DNA from: an uncultured Chloroflexia bacterium
GTDB lineage: Bacteria; Chloroflexota; Dehalococcoidia; DSTF01; JALHUB01
Reading direction: 5' to 3'
DNA: 64,000 nt
NCBI GenBank assembly: GCA_963726245.1
Contig: CAVSBT010000043.1
Coordinates: forward strand, 1 to 64,000
The position numbers and the translations under genes were made by a program. Every line of letters begins with the position of its first letter. The first letter of the stretch is position 1. Below the pieces are notes generated by a model that saw only the letters and a list, made by a program, of their open reading frames with translations, did no database searches and had not been told where the DNA came from. Of the stretch, positions 1-64,000 are shown in pieces.

Positions 1-7
1 TAGCCTA

Positions 8-36
8 TTGCCGCCGAACAAGCCCTGCGCTATACT
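8..36 (+). promoter_or_regulatory. sigma70-type promoter for dnaN
   Basis: TTGCCG-17 nt-TATACT upstream of ATG at 67. Confidence 0.6.
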
Positions 37-66
37 TCGGCCAAACCGATTAAGTGGGTGGTCGCC

Positions 67-1199
67 ATGAAGGTTTCTTGCCTGCAAGAGAACCTGTCCA
101 AGGGTCTCTCCATCGTGGGCCGGGCGGTGGCCGTCCGCAGCACCCTGCCCAGACCTCCCACGTCCTCATCGCCTCCGACGGCGGCCGCCTCAAGCTGGCC
201 GCCACCAACCTGGAGATCGCCATCACCTCCTGGATCGGCGCCAAGGTCGAGGAGGAGGGGGCGATCACCGTGCCCGCCCGCCTGCTGGTCGACTTCGTGA
301 ACTCGCTGCCCAACGAGCGCATCGAGATGACGCTGCCGCCCGCGCGCGCCAGCTGCGCATCGTCTGCGCCCGCAACGAGGCCACGCGTGGCCGGCATGGA
401 CGCCAACGACTTCCCGCCCATCCCCGCCATCGAGGACGGCGCTCGCTGAAGCTGGACCCGCTGAGCCTGCGCACGGCCATCAATCAGGTGGAGTTCGCCG
501 CCGCCACCGACGACACGCGGCCCGTCCTCACCGGCATCCACCTGCTCATGGAGGAGCTCCGAGCTGACGCTGGCCGCCGCCGACGGCTTCCGCCTGGCGG
601 TGCACAAGCTGCGCTCGGGCGAGAAGGTCGCCCAGCGCACGGAGGTCATCATCCCCGCCCGCGCCATGCGCGAGCTCAACCGCTTCCTGGCCGACGAGGA
701 AGAGCCCGTCGAGATGACCCTGAACGCCGCCCGGAGCCAGGTGCTCTTCCGGCTGAAGAACGTGGAGATGGTGGCCCAGCTCATCCAGGGCACCTTCCCC
801 AACTACAGCCAGCTCATCCCCCAGAGCTGCACCAGCCGCGCGGTGGTCGACGTGGCCGAGTTCCTGCGCGAGACGCGCATCGCCTCCATCTTCGCCCGCG
901 ACGGCAGCGGCATCGTCCGCCTCCAGGTCAACCCGGGCGAGGAGCTGGCGCCGGGCAAGCTGATCATCTCCGCCCGCGCCGAGGAGATCGGCGACAACCG
1001 GGGCGAGATCGACGCCGCGGTGGAGGGCGAGGCGGCGAAGATCGCCTTCAACAGCAAGTACCTCCAGGACGTGCTCCAGGTGCTGGACGGCGGCCAGGTG
1101 GCGCTGGAGACCACCAGCCCCTCCAGCCCCGGCGTCCTGCGAGCCCGTGGGCCGGACAACTACGTCCACGTGGTCATGCCCATGTTCGTCCAGTGGTGA
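67..1199 (+). CDS. dnaN: DNA polymerase III beta sliding clamp (several apparent sequencing frameshifts)
   Basis: MKVSCLQENLSKGL, LAATNLEIAI, FAAATDDTRPVLTG, QLIQGTFPNY and IAFNSKYL..VMPMFVQW pieces spread over three frames. Confidence 0.95.
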
Positions 1200-1338
1200 C
1201 CAAAGCTCCGTCATCAGCGGACTTGAGCGCGGGCACGACGCCTTCTATCAGAACTTGATCGCGTGACGCCTTGATCTGCACTTGCAGCGCTCGCAGTTGA
1301 CTGGAGAGCGAGACCGTGAGAGTTGTCGCTGTGTCAAG
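1174..1338 (-). pseudogene. probable C-terminal remnant of a site-specific (large serine) recombinase overlapping the dnaN 3' end
   Basis: Stop-to-stop frame without a start codon, reading ...LRALQVQIKASRDQVLIEGVVPALKSADDGALVTTGRTWA*; last codons are antisense to dnaN MPMFVQW. Resemblance to Chloroflexota recombinase tails is from memory. Confidence 0.5.
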
Positions 1339-1346
1339 CTACCCGG

Positions 1347-2385
1347 CTATGCCCGATCCTCTTGGACATCGCGAATCACCTCGTCCGCCTGCGGTGGGCC
1401 CAACTTGGCGAAGAAGGGAGAGAAGATAGGCGCAAGCTGAGTTCTGGTTCGCGGATTAACCTCGTAAGCCGGCTTCTGATTGACTTCCATCAGTGGCCGC
1501 CGATCCTTCGGAATCATGAAGTCGATTGGGGGGATCATCTGGGTGGCGGAAGACAAAACGGTGACTCGAAGAAGCGATCAGAGAATTGGTGAACGTGACG
1601 TTTTCCGCTCCAGGCACGAATGCCTTTTCCGGCATACCAGGAGGGAACATCATAATAATACATGGTGCCGGTCTAATGGAAAGTGGATTTTCCGCTCCCT
1701 GCAGGCCAACTCCTTTGAACGGCTCCCGCATCTCGGGTCGAGTGAAGAGGACGGGAAGGTGATCCCCTTGTTGCGAACGCCGGTCCTGGGCTGATACCGA
1801 GCCACCACGAACGCTCTCCCAGCAAGCGTGCAACTTCCAGCCCGACGGTCACCATCGACCTTAGGAATTCGTTGGGGTGCAGGACGAATCTAATCGATCA
1901 GGGTGTTGCGAGATATCCATGATGAGGGAGATTCTGTCCTCGGTTGGACTTGCACCTATCTCCACCAATCGCTCGCGGGCCCAGTCTGCGGGTCATCCTT
2001 TTCGTAGAACGCCTTCTCGATCGGCATCGACCATTTCCTCGTGACTCCGACGTTTCTCCGTTGTCCGCATGTACTGAAGCCCCATATGCGTCGCCAGAAC
2101 TCCACGATCAGGTTGGGTGGAGGCCATGACCGCGCGGAGCACACCTGTCGAATCACCCTGGCGCTGGCGTCTTCGACTTTATTCAGCTCGTGCTCAGGAT
2201 CATCGGTATCCGGCTCCAGCGAGATCGAGCTTGTAGAAACCTGTCCGCACGGCGGCATGTTTTGCCGGGGTTATGATCGGCGGCAACTGCGAGTGTGGCC
2301 GATATACACGTAGGCGCTCCTGCTCATCAGCGAAGCGGCGAAGGTAGAAACGAGGGACGTAATGGTGGCGTTTGGTCACAGACAT
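1347..2385 (-). CDS. DUF4238 domain protein (multiple frameshifts)
   Basis: N-terminus KRHHYVPRFYLRRFA..., followed by GFY, EHELNKVED and NSLIASSSHRFVF segments; lower GC than flanks. Confidence 0.75.
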
Positions 2386-2654
2386 TTCAGTAGAGAGGGA
2401 CATCCTTGCTAGAGTTGGCGTTAGCTTCTCGCCGCAGTCGACTCGTCGGCCGCATCACAGGCCGATCGAGCCAACGTGCTTGCCACCGTGACTTGGCTGC
2501 CAACGAGGTGTAGGCCGCCTGCTTCCAGTTGGGGTGTGGCAAGCCGTGACCGACGGGCAGCCTGGTCCCCGGGCCCCAGCCCCTATTGATAGCGCCGGCG
2601 ACTGAAGGCAACGTCATTCGCACGGCCGGATCGTACCACCGTCGGGTGGCAGTA

Positions 2655-2713
2655 CCTGGGCGGAGGGCAGCGACCTCATGCGGCGCTACCACGACGAAGA
2701 GTGGGGCGTGCCG
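2655..2713 (+). repeat. 59-bp copy of the tag 5' region (direct repeat with 3519-3577)
   Basis: 57/59 identical; both differences are synonymous in the tag frame. Confidence 0.95.
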
Positions 2714-3486
2714 ACGCTTCTTCTTGCCGCAATCGTCCTCGGCGTCCTCTTCCTGGCCGGCTGCAGCGGCTCGGCTGGGCCGACCTGCGGCACCGGAGCC
2801 TGCACCCGCGTCCTCTTTCTGGGCAATAGCTTCACGTACGTCAACGACCTGCCGTCGACATTCGCCCAGCTAGCCGAGTCGGCCGGGCGTCCGGTCCAGG
2901 TGGCGATGGTCGCCGGCGGCGGCGAGACGCTGGCCCAGCACGCGGCCTCGTCCGACTCTCTCGACAAGATCGCGTCGCAGGGCTGGACGTACGTGGTCCT
3001 CCAGGAGCAGAGCGCAGACACCCACCACGGCCAGCGGGCGGGACGATTACACGTACCCTGCCGCCAGCGCGCTCGCCGAGCAGAGCCGAGGCGGCCGGGG
3101 CGGTGCCGCTGCTCTTCATGACATGGGCCCACAAGGACGGTTTTCCGCCGTCCGGCTTGTCTACGTACGAGGCCATGCAGCAGCAGATTGACGACGCGTA
3201 CCTACACATCGCCGATGAGCTCATTGTGCCCGTGGCCCCGGTCGGGTTCACCTGGTACCAGGTCCGTCAGGATCACCCTGAGATAGACCTGTGGCAAGAC
3301 GATGGCAGTCACCCCAGTCGGGCCGGCACGTATCTGGCCGCCTGCGTCCTCTACGCCTCCATCTTCCACGAGAGCCCTGAAGGACTTAGCTTCCACGGCG
3401 GCATATCCGACGAGCAGGCGCGTGCCCTCCAGGCGGAGGCTAATGACAACGTCCGGAAGCTACACACGCAGTGGGGCCTGAGATAG
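2678..3486 (+). CDS. SGNH/GDSL hydrolase lipoprotein, DUF4886-like (frameshift near 3030-3100)
   Basis: Lipobox LAGC; RVLFLGNSFT, YVVLQEQS and DGSHP motifs. Confidence 0.85.
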
Positions 3487-3499
3487 CGAGCGGCCGAGA

Positions 3500-4067
3500 A
3501 TGACCCCCCAACGCTGTGCCTGGGCAGAGGGCAGCGACCTCATGCGTCGCTACCACGACGAAGAGTGGGGCGTGCCGCTGCATGACGACCGCGCCCTCTT
3601 CGAGCTCCTGATCCTGGAAGGCGCGCAGGCCGGCCTCATGTGGGAGATGATCCTCAAGAAGCGGGACGGCTACCGGGCGGCCTTCGACGGCTTCCGGCCC
3701 GATCTGGTGGCTGCGCTACGACGAGAGGAAGGTAGAAGCCCTGCTGGCCGACCCGGGCATCGTCCGCAACAGGCTGAAGATAGCGGCTGCCATCGGCAAC
3801 GCCCGCGCGCTGCCGGCCGTTGTAGAGGAGTTCGGGAGCTTCGACGCCTACGTCTGGGGCTTCGTGGGAGGCAAGCCGAAGAGGAACCAGTGGCGGTCGC
3901 TCCAGGAGATCCCGTCCCGCACGGCGGAGTCCGACGCCATGAGCAAGGACATGAAGCGCCGCGGCTTCCGGTTCGTGGGCTCCACGATCTGCTACGCCTT
4001 CATGCAGTCGGCAGGGCTGGTCAACGACCACACGGTGGACTGCTTCCGTTACCGCGAGTTAGGCTGA
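3500..4067 (+). CDS. tag: DNA-3-methyladenine glycosylase I (frameshift near 3715)
   Basis: RCAWA..YHDEEWG, LFELLILEGAQAGL, GFRFVGSTICYAFMQSAGLVNDH..C. Confidence 0.95.
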
Positions 4068-4195
4068 CCGGCCTCTGTTGCGAAGAGAGTTGGGACAGGA
4101 ATCGTCCCCGAAGCGTGCGGGGACGGGGATGATCCGACTGGGCCTGGTCCGTGGGCCAGGCCGAGATGATGAGGCTTGGGTCTGGAGCGCGACCG

Positions 4196-4639
4196 CTAGG
4201 CCGCGCTCTCGTCCCTGAACATCAAGAGGCCGCCCACAGCAAGCGCCGCCGCCGAGAGGATGCCCAGGTACAGGCCATACGTCGTGAAGTCGTGATTGCC
4301 CAGGTACTTGATCAACAGAAACACCAGGGCAAGCACGCCGGCGCCCGCGTGAATCTTGGGCCAGGTGATGCCTCCGATGTTGTCCGGAACAGCCACCGTC
4401 CCCAGGTTCTTCACGACGATGACGGCCGCCATCGCCAGACCGATGAGAATCGCCAGGATGGACCAGAACGACCCGAAGTCACTCCACGCGTTCCTACTGG
4501 CGCTGACGCTGAAGCCCCCATAGCTGGCGCTAGCGCTGTACCAGGGCAGGAACCCGACTATGAACAGCACCACACCCGCTGGAAGGATAATCTTCTCCCC
4601 TATGCTCAGGGCGTTGAACTTCTCAATCCATTTCTCCAC
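4196..4639 (-). CDS. hypothetical 4-TM membrane protein
   Basis: GGAGGAGG RBS, four hydrophobic helices, FLPWY motif. Confidence 0.8.
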   Translation of the reverse strand: MEKWIEKFNALSIGEKIILPAGVVLFIVGFLPWYSASASYGGFSVSASRNAWSDFGSFWSILAILIGLAMAAVIVVKNLGTVAVPDNIGGITWPKIHAGAGVLALVFLLIKYLGNHDFTTYGLYLGILSAAALAVGGLLMFRDESAA

Positions 4640-4733
4640 GCGGACCTCCTCCTGAAGTCAGCAAGATCACCCCGAATCCGGCGTCACCAGTTGACGGCGG
4701 CGGGGTACCTCCGGCCATCGCTTGGCTGTGACA

Positions 4734-4762
4734 AAAGTAGTGATTGCCGGCCAAGATGTCAA
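4734..4762 (-). promoter_or_regulatory. sigma70 promoter
   Basis: Minus strand TTGACA-17 nt-TACTTT upstream of the 4196-4639 gene. Confidence 0.65.
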
Positions 4763-4802
4763 TTGGCAATTTCCTCAATATTGCGCCGGAGTGACGGTCG
4801 GC

Positions 4803-6137
4803 CTACCGCCGCACCCGCACCGTGTCCGCGTTCACGGTGTCCGGGAGGCGGTAGCCCCGGAAGCTGAGCATGGCTATGAAGACGGCCACGCCGGCCACCG
4901 GCCCGACCAGCCGTATACCCCAAGGGTCATCGGCGGTGCCGCCCAGCAGCAGGAGCAGCGCCAGGATGGCCGGGAAAAGCGCCGACGCCAGCTTCTCCAG
5001 GGTGGCGTGGATGCCGTAGTACATGGCCTCCCGCCGCATACCCGTGCGCAGCTCGTCGTAGTCGATGATGTCGGCCATGAGGGCGTTGGGGAAGGTGAAC
5101 ACCGCCGCCATGGGCACGCCCAGGAACGGGACGAAAAGGAAGGCCTGCGCCACCTTGGGGATGACCGGGATGAAACCCATGAAGAACATCGTCGGCAGGT
5201 AGAGGGCGCCCAGGAGCATGGCCGTCCCGTACACCCACGCCTTCCCCTTCCGAAGCGACAGCCGGTAGACGAAGGGCAGCGCCGCCAGCACCACGACGAT
5301 GGCCGAGGCGGTGAGGGCTGAGACGTAGAACCCTTCGTGCTGCTGGCCCAGCACCTGCGTCACGTAGAAGGGGAGCGCCGCCAGGAGCAGCGACACCCCC
5401 ATGTTGAAGAAGACGTGAGTGGGGAGGAAGTAGAGGAACTGGTCGTTGGTGAAGGTGGTGCGGAGGGCCTGTCGCAGGTCCAGGCGGGCGGGCGGTTGCT
5501 GCACGCGCACCCGTCGCCAGGCGCCTCCCAGCGCCAGGTAGCGTGAGCCCAGGGCCAGAACCGCCATCATCGCAGCCATCGCCTGAAAGCCCCACAGCTC
5601 CTTGATGACGCCGCTGCCTACCAGGGCAATGGCCGCCCCGACGGTGCCGAAGAAGACCTGCCAGGTCACGACGCCCACCCGGTCCTTCGAGGTGACGGCG
5701 ATCTCAGGCAGGAGCGACTCGAAGGGGCCGCCGGAGAGAGTGCTGAACAGGTAGAAGCCCTGCAGCATCGCGAACAGGTAGACGGCGTTGGCGATGCTCT
5801 CGTGACCGTTGGGAGGCGTCCAGAGAAGGGCGAAGAACAGGACCCAGAAAGGCGTGGCGAAGAGGACAAACGGGATGCGCCGGCCCCATCGGCTGGTGGT
5901 GCGGTCGCTCCAGTAGCCGATGAGAGGGTCATCGAGCGACTCGAGGATGCGGGTCACGGTGAGGATGACGCCGACGGCGACGACGGAGACGCGTCGGGCG
6001 ACGTCCGTTTCCCCCTGTGGCGGCGCGAAGAAGAAGATGAGCCAGAGGTCCGTCGTGCGGGAGATGACGTTGCCCGCGAAGGAGCCCGAGGCGTAGAGGA
6101 GCATGTTGCGGCGGGGTAGTTCAGCAGCGGCGGCCAT
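4803..6137 (-). CDS. MFS transporter, GPH/MelB family
   Basis: DDPLIGYWSDRTTSRWGRRIPF and ADIIDYDELRTGMRREAMYYG; about 12 TM helices. Confidence 0.9.
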   Translation of the reverse strand: MAAAAELPRRNMLLYASGSFAGNVISRTTDLWLIFFFAPPQGETDVARRVSVVAVGVILTVTRILESLDDPLIGYWSDRTTSRWGRRIPFVLFATPFWVLFFALLWTPPNGHESIANAVYLFAMLQGFYLFSTLSGGPFESLLPEIAVTSKDRVGVVTWQVFFGTVGAAIALVGSGVIKELWGFQAMAAMMAVLALGSRYLALGGAWRRVRVQQPPARLDLRQALRTTFTNDQFLYFLPTHVFFNMGVSLLLAALPFYVTQVLGQQHEGFYVSALTASAIVVVLAALPFVYRLSLRKGKAWVYGTAMLLGALYLPTMFFMGFIPVIPKVAQAFLFVPFLGVPMAAVFTFPNALMADIIDYDELRTGMRREAMYYGIHATLEKLASALFPAILALLLLLGGTADDPWGIRLVGPVAGVAVFIAMLSFRGYRLPDTVNADTVRVRR

Positions 6138-6322
6138 GTCGCACTCCCGCGCCAGAGTAGCAAATCGGCGGGTCGCCGACGAGAGGCGCCGGGAAGGCCG
6201 CCCGGCGCCGCCGCCAGACCGGGCCGCCCGACCCGGAGCAGGGGCTATGCTTCAGCGGGTGCCGAGTTCATAATGGATAGTGGTAGCCGGTTGACCAGTC
6301 ATGGTTGGGGAGGAGGAAGGCT

Positions 6323-7340
6323 ATGCCCTGGGAAGACCTAGAGCCGATCTTCCGTCCGAAGACCGTCCACATGGGCGTGATGAGGGTGGACCCGGAGAGG
6401 TGCACGCGGCCTCGCGGCTCGAAGTGCCAGTACTGCTGGGACAACTGCCCGTTTCGAGCCTGGGAGCTGCAGGAGGGCGAGGCCCCGAGCCTGAAGGAAG
6501 GGTACGAGTGCTTTAGCTGCTACAACTGCATGGTGGCCTGCCCGACGGAAGGCCATCTCCGTCGTCGAGGCCTACCACGTCGATGAGGGCTTCTACAAGA
6601 CGGAGCCGCATCCTCTGCCGGCCAGGACGCCGCTCGAGCCCATGGACGCCGAGGGCAACCCCGACCGGTGGAACGAGATCGAGAAGGCCGTGCTCTACCG
6701 GCGCAGCGTCCGCAACTTCAAGGAGAAGCCGGTGCCCGAGACGCTCATTCGGCGCGTGTTGGAGGCGGGACGCTTCGCGCCCAGCGCCGGCAACTGTCAG
6801 CCCTGGCGGTTCATCGTCGTCACCGACCGGGCCCTGATCCACGAGATGGACGAAGCCATCTACGCCGGCCTGTCTATGCTCTACAACCTGTACAAGAACG
6901 ACGAAATGGTGAAGAACCTTGCCGTCGCCTACGAGGCCGACCCAACGCCGGGGGTCTACGACCCTCGCATCGTCCTGGGAGGGCTGGGCAGCGTCGCCAG
7001 GAGGAGCGGGCCCGTGTTCCTCAACTCTTCGGCGGTGATCCTCATCGCCGGCGACGAGCGCGCCATCAGCGGCCCCGAGATCAACATTGGCATCTGCGGA
7101 CAGAACATGAACCTCGTGGCCAACTCCCTGGGCATAAAGTCCTGCTGGGTCGGCTTCAGCCAGGTGATCAACCTCCTGCCCCCTCTGAAGGAGAAGCTGG
7201 GGATAGAGTATCCCTGGAAGGTCGTCAGTTCCCTCGTTCTGGGATACCCCCGGTTCAAGCAGGAGGGCATCGTGCCCCGCGAGTTCCGGCCCGTCGCCTG
7301 GTTCCGCGACGGAGCCGGCGGCCCCGAGGTGGAGGAGTAG
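6323..7340 (+). CDS. 4Fe-4S ferredoxin-nitroreductase fusion (frameshift near 6550)
   Basis: C..CQYCWDNCP and CFSCYNCMVACP, then RRSVRNF..APSAGNCQPWRF..GIKSCWVG. Confidence 0.9.
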
Positions 7341-7341
7341 G

Positions 7342-8016
7342 CTATCCCCCTTCTATCCGGCCGTCCAGCATCTTGACGAGGCGATCGGCGCTGCCCGCGA
7401 TACCGAGATCGTGGGTGACCATGATGATGGTGAGGCCATGCTCATGATGGATGCCCTCCAGGGCCTCCATCACGTTACGGCCGGCCTTCGAGTCGAGGTT
7501 GCCGGTCGGTTCGTCGGCGAGCAGGATGGGCGGGTCGTTGCTCATAGACCGGGCGATGGCCACGCGCTGGCGCTCGCCGCCCGACAGCTCCGGAGGCCGC
7601 CGCCGGGCCTTGTCCGCCAGCCCCACCAGCTCGAGGAGTTGGAGCGCTCTCTGGCGTCGCTCCCGCATGCCCCGGCCCGTCTCGTACATGGGCACCTCCA
7701 CGTTCTCGACCGCCGTCAGGGTGGGAAGCAGGTTGTGGAGCTGGAAGACCAGCCCCACGGTGCGGGCGCGGTAGCGGCTCAGGTCATGGCGGCTGGTGAT
7801 CTCCTCGCCCAGGACCACGATGCGGCCGGAGTCGGGTCGCTCCAGGGCGGCGATGAGGTGGAGTAGGGTCGACTTGCCGCATCCCGAGGGACCCGTGACG
7901 GCCACGAACTCCCCCTGCGCCACGCTGAGGGTTGCGCCGTCCACAGCCCGAGTCCTCCCATCATCGAAGGTCTTCACCAGGTCGATGACTTCAACCGCGG
8001 GCGGCTTCTCACTCAT
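7342..8016 (-). CDS. ABC transporter ATP-binding protein (LolD/MacB-like)
   Basis: GPSGCGKS, LSGGERQR, LLADEPTGNLD. Confidence 0.95.
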   Translation of the reverse strand: MSEKPPAVEVIDLVKTFDDGRTRAVDGATLSVAQGEFVAVTGPSGCGKSTLLHLIAALERPDSGRIVVLGEEITSRHDLSRYRARTVGLVFQLHNLLPTLTAVENVEVPMYETGRGMRERRQRALQLLELVGLADKARRRPPELSGGERQRVAIARSMSNDPPILLADEPTGNLDSKAGRNVMEALEGIHHEHGLTIIMVTHDLGIAGSADRLVKMLDGRIEGG

Positions 8017-9130
8017 GGCGGATAGCCTCGGCCGGCAAGAGGCGCGCCGCTCGATAAGCGGGGTAGATCGCTCCCAGCACGGCCACGCCCGCGCCGACCA
8101 GGATGCCCCGTATGAAGACCCCCGGCGTGTACTCGGGCGAGAGGAAGGCGCGGATTGCGGGCAGGAGGACGATGAAGTGGGTCAGCAAGACCGCCAGCGC
8201 TGACCCGAGCACGGCGGCGATCAAGCAGAGCAGAAGCGCCTCCCCCACTATCATCTGCAGGATGCGGCGCGTCCGCCAGCCCACGGCCCGCAGGATGCCG
8301 ATCTCCCGCGTCCTCTCGAAGACGGCCATGACCATCGTGTTCATGACGGCGATGCCGCCGATGAAGACGGCCAGGAGGGTGATGCCCAGGTTGATGGCAT
8401 CGAAGATCTTGAGGCCCTGGTCCACGTTTCCGGAGACGTCCGCTCAGGCCGCGCAGCGTGGCCAGGTCCGGGTGGTCGGCCTCGATGCGCGCCGTAAGAG
8501 CCGCCACGTCGGTGCCGGGCTTCACCTTCACGTAGAGGAGAGTGTAGAGGCCCTCCTTGCGCTCGGACGCCCACACGGTGGAGATGGGGAGCACGCCGCC
8601 GCCGTCCAGGTAGACCGTGCCCGTCCGGTAGATACCGACCACGTTCAGAGTTTGGTCTCGAATCTCCACCTGTTCTCCCACCCGGGCGCTCCAGTTGGCT
8701 TGGCCGCCTCGGTGCCGAGCATGATCTCGTCCCGGGTGCCCGGCGCGAGCCGCTGTCCCTCGACGATGGGTAGGTCGAAGAAGGCCAGGTCATTGGGATC
8801 GATGCCCACCTGAGCGAAGTAGGGGTTGGAGCCCACCTTGCTGAAGGCCAGGAGAACCCCGCTGGCGTGTGCAACCTCGGGGTAGTTCTCGACCTTCTGC
8901 AGGTCGGCGGCCGTAAGGGTGCTGAAGGTGAGGTCGGAGCTACCGTTGCGCCCTATGGCGAAATCGCTACCGCCGGCCCGCAGTAGTTCTAAGGTCGTAG
9001 TCTTGGTGCTGCTGGTGATGATGCCCATAGCCACCACGGCCGTGATCCCGATGCTGATGCCCAGGACCGTGAGGCCGGTGCGGATCTTCTGGCGGATCAG
9101 GTTTCGGAAGATGAGCAGGGCGAAAGGCAT
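8009..9130 (-). CDS. ABC transporter permease, FtsX/MacB family (frameshifts)
   Basis: RNLIRQKIRTGLTVLGISIG and MNTMVMAVFERTREIGILRAVGW. Confidence 0.9.
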
Positions 9131-9290
9131 GGCGGCACCCCCGGGGTTAGACATCGGTCGGCGCCCATTCTAGCTCCTGGGGTGCCATGTTCGTCCAGTA
9201 GGGATTTCCCTTGCGACGTGGTGTGGCGCTTAACACAAGGCGGCTGTGCCCAGGCGGTTGGCCCTACCCGAGGGCCACGTACAATCACCG

Positions 9291-9635
9291 TCAGCCGCAG
9301 CCTAGAACCAGGAGGAAGTTCTCTAATCCCCAGGTGTGCTCCTCGTTGTCGTCGTATTGGAGGTCCCGCTCAACCGTCAGAGTGAAATAGCCGGGAGCCG
9401 AAACCTCGAACGTCACCGGCCCGGGGGCGGGCTGGGGGCTGGTAACGCCGTCGAAGCTGTAGAGGCCGCCCTGTCCAGTGGTCACTGTGCCGGCGTTGCC
9501 CACGGAATCGTGAAAGGTGATGGTCGCCCCTTCTATGGGCTGGCCGGTTACGGCGTCGGTGACCTGTCCCGAGATACAGCCTGCCAGCGCCAGAACAAGG
9601 GCGCAGTAGGCAAGTGCCGCGATGCTTCTGAGCAT
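9291..9635 (-). CDS. lipoprotein with carboxypeptidase regulatory-like domain
   Basis: LAGC lipobox; ISGQVTDAVTGQPIEGATI..G.YSF..VSAPGY. Confidence 0.8.
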   Translation of the reverse strand: MLRSIAALAYCALVLALAGCISGQVTDAVTGQPIEGATITFHDSVGNAGTVTTGQGGLYSFDGVTSPQPAPGPVTFEVSAPGYFTLTVERDLQYDDNEEHTWGLENFLLVLGCG

Positions 9636-9772
9636 TCGCCTTCCCCTCAGCTATTGATGACCTACAGTCTTCCACGTTGGGCTGACTGCAGGCGCCGCGA
9701 ACACTGATTCAGGTACCGAGAACGTACCGATGCCTGTCTGTAGCGTCAAGCGCAGTCGCACTCCGGCGCCGC

Positions 9773-9819
9773 TTGACAAGGCTGCGGGCCCAAAGTAGCA
9801 TATTAATGAAACATGATGC
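9773..9819 (+). promoter_or_regulatory. sigma70 promoter with probable ArsR operator
   Basis: TTGACA-17 nt-TAGCAT followed by an AT-rich imperfect inverted repeat ATATTAATGAAACATGATG. Confidence 0.65.
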
Positions 9820-10214
9820 AAGGAGCCCACCCGCCTATGTCTAGTCGTCTCATCGAAGCCAGGCCGGCTTCACGGGTCTCCACCGCGGACTTGGGGGCGC
9901 TCCTGCGAGCGCTGGGCGATGAGACCCGCCTCCGCATCTTTGCTCTGCTGACCAAGGCTGAGCTGTGCGTCTGCGAGATCGAGGACATGCTGGACCTCTC
10001 CCAGAGTCTGGTTTCCAATCACCTGGCGGTGCTGCGACGCGCTGGCCTGGTCGAGAGGCGGCGGGATGCTGAGGACGGGCGCTGGATCTTCTACCGCGCT
10101 AACCCGATGGCGGCCTCTGCGCTCCGCGAACGGCTGGGCGCGCTGCTCGACGTGCAGACGGCGCCGGGCGACCGGCGGCGGGCAGAGCAGGTGTGCCGGA
10201 TTCGGGGAGGATAG
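9813..10214 (+). CDS. arsR: ArsR/SmtB transcriptional repressor
   Basis: ALGDETRLRI, ELCVCE, SQSLVSNHLAVLRRAGLV. Confidence 0.92.
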   Translation: MMQGAHPPMSSRLIEARPASRVSTADLGALLRALGDETRLRIFALLTKAELCVCEIEDMLDLSQSLVSNHLAVLRRAGLVERRRDAEDGRWIFYRANPMAASALRERLGALLDVQTAPGDRRRAEQVCRIRGG

Positions 10215-10251
10215 GCTTTTTTCTTGGCGCATTGCATCACCACGAGATGAT

Positions 10252-11322
10252 ATGACCGCCGTGCAGCCACGCGATACCGTCGAGCTGGCGCCTGCCTCGG
10301 CGCAGCGAACCAGAAACGGGCTGGTGCTGGCCCTGGTCGTGGCCGCCCTCGCCTGGGTGGGAGCTTACCTTGCTCTCCGCCCCGTCGCCGACGCCTTGAC
10401 GTACGACATGCTGCGTCTGTCGGGTGAGAGCCACCTTGGCAGCGCTGTCAACTTCTTCCTCTACGACACCCCCAAGGTGCTCCTCCTGCTTACGGGCATC
10501 GTCTTCCTGATGGGAATCATCCGCACATTCTTCTCCCCAGAGCGGACAAGGGCGATGCTCGGCGGTCGCAGGGAGGGAGTAGGCAACGTCGCCGCGGCGG
10601 GCCTCGGGATCGTGACGCCATTCTGCTCCTGTTCGGCCGTGCCGCTGTTCATCGGCTTTGTGGAGGCCGGCGTGCCTCTGGGGGTCACCTTCTCGTTCCT
10701 CATCTCAGCGCCGATGGTGAACGAGGTCGCCATCGTGCTCCTGTTCGGGCTCTTCGGGTGGAAGACGGCGGCGCTGTACGTCGGACTCGGGCTGGCGATA
10801 GCTATCGGCGCGGGCTGGGTTATTGGACGCCTGCGGATGGAGCGTTACGTTGAGCCCTTCGTGTACGAGATCGCCGTCGGGCGGCTCGACTCCGGGGAGA
10901 GCCTGACATGGTCCGACCGGGCCGCGAGGGGCATCCAGGCCATCCGTGACATAGTTGGCCGCGTCTGGCCGTTCGTTGTGGCCGGCATTGCAGTCGGTGC
11001 GGCCATCCACGGCTACGTGCCGCAGGACACGATGGCCGGAATCATGGGCAAGGGAGCCTGGTGGAGCGTCCCGGCTGCCGTAGTCATGGGCGTGCCGATG
11101 TACTCGAACGCCGCGGGCGTGCTGCCCGTAATCGAGGCCCTGATTGACAAAGGGGCCGCGTTGGGGACGGCGCTCGCTTTCATGATGAGTGTGGTAGCCC
11201 TGTCATTCCCGGAGATGATCATCCTTCGCCGGGTCCTGAAGTGGCAACTGATAGCCGTCTTCATCGCTGTGGTCGCGGGCGGCATCACGGCTGTTGGCTT
11301 CGTCTTCAATCTGGTCTTCTAG
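10252..11322 (+). CDS. ArsP/DUF318-type permease
   Basis: TPFCSCSAVP, FLISAPMVNEV, GVPMYSNA, ALSFPE. Confidence 0.9.
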   Translation: MTAVQPRDTVELAPASAQRTRNGLVLALVVAALAWVGAYLALRPVADALTYDMLRLSGESHLGSAVNFFLYDTPKVLLLLTGIVFLMGIIRTFFSPERTRAMLGGRREGVGNVAAAGLGIVTPFCSCSAVPLFIGFVEAGVPLGVTFSFLISAPMVNEVAIVLLFGLFGWKTAALYVGLGLAIAIGAGWVIGRLRMERYVEPFVYEIAVGRLDSGESLTWSDRAARGIQAIRDIVGRVWPFVVAGIAVGAAIHGYVPQDTMAGIMGKGAWWSVPAAVVMGVPMYSNAAGVLPVIEALIDKGAALGTALAFMMSVVALSFPEMIILRRVLKWQLIAVFIAVVAGGITAVGFVFNLVF

Positions 11323-11332
11323 GAGGAACAAG

Positions 11333-11578
11333 ATGCTAAAGATCGAGGTGCTGGGGTCCGGTTGCGCCAACTGCCAGCGACTTGAGATGCTGGCGCGCGA
11401 GGCCGTGGCGAAGCTGGGCATCGAGGCGGAGGTAGAGCACGTTACGGACATCAAGCAGATCATGGCACGCGGCGTCATGGCGACGCCCGGGCTCGCCGTG
11501 AACGGCAGAGTCGTCTCCAAAGGCCGGCTACCATCCCTCGCCGAGGTCGAGGGCCTGATCAAGGGTGCCGCCCTATAG
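11333..11578 (+). CDS. small redox-active disulfide (thioredoxin-like) protein
   Basis: [23 protein letters not shown]; AGGAGG RBS. Confidence 0.9.
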
Positions 11579-11600
11579 CAGGCGGTCTCGGAGTACACCC

Positions 11601-12038
11601 GTGAAGCAGAGGGTCCTCTTCATCTGCACCCACAACTCGGCCCGCAGCCAGATGGCGGAGGCGTACCTGAACCGTCTCGGCGTCGGCCGCTTCGAGGCCC
11701 AGAGCGCCGGCACCGAGCCCGGCACCCTCAATTCCCTGGCCGTCCAGGTCATGGCTGAGGAGGGCATCGACATCAGCAGCCAGCGGGCCAAGTCCGTAGA
11801 CGACTTCGTGCAAGAGGCCTTCGACTACGTCATCACGGTCTGCGACGACGCCAACGAGAGCTGCCCGGTATTCCCAAATGCTCGTAATCGCCTGCACTGG
11901 AGCTTCCCCGACCCCTCGCGGGCGGAAGGAACGCGGAAAGAGCGCCTTGCCACTTTCCGGGCCGTGCGGGACGCCATCAGGGCGCGGGTGGAGGAATTCT
12001 TAGCGGCGAGTGTGCGCGAAGGAGACCGATCGCCATGA
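11601..12038 (+). CDS. arsC: arsenate reductase, LMW-PTP family
   Basis: [30 protein letters not shown]. Confidence 0.92.
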
Positions 12039-13156
12039 CCATCGCTGAGGCCGCGCGACCGCGTGTCGCCGAACGTCTCTCGCTCCTGGACCGCTACCTC
12101 GCCTTCTGGATCATTCTCACCATGGCCTTCGGCGTGGCGCTGGGGAAGCTTCTCCCCAGTGTCGCTGACGCCATCAACTCCGCCAGCATCGGCACCACCT
12201 CCATCCCCATCGCCGTTGGACTCCTCTGGATGATGTACCCCGTCCTGGCCAAGGTGAGGTATGAGGAGCTGGGCAAGGTGAAAGGCGCCTGGAAGATGTT
12301 CAGCCTCTCGCTGGTCCAGAACTGGCTGGTGGGGCCCGTGATCATGTTCGCGCTGGCCTGGCTGCTCCTTCCCGACCAGCCGGAGTACCGCACGGGGCTG
12401 ATCATCGTCGGGCTGGCCCGCTGCATCGCCATGGTGCTCATCTGGAACATGCTGGCGGAGGGTGACAACGAGTATGCCGCCGTGCTGGTGGCGCTCAACT
12501 CTGTCTTCCAGGTGCTCTTCTACTCCCTCTACGCCTACTTCTTCGTCAGCGTCGCCAGCTCCTGGTTCGGCGGCGGCGAGGAGGTCCACATCAGCTTCTG
12601 GGAGGTGGCAAGGAGCGTCCTCATCTTCCTGGGCATTCCCCTGGTGGCCGGGATGATCACCCGCTACGTGGGCATCCGGCGCAAGGGGCGCGACTGGTAC
12701 GAGGGCGTCCTCATGCCCCGCCTGGGCCCGACGGCCATCGTCGGACTGCTCTTCACCATCGTGGTGATGTTCGCCCTGAAGGGCGAGTACATCCTGGACG
12801 TGCCGCTAGACGTCCTACGGATAGCGATACCGCTGCTGCTCTACTTCCTCATCATGTTCACTGTCTCGTTCCTCATGTCCTGGCGGCTACGCTTCCGCTA
12901 CCCGGAGACGGCGACTCTCTCCTTCACAGCGGCCAGCAACAACTTCGAGCTGGCCATCGCCGTGGCCATCGGCGTCTTCGGCATCGAGTCCGGGCAGGCG
13001 CTGGCGGCGGTGGTCGGGCCGCTCATCGAGGTGCCGGTGCTCATCTCGCTGGTGTACGTCGCGTTGTGGGCGCGTCGCTTCTTCTTCACCGTCGACGGTG
13101 AGGCGAAACCGCTGTCCCTCTCCAAAGCGCCGGTTTCGGTGTCGGAGGGGCCGTGA
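12035..13156 (+). CDS. acr3: arsenite efflux transporter Acr3
   Basis: [40 protein letters not shown]. Confidence 0.95.
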
Positions 13157-13311
13157 GCCTCCTCGAAGCGCTTCTCGACTCGCTCGACGGCGACGCGCGC
13201 CCGTAGCGGTCGGGAGCAGAGATAGTCACGCGCCGCGACGAGCGGCAAGTCCAGCTTCCAGCGAATACTCACAAGGGCCAGGCGAAAGCGCCCGCGCCCT
13301 CTCGGCCGGTT

Positions 13312-14526
13312 ATGACCAAGAAACCGACGTTACTCGACCTGTGCAGGACGACCCTCTATATCGGCGCCGTCGGCTACGGTGGTCCGGCGATCCTGGCGCT
13401 GATGAAGAGGACGCTTTCTGACCGGAAAAAGTGGATCTCTGAGAGCGAGTTCATGAACGCCCTGAGCCTGGCGCAGGTCCTGCCCGGCGCGACCGGCGTG
13501 GAGGTCATAACCTACATTGGCTTCAAGCTTCACAAGCTTTGGGGTGGAATCCTAGCGCCCTTGTGCTTCATATTGCCTGCCGCTGTCGCCGTGACGACGC
13601 TGGCCTGGGCCTACTTCCGCTTTGGCGATGTCGCGTTTGTCAGCGCGCTGTTCGCCGGTCTGGGGGCGCTCGTGGTCGCGCTCCTGGTCAGCGCTACGTG
13701 GATGCTCGGACGGTCGGTGTTCAAGAAGTTGGAGACTGCTGACATAAAGGGCCTTGCCATCGGCTCGCTGACGTTTATCAGTGCCTACTTCTTCGATCTG
13801 AACATTATTTGGCTGATCCTCGCCGCCGGCTTCCTGGGGTTTGTCCTGTTCTACTTCACCGGCGAGTTCGAGGGCGAAAGAGCGACAAGCGGAGAGGCGC
13901 TGCTTTTCGAGCCCGACGTGTTGCAGCGCGAGCAACTTGGCCTGAGGGACTTCATCCCTGTGATCGCGATAGCAGCCCTTCTCGGCATCGGTTTGCTTTT
14001 CTCGTCAACCCGCGCCTTGCTGACGACCTTTCTGGGTATCGGCGCCCTTGCCTTCGGCGGAGGCTTCACCAGCATCCCGCTTATTCAGCACCAGGTGGTG
14101 GATGCCCAGGGCTGGCTGACGACGAAGCAGTTCCTGGACGGAATCGCCCTGGGACAGATCACCCCCGGCCCGGTCCTGATTACCGCAACGTTTGTCGGCT
14201 ATCACGTGGCGCTGGTAGCGGGCGCGCTCTTCGCGACTCTGGCGATCTTCACGCCGTCGGTGGCCGCCATGATTGCGCTCGCCGACGTTCACGCCAGGGT
14301 GCAGAATCTCAAGATCGTCAAGGTGGTGATCAAGGGATTTCTGTCCGGTTTCATCGGCCTGCTCGTCGCCGTCACGCTGCAGTTCGCCTTCAAGTCGCTT
14401 GTGAGCTGGCAGGCGTGGCTGATTTTCCTGGGGGCGATTGTCTGGATAATGGTTTTGAAGAGAGATTCTGTGTGGGCAATCGTCGGAACGATCGCGTTGT
14501 CGTTACTGATATTTCAATGGTGGTGA
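13312..14526 (+). CDS. chrA: chromate efflux transporter (long-chain CHR)
   Basis: Two CHR halves: GYGGP..LAQVLPGA and AFGGG..LGQITPGP. Confidence 0.92.
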   Translation: MTKKPTLLDLCRTTLYIGAVGYGGPAILALMKRTLSDRKKWISESEFMNALSLAQVLPGATGVEVITYIGFKLHKLWGGILAPLCFILPAAVAVTTLAWAYFRFGDVAFVSALFAGLGALVVALLVSATWMLGRSVFKKLETADIKGLAIGSLTFISAYFFDLNIIWLILAAGFLGFVLFYFTGEFEGERATSGEALLFEPDVLQREQLGLRDFIPVIAIAALLGIGLLFSSTRALLTTFLGIGALAFGGGFTSIPLIQHQVVDAQGWLTTKQFLDGIALGQITPGPVLITATFVGYHVALVAGALFATLAIFTPSVAAMIALADVHARVQNLKIVKVVIKGFLSGFIGLLVAVTLQFAFKSLVSWQAWLIFLGAIVWIMVLKRDSVWAIVGTIALSLLIFQWW

Positions 14527-14646
14527 GAATCCGTTGCCAGTCTCTGGCGCTCGCCCCGACACGAGCCTATGATGAGGCCTGATTCGCCGGCCTCATCGAG
14601 TCGCGAAAGGCCTCGCTGACGCGCCGGGGCACGGAGGCCACGCCTC

Positions 14647-15516
14647 ATGCCGGAGCTCCTGAAGGCCGTCATCCTGGGCACTGTCCAGGGTCTGACTGAG
14701 TTCCTTCCGGTTTCCTCCACCGGCCACCTCATCCTCCTCGAGAAAGCGCTGGACGTTAACCAGGACACCTTCGGCCTCACCTTCGATGCCGCTATCCACC
14801 TGGGTACCCTTCTGTCGATACTGTTCGTGCTCCGTCAAGAGATACTGCGGCTGGCCGCGGCCTGGCTACGCAGCCTGCGGCCGGACGCCGAGCAGGCCGG
14901 GCGGGCTGGTGCGCCGTCTGGAGGGCAACGCCGATGCCCGTCTCGCCTGGCTCCTCATCCTGGCTACGGTGCCGGCCGCCATCCTGGGCCTCTTGCTGGA
15001 GAGCGCCGTCGAGGACGCGTTTCGGAAGCCGGTTCTGGTGGCCTCCATGCTCATTGCCTTTGCCGCCGTCCTCGTCCTGGCCGAGCGGCTGGGCAGCAAA
15101 CGGAAGTCCATGGCTGAGCTCGGGGTAGCTGGGGGCCCTGTTCATAGGCTTCGCGCAGGCCGTGGCGCTGGTGCCGGGCGTCTCGCGATCAGGGAGCACG
15201 ATAGCGGCGGGGCTCTTCGCTCGGCCTCGAGCGGCGGCAGGCGGCGGTCTTCGCCTTTCTCCTCTCGGCGCCGGTGATAGCGGGGGCCGGGCTGAAGAAG
15301 GTGTACGACGTGTTCGACGAGGTGCGGGCGGGCACGCTCGATGCGGCCGACCTGCGCTTCTTCGCCGTGGGGTTCGTGTTGTCGGCGCTGTGGGGCGCCG
15401 TCGCCATCGCCTTCCTGCTGCGATACCTGCAGCGGAACTCCCTCTACGTCTTCGTCTGGTACCGCGTGGCGCTGGGGCTGGCGGTCCTTGGGATCGTTGC
15501 CGCCAAGGCCGTGTGA
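14647..15516 (+). CDS. uppP: undecaprenyl-diphosphate phosphatase (frameshifts)
   Basis: GTVQGLTEFLPVSSTGHL and ALVPGVSRSGSTI. Confidence 0.92.
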
Positions 15517-15546
15517 GGCGCGCCGGAGATGAGACGCGACCCCGGT

Positions 15547-15604
15547 CGTAGGGGCGCCCCTCTGTGGGCGCCCCTGAGGGCAGGGACAGGGCCCTGCCCC
15601 TACG
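15547..15604. repeat. GTAG-type REP doublet between convergent uppP and cobO
   Basis: CGTAGGGGCGCCCCTCTGTGGGCGCCC...GGGCAGGGACAGGGCCCTGCCCCTACG with inverted GTAGGGGC ends. Confidence 0.8.
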
Positions 15605-15631
15605 CCAGCTTGTGCCAGGGAGCCGGCGCGG

Positions 15632-16180
15632 CTAGAAGTCGACGCCGGGCTGGGCCTTGATGCCCCGCTGGAAGGGGTGCTTCACCTCCCGCATCTCCGT
15701 CACCAGGTCGGCGAAGTCGATGAGCTCCTGGGGCGCGTCGCGGCCGGTGATCACCACGTGCAGGCTGTCGGGCCGGCGGCGGAGCACCTCCAGCACCTCC
15801 TCCATGGGCAGCCAGCCGTACTTGAGGGGGTAGGTGAACTCGTCCAGGATGATGATGTCGTACTGGCCGGAGCCTATCTTCTCCTGGGCCATCGCCCAGA
15901 GCTCGCGGGCCAGGCCCTTGTCCACCTCGATGTCCTGCGAGAGCCAGGTGTAGCCTCCGCCCAGGGGGATCATCTCGATACCCAGGCGCTTCCCGGCCCG
16001 CTCCTCGCCGTAGTTGCTCGTCTTGGTCTTGATGAAGGAGAGCATGGCCACCTTCATGCCCCGTCCCCAGGCGCGAAAGATGATGCCGAGGGCGGCGGTG
16101 GTCTTCCCCTTGCCGTGGCCGGTGTAGACCACGACCAGCGCGCCTGCTGCGCGTTCGCGCTCTCTGGGAGCGGTCGCTAT
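15632..16180 (-). CDS. cobO: cob(I)alamin adenosyltransferase CobO/BtuR (start uncertain)
   Basis: [39 protein letters not shown]. Confidence 0.93.
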
Positions 16181-16247
16181 CTGCGTTTCCTCGATCGCCG
16201 TCCGATTTCTCGGCCGTGTGGCAATCTGTGCCCGGCTCTGGCGACGG

Positions 16248-17030
16248 CTATCTTGTCGACGACGCCGGCACCACCACCGGCCGGCCGCTGGCCGGGTGTC
16301 GCAGCACCGTCACCTCTGCGCCGTAGGCGCTGGCGATGAGCTCCGGCCGCAGCACCGAGTCCGGTGCGCCCTCCGCGACGACGGCGCCCCGGTCGAGGAG
16401 CACCAGGCGGTCGCAGTACAGGGCGGCCAGCGTCAGGTCGTGGATCGTGGCCAGCACGGCCAGGCGTCGCTCGCCGGCAGAGGCGTCGCACCAGCTCCAT
16501 GACGGCCATCTGGTGGCCCACGTCCAGGTGGGAGGTGGGCTCGTCCAGCAGCAGCACGGGCGCCTCCTGGGCCAGGGCGCGGGCGATCACCACCTGCTGT
16601 CGCTCGCCGCCCGAGAGCTGGTGGGCGAAGCGGGAGGCGAGCGCATTGGTGCCCGTCTGCTCCAGGGCCCGGCGCGCCGCCGCCAGGTCCGGCGGCCCCT
16701 CGGATTGTAGCAGCCGCAGGTGAGGGGTGCGACCCATGAGGACCATCTCCAGACCGTGAAGCCTTCGGGCAGGGCGGGGTTCTGAGGGACCACGGCCACT
16801 CGACGGGCCAGCGCCGCCCTCGTCAGCCCCCGGCAGTCCTCGCCCAGTAGGCGCACCTCCCCCGAGCGGAGCGGCATCACGCGCGTGACGGCGCGCACCA
16901 GGGTGGTCTTGCCGGAGCCGTTGGGTCCCACCAGGCCCACGACCTCGCCGGCGGCCACGTCCAGGCTCACCCCGCGCAGGACGGGGGCGCCGCCGTAGTC
17001 GGCCCAGAGGTCCCGTATCTCCAGCATCAC
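16248..17030 (-). CDS. btuD: cobalamin ABC transporter ATP-binding subunit (frameshifts)
   Basis: [38 protein letters not shown]. Confidence 0.85.
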
Positions 17031-17035
17031 TCCCC

Positions 17036-18139
17036 TCAGAAGACGGCGCGCCTGTGGCGGCGCAGCAGCCAGAGGAAGAACGGCGCCCCGCAGAGGGCGG
17101 TGACGACCCCGACCGGCACCTCCGACGGCGAAAGGACGGAGCGGGCCGCCAGGTCGGCCAGGATGAGGAAGACGGCGCCAGCCGCCATGGACAGGGGCAC
17201 CAGCCGCCGGTAGTCGGACCCCCAGAGGAGGCGCACGGTGTGAGGCACGATGAGCCCCACGAAGCCGATGATCCCGCTCACCGAGACGGCCGCCGCCGTC
17301 GCCAGGGAGGCGGCCAAGATGACCAGCAGCTTCACCCGCTCCACGGGCACGCCCAACTGCTGCGCCTCCTCCTCGTCCAGCTGGAGGACGTTGAGGAGGC
17401 GGCTGCTGCGCCAGAACGATGGCACCGCCGACCAGGCTGTAGGGCAGGACCAGCCCACCTTCTGCCAGGTGGCGGTGTTGAAGCCGCCCAGCAGCCAGGA
17501 GAGCACTGTCACCGCGCGCTCGTGGTTGGCCATGATGAGGAAGGACATGGCGGCGGTGGCCGCGGCGGAGACGGCGACGCCGGCCAGGATGAGGGTGACG
17601 CTGGGTGCCACGCCGCCGCTACGGGCCAGCCCGTAACTGATCGAGACGGCGAGCGCCGCGCCCACGAAGGCGGCCGGCGGCAGCAGGCTCAGGGTGCCGA
17701 AGGCGTACGGCACCGGCGAGACGAGGACGATCGTCGCCCCGAGGCCGGCGCCGGCCGCTACTCCGATGAGGTAGGGGTCGGCGAGAGGGTTGCGCAGGAC
17801 GCCCTGGTAGGCGGCCCCGGAGAAGGCCAGGGTGGCCCCCACCAGCCCGGCCAGGAGCACCCGCGGCAGGCGGATCTGCCAGACGATCTCCTCCCAGGTC
17901 TTGGGCCAGGTCACACTTCCCAGCCCCAGCACCTTGGAGGCGAGGATGCGCACGACGGTGGTGAAGGGGATGCCGGCGGCGCCCTGGCTCACCCCCACGA
18001 GTACGGCAGCCAGGACAGCCAGCAGTGCCAGAGCCAGCGGTAGGCGCAGCGACCGTGCCCCCGGCAGGGCGAACGCCTCCTCGTCGGCGAAGGCGCCGGC
18101 GTGAGGGTCGGGAGCAGGCAGGGCGCGGGCGCGTGTCAA
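17036..18139 (-). CDS. btuC: cobalamin ABC transporter permease (FecCD family)
   Basis: [31 protein letters not shown]. Confidence 0.88.
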
Positions 18140-19078
18140 GGGAACTTCTCCGGGTAGAGGAAGCGCGCCAGTTGCTCGAGGCCGTCCACCAGACGGGGGC
18201 CCGGCCGGCTGACGAGGTCCGGGTCGATGACGTAGATGCGGTCGTTCTTGACGGCGCTGATGGCGCTCCAGCCCGGCCTCGCCTTCACTGTTTGCGGCGA
18301 CTCGCCGGCGTCTGCGTCGGCCAGGATGATGACCTCCGGGTCGCGGGCCAGGATCTCCTCCTGGCTGAGCTGGGGATAGGCCGTGGGAGCGCCCTCGGCG
18401 ATGTTGCGCGCCTTGAGCAGGTTATAGAAGTCGCCGACGAAGGAGTTGGGAGCGACGGTGAAGAACGTGTTGTCCAGCTCGTGGTAAATGCGCGGCCCAT
18501 TCTCGACGTCGGCCAGCTTGTCGGTGACCGCCGCCATCCGCCCACTCATCTCCTGGGCCAGGCGTTCACCGTCCGCGGCGTGGCCGCTGACGCGCGCCAG
18601 GACCTGCACCTGCTGCATGACGCCATCGATGGTGTCCGGCACCTCCAGGAAGAGCACCGTCTCGCCCAGCCGGTCCAGCACCTCGACGATGTCGTCCTGG
18701 TTGTGGGCGACGATGATGAGGTCGGCTCGGACCGTCGCGATGGCCTCGGGGTTAGGCTGGAAGGCGTCGAGCCTGGTCGTGTTCTCGGCCTCCGCCGGGT
18801 AGTCCGATTGCAGGTCGGTGGCTACTATCTGGGGCCCGGCCCCCACGGCGTACAGGACCTCGGTCGCCGCCGGCGACAGCGAGGCGATGCGCTGGGGCGG
18901 CCTGCGCTATCGTCAGGTCGCGGCCGTCGCTGCGGGCGACGGTAACCGGAAAGCCGGCGGCCGCTGTGGTGGGTTCAGGGTTGGCGGCGGACTGGTTGTC
19001 CCCGCCGCAGGCGCTTGCTGCCAGCGCCAGCGCGATGAGAAGGGTCAGCACGGTCCCGAACAGGGGAAGGCGTCGCAT
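18136..19078 (-). CDS. btuF: cobalamin-binding lipoprotein (frameshift near 18900)
   Basis: ASAC lipobox, FPVTV, RIASLSP..TE, SRPGPRL; first gene after a B12 riboswitch. Confidence 0.88.
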
Positions 19079-19156
19079 CGCGTACCTCCATTTCAGCGAG
19101 CGGGACGCCGGGCAACAAAATACCCCCGCCTTGAGAAGGTCGGAGGGCCTTTCGGG

Positions 19157-19186
19157 AAGAAAAGCCCTTGCCTGGGGGCAAGGGCT
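19157..19186 (-). terminator. intrinsic terminator in the riboswitch expression platform
   Basis: Minus strand AGCCCTTGCC-CCCA-GGCAAGGGCT followed by TTTCTT. Confidence 0.65.
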
Positions 19187-19239
19187 GGACTACGCCGCAA
19201 GGTGTGCCCGCGCCTTTTCCTCGAAGGCTGATGGCATCC

Positions 19240-19347
19240 TGTGGGGGAAGGTTTTCTGGCTCGGCCCGAGGGGCGGGCCTTACAGTTGCGGGACAGCGCC
19301 GGCCTTGCACCGGACTTGCCCTTTTCGCCCCGGAGGGCGCCCCCACA
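19240..19347 (-). ncRNA. cobalamin riboswitch
   Basis: Minus strand AAAAGGGCAAGTCCGGTGCAAGGCCGGCGCTGTCCCGCAACTGTAA...GAGCCAGAAAACCT; P1 TGTGGGGG/CCCCCACA; upstream of btuF. Confidence 0.92.
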
Positions 19348-19471
19348 ACGACGCGCAATATTCAGTTTTCGCTGTCGCCCGGGCGACGCTGGGACTATAG
19401 CAGCGCCGCGCCGGCCTGTCAACGGGAAGGTGGTGGGCCGCTGGGGGTTCGTGACTAGTGAGGGATTCCCA

Positions 19472-19533
19472 ACCCCCGCCTGAAGGCGGGGGCATGGGAT
19501 CGCCTTTCGATGCCCCAGCGTTCACGCTGGGGT
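19472..19533. repeat. inverted doublet of TTCA-loop hairpins (REP or IS200/605-end-like)
   Basis: ACCCCCGCCTGAAGGCGGGGGCAT and inverted ATGCCCCAGCGTTCACGCTGGGGT differ only by compensatory changes. Confidence 0.75.
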
Positions 19534-19552
19534 CGTGTCTAGAGGTGCGGCG

Positions 19553-20978
19553 TCACGCCGAGACCGGCGGACGGCGCCCCGCCCAGGGGCGGGCCTCTTC
19601 GAGCTGGGCGGCCAGGCGGAAGAGCGTGGCCTCGTCGCCGAAGCGGCCTATGAACTGGCTGCCGACCGGCAGGCCCTCTGCGTTCCAGTACAGCGGTACC
19701 GACATCGCCGGCTGGCCCGTGATGTTGCAGATGGGAGTGAACGGCCGCAAAGGATGCCGCCCGCGCCATACCCTGCAGAGGGTTCTCCGGGGGAGAGTCG
19801 AAGCTGCCGAGGGGGAGAGGCGGCTCGCCGAGCGTCGGCGTTAGCACTAGATCATAGTCGACGAAGAAGCGGGCGATGGACCTAGAGACGGCCTGCAAGA
19901 GCGTCACCGCGATGAGGTATGTCGATGCGGGCTGAGCGCGCCCCATCTCGGCGAATGCCCAGGTAAGCGGCTCGAACTTGTCAGGCGTGGCCGCGCGCCC
20001 CGTGATCAAGGCCAGGCCATCCACGGTGGTGGCGCATGCCGCCGAATACGCAATCATGAAGCAGCGCGTCACCGCGTCGCCATCAACGGCGGGGGCGGCT
20101 TCTACCACGTCGTGGCCCAGGCCGGCGCAGAGGGTTGCGGCGTCGCGCACGGCGGCCACACAGTCAGGGTGCACTGCGCTGCCTGTGAAAGACTGGACGC
20201 TAAACGCGATGCGAAGCCGTCCAGGGTTGGCGCCCACCTCTTGGAGGAAGGGACGCGCCGGTGGGGGCGCCCAGTAAGGGTCGCCAACGTCGGGCCCTGA
20301 CGTGGCATCGAGAAGGGCGGCGCTATCCCGTACCGAGCGAGTTAGGGCGTGCTCGACCACCAGGCCGCCGGGTGTGTCGCCGAGGTCAGGTCCCAGAGGG
20401 TTGCGCCCGCGTGTCGGCTTGAGGCCGAAGAGCCCGCAGCAGGAAGCCGGGATGCGAATGGAGCCGCCGCCGTCGGCGCCGTGAGCCATGGGGACAACCC
20501 CGGCGGCCACCGCCGCTGCCGAGCCGCCACTGGAGCCCCCCGGCGTGCGCCCAACATCCCAGGGATTGTGGGTCGGGCCATACGCCTGGGGTTCGGTTGT
20601 GGGGAGGATGCCGAACTCCGGCAGGTTTGTTTTGCCGACGACGATCAGGCCGGCGCGCTTGTGCCTAACGACCAGCTCGCTGTCGTGATCGGGCACGTAG
20701 TCGCTGAGAAAGGCCGAGCCTTGGGTGACGCGAACCCCGGCATAGCTTGCCAGGAGGTCCTTGAGGAGAAAGGGAACGCCTGTGAAGGGCCCGTCGGGCA
20801 GGGGGCGCGCGGCCGCCTTGCGCGCCAGGTCGTACATCGGCGTGATCACGGCGTTGAGCTTGGGGTTCAGCCGTTCGATGCGATCAATGGAGGCGTCGAC
20901 GAGTTCGATGGGCTTGACCTCCTTGCGCCGCACGAGTTCGGCCTGGGCGGTGGCGTCGAGGAAGGCCAGGTCGTCCAT
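19553..20978 (-). CDS. amidase signature family protein (frameshift near 19750)
   Basis: [41 protein letters not shown]. Confidence 0.93.
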
Positions 20979-21075
20979 TGTGTCCTCCTGAAACACCGGC
21001 GTTGACCGTAGCGTCCGCTCCGCTACGATCCGCCTGCTGCACATACAATACACTATGGTGGGGAGGACGCACACG

Positions 21076-21867
21076 ATGGAGCTGGGACTGGCAGGCAAGG
21101 TGGCGCTGGTCGGAGGGGGCAGCCGCGGCATCGGCAAGGCGGTGGCGATGGGCCTGGCGCGGGAGGGCTGTCGAGTGGCGATTGGCGCTCGCGGCCGCGA
21201 GGGCTTGGAGGCGGCAGCGGCCGAGATCGCCGGCGCCACGGGCGGCGAGGTGCTGCCCGTCGTCTGCGACATGTCGAGGCACGACGACATACGGCGCTTC
21301 GTGGCGGAGACGGTCGCCCGGTTCGGCGGGCTGGACATCGTCGTGAACAACGCTGGCGGGCCGCCGCTGGGGACCTTTGATGAGCACTCCGACGAGGTCT
21401 GGCAGGCTGCCCTGGCGCAGAACTTCCTCAGCGTCGCGCGCACCGTCCGCGAAGCGCTGCCTCACCTGCGGCGGCGCGGCGGCGGCCGCATCATCAACAT
21501 CACGTCCGTAGCTGTGAAGCAGCCGATCGACGGGCTCATCCTCTCGAACGCCGCCCGCCTTGGTGTGGTGGGCCTGGCCAAGACCCTCTCCCGCGAGCTG
21601 GGCCCGGACCAGATCCTGGTCAACAACGTCTGCCCCGGCCTCACCCTCACCGACCGCTTGCGCCATGTGCTCGAGAACCGCGCCACCGCCGAGGGCCGCC
21701 CCGTGGAGGAGATCGTCGAGGAGGAGGGCCGGCGCGTGCCTGTGGGGCATCTGGGCCAGCCGGAGGACATCGCGGCCCTGGTGGTCTTTCTGGCCTCGGA
21801 GCCGGCCCGCCACATCACCGGCGTCACCATCCAGGTGGACGGCGGCTCCACGACGGCGGTTATGTAG
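21076..21867 (+). CDS. SDR family oxidoreductase (FabG-like)
   Basis: [26 protein letters not shown]. Confidence 0.92.
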
Positions 21868-21879
21868 CCTCTCGATTCC

Positions 21880-21908
21880 TTGACCGGGCCTAAGGCTCCC
21901 CTTAGAAT
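21880..21908 (+). promoter_or_regulatory. sigma70 promoter for the coaE-AAA-PPIase-VWA operon
   Basis: TTGACC-17 nt-TAGAAT. Confidence 0.65.
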
Positions 21909-22006
21909 GATTAAGCCGCCGGTCTGCAAGCCGGCGTGCTTTTCATCGGCGCCGCGCAGGCCTCCGGCCGGGCGCCGCGCGGCCGGACGGAAGCGAAGCA
22001 AGCGAC

Positions 22007-22645
22007 ATGATTACGGTGGGCCTCACCGGCGGCATCGCCAACGGCAAGTCAGAGGTAGCGGCCATGCTGGCTGAGAAGGGGGCCGCTGTCATCTACGCCG
22101 ACCAGGTCGGCCACGAGGCCTACCGCCGCGGCACCGACGAGTACCTTCAGATCGTGGCCGCGTTCGGGGCGGAGGTCATCGGCGACGACGGCGAGATAGA
22201 CCGGCGCCGGCTGGGCGAGAAGGTCTTCAACGACCCAGAGGCCCGCCAGCGCCTCCAGGCCATCGTCTGGCCCGCCATGCGTCGGATGATGGAGGAGCGG
22301 CTGGCCGTCCTCCAGCGCCAGGGCGTGCCCGTGGCCGTCCTCGAGGCCGCTGTCCTTGTCGAGGCCGACTGGCTCCCCCTCGTGGATGAGGTCTGGGTGG
22401 TCGAAGCCTCGCCGGAGGTGGCCCGCCAGCGCCTCGCCGCCTACAAGGGTCTCTCTGCGGCCGAGGCCGAGGCCCGCGTGAGTGCGCAGCTCAGCAACGA
22501 GGAGCGCCGTCGGCACGCTGACGTGGTGATCGATAACGGCGGCATACTAGAGGAGACGCGACGGCAGGTGGACCGCCTCTGGGTCGGGCTAAAGGAGAGG
22601 GCTGTGCCGGCGGCCTCCAGCAGGAGCGAAGGCGACAGTGGGTGA
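22007..22645 (+). CDS. coaE: dephospho-CoA kinase
   Basis: [28 protein letters not shown]. Confidence 0.93.
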
Positions 22646-23585
22646 CCGGATGGTGGACGAAGAAGATGTCGACGCTGGCTATCGCCAGTATGCTATCGAG
22701 GAGTACCGGGCGGTCGAGGAGCCCTTCTATGTGCCCATTCAAGATGAGATAGGGCTCTTCGAGGCCGCCTTCGAGCAGCAGATACCGGTGTTGCTCAAGG
22801 GCCCGACGGGATGCGGCAAGACGCGTTTCATCGAGCACATGGCCTGGAAGCTGCGCCGGCCCCTCACTATCATCCGCGATGCTGGCAAGCCTTCGCGCCG
22901 GACCTCGGGCCGGCGGGCCGTCGAGGGCGAGCGCGCGAAGGAGGCGCAGGGCCTTCCCCTGGTGACGGTGGCCTGCCACGAAGACCTGACGGCCAGCGAC
23001 CTTGTGGGCCGCTACCTGCTGGAGGGCGACAGCACGCGCTGGATCGACGGCCCCTTGACCCGCGCCGTCAAGGCCGGCGCCATCTGCTACCTGGATGAGG
23101 TGGTGGAGGCCCGCAAGGACACCACCGTGCTCATCCACCCTCTGACCGACCACCGGCGTATCCTTCCCATCGAGAAGCGCGGCCAGATTCTAGAGGCGCG
23201 GGACGGCTTCATCCTTGTCATCTCTTACAATCCGGGCTATCAGAGCGCCCTCAAGGACCTGAAGCACAGCACCCGCCAGCGCTTCATCGCCATCGAGTTC
23301 GGCTATCCGCCGCGGGACGTCGAGGGGCACATCATCGCCCACGAGAGCGGCGTCTCGGAGGCGGTGGCCCTTCAACTGGCGAAGCTGGGCGAGAAGGTGC
23401 GCCACCTTAAGGAGCACGGCCTCGGCGAGGGGGTGAGCACGAGGCTGCTGATCTACGCGGGCAAGCTTATCGAGAAGGGGATAACGGCGCGAAAAGCCTG
23501 CCAGGTCGCCGTGGTCTGGGCCCTTACTGACGACCCTGAGGTGCAGCGCAGCATCGAAGAGGTGGTCAGCTCGATATTCGAGTAG
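22638..23585 (+). CDS. CbbQ/NirQ/NorQ family MoxR AAA+ ATPase
   Basis: [57 protein letters not shown]. Confidence 0.93.
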
Positions 23586-23596
23586 GGGGTAGCATC

Positions 23597-24280
23597 GTGA
23601 AAGACCGTGGAAGGGGGCGTTCGTTGGGCGCATTTGTGTTAGCCGGCCTGGCCGGACTCGTCCTGGCCGGCGTTGGCTTGGCAGCCTGCGGCGGCAGCAG
23701 CGATGGCGGCAAGTCCACCACTCCGGGTGCATCGGCAACGGGCGCGCTGGCTCAGTGCCAGCGAACCGGCGAGAAGCAGTTCACAACAGCGCCGCCGATG
23801 ATCATCGACCCACAGAAGAGCTACACCGCCACCATCCAGATCGAGAAGGGCAACATCGTCCTGGAGCTCTTCGCCAAAGACGCGCCCATCACGACCAACA
23901 ACTTCGTCTTCCTGGCCTGCAAGGGCTACTACGATGGCGTGACCTTCCATCGAGTGATCCCCGGCTTCGTGGCCCAGGGCGGCGACCCGACGGGCACCGG
24001 CGCCGGTGGACCGGGCTACAGCATCCCCGACGAGAAGGGCGCCCGCGGTTTCGACGTGGCCGGCTTGCTGAGCATGGCCAAGGCGGGACCGAACACGACC
24101 GGAAGCCAGTTCTTCATCACTTATGCGCCAGAGCCAGGCCTCAACGCGGACTTCACGGTCTTCGGACAGGTGACGTCCGGTATGGACGTGCTGCAGAGCA
24201 TTACGCCCAGGAACCCGCAGTCGACCCCGAACGCGCCGCCGGGCGATAAGATACTGCGGATCGACATCGAGGAGAAGTAG
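23597..24280 (+). CDS. cyclophilin-type peptidyl-prolyl isomerase lipoprotein
   Basis: LAAC lipobox; FHRVIPGFVAQGGDP, GSQFFIT. Confidence 0.93.
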   Translation: MKDRGRGRSLGAFVLAGLAGLVLAGVGLAACGGSSDGGKSTTPGASATGALAQCQRTGEKQFTTAPPMIIDPQKSYTATIQIEKGNIVLELFAKDAPITTNNFVFLACKGYYDGVTFHRVIPGFVAQGGDPTGTGAGGPGYSIPDEKGARGFDVAGLLSMAKAGPNTTGSQFFITYAPEPGLNADFTVFGQVTSGMDVLQSITPRNPQSTPNAPPGDKILRIDIEEK

Positions 24281-24294
24281 GCGCTACCCCTGCG

Positions 24295-27200
24295 ATGAAC
24301 CTCTCGGAGCATCTGGCAGAGACCGAGCAGCGCCTGGGGCGCTACGCCTCCACTCTGCCCGCCGAGTTCCGGCGCGCGGCGCGAGAGGTGACCACCCTCC
24401 TGCCCGAAGAGCAGGTCCGCCAGTGGGCGGAAGAGGGGCTGACCCTGGCAGCCCACTCCCTGCGCTCCTGGGAGGCAGCCAGCGAGTTCTTCCGCGCCAG
24501 CCCCGAGGTGCTACGGGTGCTGGGCTTCCCCCTCTTCCTGCGCTGGGCGAACCAGGGCCGCATCCTCGCCGAGCACTCATCGCTGGTGGCCGCGGCCTAC
24601 TTCCGAGCCGGCCCGGAGAGCGTGCCCCACCTGTCGGGGCCACATCTGACGCAGTGGGCCGCCCTGGGCCAGCGGCTCTACAAGAGCAACTGGAAGTCCA
24701 TCTCTCTCACCTCGACCTTCTTCTCCGCCAGCCCCGGTCTCCTGGGCCACCTCAGCTTGCCTGAGATTCGAAAGGCTGGTGTCTGTCGTTGAATCGCTGT
24801 CGGAACGCTCCTATGAGCTGGCCGCCTCCTGCCTGGACGCGGCGCCGCGCCTCTTCGGCATGCTGGACAAGAAGGACCGCGCCTCGTTCCTCGACTTCGC
24901 GGCGGCGATCGCCCAGGCCAGTTGGGCTGACGCCCGCCTCTACTTCGAGAGGGGCCACTCCTCGCTGGCGCTCATCGAGCCCGAGTGCCGGCCCCGCTTC
25001 CTCGAGCTGTCGGCGCGGGTCGCCCGCAGCGCCGGCCGCCAGGCCTACGCCTTCTTCGCCGACGCCGCCACCGCCCTGGGCGGCGTCGACCAGAGGGCGC
25101 ACTCTCACCTCATCTCGCTGGCCGAAGAGCTGGCCGTGGGATCGCCGCCGGCCGCGATGGAGTTCCTGAAGAGCGCTCCGGAGGTGCTCAGACGCATCCC
25201 CCTGGAGGACCTGGCCCGCTGGCACTCGGCCGGGCACCACATCCTGGAGCAGACCCAGGAGGGCGGCGAGGCCTACTTCCGGCTGGAGTCCGGCAAGGGC
25301 GAAGAGGTCCTGCAGGCTCTTTCGCCGCGCGTGGACCTCTCGCGGGTGAGCGGGATACTGCATCTCTACTGCCAGGCCCTCACCGGCGTCGACGTGGCCA
25401 TTCATCCCTCTACGGCGCTGGTGGAGAAGGGCATCGGCTGGGTCTCGGAGGCCAGCCCGTCGACGGAGGGGCGGGCGATCTACCTGCCGGAGGCCGTGGA
25501 GGAGCACGCGGAGAAGAGCGAGAACTTCTCGGTCTTCAAGGTCTACGCCACACATCAGGCGGCGCACCTGGAGTTCGGTAGCTTCCTCTTCAGCTTCAAG
25601 CGTCGCGGCGAAGTCTATCCGGCGCGCCGCCGGCGTCGCGAGACCGAGCTCCGGCGCCAGGGGCTCCTGCGCCGCGAGGGCAAGCCTCTCACCGACATGC
25701 AGCGCTTCTTCGACCTCTTCCCCGACCGGCGCCTCGCCCTCGACATCTTCACCGTCGTCGAGGACGCCCGCGTCGACTTCATGGTGCGCGAGGAGTACGG
25801 CGGCATCCGGGCGGCCTGGCGTCGGATGCAGCTCCGTGAGGCGGACGACCGGCCCGAGGTCACGTTCCTGCCCCTGCGTCAGGCCCTCCTCGAGAACCTG
25901 GTGCGGGTCAGCCTGGACTCCGGCGATCTCCTGGTCTGGCCGCGGCCGCTCCGCGGGTACCTGGCGACGGCGGTCAGTCTTCTGCGCTCCGTGCAGCGCC
26001 CGGAAGCACTGGTGGAGGATGCGGCCGAGGCTACCCTTCTCCTGCACGACCTGGTGATGAGGCTGCCCAACGTGGGGGCGGAGGAGCTGGGCCTCGATTG
26101 GGAGGTCATGACCGAGGAGTCGCTGGAGCTGATGCTGGTGCCGCCCGGCGCCACGCCCGGCCGCGCCCCCGACTTCGGCGATCTGCCGGCGCTCCCTCAG
26201 GGCGCCGACCAGCCGTACGAGAGCCCCCAGCCTGTGGACTTCCGCGGCGACTTCAAGCCGGAGCTGGTCCAGCTCCTGATGCGCCTCCGCGACGACCAGA
26301 CGGCGGACACCGGTCCGCTTTCGCCTCTCACGCCCGACCAGCTCAAGGAGCTGCTGGAGAGGAGCGCCGAGCTGAGCATCGGTATCTGGGCCGAGGGTGA
26401 CCTGGCCTCCACGATCGGTCTCTTCCTCACAAATCTCGAGAAGGAGGCCGGCACGCCCATAAGCGACCAGAAGATCCCTTTGAAGGACGGCCAGCCCGTC
26501 TTGGACGCCGGCGAGGAGGAGGAGCTGCCGCAGGACGTGAAGTCCTTCTTCTACGACGAGTGGGACTTCCGCGCCTCTGACTACCGGCCTAACTGGTGCC
26601 GCGTCCAGGAGCGCGTCCTGGAGGAGGGTAGCGAAGACTTCTTCGAGGAGACGATGAAGCGGCACGCCGCCCTCGCCGAGGAGACCCGCAAGCAGTTCGA
26701 GATGCTGCGCCCCGAGCTCTTCCGCAAGATCAAGCACCTCTACGACGGCGAGGACTTCGACCTGGACCTGGTCATCGAACACCTGGTGGAGAAGCGGGCC
26801 GGCCACGCCCTGTCCGACAAGGTGTACTGGCGCCGCAACAAGGTGGAGCGCGACGTAGCCGTGGCCTTCCTCCTGGACATGAGCGCCTCCACCGACGAGG
26901 AGATCGAGAAGCGCAAGAAGCAGCGCCCCGACGATGAATTCAACGACGACCCCCGGAACTATTTCTCGTGGCTGGCTCAGCGGCGCGCTCAGGCCGCGCT
27001 CGACCCTCCCCAGCGCATCATCGACCTGGAGAAGGAGAGCACCGTCCTCCTCATCCGTGCCCTGGAGACCATCGGCGATAGCTACGGCATCTACGGTTTC
27101 TCAGGCTACGGCCGCGACAACGTGGAGTTCTACGTCCTCAAGGACCTGGAGGAGCCGTTCGACGAGCACGTGCGGCGTCGCATCGACAAGGTGAGCCCAA

Positions 27201-27538
27201 TCCGCAGCACGCGCATGGGGCCGGCCATCCGGCACGCCATCGCCAAGCTCGACGCCCACGATGCGAGGGTGAAGATCCTCTTCCTCGTCTCCGACGGCCG
27301 GCCCCAGGACCACGGCTACGGCCGCGACCGCACGGAGAAGGAGTACGCCATCCACGACACGCACAAGGCGCTGATAGAGGCGAAGCGCAAGGGCATCGTG
27401 CCCTTCTGCCTGACCGTGGACAAGGAGGGCCACGAGTACCTGGGCCAGATGTGCGAGGACGTGGACTACGAAATCCTGGGCGACATCGAGGCCCTCCCCA
27501 GCCGCCTCCCCACGCTGTACAGAAGGCTGACGGTGTAG
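24295..27538 (+). CDS. CbbO/NorD-like VWA protein with N-terminal helical repeats (about 1080 aa; frameshift near 24770)
   Basis: HQAAHLEFG, VEDARVD, YDEWD, MIDAS LLDMSAST, TRMGPAIRHA, LVSDGRPQD. Confidence 0.9.
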
Positions 27539-27581
27539 AGGACGGGGCCATCCGGGGTCATCGCCTCTCGGAGGCAAGCGA

Positions 27582-28292
27582 GTGAACGCCCTGCTCGTGC
27601 GTATCGCCGCTGATAGTAGCGAGGTCGGCGGCTTATGGAATGGGCCGGTCGACAGCCGGTCGTGGGAGTTCGTATATCTTCCCATCCCCGAAGGTGAGTG
27701 TGTCCACGCTGGTTTGGAGAAGCCATACGCTGCTGTGGCGCCTGCACTCATGAGGCTGGGTGTCAGCCTGCCGGCTCACCTTCGCGACAGGCACATGCAC
27801 CTGGACCCCGACTTCACTCACCTCACATATGGTGATGTGGGCCAGCGGGGGAAGCAGATACGCGCCAACCTGGGCGCAGGCGACCGGATCGTATTCTACG
27901 CTGGACTCGCGGACGTGCGCGGGGCGGCCGAATTAGTTTACGCTATTATCGGTGTGTTTGTGGTCGACGAGATTCGTCCTGCCACAGATATAGCCTTGTT
28001 GGACCGGGATATCAATGCCCATTCCCGGCGTATCCTCGCGCCTGGCGCCGAGGACATAGTCGTTTGCGGCCAACCTGGGGTGTCCGGGCGCCTGAAGCGT
28101 TGCCTGCCGTTTGGCGAGTACCGTGATGGAGCCTACCGCGTACGGCGAGAATTGCTGGAAGAGTGGGGAGGGCTGTCGGTAAAGGACGGATACGTGCAGA
28201 GGAGCGTGAGGCTTCCGCGGTTTCTCGACCCGATCCGCTTTCTGCGCTGGCTGGAGAGGCAGGAGCCGGCCCTGATTCAGTCAAACAACTGA
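27582..28292 (+). CDS. Nmad3-like (nucleotide modification associated domain 3) protein
   Basis: GP..FVYLPIPE, HLDPDF..TYGD, GDRIVFYAGL, NAH motifs. Confidence 0.75.
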   Translation: MNALLVRIAADSSEVGGLWNGPVDSRSWEFVYLPIPEGECVHAGLEKPYAAVAPALMRLGVSLPAHLRDRHMHLDPDFTHLTYGDVGQRGKQIRANLGAGDRIVFYAGLADVRGAAELVYAIIGVFVVDEIRPATDIALLDRDINAHSRRILAPGAEDIVVCGQPGVSGRLKRCLPFGEYRDGAYRVRRELLEEWGGLSVKDGYVQRSVRLPRFLDPIRFLRWLERQEPALIQSNN

Positions 28293-28301
28293 GGGTGCGC
28301 A

Positions 28302-28951
28302 ATGCCGAAGATCTACTTCTACAAGCTGACCTGCGACAACAACGGTGCCCCTTGCGTGCACGAGGGTTTGCTTTCGCTGGCCATCTGCAAGCCGATGATT
28401 CGCGGGCCCGCCCAGCCGGAGGATCTGATATTCGGGTTTGCCGCCAAGTCGTTGCGTCGGGATAACAGGCTTCTATACGTTGCCCGGATAACGGACAAAG
28501 TTCTCGACGGTGGCTACTACGTGCAGAAGCAGTTCGCGGTCCGCGACGACTGTATCTACAGAGCGACGCGAAGGCCAGTTCATGCGGCGGAACGACGCGC
28601 GCCCCGGTCTCCACGATCGTCCCGACGAATCTCGTCCGTGACCTGGGCAAGCACCCCCACTACCCGAGGGCAAACGTCCTCTTGAGCAGAGATTTCCGGT
28701 ATTTCGGCGCCAATGGGAGCGCCGATTACAAGGCTCGATTTCCGCGGCTGAAGAGGGCGGTCGAGGCGCTGGGCCGAGGGCACCGCGTGGTTCGGCCCGA
28801 TGATGCCCGCTACAACGACCTGATGGCATTGAAGCGGCAGGTCTGGAAGGACATTCATCAGATGGTGGCAGGCCCGCCAACAAGCACGCCGGGTGGTGGT
28901 GACATTCGTACACCGCAGCTGAGAATTTGCGCCGTCCTCGATGACCACTAG
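28302..28951 (+). CDS. Nmad2-like (nucleotide modification associated domain 2) protein (frameshift near 28570-28610)
   Basis: YFYKLTCDNNGAPC..LSLAICKPMIR..DLIFG, DCIY, VLLSRDFRYFG. Confidence 0.75.
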
Positions 28952-28972
28952 AAGGTGCCACCGCTGCTGGAC

Positions 28973-29002
28973 GAGCGAGCCGAGGCTCTTGCCCCGGCTC
29001 GC
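28973..29002. terminator. hairpin between convergent genes
   Basis: AGCGAGCCGAGGC-TCTT-GCCCCGGCTCGCT. Confidence 0.5.
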
Positions 29003-29041
29003 TATGCTCTTTGCCTATGCCCTATGTTCTACGGTCGGTTC

Positions 29042-30479
29042 TCAGTAAACCGGCTGCCCTACGTGGATGTCGCTGGCATTCGCGTCGGTGATCTCGACGT
29101 GCATCGTGATGTGCGCGTCTGGGCCGCCGGCCTGCACGGGGAGCCCGAACGTATCGGCCGCAGCCTGCGCGTCGGCCGTGATGTCCATGTCGAGGGCCAG
29201 AGGCCAGCCTCCGTCCTGTGCCACCCACACGTCGAAGGTGTCGATCGTCATGCCCTTGAGCTCGGGCGGCAGGAAGCCGACGGACTGGAGAGCCCCGGCG
29301 ACGTCGGCCAGCGAGTACTTGATCGCGTCCACACCGTTCACCGTGTCGGGCTGGCCGTTGAGCAGGCCGGGATCCTGCAGGAAGTTGAAGTCCTCCCAGA
29401 AGGCCGGCGAGCCAGGGCAGAGAGACAGGTCCTGCACCACGTCGGGGTCATCGGCGGTGGTGGCCTGGAATCCCTCGCCCGTATCGAGCCAGGCGTCGTC
29501 GCCAATCACCACCAGGTTGTCGCTGCCCACTGCCGCGCCGGCAAGGGAGCCGCTGACCGTGCAGTCGAGCCGGTCCGGCGCCTCGAACTGACCCTCCGAT
29601 GTGAGAACCAGACTGCTCCCGACTTCCACGGCCATCTCGGCGGTGAACCGGAAGCTGTCCAGAACGTCGGAAGGCGACACGGCGGTGCTCTCCTCCGGCG
29701 TTGCTTCGGACGTGCGCGTGGCCTTCGGTTTGGAGGTGGACGCCGGGGTCGCTTTCTTGGAGGCGGGCGCCGCCGTCGCCTCTGGCGCCTTCACCTCGCC
29801 TCGCAGCACCGCCAGGATGCGCTCGTCGAGCTTCTGGGCGAGGGCTGTCGCCTCGTCGCGCACGTCTTCGTCGCTGGACGACTGGACGTAGGCGGTGCCA
29901 AGCAGACGCCCTTCCCGAAATGCCACGAGCGTCTGGGTAAGGGTCATCTCCTGGTCGCCCTTGACGGTCAGCGGCATGGCCATCCCAACAGCCTCGTCGC
30001 CGACGTCTTTGACGTCGAAGGTCGTTCCCGTCCTCAACCGTTACGTTCTCCTTGGTCTGGCCGACTGCTCGTTGCCAATCAGCCACCTTGTCTTTGAGGT
30101 CGCCGGAGGCGCCGTCGGCATCTCCGTACAGGTCCAGTGCGGTGCCGACGCCGAAGGTGGCCCCCTCTTCTTTCAGGAGCGCGTCTAGAGCGGTGTAGGA
30201 CTGGTCGTAGCCTTTGTCCCGACCAAAGCTCCCCACGTCCTGTGCTTCGTCCTCTGTGTCGAAGGCATCGTTAATCGTTTTCTCGTTGCTTTGCATCCCC
30301 GACGTGTCGTCCAGTTCGAAGTCGGCGTATTGCGACCCGAACTCCGACTGCGGCAGGACCATGAGGCTCAGTTCGTCATCCGTGATGTCACGTTTCGTCG
30401 GATCGGACGAGCCGCCGCCTCCACAGGCGACAGCCAGGGCAAGGGTCAGGGCCACCAGAACCGTGAACGAAAGTCGCAT
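29042..30479 (-). CDS. two-domain acidic lipoprotein, C-terminal domain LppX/LprAFG-like (frameshift near 30030)
   Basis: AVAC lipobox, P/A/T-rich linker, LDSFRF..GQFEAPD..IGDDAW..DVWV. Confidence 0.7.
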
Positions 30480-30489
30480 CCTACTCTCC

Positions 30490-31606
30490 TTAGTCGTGGC
30501 CGACGTCTCCTGTGTAATACTCGAACACTACCTGTGATAGTTTAGCAATTGGCTTCGTCTCGTATTCTTTGTCTGAGAGGACGGCGATGACGTAGGTGTC
30601 GCCTGGCGCACCTGCCGCCGGCAGGCAGGTACACGATGCCGGCGTCGTGCGTGGCGTTCGTCCAGTTGCCTGTCTTGTGGGCGACCAGCGTCCCTTCCGG
30701 AACGCCCTCCCGCAGTCCGTTGTCCAGCTCCTCGCTGGACAGGAGGTTCACCATCTCCTGGCTGGCCCCGGCGTCCACGGCCTGGCCCCGCGCTATCATC
30801 TCCATGAGAAGGGCCATGTCGGCGGCGGTGGCGGGAAGGTCGTCGGACAGGAGGCGGGTCGTGGTCAGGCCAAGGGCGGCCATCGAACGGTTGATGTTGG
30901 CGGCTCCGACGCGGTCCTGGAGGAGGACGGCGCTCACGTTGTCGCTGATCGACATCATGTAGCCGAGGGCCTCGCCGATGGTCAGCGTCTGGCAAACCCC
31001 TACAGGCAGGGTGCCCAGGTCGAAGCCAGCGTAGTAGGGGGTAACCAGCAGCGGCTCGTCGAAGCTGAGGAGGCCCAGGGCTCGCTGGTGGAAGACCTCG
31101 TACATAACCGTGACCTTGAAGAGAGAGGCGGCGTAGAAGACCTTGTCCGGGTTGATGAGGGCGCCTCGACCGTCCTTGAGGCTCTTGACGACGACGCCGT
31201 AGGAATCCACGTCAGCCCCCAAGGCATCCCGCAGCCGCGCCTCCAGGGTGGTGTCCTCCTGGAGGGGCAGGGGCTCGTATTGGGAGGGCGTTGGTACCGG
31301 GCTTGGGCTGACGATGCGCTCGCTGGGCTCGACAGGGGTGCCCTCGAGGGCGGGCCCCTCGGGGGTGGGCTGGTAGCAGGAGGGCATCTCGGCTGGTGAG
31401 GGGGCGGGCTTCACGGTGGCGGGGGGCGTGCCTGGGGTCGGCCGCACGACGGTCTGCCCCGCCTGGCCGGTGGTCTGGCCGGTTCCCTCCGCCGCACGCG
31501 TGCCCGCCTCCGGCGTGGGTGTGCCCTTCTCTTCGACGGGCACACCGCATGCGGCCAGGAGCAGCGCCAGGCCGAGGGTGGCGACCAGAAAGGGGGCCAT
31601 TCTCAT
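30490..31606 (-). CDS. class A beta-lactamase-like serine hydrolase lipoprotein (frameshift near 30620)
   Basis: LAAC lipobox, AASLFK (SxxK), SDN, HKTG; tail YVIAVLSD..VFEYY in the shifted frame. Confidence 0.88.
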
Positions 31607-32842
31607 TGCTTCTGGTCCACCAGCACGCGTCTGCAGCAGGGCAAGCGCCGTCGTCACGGCCCGCCGCTTGACGGCCTCTCGGCCCTGGGGGAAGACGTAG
31701 CTCGTGGTCCGGGGCGGCCCTTCGCCCAGGGCCACGGCGATGTGGACGGTGCCGACCGGCTTCTCCTCCTGTGGGTCGGGGCCCGCCACCCCCGTGACGC
31801 CGATGCCGACGTCAGCGCCCAGCCGCTCGCGGGCGGCGTTGGCCATCGATTGGGCGCACTCGGCGCTGATGACGCCGTGCTCGGCGATGACCTGCGGGTC
31901 CACGCCCCAGGCGATCTTCATCTCCGTGGCGTAGGAGACCAGCCCGCCTTTGTAGTAGTCGGAGCTGCCGGGGGCGTCGGTGATCGTACTGGCCAGGAGG
32001 CCGCCGGTGCACGACTCCATGGTGGCCAGCGTGAGGCCGCGTTCGCGCAGCATGGCGCCCGCGGCGCCCTCCAGTGTGTCGCCGTCGGCGCCCCAGACGG
32101 CGCGGCCCAGGATGCGCCGGGCCTCCTCTTCGACAGGCTCGATGAGGCGGCGGGCCTCGTCGGCGCTGTCCGCCTTGGCGGCGATGCGCAGTTGGATGCC
32201 GTCGGCGCGGGCGTAGACGCCGATCGAGGGGTTGCTGGACTTGAGAAGGGGGCTGACCATCTCGTCGAGCGCGGCTTCGGGCAGGCCGGTGGTCTTCAAG
32301 GTGCGGACGACGAGCACAGCGCCGGGGCGGCGCCGCTCCAGCTCGGGGGCCACCTCGGCCTCCCACATGAGGTGCATCTCCGTGGGCGGGCCGGGCATGG
32401 CGACGATGATGTGCTTGTCGCGCTCCACCCACCAGCCGGGCGCCGTGCCGCGCGGGTTGGGGATGGCCCGCGCCGAAGGGATGAGGGCCGCCTGCTTGAG
32501 GTTGCGATCCGGCATCGGCATGCGACGGCGGGCGAAGAGCTCCCGCAGCCATCGCTCGAGCTCCGGGTCGATGACGAGCTTCTCGCCGAGCACCTGGGCG
32601 ATGGCCTCCCGCGTCAGGTCGTCTTCCGTGGGGCCGAGGCCGCCGGTGGCGAGGACCAGGTCGGAGCGCTCCCAGGCCCGCCCGATGACCTCCACCAGCC
32701 GCCCCAGGTTGTCGCCGACCACCGATGTATAGTAGAGGTCGATGCCCAGCGCGGGCAGGCGGGAGGCGATGTACTGGGTGTTGGTGTCCAGGATCTCGCC
32801 CAGCAGGATCTCGGTGCCGATGGAGATGATCTCAGCCCTCAT
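31603..32842 (-). CDS. cinA: competence/damage-inducible protein A (NMN deamidase fusion)
   Basis: EIISIGTEILLGEILDTN, GGLGPTEDDLT, ESCTGG, GVTGVAGP. Confidence 0.95.
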
Positions 32843-32931
32843 GTCGAAGGGGAGCATAGGGCTGGACAGAGGGGCGAGTCAAGGAAGGGGCATCGTGGGC
32901 TCAAGCGTGCCAATGAGAGGAGGCGATTCAA

Positions 32932-33351
32932 ATGACAACAGCGGGTAGCCGAAAGTCGAGCGCCTTTCTGATCGGCGCCGGGGTGGTGGGTGCGGCAGCC
33001 TTTGGGATGCCGCTTTTTCTCTCTCCGTTGCGCTGGGCGCGAGCCCTCCGCTGGCGTGTCCCTTCTGACACGGACCTGACCGTATACCTGGGGCGCTCTC
33101 TGGGTGCCCTGGCGGTGGCCATCAGTGTCAGCGCGCTGCGGGCCGCCCGCCGGCCGGAGGAGCATCGCGTCATGTTCGAGGTGGGGTTCTTGACGGGGGC
33201 CTTGCTGGCCGCCGTGCACGTCTGGGGGGCGCTGCTGCGCCGCCAACCGTGGACGGAAACAGCCGAGATCGCGTTCTGGTCTGCGATGGCTGCCGCCGCT
33301 GTGCTCACCTACCCGCGGCAGGACTCGCCCGACTCCACGCCTGCGACCTAA
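32932..33351 (+). CDS. hypothetical membrane protein
   Basis: GAGGAGG RBS, four hydrophobic segments. Confidence 0.75.
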   Translation: MTTAGSRKSSAFLIGAGVVGAAAFGMPLFLSPLRWARALRWRVPSDTDLTVYLGRSLGALAVAISVSALRAARRPEEHRVMFEVGFLTGALLAAVHVWGALLRRQPWTETAEIAFWSAMAAAAVLTYPRQDSPDSTPAT

Positions 33352-34106
33352 CCGCCCACGACGCGCGGCAGCCCGTCCTCACCGCGTCGGACGCGGGGCA
33401 CGGCGGTCGAGACGTCGGTGCGGGCGCAGAACTCCAGGTCGTGCCCCAGCCCCAGGTCGATCAGGGAGCGACCGTGGTCGGCCTGCCGGAAACAGGCCAT
33501 GGCCCGGCCGCGATAGGAGCGATAGAGGCGCAGGGCCGCCAGGGCATCGTTCCAGAGGCGGGGCCTCAGCGCCCCCGCTCCGGCCTGCGCCAGCAGAGAC
33601 TCCACCACAGCGCCGGCGGTGTAGGCGTCCTCCAGGCTGAAGTAGCGGCCGTGGCCGCGGCCGGAGCAGACGATGGCGATGTCGTGGCCGCCGCCCGCCG
33701 CTAGGGCGAGCGCGGCCTCGGCGGCGGCCCGGCGGTTCAGGAGTGCTGCCGCCAGCACAGCATGGGCGCCGGCGACCCGCCGCAGAGCGCGGGTGCCGTT
33801 GCTGGTGTAGAGCACGGCGCTCCGTCCGGTCATATCGAGGGCGGCGAACTCCGTGGGCGAGTTGCCGTGGTCGAAATCGGGCGGCGGCAGGCTGTCCACC
33901 TCGCCGCAGAGGAGGCGGCCCGTGCGGCGGGCGACGCGGCGGGCCTCGACCAGGGTGCCGCAGACCACCACGTCCTCGATGCCCCTCTCGAAGAGCACGA
34001 CCAGAGTGGAGGTGGCGCGCAGGGCGTCGATGACGACGCAGACCTTGGCCTCCACGCCGGAGGCCAGGCGGGGGACGAAGTTCACCTCGACTCGCACGCT
34101 GGTCAT
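33348..34106 (-). CDS. comB: 2-phosphosulfolactate phosphatase family protein
   Basis: VVIDALRATST, LCGE, GNSP, TSNGT, SLEDAYTAG. Confidence 0.9.
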   Translation of the reverse strand: MTSVRVEVNFVPRLASGVEAKVCVVIDALRATSTLVVLFERGIEDVVVCGTLVEARRVARRTGRLLCGEVDSLPPPDFDHGNSPTEFAALDMTGRSAVLYTSNGTRALRRVAGAHAVLAAALLNRRAAAEAALALAAGGGHDIAIVCSGRGHGRYFSLEDAYTAGAVVESLLAQAGAGALRPRLWNDALAALRLYRSYRGRAMACFRQADHGRSLIDLGLGHDLEFCARTDVSTAVPRVRRGEDGLPRVVGG

Positions 34107-34258
34107 GTATGGCTGCAGGGCCGTCTCCGTTCGCTTGACGGCCTGTCGCAGCAAGGATACCATCTCCCTGACGGAAGCGGGTCGCTCCGGCGGCCGCTGG
34201 CGAATATCGATCCTTACCTGGGGCGGCGCCTGGAGCCGCCCCTTTCTGGAATCGGGGG

Positions 34259-35092
34259 ATGGGCTTCTTCGAGAAGCTGGCGCGGGCCGTCGAGAGGAAC
34301 GGAAGCCTCCTTTGTGTGGGGCTGGATCCGGACCCCGACCGGCTCCCGGCAGGCAGGGACGTGGGTGCGTTCCAGCGCGCCATCATCGAAGCCACGTCCG
34401 ACCTCGTCTGCGCCTACAAGCCCAACCTGGCCTTCTACGAAGCCCTGGGCGACCCCGGTCTGGAGGCGCTGCGCAGCACTCTGGCCGCCATCCCCGACGA
34501 CGTGCCCGTCATCGGCGACGGCAAGCGCGGCGACGTGGGCCACACCGCCCGCGCTTACGCCCGCGCCCTCTTCGACGGCTGGGGCTTCGATGCCGTGACG
34601 GTGAACGCGTACCTGGGCGGCGATTCCCTGGAGCCTTTCCTGGAGAGGGAGGACCGGGGCGTGTTCTTGATCTGCCGCACGTCCAACCCCGGCGCCCGCG
34701 ACCTCCAAGACCTGCCCGTCGTCCTTGGCGAGGGCCTGCCTGCCCGGCCCCTGTTCGAAGTGGTGGCGGAGCGAGCGAAGGATTGGAACACGCGGGGCAA
34801 CGTCGGCCTGGTGGTGGGCGCCACCTATCCCCAGGAGCTGGCACGCCTGCGTGAGATCTGCCCGCAGATGACGTTCCTGGTGCCCGGCGTGGGCGCCCAG
34901 GGCGGAGACCTGGAGGCGTGCCTGCGTCGAGGGCTGGGCGCTGGGGGTGGCGGGCTTATCATCAACGTATCGCGGCAGGTGCTGTACGCATCTCAGGGGG
35001 AGGACTTCGCGGCGGCCGCCCGGCAGGTCGCCCTGGGCCTGCGAGACGAGATCCGCCGGTTGCGGGAGGCGGTGCTATCCGGGCGAGCTTAG
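34259..35092 (+). CDS. pyrF: orotidine-5'-phosphate decarboxylase (type 2)
   Basis: LCVGLDP, YKPNLAFYE, DGKRGDVG, LVPGVGAQGG. Confidence 0.95.
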   Translation: MGFFEKLARAVERNGSLLCVGLDPDPDRLPAGRDVGAFQRAIIEATSDLVCAYKPNLAFYEALGDPGLEALRSTLAAIPDDVPVIGDGKRGDVGHTARAYARALFDGWGFDAVTVNAYLGGDSLEPFLEREDRGVFLICRTSNPGARDLQDLPVVLGEGLPARPLFEVVAERAKDWNTRGNVGLVVGATYPQELARLREICPQMTFLVPGVGAQGGDLEACLRRGLGAGGGGLIINVSRQVLYASQGEDFAAAARQVALGLRDEIRRLREAVLSGRA

Positions 35093-35094
35093 CC

Positions 35095-35337
35095 ATGGTA
35101 GTGGAGTTTCGCCTCGGCGACGTCGTCAGGCTGCGGAAGGTCCATCCCTGCGGCGGCTACGAGTGGCGGGTGGTACGCCTGGGGGCGGACATCGGGCTGC
35201 GCTGCCTCACCTGTGGCCGGAGGGTCCTCCTCGACCGGCGTACCCTCGAGAAGCGGCTCAAGGCCTTTGTAGAGCGGGGCGAGGAGCCCGATCCTCTCCT
35301 GGACCGCCTCCTCTGGGAGCAGAAGGAGCAGTCCTAG
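35095..35337 (+). CDS. DUF951 protein
   Basis: GDVVRLRKVHPCGGYEW..GADIGLRC..CGR. Confidence 0.9.
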   Translation: MVVEFRLGDVVRLRKVHPCGGYEWRVVRLGADIGLRCLTCGRRVLLDRRTLEKRLKAFVERGEEPDPLLDRLLWEQKEQS

Positions 35338-35359
35338 GAGCGGTGGGGGGACAGGCACT

Positions 35360-36700
35360 TTGGCACAAGCCTGGGCGTCGAAGCTGAACCTGTGGTCCAT
35401 GGCCGGGCGGAGCGCTCTCCTCCAGGACCTGGGGTTCCGGCACTACTGGATCTCCCGCGCCCTCTCGGCCACGGCCTACAACGCGATGCTCTACGGGGCC
35501 CTGATCCTGGTCGTGCGGGAGACCGGCTCCAGCATCAGCACCAGCCTTCTCATCCTCGCTCTCATCATCCCGTCGGCCACCCTGGCCTCCGTCTCGGGCG
35601 TCGTGACGGACCGTCTGCCCAGAGGCCTCATACTGTTCATCGGGCACGTCCTGCGAGCGCTCCTGGCTGTAGCCTTCGTGGCGTCCGGCGGCAGCGTCTG
35701 GGTCATCTACGGCATCGCCCTCGGATTTGGCATCGTCGGCCAGTTCTCGGGGCCGGTGGAGTCGGCGCTGCTGCCGCACATCGTGGAGCGCGAGCGGTTG
35801 ACCGCCGCCAATTCCATGTTCAACCTGGGCGGAGCGGTCGGACAGGCTGTGGGGGTGCTCATCCTGGCGCCCCTCTTTCTGAAAACGGTGGGCGCCGATT
35901 CCCTCTTCACTGTCATAGCCATGCTTTACGTGGCGGCGGCGGGTTTGCTGCTGACCGTGCCTCACCTGGGCTTCAGGAAGCTGAGCGAAGCGCAGCGCCA
36001 TTCGTCACACACCAGCTTTCGCGGCGTTCGAGCCGAGTTCGCCGAAGGGTGGCAGACCTTGCGCCGGGACCGCACGGCCTACATGGGCATGATCCTGCTG
36101 GTGCTCGGGAGCACGTCGCTCTTGGTGACGGTATCCCTGGCGCCGCGCTTCGCCGACCAGGTCCTGGGCATCTCCACCGAGAACGCCGTCTACGTCTTTG
36201 CTCCCTCGGTCGTCGGCGTAGTGGTGGGGTTACGGGTGGTGGACTGGCTCACGCACCAGGTGAGCAAATCGTCGGTAGTGACGGCGGGCTTTATCCTTGT
36301 GGTGCTCTCTATGGTGGCTATGGCGATGGTGCCCCAGAGCGCCCGTCTCCTGGAGAACCAGAATCCTTTGGGGCTGTTCTCCCCAGGGCCGTTCGGCACC
36401 ACGGCGGCTCGTGTCATGGTAACGCTGGCCTTCGCCGGTATGGTCGGCTTTGCCTACTCAGTGGTCAACGTGGCGGGTCGCTCCCTGCTCAACGAGCGGG
36501 TGCCGCTCCCCATGCAGGGGCGCGTGTTCGCCGCTCAGACGGTCCTTTCCAATCTGGCCTCCATCGTCCCGTTAATTCTGGCGGGCGCCCTGGCCGACTG
36601 GTTGGGCGTGAGCCCTGTCCTCATCGCCGTAGCGGTTGCCGTCCTGGTGGTAGCTCTGTGGAGCGCCTTCCAGTCCGTGCGCACAGGAGCGCCGGCGTGA
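35360..36700 (+). CDS. MFS transporter (MFS_3-like)
   Basis: GVVTDRLPR, P..MQGRVFA; about 12 TM helices. Confidence 0.88.
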   Translation: MAQAWASKLNLWSMAGRSALLQDLGFRHYWISRALSATAYNAMLYGALILVVRETGSSISTSLLILALIIPSATLASVSGVVTDRLPRGLILFIGHVLRALLAVAFVASGGSVWVIYGIALGFGIVGQFSGPVESALLPHIVERERLTAANSMFNLGGAVGQAVGVLILAPLFLKTVGADSLFTVIAMLYVAAAGLLLTVPHLGFRKLSEAQRHSSHTSFRGVRAEFAEGWQTLRRDRTAYMGMILLVLGSTSLLVTVSLAPRFADQVLGISTENAVYVFAPSVVGVVVGLRVVDWLTHQVSKSSVVTAGFILVVLSMVAMAMVPQSARLLENQNPLGLFSPGPFGTTAARVMVTLAFAGMVGFAYSVVNVAGRSLLNERVPLPMQGRVFAAQTVLSNLASIVPLILAGALADWLGVSPVLIAVAVAVLVVALWSAFQSVRTGAPA

Positions 36701-38169
36701 GGGGGAGCGTGGAGCGCGTAAAGCGCGTGGGTCCGGGTCTGGCCAAGGGGCTCAAGCGGGCGGATGCCCCCGTCCTCGGCATCCGGAACTTCCGGCTTCT
36801 CTGGCTGGCCCAGATCTTCGCTCACACCGCTCAGAATGCCACCCTGTTTACCCTGCTGGTGCTGGTGGTGGCTAAGACGGGGTCCAGCATCCAAGGCTCT
36901 CTCCTGGTGCTCTCCTACGTCTTCCCCTCGCTGGTCTTCGGATTGGTCGCGGGGTTGCTGGTGGACCGCTGGCGTAAGCGAACAGTGCTCCTGGCCACCA
37001 GCGTGCTGCGCATGGTGGCCTGCCTCGCCTTCATTCTCGTAAGCCCGCACGTGTGGCTCATCTACGGCATCAACCTGGGTTTCTCCACGCTGGGCCAGTT
37101 CTTCACAACCGCCGAAGCCGCCAGCATACCGGCCCTGGTGCCCCGGAACCAGCTAATGTCGGCCAACAGCCTCTTCAATCTGGCCCTCACCGGCTCCCAG
37201 TTCGGCGGCATGGTGATGCTGGCGCCGCTGTTGATCAAGAGCTTTGGCAGCGATGCCCTCTTCGTCATGGCTGCCCTTTTCTTCCTGGTAGCGACCGGTC
37301 TTGCCTACAGGCTGCCGGAGATCGAAGCCGAAGAGGGGATGGAGACGGACAATGGCGCGCAGCCTCTCTTCCGGGGCGCAGTGTCAGAGATGTGGCGCAC
37401 CCTCCGCCTCCTCCGCCACGATAGGGCTTCCAACATAGCGCTTCTCCAGATGACGGTTAGCGGCTCGCTGGTGCTCTTCTTCGCTGTCCTGGTGCCGCGA
37501 TACATGCAGTCTGTGCTCCAGATCGCCCCGGCCGACGCCGTCTTCATCTTCGCGCCCACCGGCGTGGGGGCGCTTCTGGGTCTGCGCATGCTGTCCTGGA
37601 TAGTCCCGCGGCTGGGGAAGGGACGAGTGGCGGTGGTGGGACTGGTGGGCATTGCTATCTGCCTAACGGCATTGGGCTTCGTGGAGCGGATCGCCGACTT
37701 GATGGAGCACACGAAGACCTTCAATCCCTTCGCCCACAACGGGCGGGTTGCCGGCCTCTCTCTCTTGGTGGCGCTGACGATGATGCTCACCGGCCCTTTG
37801 GGCTTCGCCTACGCCCTCGTGAACGCCCCCGCCCAGACCGTCCTCCACGAGCGGGCGCCGGCAGAGATGCGGGGTCGCGTTTTCGCATCGCAACTGGTGC
37901 TCGCCAACCTGGTCTCCATTGGTCCCCTTATCCTAGTGGGCGGTGTAGCCGATCTATATGGTGTGAGCCCCGTGTTGTTGAGCATCGCCGTCGTGATTCT
38001 GCTCGTGGCCGCGATCAGTGCGCACCAGGAGGGCCGTGAGCGGATGGCTAGCCGTCTGGCCGAGGAGTCGACAGGAGTCGGCGGCAGCGAGCCGCTTTCA
38101 TTCGGAACAGCACTTCACCAACCCTTGGCTGATGGCCGTTCCGTTGACACCACCAGGGGCCTAGGTTAG
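36697..38169 (+). CDS. MFS transporter (paralog of the upstream gene)
   Basis: NFRLLWLAQ, GLLVDRWRKR, EMRGRVFA; GTGA overlap with upstream stop. Confidence 0.88.
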   Translation: MRGSVERVKRVGPGLAKGLKRADAPVLGIRNFRLLWLAQIFAHTAQNATLFTLLVLVVAKTGSSIQGSLLVLSYVFPSLVFGLVAGLLVDRWRKRTVLLATSVLRMVACLAFILVSPHVWLIYGINLGFSTLGQFFTTAEAASIPALVPRNQLMSANSLFNLALTGSQFGGMVMLAPLLIKSFGSDALFVMAALFFLVATGLAYRLPEIEAEEGMETDNGAQPLFRGAVSEMWRTLRLLRHDRASNIALLQMTVSGSLVLFFAVLVPRYMQSVLQIAPADAVFIFAPTGVGALLGLRMLSWIVPRLGKGRVAVVGLVGIAICLTALGFVERIADLMEHTKTFNPFAHNGRVAGLSLLVALTMMLTGPLGFAYALVNAPAQTVLHERAPAEMRGRVFASQLVLANLVSIGPLILVGGVADLYGVSPVLLSIAVVILLVAAISAHQEGRERMASRLAEESTGVGGSEPLSFGTALHQPLADGRSVDTTRGLG

Positions 38170-38172
38170 ACT
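38144..38172 (+). promoter_or_regulatory. sigma70 promoter for the DUF151 gene
   Basis: TTGACA-17 nt-TAGACT. Confidence 0.65.
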
Positions 38173-38209
38173 TGAGTTGCCTTCCCTGGGCCAGTGAGGA
38201 GGTGGCGGC

Positions 38210-38753
38210 GTGATTGAGATGAACATCGAGAGCATCCGGGTAAGCCTGATGAACTATCAGCGCGTGGTCATTCTGAAGGAGAAGGCGGCCGAACGCTATC
38301 TGCCCATCTGGATTGGGCCGGCGGAGGCCGACGCCATCGCTGTACGGCTCCAGGATGTCTCGGTGGCCCGTCCCCTCACGCACGACTTGCTGCGCTCGAT
38401 AATCGATGCCTTGGGGGCGCGCGTAAACTGCATAATCGTCAACGACCTCTCCAACGACACCTTCTACGCGCGCATAGTCCTCGACGTGGACGGCAAGTCG
38501 CTCGAGATCGACTCTCGCCCGAGCGACGCCATCGCTCTGGCGGTCAGGGTGCAGGTTCCCATCTACGCCGAGGAGTCGGTGTCTGGAGAAGGCGGGGGTC
38601 ATGCTGGACAAGGAGGGAGAGGCCAACCCCGCGGGTGACGTGACGAGCGAGCCTCTGACGAAGCCCGACGCCGAGGAGTTGGAGAAGCTTTCCCCGTTCC
38701 GTGACTTCATCGAGAGCCTGGACCTGGAGGACTTCGACAAGCGCAAGTCCTAG
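38210..38753 (+). CDS. bifunctional nuclease (DUF151) family protein (frameshift near 38582)
   Basis: [28 protein letters not shown]. Confidence 0.92.
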
Positions 38754-38774
38754 AATAGCGTCGCTATTGCATTT

Positions 38775-38807
38775 CGGGGGGCATCTTGTGATGTCCCCCG
38801 CTTTTTT
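38775..38807 (+). terminator. intrinsic terminator
   Basis: CGGGGGGCATC-TTGT-GATGTCCCCCG followed by CTTTTTT. Confidence 0.8.
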
Positions 38808-38934
38808 CTCGCGAGGGGCGGCGGCACAAGGCGGCGAGTGCGAAAACAGGGTTGATTGTAAATTCGGCTTGATCCTAAATTCTAACCTGTGCTAGGGTTC
38901 TCAAGGTTGAAGGCCAGGCGCTGCGAGGTGACGA

Positions 38935-39165
38935 ATGGGACGCTTGTCACCGGCCGTCAGGCTTTTGGGCATCGGCTGGTATTTCGCCTTCTGCATCGCC
39001 CTGGGCATTGGCGGAGGCGTCTTGCTGGATGACCGACTTGGTGTCTCACCCTTATTCACGCTGTTGGGCCTCGCCGTAGGCCTGGTGGCCGCCTTCTATG
39101 GCGGTTACCGAATGCTAATGGAAGCCCTGTATGGCGACAGGGACCGGGGGGGTGGAGGACACTAG
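38935..39165 (+). CDS. AtpZ/AtpI family protein
   Basis: GVLLDDRLG.SPLFTLLGL; first gene of the atp operon. Confidence 0.85.
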   Translation: MGRLSPAVRLLGIGWYFAFCIALGIGGGVLLDDRLGVSPLFTLLGLAVGLVAAFYGGYRMLMEALYGDRDRGGGGH

Positions 39166-40242
39166 TTGCGCAGATTCAGGGGACTTGCTATCGGCCTGGG
39201 CTTGGTGATCCTCGTCCTGGCCGGCTTTCTCTTCCTGCGTTCCCCCAAGCCCATCATCGAACTCAAGGCCGAGACCGTCTTCTCTATCGGCCCCTTTAAC
39301 GTCACTAACACCTACATCACTTCCTGGATCGTTGTTATCTTCATAGCGGCTTTCGCCTACGCGGCAACGCGGCGTATGAGCCTGGTGCCTCGCGGCATCC
39401 AGAACCTGTTTGAGGCGATCCTCGAAGCTCTTTACAACCTGGTCGTAGGCACCGCCGGCGAGAAACATGGGCGGCGTTTCTTCCCCGTAATCGCCTCCAT
39501 CTTCCTCTATGTGGCCATCTGCAACTGGTTTGGCCTTCTGCCCCTCTTTGCCACCGTCGGCAAGGTCGAAGAGATCAGCGCCCAGGATCCGGCTTTCCAC
39601 GAGAAGGGTGTGGTGATCGAGCAGAAGGCGGGGCTGAACGTCATCATGCCCGCCGCCGCCGACGTGGAGCTGCCGAAGACGGTGACTCTGCCCGACGGCA
39701 AGGTGGAGGTGGTGAACGCTGACTCGCCGGTCGAGGTGAAGCAGCTCGCTATTGACGAGGCGAAAGACGAAGCAGGTCTGAGCGAGGATGCGAAGATAGG
39801 CGTACTGATCCCCTTCTTCCGCAGCGTCAACACCGACCTGAACTCACCGCTGTCCCTGGCTATTTGGTCGGCCATCTTCGTCGAGTTCTGGGGCATCAGC
39901 ACCTACGGTTTCTTCCGCTACGGCAGCAAGTTCTTCAACTTCGGCCGCCTGCTGCACGGGAAGCTGTTGGATGGCTTCATCGACGTCTTCGTGGGCATTC
40001 TTGAGTTGGTAGCGGAGCTGGTGCGTCTTGTCAGCTTCACCTTTCGTCTCTTCGGCAACATCTTCGCCGGCGAGATCCTGTTCCTGGTGGTGATATTCTT
40101 GCTGCCCCTGCTGTTTCTTGATTTCGTCTACGCCCTGGAGCTCTTCGTGGGGGCGATCCAGGCGTTTATCTTCGCGATGCTCACCCTGGTCTTCGGCGTC
40201 ATAGCTGTGTCCGCGCCCCACGGCGAGGCCGAGGGGCACTAG
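39166..40242 (+). CDS. atpB: ATP synthase Fo subunit a
   Basis: PRGIQNLFE, NWFGLLP, SFTFRLFGNIFAGE, IQAFIFAML. Confidence 0.95.
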   Translation: MRRFRGLAIGLGLVILVLAGFLFLRSPKPIIELKAETVFSIGPFNVTNTYITSWIVVIFIAAFAYAATRRMSLVPRGIQNLFEAILEALYNLVVGTAGEKHGRRFFPVIASIFLYVAICNWFGLLPLFATVGKVEEISAQDPAFHEKGVVIEQKAGLNVIMPAAADVELPKTVTLPDGKVEVVNADSPVEVKQLAIDEAKDEAGLSEDAKIGVLIPFFRSVNTDLNSPLSLAIWSAIFVEFWGISTYGFFRYGSKFFNFGRLLHGKLLDGFIDVFVGILELVAELVRLVSFTFRLFGNIFAGEILFLVVIFLLPLLFLDFVYALELFVGAIQAFIFAMLTLVFGVIAVSAPHGEAEGH

Positions 40243-40311
40243 CACGGAGAGGGCGGAAGCAGGGTTGGCTCCGGCAGGACTTAGATAAGGAACATCCTTT
40301 AGGGAGGAGCG

Positions 40312-40576
40312 ATGGAACTAATTCACCTGTTTCCGCTTTTGGCGATCACCGACGCCTGCAATGCGTTTCATTGGCGCCGGCTTTGCGATGGCGGTCGGCG
40401 GCGTGGCGCCGTCCCTGGCCATCGGCATGCTGGTGGGCAAGGCTATGGAGGCTCTGGGCCGCAACCCGGAGGCTCAGCCCGTCATCCAGACCAACATGAT
40501 CCTGGGCATCGCCTTCGCCGAGGCCATCGCCATCTACGCGCTGGTGGTGGCCGTGATGATCGGCTTCGTTTTCTGA
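40312..40576 (+). CDS. atpE: ATP synthase Fo subunit c (frameshift)
   Basis: GRNPEA, FAEAIAIY. Confidence 0.93.
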
Positions 40577-40611
40577 GAGACGTGCCCGGCGTCTGGCTCT
40601 TGGGGGCCTAG

Positions 40612-41141
40612 ATGAATGGTATAACCCTGCTTGGTATCGGGGCGCTGGGGATCAACCTCCCCGGAGTGCTGGCCCAGATCATCAACTTCGGCATCTTGCT
40701 CGTCTTCCTGCGCCTGGTGCTATACAAGCCCATCATGCGCATGCTGGACGAGCGCGCCGGCCGCATTCGGGAGAGCCTGGAGACGGCGGAGCGCATCAAG
40801 GAGCAGAGGCCGAGACGGCCCAGAAGGCGGAGGAGCGGCTGGAGGAGGCGCGCAAAGAGGGTCAAACCCTCATCGTGCAGGCGCAGCAGATCTCGGGGCG
40901 CATCCAGGAAGAGGCGCGTCAGCAGGCCCACAGCGAGGGCGAAGCCCTGCTGGCCCGGGCCCGCACCGAGATCCAGCTCGAGCGCGACGGCGCCATCGCG
41001 CGCCTGCGCGCTGAGTTCGCCGACATCACGATCAGCGCCGCCGAACGGGTCATTGGCCAGTCGCTGGACCGGCGTGCCCACCAGCGCCTTATCGATGAAG
41101 TGCTGGCCGAGTCCAGCTTCAAAGGGGACGACGGGGCCTGA
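40612..41141 (+). CDS. atpF: ATP synthase Fo subunit b (frameshift)
   Basis: AQIINFGIL..YKPIMRMLDER; AAERVIG. Confidence 0.92.
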
Positions 41142-41157
41142 GTAACCCCGCAGCGCC

Positions 41158-41703
41158 ATGAGGATTGAGGTAGCGGCCAAGCGTTACGCTCAGGCTGCCT
41201 TCGACATCGCTCGCGAGAGGGATGAGCTCGACCGCTGGGTCGAGGACCTCGGAGCCATTGTCGACTCTGGCGGCCCAACCCGGCGTGGTGGACGTGCTCG
41301 CCAGCTCGCGCGTTCCCTTCGAGCGGCAAGGAGCGCTTGCTGAGCTCGGGGCTGGTCGGCATCAGCCCCCTCGCCCTGAACCTGGCGCGTCTGCTGGTGA
41401 AGAAGGGCCGCATCGCCATGGCCGGGCAGGTGCGGGACGAGTACCTGGGCCTGCTGGACGAGCACCGCGGGATGGCAAAGGCCGTCGTGCTCACCGCTGT
41501 GCCCCTCTCTGACGATGAGGAGAGGGCCGTGGCCAAGCGTCTGCGGGAGATGACCGGCAAGGAGGTCACGCTGGAGGGCCGAGGTCGACCCGGAGATCCT
41601 GGGCGGGCTGATCGCCCGTGTCGGCGACCGCCTCATCGACGGCAGCACCCGCACGCGACTGCTGGAGCTGCGTCGCCGGTTGGCCGGCGAGACGGCGTCA
41701 TAG
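41158..41703 (+). CDS. atpH: ATP synthase F1 delta (frameshifts)
   Basis: AAKRYAQA, TAVPLS, DPEILGGLIARVGDRLIDGS. Confidence 0.92.
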
Positions 41704-41788
41704 GGGGCGGCGCGCAACAGCGGATGAGCCAGCGCATCGACATCCCGGCGCGGCGAAGCGCCTGGGGAACACGTAACGGGGAGATGAC

Positions 41789-43307
41789 ATGGCAGTAAGA
41801 CCGGAAGAGATAGCCTCCATCCTCAAGCAGCAGATCGAGCAGTTCGGCGCCGAGGTCACCGCCGTCGACGTGGGCACCGTGGTCGAGGCCGGCGACGGCA
41901 TCGCCCGCGTCCACGGCCTCAGCAACTGCATGGCCTGCGAGCTGGTGGAGTTCCCCAACGGCGCCATGGGTCTGGCCCTCAACCTGGAGGAGGAGACCGT
42001 CGGCGTCATGGTCCTGGGCGAGTTCGCCGACATCAAGGAGGGCGACGAGGTCCGCTCCACCGGCCGCATCGTGGAGGTGCCCGTGGGCGACGCCCTCATC
42101 GGCCGCGTGGTCGACCCCCTGGGCAAGCCCCTCGACGGCAAGGGGCCCGTCAAGACGACCAAGACCCGCCCCGTGGAGCGCATCGCCCCCAACGTGGTGG
42201 TCCGGACAGGCGGTCGACACCCCCGTCCAGACCGGCATCAAGGCCATCGACGCCATGATCCCCATCGGCCGCGGGCAGCGCGAGCTGATCATCGGCGACC
42301 GCATCCACCGGCAAGAGCGCCATCGCCATCGACACCATCATCAACCAGAAGGGCGGCGACCTCACCTGCATCTACGTCGCCATCGGCCAGAAGGCGTCGA
42401 AGGTGGCGCAGACGGTGGCCGTCCTCGAGCAGTACGGGGCCATGGACCACACGATCGTGGTCTGTCGCCAACGCCTCCGACCCGGCGCCCTTGCAGTACC
42501 TGGCGCCCTACTCCGGCTGCGCCATGGGCGAGGAGTTCATGGAGCAGGGGCGAGACGCCCTCATCATCTACGACGACCTGTCCAAGCACGCCTGGGCCTA
42601 CCGCCAGGTGTCGCTGCTGCTCCGCCGGCCCCCCGGGTCGCGAGGCCTACCCGGGCGACGTCTTCTACCTGCACAGCCGGCTGCTGGAGCGGGCGGCGAA
42701 GCTGGCCCCGGAGCTCGGCGGCGGCTCCCTGACCGCCCTGCCGATCATCGAGACCCAGGCCGGTGACATCTCCGCCTACATCCCGACCAACGTCATCTCC
42801 ATCACCGACGGCCAGATCTACCTGGAGACCGACCTGTTCAACGCCGGCATCCGGCCCGCCATCAACGTCGGCCTCTCGGTGTCGCGTGTCGGCGGCTCGG
42901 CGCAGCGCCGGGCGATGCGCCAGGTGGCGGGCCGGCTGCGCCTTGACCTGGCGCAGTACCGCGAGCTGCAGGCCTTCGCCCAGTTCGGCACCGCCGAGCT
43001 GGACGCGGCTACCCGGCACCAGCTGGAGCGCGGCCAGCGCATCACGGAGGTCCTCAAGCAGCCTCAGTACGAGCCGATGCCCCTGTGCCAGCAGGTGGAG
43101 ATCCTCTACGCCGTGGTCAACGGCTACCTGGACGACGTTGCCAGTGGCCAAGGTGCGCGGACTTCGAGGCGGCGTTCCACAAGTTCATGGCCAGCAACCA
43201 CCCGGAGATCGGGCAGCGCCATCGACGAGAAGCGGGAGATAGACCCGGAGACGGAGGAGGCCCTCAAGGCCGCCGTCAGCGAGTTCAAAGAGAACGTGCC
43301 GTACTAG
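41789..43307 (+). CDS. atpA: ATP synthase F1 alpha (frameshifts)
   Basis: [42 protein letters not shown]. Confidence 0.97.
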
Positions 43308-43383
43308 GATCGAGGAGTCGGGGAGTGACTGAACCCCACGGTGTGACGACGGACGTGCGCGCAGGGCTCTGGAGGGCAGGCTA

Positions 43384-44252
43384 ATGGCCACCATTCGCCA
43401 GATCCGGCGTCGCATCCGCTCTGTCACCAGCACCGCCAAGATCACCAAGGCCATGGAGATGGTCGCGGCATCGAAGATGCGGCGTGTCCAGATGCGCGCC
43501 CTGGCCGCCCGCCCTTACGCCGAGAAGCTGCGCGAGATGCTGGCCGACCTGGCGGAGAGCCTGGAGGGCCTGCGCGCCGAGGCACTGCACCCCCTGCTTC
43601 AGCGGCGCGATGTGCGGGAGGCCGCCATCATCCTCATCACACCGGACAGCGGCCTGTGCGGTGGGCTCAACGCCAACCTGAACCGTCGTGCCGCCGCATT
43701 CGCACTTGAGCAGGGGAGGCCCATGTGCGCGTGATCTGCGTCGGACGGAAGGGTCGCGACTTCTTCGGCCGTGCGGGCTATTCGATCGCCGGCGAGTTCA
43801 CGAAATTGGGAGACTACCCGTCGTACGACGACAGCGGCCCATCGCCCGCCTGGTCATGGACGACTACGTGGCGGGGGTGGTGGACAAGGTGTTCCTGATC
43901 TACCCGCTGTTCGTCAACACGGTCACGCAGCGGCCCGAGGTGCGGCAGCTCCTGCCTGTGGAGTTCCCGCCCCGAGAGGCCTCCAGGCTGGTCGAGTACA
44001 TATACGAGCCGTCGCCGGCGGAGGTGCTTGCCGCAGCTGCTGCCGCGCTACGTCGAGACGGAGGTCTACGAGGCGGTGTTGGAGCTCGCGGCCAGCGAGC
44101 AGTCGGCGCGCATGGTAGCCATGCGCAACGCCACCGATGCCGCCTACGATATGATCCAGGACCTCACTCTGACCTATAACAAGGTCCGCCAGGAGCAGAT
44201 CACCAAGGAGCTCCTGGACATCGTCGGCGGGTCCGTGGGGCTGGGGACGTAA
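43384..44252 (+). CDS. atpG: ATP synthase F1 gamma (frameshifts)
   Basis: [40 protein letters not shown]. Confidence 0.96.
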
Positions 44253-44257
44253 GAATC

Positions 44258-44285
44258 GGAACTGGGAACCAGGAACCAGGAACCG
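44258..44285 (+). repeat. degenerate heptamer tandem repeat
   Basis: GGAACTG GGAACCA GGAACCA GGAACCG. Confidence 0.7.
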
Positions 44286-44297
44286 TGGGAGGTTCTC

Positions 44298-45701
<1,404 letters not shown>

Positions 45702-45704
45702 ACG

Positions 45705-46172
45705 ATGCCCAAGCTAGAGATAGACATCGTAACGGCCGAACGGGTCGTCTACTCCGAAAAGGAGGTGGACGAGATCATCGCCCCCGGCGTCGAGGGCGAG
45801 TTCGCCGTCCTCCCTCGCCACGCTGCCTTCCTGACCATGCTCGTCCCCGGCGTCGTCGTCATCAAGAAGTCGGGCGAGGAGGTCGAGATGGCCATCTCCG
45901 GCGGCTTCGTTGAGGTGAGGGACAACCGCGTGGTGGTCCTGGCCGACACCGCCGAGCGCGCCGAGGAGGTCGACGCGGAGCGGGCGGAGCGCGCCCGCCG
46001 CCAGGCCTCGGAGCGGCTGGCGGCCCGTGGTACGGATGTCGACCTGGCGCGGGCCGCCATGGAGCGCGCCCTGGCCCGCCTGAAGGTGGTCGAGCGCCGG
46101 CGTCGACGCCCCGGCGGGGCGCCGCGCCCCGGTGCGCCGCGTCCCGGTCCCGGCCAGCCCGCCGGAGGCTAG
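45705..46172 (+). CDS. atpC: ATP synthase F1 epsilon
   Basis: IVTAER, GEFAVLPRHA, SGGFVEV. Confidence 0.95.
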   Translation: MPKLEIDIVTAERVVYSEKEVDEIIAPGVEGEFAVLPRHAAFLTMLVPGVVVIKKSGEEVEMAISGGFVEVRDNRVVVLADTAERAEEVDAERAERARRQASERLAARGTDVDLARAAMERALARLKVVERRRRRPGGAPRPGAPRPGPGQPAGG

Positions 46173-46301
46173 CGTCTCCTTTCGGTGCCGGCGCTTCGAG
46201 GAAGCGCCGGCCGTATTCGAAATCCGCGGCGCTACTCCTGACGCCTTGCGTGGCGACTCGCCCCCCTGTATCCTCCACGTGACAATAACTAAGGTCGTGA
46301 C

Positions 46302-47558
46302 GTGACGAGCGAGCGCTTTCGCATCGAGGGCGGCCACCGGCTGAATGGCGCCGTGCGGGTCAGCGGTAACAAGAACGCCGCTGTCCACACGCTGGCCGCT
46401 ACCCTCCTGACGAGCGACGACTGCTACCTGGAGAACGTGCCCGATATCGGCGATGTGCGCCACATGCTGGACATAATGCAGGCGCTGGGCACGAAGGTGG
46501 AGCGCGTCTCGTCGGGGGCCCTGCGCGTTAACTCCGGCCAACTTCAGACCTTTGCTGCCCCGAGCGAGCTGGCTACCAGCCTGCGAGCCAGCTTCCTGGT
46601 TATGGGGCCGCTCCTGGCCCGTTTTGGAGAAGCGGCCTGCTGTCCGCCCGGCGGCGACATCATTGGGCTGCGGCCCCTGGACGTGCACCTCTCGGGGTTC
46701 GCTATGCTGGGCGCCGACGTGCGCCGTGAGGGCGACAAGTTCGTGGCTGTCGCCCGGCGTCTGCGTGGGGCGCGTGTCTTCTTGGACTACCCCAGCGTCC
46801 TCGGCACGCAGAACCTGGTGATGGCGGCCACGCTCGCCGAGGGCGCCACCACTATCGTCAATGCCGCCGCGGAACCGGAGGTGGCCAGCCTGGCCGAGAT
46901 GTTGAACGCGATGGGCGCCCGCATCTGCGGCGCGGGCAGCCACACAATCACGATAGAGGGCGTGCAGGGGCTGCACGGGACGAGCCATCGCGTCATCCCG
47001 GATCGCATCGAGGCCGGCACCTTCGCCATAGCCGCCGCCATCACCAAGGGCGAGGTCGAGATAGTGGATGGCCTGGCGTCACACCTGGATGCTCTCATCT
47101 GGAAGCTGCGCGAGTCCGGTGTTGAGGTGGAAGAGACGGAGGCCGGGCTCAGGGTGCGGCGCAGCGGGCCCCTGCACGCCGTCAATGTTCAGGCGGTCCC
47201 TTACCCGGGGCTGGCCACCGATCTGCAGGCCCCCATGTCGGTCCTCCTCACGCAGGCTCAGGGAGTCAGCTTCATCTATGAGCGCGTCTTCGACAACCGC
47301 TTGCTATATGTGGGTGAGCTGCGCAAGATGGGTGCCGAGGTGGTTAGTTCCGGCACCACCGCTATCGTCAACGGCCCCACGCCTCTCACCGGCGTTGGTG
47401 TGCGTGCCCTGGACATACGGGCCGGAGCCGCCCTCGTTCTCGCCGGGTTGGCAGCGCAGGGTTGGACGGAGATCTCGGACATCTACCACCTGGACCGAGG
47501 CTACGAGGCCCTGGATCAAAAGCTACGGTCCCTGGGGGCCGTCATAGAGCGCGTCTAG
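46302..47558 (+). CDS. murA: UDP-N-acetylglucosamine 1-carboxyvinyltransferase
   Basis: [43 protein letters not shown]. Confidence 0.96.
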
Positions 47559-47601
47559 CAGGGTCGGGGCCGGAGAAGGGTCTGGTCCATTGGGAGGGAA
47601 C

Positions 47602-48634
47602 ATGTTCGCAAAGAGGCTGGGCGTCGACCTGGGAACAGCCAACGTGCTCGTATACGTCAAAGGGCGGGGCATCGTGATCAGCGAGCCGGCCGTGGTGGCC
47701 CTGGCTGTTCGTGACAACACGGTGGTGGCGGTGGGTGAAGAGGCCCGCAGCATGATCGGCCGGACGCCGAGCAGCATCTCCGTCATCAGGCCCATGCGCG
47801 ACGGCGTCATAGCCGACTACCTGATCACCGAGGCTATGCTGCGCTACTTCATCAGCAAGACAGTTGGGCGCTTCAACCTCATCAAGCCGGAGGTCATGAT
47901 CTGCATCCCGGCCGGTGTCACCAGCGTCGAGCAGCGGGCGGTCCGGGACGCGGCAGAGCAGGCGGGGGCGCGGCGGCCGGCCCACCTCATACCGGAGCCG
48001 CTGGCCGCTGCCATCGGCGCGCGCATACCCGTGGGTTCGCCCAGCGGCAACATGATCATCGATATCGGCGGCGGCCGCACCGAAGCCGCCGTCATCTCCA
48101 TGTACGGCATCGTGGTCAGCGAGTCGGTGAGAGTGGCCGGCGACCGAATGGACGATGCCATCACCGCCCACATCAAGCGCCGCCACAACCTCATCATCGG
48201 CGACCGCACAGCCGAGGAGGTGAAGATGACCATCGGCAGCGCCCTGCCCCTGGAGGAGGAGCTGACGATGGAGGTTCGCGGCCGCGACCAGATTCTCAGG
48301 CCTGCCGAAGACGGTGGTGGTCTCCTCTCAGGAGGTGACGCAGGCGGTGCAGGACTGTCTCGCCAGCATCGTCCAGACGGCGCGCTCTGTCCTTGAGCGC
48401 ACTCCTCCCGAGCTGGCCTCAGACGTTATCGACCGGGGTATCGTGCTCACTGGGGGCGGCTCGCTGCTGCGGCACCTGGACCTGCTTCTCACTCAGGAGA
48501 CGGGAGTGCCTTGTCAGGCGGCGGAGAACCCGATGGACTGCGTGGCCATAGGCGCCGGCGCCGCCTTGGAGCACCTGGAGGTGATCAAGCGCAGCCTTCC
48601 GACTGAGGAGGAGTCCCTGGTCGCCAGCTACTAG
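47602..48634 (+). CDS. mreB: rod shape-determining actin MreB/Mbl (frameshift near 48295)
   Basis: [34 protein letters not shown]. Confidence 0.95.
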
Positions 48635-48698
48635 GCGAGCAGGAAGAGGAAGGCCGGGGTTTAGCCGGGACTTCATCCATCACGAACGGCCGCCCCCT

Positions 48699-49337
48699 TT
48701 ACGTGGCCCGCTTCTTTTGGTCCTTCAGGTAGAAGGTCATGCTCTGAAGCGCCAGTACCGGGTCGATGTAGCGCATCCGGATGTCGCCGCGCGCCCGCGC
48801 CGCGATGGGCGCGTAGTTGAGGACGGCCTTCGTGCCGCTGGAGACGAGCGTATCGATGACTTCTTGTGCCGCGGTCGCAGGCACGGCGACGATGCCGATG
48901 TCGATCGGCGAGCGCCGGAGGAACTCCGGCAGGTCCTTCACGTCGCGGACCACGACCTGGCCTACGCGCTGCCCCACGATCTCCGGGCTGGCGTCGAACG
49001 CCTCCACAATGTAGAAACCTTCTGGAGCAAAGCCGCCGTAAGTGAGTATGGCCCGTCCCAGGTTTCCGACGCCTATGAGCGCCACTGTCCACTGCTGTTC
49101 CAGTCCCAGGATCTGCCGCAACTCGCTGAGGAGCCGGTGCACGTTGTAACCGCGTCCCTGCTTGCCGAAGCGGCCAAAGTAGCTCAGGTCCTTCCGGATC
49201 TGGGCGGGCGTAACCCCCAACTGCTCCCCTAGCTCGTAAGAGCTGACCACCTCGCAGCCGTCCCGTTCCAGCAGCTTCAAGGCGCGTGCGTAGACGGGAA
49301 GCCTGTCGATGACGACCTCCGGGATGTCGATAGGCAT
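48699..49337 (-). CDS. rex: redox-sensing transcriptional repressor Rex
   Basis: RLPVY, QIRKDLSYFG.FG..GRGY, GVGNLG, LNYAP. Confidence 0.95.
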   Translation of the reverse strand: MPIDIPEVVIDRLPVYARALKLLERDGCEVVSSYELGEQLGVTPAQIRKDLSYFGRFGKQGRGYNVHRLLSELRQILGLEQQWTVALIGVGNLGRAILTYGGFAPEGFYIVEAFDASPEIVGQRVGQVVVRDVKDLPEFLRRSPIDIGIVAVPATAAQEVIDTLVSSGTKAVLNYAPIAARARGDIRMRYIDPVLALQSMTFYLKDQKKRAT

Positions 49338-49399
49338 TGGGCCCCTCCTAGACACTATCCTCGGTGGTCCTCCGGGGTCCCGGGAATCCCCCGGTTGGA

Positions 49400-49417
49400 T
49401 TGCGCATTTCGGCACAA
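49400..49417. promoter_or_regulatory. candidate Rex operator (autoregulation)
   Basis: TTGCGCATTTCGGCACAA resembles TTGTG-N8-CACAA, about 60 nt upstream of rex. Confidence 0.5.
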
Positions 49418-49513
49418 TGCTATTCGCTTTGGCGGCCCGCGTCAACAATGGGAAGGAACACCGCCATGCCGGTCGAAGGGTTGCAGGCGCGCCTCAAGAA
49501 GTAGGAGGCGGGC

Positions 49514-50578
49514 TCAGTTCCAGATACCCGGGATGACCGCCGAGCAAGACGGGCAGCGGCCGCCGGGCTCCAACCTGTACTGGGCGATGTGGTAGCCGTA
49601 GCGCTCCACCAGGAGCGTTCCGCAGTGCGGGCAGTACGTGCTCTCGTAAGGGCCGACGCGCCCTGGCAGGTTGCCGACGTAGACGAAGCGCAGACCCTCC
49701 TCGCGGCCGATGGCTGCTGCCCGCAGCAGGGCGGCCGGCGACGTGTTGGCGGCGTCGGTCATCTTGTAGTCCCGGTGGAAGGCGGTAACGTGCCACGGGA
49801 TGTCCGGCGACACCGAGGCCAGAAAGCGCGCCGCCTCCCGCAGCTCACCTTCCGAGTCGTTCCAGCCAGGGACCACCAGGGTCACGATCTCGGTCCAGAA
49901 CCCCATCTCCCAGACCATCCTGATCGTCTCCAGGACGTGCTGCAGCCGTCCCCCCAGTTGCCGGTAGTTCTTCGCCGACATGGACTTGAGGTCGATCTTG
50001 TAGCAATCGAGCCACGGGCGCAGGTACTCCAGGACCTCGCGGGTGGCGTTGCCGTTGGAGACGAAGAGGGTGCGGAACCCCTCGAGGCGGGCGAGGCGGA
50101 AGATCTCCACCGCCCACTCGGCGGTGATGAGGGGCTCGTTATAGGAGCTGCCGATGAGCTGGGTGCCCTGGCGCCGGGCCACGGCCACCGTCTCCTCGGC
50201 GCTGATGCGCATCGCGCCCGTCCCTGCCGCCGGGTCGCGCAGAACCTGGGAGCTGAGCCAGTTCTGGCAGTAGGGGCAGTGGAAGTCGCAGCCCAGCATG
50301 CCGAAGGTCAGCGTCTGCGACCCGGGCAGCACATGGAAGAAGGGCTTCTTCTCGGTTGGGTCGCAGTTCAGGGCGGCCACATAGCCCGCCGGCACCCGGA
50401 GGACGCCGCCCTGATTGAAGCGCACTTTGCAGATGCCGCGCAGCCCCTCCGGGATCAGGCAGCGGTGTCCGCAGGCATAGCAGCGCACGCGGCCGCCCTC
50501 CAGCTTCTCGTAGAGGACACCCTCGCTCGTGCTAGAATCCAGGACATCGGCTAGAGATGTTGGGGTCTCGGAGGACAT
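49514..50578 (-). CDS. amrS: AmmeMemoRadiSam system radical SAM enzyme
   Basis: CYACGHRC..GICKVR, DPTEKKPFFH, GCDFHCPYCQN, PWHVTAFH, CPHC..CPSC. Confidence 0.92.
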   Translation of the reverse strand: MSSETPTSLADVLDSSTSEGVLYEKLEGGRVRCYACGHRCLIPEGLRGICKVRFNQGGVLRVPAGYVAALNCDPTEKKPFFHVLPGSQTLTFGMLGCDFHCPYCQNWLSSQVLRDPAAGTGAMRISAEETVAVARRQGTQLIGSSYNEPLITAEWAVEIFRLARLEGFRTLFVSNGNATREVLEYLRPWLDCYKIDLKSMSAKNYRQLGGRLQHVLETIRMVWEMGFWTEIVTLVVPGWNDSEGELREAARFLASVSPDIPWHVTAFHRDYKMTDAANTSPAALLRAAAIGREEGLRFVYVGNLPGRVGPYESTYCPHCGTLLVERYGYHIAQYRLEPGGRCPSCSAVIPGIWN

Positions 50579-50637
50579 GATTCTTCCGTCCCTCTGCTCT
50601 ATATTATAGCCATGTTGTCCAAGCGAGGGGACAGGGC

Positions 50638-51114
50638 GTGAGAGGCGTTCTCGTCATCGCGGTCCTGACGGCGGCTGTCCTCTTCGGCGCCGCCTGTGGT
50701 GGGTCCTCGAAAGACGCCGTCGCCACCCGCGAGCCGGGACTCGCCTTGGTACGCATCGGGGCGCTGGTGGTGCAGGCCGACGCGCCGGCGACGGGGAGCG
50801 ACGCCTTCTACCGCGGTCTGGGAGGCCACGGGTTGCTGCCCGACGACCGCGGCATGCTCTTCGTCTTCCCGGAGCCCGGCCATCACGGGTTCTGGATGAA
50901 GGACATGCTCATCTCTATCGACCTCATCTGGATCTCAGCCGGGGGCCGCGTCGTGGACATCCAGACCGCCCAACCCGAGCCGGGTGTCGCCGACCCACAG
51001 TTGAAGCGTTACAATCCCAGCGGCGAGGCGACGTACGTCCTGGAGGTGCGGGCCGGGCTGGCCGCCGACAAAGGCGTGCGGACGGGCGATGAGGCGCAGA
51101 TAGAGCTGCCCTGA
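50638..51114 (+). CDS. DUF192 lipoprotein
   Basis: GAAC lipobox; GMLFVF..FWMKDM..YVLEV.AG. Confidence 0.9.
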   Translation: MRGVLVIAVLTAAVLFGAACGGSSKDAVATREPGLALVRIGALVVQADAPATGSDAFYRGLGGHGLLPDDRGMLFVFPEPGHHGFWMKDMLISIDLIWISAGGRVVDIQTAQPEPGVADPQLKRYNPSGEATYVLEVRAGLAADKGVRTGDEAQIELP

Positions 51115-51189
51115 TCGCAGGTCGTCTAAGGTGCGGTATAATTCAAGCGCAGGGCCCCTCTGGGGGCCGTGCTCGGCGAGAGAAGGTCC

Positions 51190-52209
51190 ATGGTACGCTC
51201 CAGGGAGGCCCCCTCTCGAGCCAGAGGCGTCGGTGAACCGCTGGGGCTGAGCGATGACCAGCTCCGCGACATCTACTACAAGATGCTGGTCGCCCGAATC
51301 CTGGGCGACCGCATGTTTATCCTGAACCGCCAGGGCCGCGCCACCTTCGCCATCACCGGCCAGGGCCACGAGGCCTGCCAGGTGGGCAGCGCTTTCGCCC
51401 TCCGGGCCGGCCGCGACTGGGTTCTCCCCTATTACCGTGACATGGGCGTCGTGCTCGCCCTGGGGATGACCAGCCGCGAGATCATGCTCCACTTCCTGGC
51501 GCGGGCCGCCGACCCCTGTAGCGGCGGTCGCCAGATGCCCAACCACTGGGGCTATCCTTCCTTGCGCATCGTCACCGGCTCCAGCGTCGTCGCCACCCAG
51601 ATCCCTCACGCTGTCGGGGTCGCGCTCGCCAGCAAGCTACGGGGCGAGGATGACGTCACCATCGTCTACTTCGGCGAGGGTGCCACGAGCCAGGGGGACT
51701 TCCACGAAGGCCTCAACTTCGCCTCCGTCCACCGGCTGCCGGTCGTCTTCTTCTGCGAGAACAATGGCTATGCCATCTCCGAGCCGCAGTGGAAGGAGAT
51801 GTCGGTCCCCAACGTGTCCGACCGGGCCCGCGGCTACGGCTTTCGCGGCTCCACCGTCGATGGCAACGACGTGCCGGCCGTCTACCAGACGACTCGCTGG
51901 GCGGTGGACGAGTGCCGTCATGGCCGCGGCCCGAAGCTTGTCGAGGCCAAGACCTATCGCCTGGTGCCCCACTCCAGCTCCGACGACGATCGCCGCTACC
52001 GAAGCCGCGCCGAGCTGGAGGAGTGGGCGAAGAACGACCCCCTGGACCGCTATCGCAAGTACCTGGAGGAGCACGGCCTTGTGGACGAAGAGAGCGCCCA
52101 GGCCTTGCGCGCCCGAGCCGAGGCCGAGGTCCAGGACGCCGTGGATTACGCCGAGAGCCAGCCCTTCCCGGAAGCCGAGGAGGCGCTGACCCACGTCTTC
52201 CACGAGTAG
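51190..52209 (+). CDS. 2-oxoacid dehydrogenase E1 alpha (branched-chain type)
   Basis: GQGHEACQ, PYYRD, GGRQMPNH, FGEGATSQGDFHE..NN, HSSSDDD. Confidence 0.92.
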   Translation: MVRSREAPSRARGVGEPLGLSDDQLRDIYYKMLVARILGDRMFILNRQGRATFAITGQGHEACQVGSAFALRAGRDWVLPYYRDMGVVLALGMTSREIMLHFLARAADPCSGGRQMPNHWGYPSLRIVTGSSVVATQIPHAVGVALASKLRGEDDVTIVYFGEGATSQGDFHEGLNFASVHRLPVVFFCENNGYAISEPQWKEMSVPNVSDRARGYGFRGSTVDGNDVPAVYQTTRWAVDECRHGRGPKLVEAKTYRLVPHSSSDDDRRYRSRAELEEWAKNDPLDRYRKYLEEHGLVDEESAQALRARAEAEVQDAVDYAESQPFPEAEEALTHVFHE

Positions 52210-52246
52210 GGCATAGTGCGGAGAACAGAGGGAATGGAAAGCGAGC

Positions 52247-53230
52247 ATGGCAGTTAAGCAGTACATCGAGGCCATCCGCGACGCGCTCGACGAGGAGATG
52301 GCTGCCGACCCCAGGGTCATGGTCCTGGGCGAGGACGTGGAGGAGGGAGGCGTCTTTCGCGCCACTGAAGGTCTGCTGGAGAAGTACGGCCCCGGGCGCG
52401 TCCTCGACACGCCCCTTGCCGAGTCCTGCATCGTGGGCGTGGCCATCGGCGCCGCCTTCAACGGCATGCGCCCCGTGGCCGAGATCCAGTTCGCCGACTT
52501 CATCCATCCGGCCATGAACCAGATCATCAGTGAGGCCGCCCGCATTCGCTATCGCTCGAACGGCGCCTTCGGCTGCCCGATCGTCGTGCGGGCGCCCTTC
52601 GGCGGCGGCATCCATGGCGCCCTCCATCATTCTCAGTCGGTGGAGGCGCTCTTCTTCCACGTGCCCGGCCTCAAGATCGTCGTCCCTTCGACCCCCGCCG
52701 ACGCCAAGGGCCTGCTGCGGGCCGCTATCCGCGATGACGACCCTGTCCTCTACTTCGAGCACAAGCGCGCCTACCGCCTTTTGAAGGATGAGGTGCCCGA
52801 AGGCGACTATGAGGTGCCCATCGGCCGCGCCCAGGTGCGCCGGGAGGGTGACGACGTCACCGTCTTCACCTACGGCTTGATGGTGCAGGAGACGCTGGAC
52901 GCAGCCCGGCGTGTGAGCGAGGAGGACGGCATCGAGGCCTGCGTGGTGGACCTGCGTAGCCTCTCGCCCCTGGACCGGGACGCCGTCCTCGAGGGGGCCC
53001 GTCGCACGGGGAAGGTGCTTATTGTGCACGAGGACAACCTCACAGGCGGCGTCGGCGCTGAAGTGGCGGCCATCATCGCCCAGGATGCCTTCGAGAGCCT
53101 GGACGGCCCTATCATGCGCCTGGCCGCCCCCGACGTGCCCTCCTTCCCGTACGCAGCGCCCCTGGAGGAGTTCTGCCTCCCCAACGCGGAGAAGATCGGC
53201 GCCGCCATCCGGCGACTGGCCGTCTACTAG
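52247..53230 (+). CDS. 2-oxoacid dehydrogenase E1 beta
   Basis: GEDV..GGVFRAT, DTPLAE, EIQFADF, GALHHSQS. Confidence 0.93.
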   Translation: MAVKQYIEAIRDALDEEMAADPRVMVLGEDVEEGGVFRATEGLLEKYGPGRVLDTPLAESCIVGVAIGAAFNGMRPVAEIQFADFIHPAMNQIISEAARIRYRSNGAFGCPIVVRAPFGGGIHGALHHSQSVEALFFHVPGLKIVVPSTPADAKGLLRAAIRDDDPVLYFEHKRAYRLLKDEVPEGDYEVPIGRAQVRREGDDVTVFTYGLMVQETLDAARRVSEEDGIEACVVDLRSLSPLDRDAVLEGARRTGKVLIVHEDNLTGGVGAEVAAIIAQDAFESLDGPIMRLAAPDVPSFPYAAPLEEFCLPNAEKIGAAIRRLAVY

Positions 53231-53239
53231 GGGGTCGCC

Positions 53240-54496
53240 TTGGCTCGAACGTCCGGCGAAGCCCGCGTCGAGGCCCTGGTAATGCCGATGGTGGGCGAAA
53301 GCGTCACGGAAGGCACCGTCGTCCGCTGGCTCAAGGCCGAGGGCGACCGCATCGCCCGCGACGAGCCCCTGGTGGAGGTCGAAACGGAGAAGGTGGACGT
53401 GGAGATACCCTCGCCCTGGGCGGGCGTCCTTCAGCGCGTGGTGGCGCGGGAGGGCGACACCGTGCCCGTAGGCGAGCCGCTGGCCTACATAGAGGTGGAG
53501 GTCGCTGTAGGCACGCCACAGGCTGCAGACAGCCGCGTAGGGGCGCAGCATGCTGCGCCCCTACATGAGGCGGTCACCCCAGCGGGCGGGCGCCCCGCCG
53601 GTCGCTATTCGCCCGCCGTGCTGGCTCTGGCCCGCGAGCACGGGATAGACCTGTCGCAGGTGAAGGGTACCGGCATCGAGGGCCGCATCACCCGCAAGGA
53701 CGTGCTGGCCTACGTGGCCGCCGCGCCGCCCTCTCGGGCCGGTGCCCCTCGTCCGGCGGCCTCCGGCGCCCCGGTGGGCGCGCGCCCCGGCGAGGTGCTG
53801 CCCCTGACGCCTACCCGGCGCACCATCGCGGAGCGCATGTCGCGCAGCGCCCAGACGGTGCCCCACGCCTGGATGGCCGTCGAGGCGGACGTCACGCCCC
53901 TGGCTCGCTGGCGACAGCAGATCAAGGAGGACTTCCGTCAGCGAGAGGGCGCTGACCTGACCTTCCTGGTGTTCGCTGTCAACGCCGTCGTGGGGGCGCT
54001 GAAGGAGTACCCCATCCTCAACTCCGCCTGGAGCGACGGTGGCATCGTCCTCAAGCCGGAGATCAACGTTGGCGTGGCTGTGGCCACCGCGGAAGGACTC
54101 ATCGTGCCCGTCATCCACGGCGCCGATGGGCTGAGCATCGCCGCCCTGGCGAAGAAGCTCTCCGACCTGGGGGAGCGGGCGCGCGCCCGCAAGCTCGCTA
54201 TCGAGGACGTCCAGGGCGGGACCTTCACCGTCGACAACACTGGCGCCTTCGGCTCCATCATGAGCGTGCCCATCATCAACCACCCTCAGGCGGCGATCCT
54301 CACCCTCGAGGCCGTTGTGCCACGTCCCGTCGCCATCGACGACGCCCCCGACGGGCAGGCTATCGCTATCCGGAACCTGGTCAACCTGTGCATATCGTTC
54401 GACCATCGTATACTGGACGGGGCGCAGGCCGGGGCGTTCATGGCCTCGGTGAAGTTGAAGATGGAGGCCTTCGGGCCGGGCACCGAACTGTACTAG
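53240..54496 (+). CDS. dihydrolipoamide acyltransferase E2
   Basis: Lipoyl domain EVETEKV, GTGIEGRITRKDV, FDHRILDG. Confidence 0.93.
   Translation: MARTSGEARVEALVMPMVGESVTEGTVVRWLKAEGDRIARDEPLVEVETEKVDVEIPSPWAGVLQRVVAREGDTVPVGEPLAYIEVEVAVGTPQAADSRVGAQHAAPLHEAVTPAGGRPAGRYSPAVLALAREHGIDLSQVKGTGIEGRITRKDVLAYVAAAPPSRAGAPRPAASGAPVGARPGEVLPLTPTRRTIAERMSRSAQTVPHAWMAVEADVTPLARWRQQIKEDFRQREGADLTFLVFAVNAVVGALKEYPILNSAWSDGGIVLKPEINVGVAVATAEGLIVPVIHGADGLSIAALAKKLSDLGERARARKLAIEDVQGGTFTVDNTGAFGSIMSVPIINHPQAAILTLEAVVPRPVAIDDAPDGQAIAIRNLVNLCISFDHRILDGAQAGAFMASVKLKMEAFGPGTELY
53537..53564. repeat. 28-bp perfect GTAG-type palindrome inside the E2 linker
   Basis: GTAGGGGCGCAGCATGCTGCGCCCCTAC, encoding VGAQHAAPL. 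Confidence 0.85.
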
Positions 54497-54506
54497 GGAG
54501 ACAGAG

Positions 54507-54746
54507 CTGAAGGCAGAACCACCCACCGGGTACGACCTTCTCTACACTCCAGGCATTGCCATCGATGGCTGGCCGCGAGACTATGTGTGGCAGGCCGCCG
54601 CCGCTCGCCTGGCGGTGGCGTCCATCCCGGGGCTGTTCGTGGGTGCTTTCCTCGGCTCTTTCTCCATGGTCGTCATCGGGATCGCGATCATCGTGGGAGT
54701 CATGCTGATGCTCTTTGCGCTGGATGCGGCGGCCCGTCCGCCGTAG
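54507..54746 (+). CDS. small 2-TM membrane protein, probable CTG start (absent from the ORF track)
   Basis: GGGAG RBS 6 nt before CTG; 79 codons, ..[54 protein letters not shown]; fills the E2-mutase gap. Confidence 0.6.
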
Positions 54747-54757
54747 GGGTGATAAAC

Positions 54758-56425
54758 ATGTGCGGATTGGACAAGTCTGACGAACTGAGAGAGCCGCGCC
54801 GGCAGTGGGAGGAGCGCACGGAGGGCAAGGGCCAGGAGCGGGACGCCTTCTTCACCACCGCCTCCGGCCGGCCCATCCGGCGACTCTACGACCCTACAGA
54901 CGTTGCTGATATCGACTACCTGCGCGATGTCGGCTTCCCGGGCGAGCCTCCCTTCACGCGCGGCATCCACCCCAACGGCTACCGGGGCCGGCTCTGGACC
55001 ATACGCATGTTCGCCGGCTTCGGCACCGTCGAGGAGACCAACCAGCGCTACCACTACCTGCTCGAACACGGCGATACCGGCCTCTCGGTGGCCTTCGACC
55101 TGCCCACTCTCATGGGCTACGACAGCGATGACCCACAGGCGGCGGGCGAGTTCGGCCGCTGCGGCGTCGGCGTCTCCTCCCTGGCCGACATGGAGATCCT
55201 CTTCCAGGGCATACCCCTGGGCGAGATCACCACCTCGATGACCATCAACTCGCCGGCGGCCGTTATCTGGGCCATGTACATCGCCGCCGCTGAGAAGCAG
55301 GGCTATCCCCGCGCTCAGTTGGGCGGCACCACCCAGAACGACATCCTCAAAGAGTACATGGCCCAGAACGAGTTCATCTTCCCGCCGCAGCCGGCCATGC
55401 GGCTGGTCACGGATACCATCGAGTTCGGCACCCGAGAAATGCCGCTGTGGAATACGATCAGCGTCTCCGGCTACCACATCCGGGAAGCGGGCTCGACGGC
55501 GGCTCAGGAGCTGGCCTTCACTCTGGCCGATGGCATGGCCTACGTGGAGGCGGCGCTGGAACGCGGGCTGGACATCGACGACTTCGCTCCCCGCCTGTCC
55601 TTTTTCTTCAACTGCCACAATGATTTCTTCGAGGAGGTGGCCAAGTTCCGGGCTGCCCGCCGTATCTGGGCCCGGGAGATGCGGGAGCGCTACGCGGCCA
55701 AGAGCCCGCGCTCCTGGTGGATGCGCTTCCACACTCAGACGGCCGGCTGCTCCCTCTACCCACAGCAGCCGGAGGTGAACCTCATCCGAACCGCTATCCA
55801 GGCGCTGGCGGCCGTCATGGGCGGCACTCAGTCGCTGCACACGAACTCCCTGGACGAGGCCATAGCCCTGCCCAGCGAGAGGGCGGCCCTCCTTGCCCTG
55901 CGAACTCAGCAGATCATCGCCCACGAGTCCGGCGTCACCGACACCGTGGACCCTTTGGGCGGCAGCTACTTCCTGGAGCGGCTAACCTCGGACCTGGAGC
56001 GCGACTGCTACGCCTACTTCGACCGCATCCGGGCGCAGGGCGGCGTCATACCCGCCCTGGAATCGGGTTTCTTCCAGCGTGAGATCGCGGAGGCCTCCTC
56101 TCGCTACCAGCGTGAGATCGAGACCGGCAAGCGCATCATCGTCGGCGTCAACGAGTACGTGATCGAGCAACCACTCGACATCGCCATCCTGGAAATGGAC
56201 CCGGAGGGGGAGAAGCGGCAAAAGGATCGGCTCTGCCGCGTGCGGGCGGAGCGCGACGGCGCCCAGGCCAAGGCAGCCCTGGGCCGCTTGGGGGACGCCT
56301 GTAGTGGCTCCGAGAACGTCATGCCCCATCTGCTGGAGGCGGTCAACGCCTACTGCACCCTGGGAGAGATCTGCGGCGTCATGCGCCGCGTCTTCGGCGA
56401 GTACCCGGCGTCCGTGCTGGTCTAG
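54758..56425 (+). CDS. B12-dependent acyl-CoA mutase large subunit, isobutyryl-CoA mutase (IcmA)-type
   Basis: [56 protein letters not shown]; no B12-binding domain. Confidence 0.9.
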
Positions 56426-56461
56426 AGTCAGTCAACCGGCGACTCCCGAAAGGAGAGGGAC

Positions 56462-57049
56462 ATGGCTTCGTACGGAGCAACCTTCGACATCGCCTCACCG
56501 CAGAAGTTCGACCGTGTCCACATTGGCATCCGCGTCCTGATCGCGATTGTCCTCGCGATACTGGGCGGCTCCATCGGCTGGCTCTACGGTGCCGTCTACC
56601 TGGCGATCCCCGTCGCGGCGGCGATCCTGATCTCTCAGCGTGGCGCCCAACGCTATCTGGCCGAAGCCGACCAGAACATGACGAAATGGGTCCGCTACCT
56701 CCTGGCGTTCTACGCCTACATGGGCCTCCTGACCGACCGGCTTCCGAATGAGGAGCCGAAGGAGACGCTCCACTTCGAGGTCGCGACCAGCGGCACACCC
56801 ACCGCCGGGTCGACCCTCTTGCGGATCATCCTCGCCATCCCGTCCGCCCTCGTCCTCGGGCTGCTGGGGATCGTGGCGTTCTTCGTCATGCTCTTCGCGG
56901 CGGTGATGATCTTGATCCAGGAGACGTATCCGGAAGGCGCTTACGGCTACCTGCGCGGCGTCATGCGCTGGGAGGCCCGACTGCTCGCCTACATAGCGTC
57001 GCTGGTCGACGAGTACCCGCCCTTCGCGCTCGATACAGGGCAGGGGTGA
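56462..57049 (+). CDS. DUF4389 membrane protein
   Basis: RIILAIP..ILI..YP..GVMRW.ARL.AY..LVDEYPPF. Confidence 0.85.
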   Translation: MASYGATFDIASPQKFDRVHIGIRVLIAIVLAILGGSIGWLYGAVYLAIPVAAAILISQRGAQRYLAEADQNMTKWVRYLLAFYAYMGLLTDRLPNEEPKETLHFEVATSGTPTAGSTLLRIILAIPSALVLGLLGIVAFFVMLFAAVMILIQETYPEGAYGYLRGVMRWEARLLAYIASLVDEYPPFALDTGQG

Positions 57050-57116
57050 ACCAGGCAAACCACGCTGCGCATTGAAATGCGCAGCTTCCTCGAAGCTGAG
57101 GGCTTCACCCTCAGGG

Positions 57117-57824
57117 ATGGCGGAGGCAGCCGTGAAGCCGTTTCGACGACCCGGACAGTTGCCCTTTAAGATGCCCTTCGCGAAAGCCGTGGCCAACCTG
57201 CGCCAGCAGGCGCTGAGCCGCGACGACTACGACCCGGCGACCCTCTTCGTCTGGGGCCAGATGAACGCCGTCGCCGTCATCGAGATGCTGAAGGAGGTGG
57301 AGGCCCGCTGCGGCGACGAGGGGCAGCGCGCCTGCATCGACGCCCTGGAGCGTGTCGGCCGGCGTATGGCCAGGGAGAGCGTGGAGGGGGTGGAGGTCCC
57401 ACCCGAGCTGAGCGCCGTGGAGGTGGGCTCACTCTGGTGCTCCTGGATCAACGAGATCTGCTACGCCTCCATCGAGGAGCCTCACGTGGAGGGGCCCGAC
57501 GCCTTCTCCTTCGACATACACTATTGCCCGCACCAGGACATCTACAGCGCTGACGACTGCCGAGTGCAGCGATACCTGGTGCAGGGCATGACCCGCGGAT
57601 TCGCCGAAGCGTTTCCCCAGGAGCAGGGCGGCGCTGCCGGCCTGCAGGACTTCAACGCCGCCTTCGAGATGACCATCCCCGCCGGTGCCCCTATTTGCCG
57701 CTTCCGTATCTGGCGGCGCCAGCCCGAAGAGGGTGAGGATGCCTGGCGCTCCTACTCCGACAAGCTGGCACAACGCGCGCTCGGTCGCCTGAGTGAGGGG
57801 AAGCAGCAGCGCGCAGGGTCCTAG
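57117..57824 (+). CDS. hypothetical protein, ATC-hydrolase/V4R-like fold
   Basis: HYCPH..DCRVQ..TIPAGAPICRF cysteine pattern. Confidence 0.65.
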   Translation: MAEAAVKPFRRPGQLPFKMPFAKAVANLRQQALSRDDYDPATLFVWGQMNAVAVIEMLKEVEARCGDEGQRACIDALERVGRRMARESVEGVEVPPELSAVEVGSLWCSWINEICYASIEEPHVEGPDAFSFDIHYCPHQDIYSADDCRVQRYLVQGMTRGFAEAFPQEQGGAAGLQDFNAAFEMTIPAGAPICRFRIWRRQPEEGEDAWRSYSDKLAQRALGRLSEGKQQRAGS

Positions 57825-58169
57825 TGCTTCACGCCCCCGGTAGCTCCCCGAACTTGTCATAACCAACGTCCACCTGGCCACGGGTTGCCGCTTCTTCTCA
57901 GCGGCATACTCCTTTCGTCGCAGCCAGTCACCCCGGCATCTACAGATCGGCGGAAAGCTGCCGATATAGAAGTCGGGTGCCGCCCCCGCAGCGGGCGGGG
58001 GCTGCGCTCGCCATCCGATACGAGGACTGAGTCTGCGCCAAGGAGTCGGCGATCCCCTTTCTCTTCCCCTCGTCGATGACGCTGGCGCCTGGAGTGCTTC
58101 TGTGGCTTCGGCGATGTCCTCAGGAATAAGGGTTGTGCCTTACCAAGCGTTCGGCGGCCCTGCCGATAA

Positions 58170-58433
58170 TCCCTCAGAACTAGGCGGCAGGCCATCCCTG
58201 CTACCAGAGGAGTAGGCGCGGGTCAAGGCTACTGGGAGTACCGGCAGTTCATCCAGAAGCAGCCGGGAGCGGCGCCCGTTCCGCTCCAAGTCGCCTTCTC
58301 GCTGCCTCCTGGCGGTCAGGCGCTGTCGCTCCAAGTGGACGGCGAGAAGCGGGACCCGGCATCGGAGCTGACGATCGATCTCCGGCGGGACACGGAGCTT
58401 GTATATCGGTTCGAGGTAGAGCACATGGGGTGA
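58170..58433 (+). pseudogene. start-less C-terminal gene remnant resembling the tail of DUF4012-type proteins
   Basis: ..WEYRQFIQKQPGAAPVPLQVAFSLP..LTIDLRRDTELVYRF..* with its TGA overlapping the gmhB GTG. Confidence 0.5.
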
Positions 58434-59044
58434 AGGCGGTTCTCCTGGATCGTGACGGCGTAATCAACGCTGATCAGGACGGCTATGTGACCTCTTGGAG
58501 CCAGTTCACGTTCCTGCCGGGCACCCTGGATGGGCTCCGTCAGTTGACTGCGGCGGGATTCCGGCTGGGCGTGGTCACCAACCAGGCCGCCATCGGCCGC
58601 GGGCTGGCCTCTGCCGACGAGGTGGAGCAGCTCAACGCCCGCATGGTGTCGACGCTGGCCGAAGGCGACATCCGCATCGATACCGTTCTCTACTGCCCCC
58701 ACGCTCCGGAAGAGGGCTGCGCCTGTCGCAAGCCGCAACCCGGCCTGCTTGTCGAGGCCGCCCGCCGCCTGGGTGTCGCCCCGGCCGATACCTGTGTCAT
58801 CGGCGACTGGGTGGACGACATCGCGGCGGCGCGTGCTGCCGGCTGCGCTGTCCCCATCTTGGTAATGACTGGCCGCGGCCGCCGCGCTCTGCCCCTCGCA
58901 AGGGCGGCCGGCCTGGGACCCTTCCTGGTAGCGCGCGACCTGCTGGTGGCGGCGCAGGCCATCGTCTCCTGGGGCGGCGACGATGGCGTGGGCACGCAAG
59001 CGCGCACGGAAGTACTCGAAGCTTCACGGAGGTATGCGCCATGA
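58430..59044 (+). CDS. gmhB: D,D-heptose 1,7-bisphosphate phosphatase
   Basis: LDRDGVIN, VTNQ, CPH..C.CRKPQPG, IGD. Confidence 0.92.
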   Translation: MKAVLLDRDGVINADQDGYVTSWSQFTFLPGTLDGLRQLTAAGFRLGVVTNQAAIGRGLASADEVEQLNARMVSTLAEGDIRIDTVLYCPHAPEEGCACRKPQPGLLVEAARRLGVAPADTCVIGDWVDDIAAARAAGCAVPILVMTGRGRRALPLARAAGLGPFLVARDLLVAAQAIVSWGGDDGVGTQARTEVLEASRRYAP

Positions 59045-60516
59045 AGGCGATGATCCTGGCTGCCGGCGAAGGAACCCGGCTACGGCCCCTGACAGAGCAC
59101 TGCCCGAAGCCCATGCTCCCGATAGGTGGGAGGCCGCTCCTGGAGTATCTCCTGAAGCTGTTACGCAGCCACGGCGTCAAAGAGGTGGCCATCAATCTCC
59201 ACCACCGCCCTGAGACCGTGACCAGCCACTTCGGGGATGGCTCTACCCTGGGGATGAGGATCGTCTACTCGCATGAGGAGGAGCTTCTGGGGACGGCCGG
59301 CGCCCTGAGAAGGATGGCCTCGTTCTTGGATGACACCTTCCTTGTTCTTTTCGGCGACGTGCTCACCAACGCCGACTTCACGTCGCTGGCCGAGTTCCAC
59401 CGCTGGCGCAGCGCTGTGGCTACCACTGCCCTCCACCGGGTGGAAGACCCGAGTCGCGCGGGCCTGGTCGACGCCTCCCCCGACGGACGGATCTTCCGCT
59501 TTGGGGAGAAGCCGCCCCGGAGCCGTCGTTTCACGAATCTGGCCTGCGCCGGCCTCTACGTCTTCGAGCCCTCGATCCTGAATGAGATCCCTGAAGATCG
59601 CCCCAGCGATCTGGGCCGCGACCTGATCCCACGCTTGATCGACAAGGGCCTGCCCGTCTACGGCCTGGAGGGTGTGGGCCACGTGCTCGACATCGGCTCG
59701 CCCGAGCGCTATGCCCTGGCTCAGCTCATGTTGCCCTCCCTGTCCCTGAACGGCGGCAACGGCCACAGCCAGGGAACCGTCATCCCCTTCCCAACGCGGC
59801 AGAAGGCGCTGCCCGCACCGAAAGCTCTGGAGACCGGCGCAGGACGCGACGGAGCGAAGGGCGTCGCCAGCGGATTCCTGGCGGAGGCGCGCGCCGTCCT
59901 GGATCGCATCGATCCCTCGGACGTGGAGCTGGTGGTGTCCTTGCTGGTGGCGGCGCACCGGCGTGAGGGGACCGTTTTCGCCGTGGGGAACGGCGGCAGC
60001 GCGGCTACCGCCAGTCACCTGGCCAGCGAGCTGACGAGGAGCACGCAGCAGCAGAACGGCGGCCCTCCCCTGCGCGCCTTCTGCCTGAGTGATAACGTGC
60101 CCCAACTAACGGCCTGGGCCAACGACACCTGCTACCAGGAGTCCTTCGCCGCCCAGTTGCGCGCCTATGCCCGCCCCGGCGATGTCCTGGTGGCTATTTC
60201 TGCCAGCGGCAACTCGGCCAACATCCTGGCGGCCGTGAAGAAAGCCCGAAACATGGGCCTGGCCGTCATCGCTCTCACGGGGTTCGGCGGTGGGCGGCTC
60301 AGCGCCATGGCTGACGCTGCCCTGGTCATCGACAGCTATGAGTACGGGCAGGTGGAGGGCGCTCATTCGGTGCTGACCCATCTTCTGTCCAAGATGGTGG
60401 TTCGGGCGGCGGCCCAAGGTTCCCAGGAGGCGGAAGCGCCAGTTGCAGCGATCGAGCGCACCTGTCCGGGAAGTCGGCCGGCGGCGGTCGTGGCGGCGAT
60501 GGAAGCGGCGGGCTAG
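59041..60516 (+). CDS. NDP-sugar nucleotidyltransferase (HddC-like) fused to phosphoheptose isomerase (GmhA/SIS)
   Basis: ILAAGEGTRLRP..PKPM..DIGSPE, linker, then GNGGSAATASH..AWAND..ISASGNSAN..LTGFGGG..VEGAH. Confidence 0.88.
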   Translation: MKAMILAAGEGTRLRPLTEHCPKPMLPIGGRPLLEYLLKLLRSHGVKEVAINLHHRPETVTSHFGDGSTLGMRIVYSHEEELLGTAGALRRMASFLDDTFLVLFGDVLTNADFTSLAEFHRWRSAVATTALHRVEDPSRAGLVDASPDGRIFRFGEKPPRSRRFTNLACAGLYVFEPSILNEIPEDRPSDLGRDLIPRLIDKGLPVYGLEGVGHVLDIGSPERYALAQLMLPSLSLNGGNGHSQGTVIPFPTRQKALPAPKALETGAGRDGAKGVASGFLAEARAVLDRIDPSDVELVVSLLVAAHRREGTVFAVGNGGSAATASHLASELTRSTQQQNGGPPLRAFCLSDNVPQLTAWANDTCYQESFAAQLRAYARPGDVLVAISASGNSANILAAVKKARNMGLAVIALTGFGGGRLSAMADAALVIDSYEYGQVEGAHSVLTHLLSKMVVRAAAQGSQEAEAPVAAIERTCPGSRPAAVVAAMEAAG

Positions 60517-60519
60517 ACG

Positions 60520-60744
60520 ATCCTCATTGCGCGGGCGCCGGTACGGATCAGCTTTGCCGGCGGCGGCACTGACCTGGAGGCCTACTACACCGAATACGGC
60601 GGCATGGTGGTTGGCGCCACCATCGACAAGTACTTCTATGTCTTCCTTACTCCCGACCAGGGGGGCAGTCTGCAAGTCACCTCCTCCGACTACCGGGCCT
60701 TCTACCGTCACGACAACGGCGACCAACATAATCGCGCCGTCTAG
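60520..60744 (+). pseudogene. hddA: truncated heptose-7-phosphate kinase (HddA, GHMP family) N-terminus
   Basis: ILIARAPVRISFAGGGTDLEAYY..GG.VVGATIDKYFYV, then a stop after 74 codons; ATC at the expected start; no continuation seen. Confidence 0.8.
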
Positions 60745-61056
60745 CCACCGCTGAACAGGCAACAAGCAACAAGGCCCCGGTTCCTAGTCCCCAGTTCCCG
60801 GATCTCCGGCTTCTCGGCTGATGTCATCCCGGGGCTCCACGTCCAAGCTGTCGAGGAGTCTCCGGTGGCGGACGGTCCAGTAGCTCACACAGGCTCCAGA
60901 GGCCACGTGAGCTCGCCTGGGGCCAAGACTCTCTGTGTGCTAAGATGGCTCTTGGCGCTCGAAGGCTGGAGTGGCGGCGACAATGTCGAGGGGTGGAGGA
61001 ATGGGCTTCGGGGACATCCCTGGCATCCCCTCTTCCTATGGCTTCGGAGGCAGGCA

Positions 61057-61812
61057 TTGACTGACGGTCTCAACTCCAAGGACGGTCAGCGGGAGCCGGC
61101 GGTTGACGACTCCCTGATTGTCCAGGCTGAAGAAGTAGTCAAGACCTATGACACGGGGAAGGTGAAGGTGCGCGCCCTACGCGGCGTGTCGCTGGCCGTC
61201 CGGCGGGGAGAGATGGTTGCCATTATGGGCCCGTCCGGCTGCGGCAAGACCACCCTCCTTAACTGCCTCAGCGGCCTGGACACAATCGACGGGGGGCGCA
61301 TCCTCGTCGACGGCACTGACATCAACCGGCTCTCGGACAACCAGAAGACGGAGTATCGCGCCCGCAGCATGGGCTTCGTCTTCCAGTTCTACAACCTCCT
61401 GCCCGTCCTCTCCTCGGTGGAGAACGTGGAGCTGCCGCTGATCGTGGGAGGGGTGAGTGCGCGCCAGGCGCGGGAGCGGGCCATTCAGGCCCTGGAGCAG
61501 GTCCACCTGACCGAATGGGCAAAGCACCGTCCGCTGGAGCTCTCAGGCGGACAGCGGCAGCGCGTCACCATCGCCCGCGCTCTGGTCAACGAGCCGGCCA
61601 TCGTCTGGGGCGACGAGCCCACGGGCGACCTCGACTCGGCCAACGCCAACGAGATCATGGAGCTGATGGTGGACCTGAACGAGCGCAACCAGCAGACCTT
61701 CGTCATCGTCACTCACGATTCGCGCATCGCCGCCCTCACGCACCGCATCGTCTACATGGTGGACGGCCTCATCGTGGACGAGAAGATAATCGAGCGGGCT
61801 CCCGCCCGCTGA
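61057..61812 (+). CDS. ABC transporter ATP-binding protein (LolD-like)
   Basis: [25 protein letters not shown]. Confidence 0.93.
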
Positions 61813-61833
61813 GACAGGTAGCCACCCGCCGCC

Positions 61834-64000
61834 ATGCATAGCCTCTTCGGCATCCCGATGAACTCCATCATGGTGGCCCTGCTGATCCTTCTGGGGATCA
61901 GTCTGGCCACCGTGGGCGTGACGGCGCTCCGGAACCGTGTCATGTTCCTCGTCGGCCTGCGCAACATCCCGCGGCGGCGGGCCCAGACCACCCTCATCAT
62001 CATCGGGCTCATGCTCAGCACCCTCATCATCTCCGCCGCCTTCACCATCGGCGACACCGTGGACTACAGCATCACCAACACGGTGTATGACGTGCTGGGC
62101 CACGTGGACGAGATTGTCCAGTTCCAGAACAAGGAGGGTGCCGCCGGGGGGCGCAGTGTCAGCATCCCGTCCAGCACGGTCCAGCAGTTGGAGGCCGCCG
62201 TCGGCAGCGACCCAGACATCGACGGCATCGCGCCGATCCTGATGGAGACGGTGCCCGCCGTCAACGAGAGGGCGCGGCTGAGCACACCGGCCGTGAACAT
62301 CGTGGGCATCGACCCGGAGCGCATGGGGGCGTTTCCGGACGTAGTCGATTTGAAGGGGCAGCCTCTGGACTTCGGTTCCCTGGGCGAGAATCAGGTCTAC
62401 CTGAACAAGAGCGCGGCCGATGAGCTGGGGGCGCAGGCCGGAGACACCGTCATCATCTACTACCAGAACCAACCTCTTCGCTTTCAGGTGGCAGAGATAG
62501 TGAAGGACCGAGTGATGACGGGCGATTGGAATCTGGAGGCGCCCAAGGGCATGGCGGCTCGCCTGGACACTCTTCAGCGTGCCTTCGGCCGGGAGGGACA
62601 GGTGGATGTCATCGCCATCTCCAACAGGGGCGGCGTCCGCGACTCCCTGCCCTTGAGTGGCACCGTCACGAAGAAGCTGGAGGCGGCCATAGAGAGCCAG
62701 GGGCTCCGGCTGAGCGTGGAGGAGACGAAGCAGGACAATGTCAATTTCGCCGAGCTGTTCGGCAACGGCATGATGACGTTCTTCCTGGTCCTGGGGCTCT
62801 TCTCCATCGCCGCCGGCGTCCTGCTCATCATCATGATCTTCGTGATGCTGGCGGCGGAGCGGAAGACCGAGATGGGCATCGCCCGAGCGGTGGGCACGAA
62901 GAGGCGCCACCTCGTCCAGATGTTCATGTCCGAGGGGATGGGTTACAACCTCGTCTCCGCCCTGGTGGGCGTCTCTCTGGGCGTGCTGGTGGCACTGGCC
63001 CTCACAGGGATCATGGCCGCCCTCTTCTCCGAGTTCGATATCTCCATCCGTACGCACATCACGGCGCGCAGCCTCATCATCTCCTATTGTCTGGGCGTCG
63101 TCTTGACCTTCCTGAGCGTGGTCTTCTCTTCCTGGCGGGTGAGCGTTCTCAACATCGTGCGCGCCATCCGCGACCTGCCGGAGCCGGAAGGCCGACCGCG
63201 GCGGCGCTCCTTGTTCTGGGGAGCGGCGCTGGCTGTATTCGGAGCGCTCTTGATGCTGTTGGGGCTGGCTTCACGGCAGGGCTTTCCTTACGCCCTCGGC
63301 TTCTCCCTTATCTTCTTCGGCCTGGCGATGGCGGGGCGCTACCTGCGCATCCCGGAGCGGCCGCTGTTCACGGTCGTGGGGCTGTTTACGCTCGCCTACT
63401 GGGCGCTCGCGGCCGGCGACCGCATCCCTGCCCAAGCTGGAGGGAGGCATCGAGCTGTTCTTCCTGAGCGGCATCGTGATGGTGGCCGCCGCCACCTTCG
63501 TTGTCGTCTACAACGGCGACCTGCTGCTGGCGGTGGTGAGCCGGGTCGGCGGGCGCTTCGGGCGTATCCTGCCGGCGGTGAAGACCGCTGTGGCCTATCC
63601 CCTGGCCAGCAAGTTCCGGACCGGGATGACCATGGCCATGATCTCCCTCGTCGTCTTCGCTCTGGTGATGATGTCCACAATGAACGCCAACTACAGCCGC
63701 CTCTTCTTGAGCGGAGATTCGCGCGGCAACTGGGACATCCAGGTAGACGAGAACCCCAACAACCCGATCAGCGACCTGCCGCAGACGCTGAACCAGGAGG
63801 GCTCCGGCGTCGACACGAGCAAGTTCACCTCCCTTGGGAAGCTGGGGGTAGCCCAACCTGTAGCCTCAGAGCTTCGCCAGGAGGGCCAGACAGACTTCAA
63901 GTCCTACCTGGTTAAGGGCGCCGACGACGGATTCCTTGGTGCGGCGAAACTTCCCCTCCAGGCCCGCGCCACCGGCTATAAGGACGACCAGGCGGTGTGG
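61834..64000 (+). CDS. large FtsX-family ABC permease (frameshift near 63430; runs off the window)
   Basis: RNIPRRRAQT, MLAAERKTEMGIARAVG, second half KFRTGMT. Confidence 0.9.

Follow-up and report, generated by a model that had tools for sequence, protein, structure and literature searches.

Gene content of the cassette

The window is a 64,000-nt stretch of DNA from an uncultured Chloroflexia bacterium. It contains two adjacent plus-strand genes between 27582 and 28951. The first encodes an Nmad3 protein, and the second encodes an Nmad2 protein in three reading frames. The earlier note had assigned both families from motifs, and both passed their Pfam cutoffs when the profiles were searched.

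Nmad3

The Nmad3 gene was found at 27582 to 28292 (plus strand). It is intact and encodes 236 amino acids. Its GTG start is preceded, 8 nt to the 5' side, by a Shine-Dalgarno-like GGAGG read from the sequence at 27569 to 27573 (plus strand). The protein matched Pfam Nmad3 (PF18754) with an E value of 7.4e-21 and 75.3 bits, above the gathering cutoff of 27 bits. The match spans residues 3 to 183, corresponding to profile positions 2 to 198 of 247, and the C-terminal 50 residues lie outside it. Nmad3 could be aligned end to end with 23 homologs. The alignment contained 48 invariant columns, including HMHLDPDF, Y83/D85, N145-A146-H147, S168-G169-R170, and Q206-R207-S208. All of the motifs named earlier (PIPE, HLDPDF, TYGD, GDRIVF, and NAH) are present in the translation. 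The dN/dS ratio was 0.17 to 0.19 when the gene was compared with those of relatives L047, L048, and L049.

A tblastn search with Nmad3 against 50,697 phage records returned no match, and the same search against plasmid records returned only 4 matches at approximately 30% identity. The ESM Atlas search retrieved only unnamed clusters, with scores of 0.86 or lower.

Nmad2

The ATG of the Nmad2 gene is at 28302, 9 nt past the Nmad3 stop. The frame that opens there matched Pfam Nmad2 (PF18753) with an E value of 1.5e-17 and 64.2 bits (gathering cutoff, 26.1). The two linked genes and 9-nt gap described in the earlier note are both real, but the second gene is broken across three frames. The PF18753 match is limited to profile positions 1 to 82 of 200, and the remainder was traced in two other frames by tblastn of homologs.

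The first segment (28302 to 28559, plus strand) contains residues 1 to 86 in the first frame and is defined by the profile match and by tblastn of intact homologs. It is followed by an extra A at 28560 (plus strand), which shifts the frame by +1. The second segment (28561 to 28626, plus strand) contains 22 codons in the second frame. Its translation matches the middle of the homologs, and its dN/dS is 0.23 to 0.33. A second extra base, one A of the GAAT at 28627 to 28630 (plus strand; approximately 28628), produces the second +1 shift. The third segment (28631 to 28951, plus strand) contains the C-terminal part and the stop in the third frame and was located by tblastn of homolog residues approximately 105 to 208. 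The frame from 28302 itself runs into an out-of-frame tail and ends at a stop at 28685.

In the DNA alignment, the single bases at 28560 and approximately 28628 are extra relative to the close relatives L047 and L048, and they carry Nmad2 through three frames. With these two +1 shifts, the window copy does not contain the one continuous frame of approximately 200 to 225 amino acids that homologs have. The L048 Nmad2 is a single frame of 210 amino acids. Near the 3' end, four short insertions relative to L048 (1, 2, 1, and 2 nt) between 28903 and 28920 throw the conserved Cys/His tail out of register. The consensus of this tail is C-H-R-x-x-S-C (alignment A8). The four small gaps recur in an X1 contig that has two other mismatches over 28802 to 28949. 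X1 is a public sequencing run.

The Nmad2 motifs held up in part. LAICKPMIR, DCIY, and LSRDFRYFG occur in the translations, but the motif given as D.G.AP reads DNNGAP. The description of Nmad2 as one gene did not hold, and D.IY and LS..F.YFG fall in different frames. The dN/dS of Nmad2 was 0.32 to 0.46, and none of its three frame segments reached 1.

Surroundings of the cassette

The GC content was 0.60 to 0.63 over 27500 to 28999 and 0.65 to 0.72 upstream, in agreement with the lower GC noted earlier. The cassette has a CbbO-like VWA gene on one side and a lipoprotein gene on the other and does not lie between hsd genes. A Pfam search of the window found no modifying enzyme or recognizable nuclease adjoining the pair, as the earlier note had stated. 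The VWA/CbbQ neighbors were considered as functional partners and rejected. Their co-occurrence with the pair is confined to the window's own lineage (L047 to L051).

The convergent hairpin of the earlier note is present at 28974 to 29003 (inverted repeat I4). It has 13-nt arms and a 4-nt loop and lies between Nmad2 and the convergent minus-strand lipoprotein gene. The 90-nt intergenic RNA folds at -36.3 kcal/mol with a z score of -2.35. The hairpin is probably a bidirectional terminator. A simple terminator scan missed it, and the promoter and terminator scans returned nothing above chance. No tRNA genes were found in 15000 to 40000. Direct repeats flanking the pair were likewise absent, and the analysis yielded no insertion boundaries.

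Origin of the Nmad2 frameshifts

Five isolated one-base insertions, at 24767, 28560, 28628, 30023, and 31633, were seen in the window only. They are spread over four or five genes inside 7 kb. The three outside Nmad2 break or fuse neighboring genes: 24767 breaks a conserved 1,084-amino-acid VWA gene, 30023 breaks the lipoprotein gene, and 31633 sits at a CinA/hydrolase junction. L047 and L048 lack both Nmad2 insertions. A 171-nt contig of X1 lacks the base at 28560 and is otherwise identical to the window over 28408 to 28579. Because one-base insertions unique to the window affect several genes and the X1 contig lacks the 28560 base, we read the frameshifts in Nmad2 as assembly errors rather than real decay, and we consider this likely. 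The read-derived contigs compared at the cassette cover neither 27571 to 27798 nor 28597 to 28767, the latter containing the second frameshift site. The best public run holds at most 16% of the sampled words from 27400 to 29100.

The cassette could instead be a decaying remnant, with true frameshift mutations in Nmad2 and a pair that no longer functions in this genome. Two independent +1 shifts and a scrambled tail in a single gene are consistent with decay, as is the higher dN/dS of Nmad2 relative to Nmad3. The relative L051, with flanks 87 to 89% identical, has lost Nmad2, and the Nmad3 left at that site is divergent. Split or partial copies also occur in L030, L031, L032, L009, and L058, the first three having a split Nmad3. 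However, decay of the window copy appears doubtful given the lone extra bases of like kind in the neighboring genes, the X1 contig, and the dN/dS below 1 in all three segments.

The pair across relatives

The comparison covered 93 distinct related loci, drawn from many phyla. In 71 of them, Nmad2 starts at most 120 nt past Nmad3. In 7 of the 93 the contig ends too early, and in 15 there is no Nmad2 at this distance. The gap between the genes was 7 to 11 nt in 51 of 67 measurable loci, with a mode of 9 nt, the same as in the window. Fusions also exist. Representative Nmad3 proteins number roughly 945. Of the best 150 representatives, 11 are at least 330 amino acids long. Among these, P0047 is a full fusion of Nmad3 and Nmad2, P0003 has a partial Nmad2 ahead of Nmad3, and 4 have Nmad3 fused to an alternative partner family. 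Most neighboring open reading frames (238/289) were unique to their own locus, and no conserved third gene was found. The adjacency, the singleton neighbors, and the fusions bear out the earlier proposal that the pair is a self-contained unit.

Homologs of Nmad3 at 47 to 69% identity were found in MAGs labeled as more than 10 phyla. Nmad2 was found in none of 17 same-family genomes. Relatives in the same family carry other cargo or no cargo at the cassette site, which is a lineage-specific variable spot. As a two-gene module, the Nmad3-Nmad2 pair is self-contained and horizontally mobile, and it lands in variable accessory regions.

Defense context

The only recurrent neighbors of the pair are type I restriction-modification (RM) genes, and the others are mostly unrelated between loci. 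Fourteen of the 93 loci contain type I RM genes, as do 9 of the 27 with at least 3 kb on both sides; these counts are raw. PADLOC matches included MTase_I (9/142) and Specificity_I (7/142) among the upstream neighbors and REase_I (6/118) among the downstream neighbors. In seven loci the pair sits between hsdM/S (upstream) and hsdR (downstream) on the same strand. HsdM of type I RM is a DNA methylase.

Further PADLOC matches among the neighbors were ZacABC, SoFic, PDC-S05, S11, S15, and S23. McrB and McrC lie near the pair in L014 and L099, Mrr and YhcG in L008, GmrSD_N and DarT in L019, and NACHT/GT4-conflict in L014. Zorya genes also occur near the pair in some relatives. Many other neighbors have routine metabolic or transport functions (e.g., MFS, ABC transporters, and short-chain dehydrogenases). 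Type I RM operons and other defense islands are the most recurrent landing site of the pair. The defense flavor of the earlier note is thus backed by gene context in relatives, and the recurrent type I RM partner is one that the note had missed. Neither Nmad3 nor either of the two Nmad2 frames matched any family in PADLOC v2.0.0, including the PDC candidates, at an E value of 0.01 or lower. The NCBIfam search with Nmad3 and Nmad2 returned no match.

The pair may be a type I RM accessory that lets HsdMSR sense modified DNA, with the window copy orphaned from its partner. The seven embedded loci and the recurrence of type I RM genes alone among the neighbors favor this explanation. Bell et al. 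made a similar prediction for stand-alone EVE plus ASCH (PMC7641849). However, no type I RM genes were detected by the probes used in 18 of the 27 well-flanked loci. The HSDR_N search of the window's genome (82.8% complete) gave no match, and no type I RM system was found there. The type I RM operons that contain the pair also carry Fic, YhcG, and Mrr genes. In addition, Payne et al. (2024, 10.1101/2024.01.29.577857) present the hsdS-hsdR gap as a known landing site for unrelated defense genes such as PrrC. We regard an accessory role as rather improbable.

The pair may also belong to a hypermodification pathway for the cell's own DNA or nucleotides, with the window copy left over from a larger cluster. 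The Pfam Nmad names point in this direction, and the families reportedly originate from Iyer et al. 2013. Matches to a 5-hmdU DNA kinase (HMUDK_hel), MazG_C, and GT4-conflict were found among the upstream neighbors. DefensePredictor (PMC13092281) describes a validated system in which an "NMAD" domain of unspecified family lies beside a 5-hmdU kinase and thymidylate synthase. Against this pathway, the enzymes are rare around the subfamily (1/142 each), and the 25 commonest downstream families (of 93) include none of them. The window lacks them, as do the four relatives closest to it (L047, L048, L049, and L051). What is conserved is the pair alone. The earlier note had weighed the prospect that such pairs always accompany hypermodification enzymes, and these frequencies show that they do not. 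We consider a role in this kind of pathway very unlikely.

Predicted folds

The AlphaFold2 model of Nmad3 had a pLDDT of 95.4 and a pTM of 0.92, and the Nmad2 model had a pLDDT of 89.6. The best Foldseek matches in the PDB for both models were McrB-N with m5C DNA, THYN1 EVE, ASCH, PH1033, YTH, and VcaM4I. The top match for Nmad3 had an E value of 3.9e-3, a probability of 0.94, and TM-scores of 0.33/0.42. The top match for Nmad2 had an E value of 0.1 and TM-scores of 0.38/0.51. Neither model had a Foldseek match at an E value of 1e-3 or lower, and TM-scores ranged from 0.33 to 0.51. In the viral library, the best fold matches were ASCH, EVE, and DUF3850. Based on these models, Nmad3 and Nmad2 are predicted to adopt PUA-like folds of the EVE/ASCH/YTH/McrB-N type. 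The modified-base sensing proposed in the earlier note draws weak support from this likeness, with no match at the 1e-3 level.

Neither protein matched the EVE, ASCH, YTH, or other PUA-clan Pfam models at an E value of 0.01 or lower, and PDB sequence searches with both profiles returned nothing meaningful. The profile-profile comparison of Nmad3 and Nmad2 aligned 29 columns at 9% probability only and demonstrated no homology between them. Pfam recognized no nuclease, NTPase, or other effector domain in either protein. The literature searched contained no paper on Nmad2 or Nmad3 and no experiment for either family.

Predicted function

We think there is an even chance that the pair is an autonomous defense-island module of two PUA-like proteins. 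Because both proteins appear PUA-like in fold, the likeliest ligand of the module is a modified nucleobase within nucleic acid. Judging from the numerous invariant His, Asp, Arg, Cys, and Lys residues, one or both subunits may also carry out chemistry on that base. The module would serve antiphage defense. It may act alone or, where embedded, may steer the HsdR motor-nuclease to modified DNA.

A bolder version of this reading is that Nmad3 and Nmad2 are a complete antiphage system of two PUA-like proteins with a new catalytic center. The center would act on a hypermodified base by cutting or removing it, or on the DNA or RNA that contains the base by cleavage. The invariant His/Asp motifs of Nmad3 (HMHLDPDF and NAH.R) would form the center together with CKP.IR, the Cys-Lys motif of Nmad2. 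Sensing and killing would then be combined in one small heterodimer without a classical nuclease, and the alternative partner family (c17) may retarget the same Nmad3 core. We offer this version as a speculative and rather improbable one.

The pair could also be nondefensive and act as a salvage or repair enzyme pair for nucleosides or RNA modifications. Some ASCH-fold enzymes have such functions. ASCH is among the best fold matches, the many invariant polar residues suggest catalysis, and ordinary metabolic genes make up many of the neighbors. The patchy, horizontally transferred distribution argues against this role, as do the embedding in restriction operons and the adjoining McrBC, GmrSD, DarT, and Zorya genes. 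We therefore hold a salvage or repair function to be a slim possibility.

Comparison with known systems

The autonomous defense-island module has a described analogue. EVE and ASCH, a couple of small PUA-like proteins encoded next to type I RM, have been described computationally (PMC7641849). For this reason, the idea is less new than the earlier note held. As presented there, EVE/ASCH proteins resemble the pair in being small and, as predicted for the pair, PUA-like, in having no nuclease, in lying inside or beside hsdR/M/S, and in being predicted to serve restriction by sensing modified DNA. They differ in that they are mostly archaeal, whereas the pair is bacterial, consists of Nmad3 and Nmad2, and is found outside type I RM loci more often than within them.

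The best fold matches of both models are PUA-superfamily sensors of modification-dependent restriction (McrB-N and the EVE-HNH protein VcaM4I; PMC7897488 and PMC6765204; PDB 6p0g and 6yex). McrBC and GmrSD genes adjoin the pair in some loci. In these enzymes the sensor is joined to a nuclease or GTPase, whereas the Nmad pair has no recognizable effector domain, and the likeness is weak (E value of 4e-3 at best).

A third comparison is with defense genes, such as PrrC, that lie within type I RM, BREX, or DISARM systems (Payne et al. 2024, 10.1101/2024.01.29.577857). The pair likewise lies between hsdS and hsdR in seven relatives. The window pair differs from cases of such "guilt by embedding" in that it is not embedded and matches no PADLOC v2.0.0 model, PDC included. 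The Nmad nucleotide or DNA modification loci contain the same Pfam families as the pair, and one related locus has neighbors that match 5-hmdU kinase, MazG_C, or a conflict glycosyltransferase, but the subfamily of the pair normally occurs without modification enzymes.

Significance

Phages escape restriction by base modification, and bacteria respond with modification readers. To our knowledge, the well-studied readers of modified bases are all coupled to a motor or nuclease. The single-base insertions in this assembly mean that its apparent pseudogenes need caution. The comparative data yield clonable candidates and residues for mutation. Intact pairs are available from L014, L022, and L048, and L014 belongs to a cultured strain, Bradyrhizobium australiense WSM 1791. 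The residues are H73, D75, D77, N145, and H147 of Nmad3 and C29 and K30 of Nmad2. The module crosses phyla and inserts repeatedly between hsdS and hsdR. A module this widespread, with two genes that both encode reader-like proteins and nothing else, would imply either unrecognized catalysis on modified bases or a plug-in that retargets restriction machines.

Nmad3 and Nmad2 genes in the window

The window comes from a metagenome-assembled genome of 2.68 Mb in 46 contigs that is 82.8% complete with 6.3% contamination. The Nmad3 gene (27582 to 28292, plus strand) encodes 236 aa and matches Pfam Nmad3 with an E value of 7.4e-21. It starts with GTG and has GGAGG ahead. The Nmad2 gene opens on the same strand with an ATG at 28302, 9 nt past the Nmad3 stop, and its first frame matches Pfam Nmad2 (E = 1.5e-17). 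The GC content is 0.60 to 0.63 over the pair versus 0.65 to 0.72 upstream. A hairpin with 13-nt arms (28974 to 29003) lies between the pair and the convergent gene. The earlier note had described a two-gene cassette with these families, spacing, composition, and hairpin. All four were recovered, but gene 2 is broken across frames in the assembly.

Both are existing Pfam families of computational origin. No studies of either were found in the literature under the family names or accessions, and the PADLOC release used contains no model for Nmad3 or Nmad2. DefensePredictor reports one validated and one predicted system with an "NMAD" domain, its type left unspecified (PMC13092281).

Frame breaks in Nmad2

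The Pfam alignment from the 28302 frame covers only profile positions 1 to 82 of 200. This frame then reads through an arginine-rich tail to a stop at 28685. Intact Nmad2 homologues are 207 to 225 aa long; their residues 1 to 86 align in the 28302 frame and residues 105 to 208, approximately, in the frame ending at 28951. The middle 22 codons are in the third frame. When aligned as DNA with L047 and L048, two close relatives whose Nmad3 is 85% identical to that of the window, the gene shows a single extra base at 28560 and another near 28628. Four short runs of additional bases at 28903 to 28920 (1, 2, 1, and 2 nt) disrupt the register of the conserved Cys/His tail. The dN/dS against relatives was 0.17 to 0.19 for Nmad3 and 0.32 to 0.46 for Nmad2, and it was below 1 in all three Nmad2 frame segments.

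The window was compared with four metagenome contigs (L047, L048, L049, and L051) that are 87 to 89% identical in DNA and have gene order in common. Isolated single extra bases were present at five positions in the window only. The base at 24767 divides a 1,084-aa VWA gene into ORFs of 165 and 919 aa. Those at 28560 and 28628 are the first and second Nmad2 frameshifts. The base at 30023 divides a lipoprotein gene that is one frame in a same-genus genome (G001), and the base at 31633 lies at a CinA/hydrolase junction. A 171-nt contig from a public sequencing run (X1) lacks the base at 28560 and otherwise equals the window across 28408 to 28579. The short additional runs at 28903 to 28920 are missing from a second X1 contig. 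The X1 contigs bear on these two places, and the second frameshift site (about 28628) is outside their reach.

The breaks are likely consensus errors of the assembly, the best explanation for five one-base insertions that hit four or five genes in a 7-kb stretch and that are carried by the window alone. Real decay of the cassette in this genome is possible; only a divergent Nmad3 is kept at the same site in L051, and some other loci hold split copies. On the reading as consensus errors, the pair is probably intact in nature and mis-assembled here.

Genomic site

Same-family relatives carry the VWA gene, then 0.1 to 2.2 kb, then the CinA/hydrolase genes. Nmad2 was found in 0 of the 17 same-family genomes searched. 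In one of these relatives (G004; L045:1058-2448), two ORFs of unknown identity, both on the minus strand, lie between the VWA and hydrolase genes. The 215-aa ORF of the two contains an R-x-x-I-A-H stretch that we take to be reminiscent of HEPN motifs. In another (G007; L046:983-3038), the site holds an IS200-like Y1 transposase together with a 477-aa ORF of unknown identity. The cargo at this spot differs among same-family genomes, and it is therefore a variable accessory site, or hotspot. In G001, two contigs end at window positions 27210 and 29165, flanking the pair on either side.

The 165-aa ORF (24295 to 24792) and the 919-aa VWA ORF (24779 to 27538) are a single 1,084-aa gene in L047 and L051. 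This gene and the CbbQ/NorQ-type AAA gene (22638 to 23585) look like a CbbQ/CbbO-type pair, as judged from sequence. A cyclophilin-like gene, read from translation, lies between them. The VWA and CbbQ genes were rejected as partners of the Nmad pair, being lineage-specific company. The lipoprotein-like gene (29042 to 30479, minus strand) appears as two overlapping ORFs of 343 and 331 aa from the extra base near 30023; it is undivided in G001 (L043) and L051. Within 30542 to 32857 (minus strand), a 771-aa ORF joins CinA to a Beta-lactamase2-type lipoprotein, with a signal peptide mid-protein. This fusion may be an artifact because the extra base at 31633, which is not in L051, sits at the junction.

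Occurrence in other genomes

The Nmad3 profile had 945 matches at an E value of ≤1e-3 among 1.84 billion representative proteins. Hosts of Nmad3 homologues at 47 to 69% identity were labeled as more than 10 phyla. The phage collection gave zero Nmad3 matches, and plasmids gave four, all distant. Loci were gathered from species genomes (27) and from 80 of 440 metagenome matches. Duplicates were then removed, namely 13 loci that repeated the Nmad3 DNA of another and one that repeated its context, which left 93 distinct loci. Nmad2 starts ≤120 nt past Nmad3 in 71 of the 93. Another 7 run off the contig before that point, and 15 lack Nmad2. The gap is 7 to 11 nt in 51 of 67 measurable loci and most commonly 9 nt.

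An alternative partner family (c17; 212 to 225 aa), which has no Pfam match, replaces Nmad2 in 3 of the 15 loci. Of the 11 best-scoring representatives of at least 330 aa, a single one fuses complete Nmad3 and Nmad2, and another carries a partial Nmad2 ahead of Nmad3. Nmad3 is fused to c17 in four, and the other five lack a nameable second domain. The two genes form a conserved unit that is mobile, is fused in some cases, and inserts into accessory and defense regions.

The c17 gene directly follows Nmad3 at L021:8695-9369, L027:8743-9378, and L028:6061-6699 and has a basic, Cys-containing tail. It is fused to Nmad3 in P0021, P0026, P0064, and P0093. Nmad3 without detectable Nmad2 occurs at L051:4204-4917, the same chromosomal site in a close relative, and at L044:5656-6363 (minus strand), on another contig of a same-order genome (G025). 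Each is about 70% identical to the window Nmad3. Upstream of Nmad3, L024:7404-7982 and L063:2584-3186 hold an additional, divergent member of the Nmad2 family; in L024 this gene directly precedes Nmad3, reversing the usual order.

Gene neighborhoods

The neighbor set contained 289 ORFs, up to three per side of the pair, and 238 were singletons by BLAST. Type I restriction-modification (RM) subunits were the sole recurrent families. A probe search retrieved type I RM genes at 14 of the 93 loci and, among the 27 with at least 3 kb on both sides, at 9. In seven loci, the pair is flanked by hsdM/S upstream and hsdR downstream, all on one strand. Among 142 upstream neighbors, PADLOC identified MTase_I nine times and Specificity_I seven times; among 118 downstream neighbors, it identified REase_I six times. 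Zorya ZacABC, SoFic, and several PDC candidates each turned up once. Other loci contain McrB and McrC (L014 and L099), Mrr and YhcG nucleases (L008), GmrSD and DarT (L019), and a NACHT/GT4-conflict protein (L014). Classical hypermodification enzymes were scarce among the upstream neighbors (1/142 each), and many of the remaining neighbors were ordinary genes. Any enrichment of defense genes is an argument from base rates rather than a measured value.

Locus L014 is from a scaffold of a cultured strain, Bradyrhizobium australiense WSM 1791. Its compact island (1742 to 13179) encodes a 1,648-aa NACHT-like/GT4-conflict glycosyltransferase protein, Nmad3-Nmad2, McrB (MrcB_N + AAA_5), and McrC, in that order.

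Protein models and proposed function

AlphaFold2 models were confident, with pLDDT values of 95.4 for Nmad3 and 89.6 for the L022 Nmad2. Neither had a Foldseek match at an E value of ≤1e-3. Below that significance, the top matches of both were the same set of PUA-like modified-base readers: the McrB N-terminal domain with m5C DNA, the THYN1 EVE domain, ASCH, PH1033, YTH, and VcaM4I. Structural matches in the viral library were ASCH, EVE, and DUF3850. Pfam places no nuclease domain in either protein. Invariant polar residues in Nmad3 (HMHLDPDF, Y/D, NAH.R, SGR, and QRS) and Nmad2 (AP, CKP..R, D..Y, H, and R) hint that both families may catalyze as well as bind.

We infer that Nmad3 and Nmad2 would act jointly as a PUA-like reader of a modified base. 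More speculatively, one subunit might perform chemistry on that base. Where embedded in type I RM, the module might instead hand modified DNA to HsdR, which is also speculative. Bell et al. predict this role for EVE and ASCH proteins that stand alone next to type I RM (PMC7641849). The Nmad pair is regarded as a variant of reader-only PUA-like modules in restriction contexts. No HsdR was seen in the window's genome (82.8% complete), so the cassette, if active here, has to act on its own or with a partner encoded elsewhere. The proposal of a stand-alone defense module is partly borne out by the conserved autonomous unit and the defense regions of relatives. Its function in defense is putative, as read from sequence and context; as a family, the module is real and of interest.
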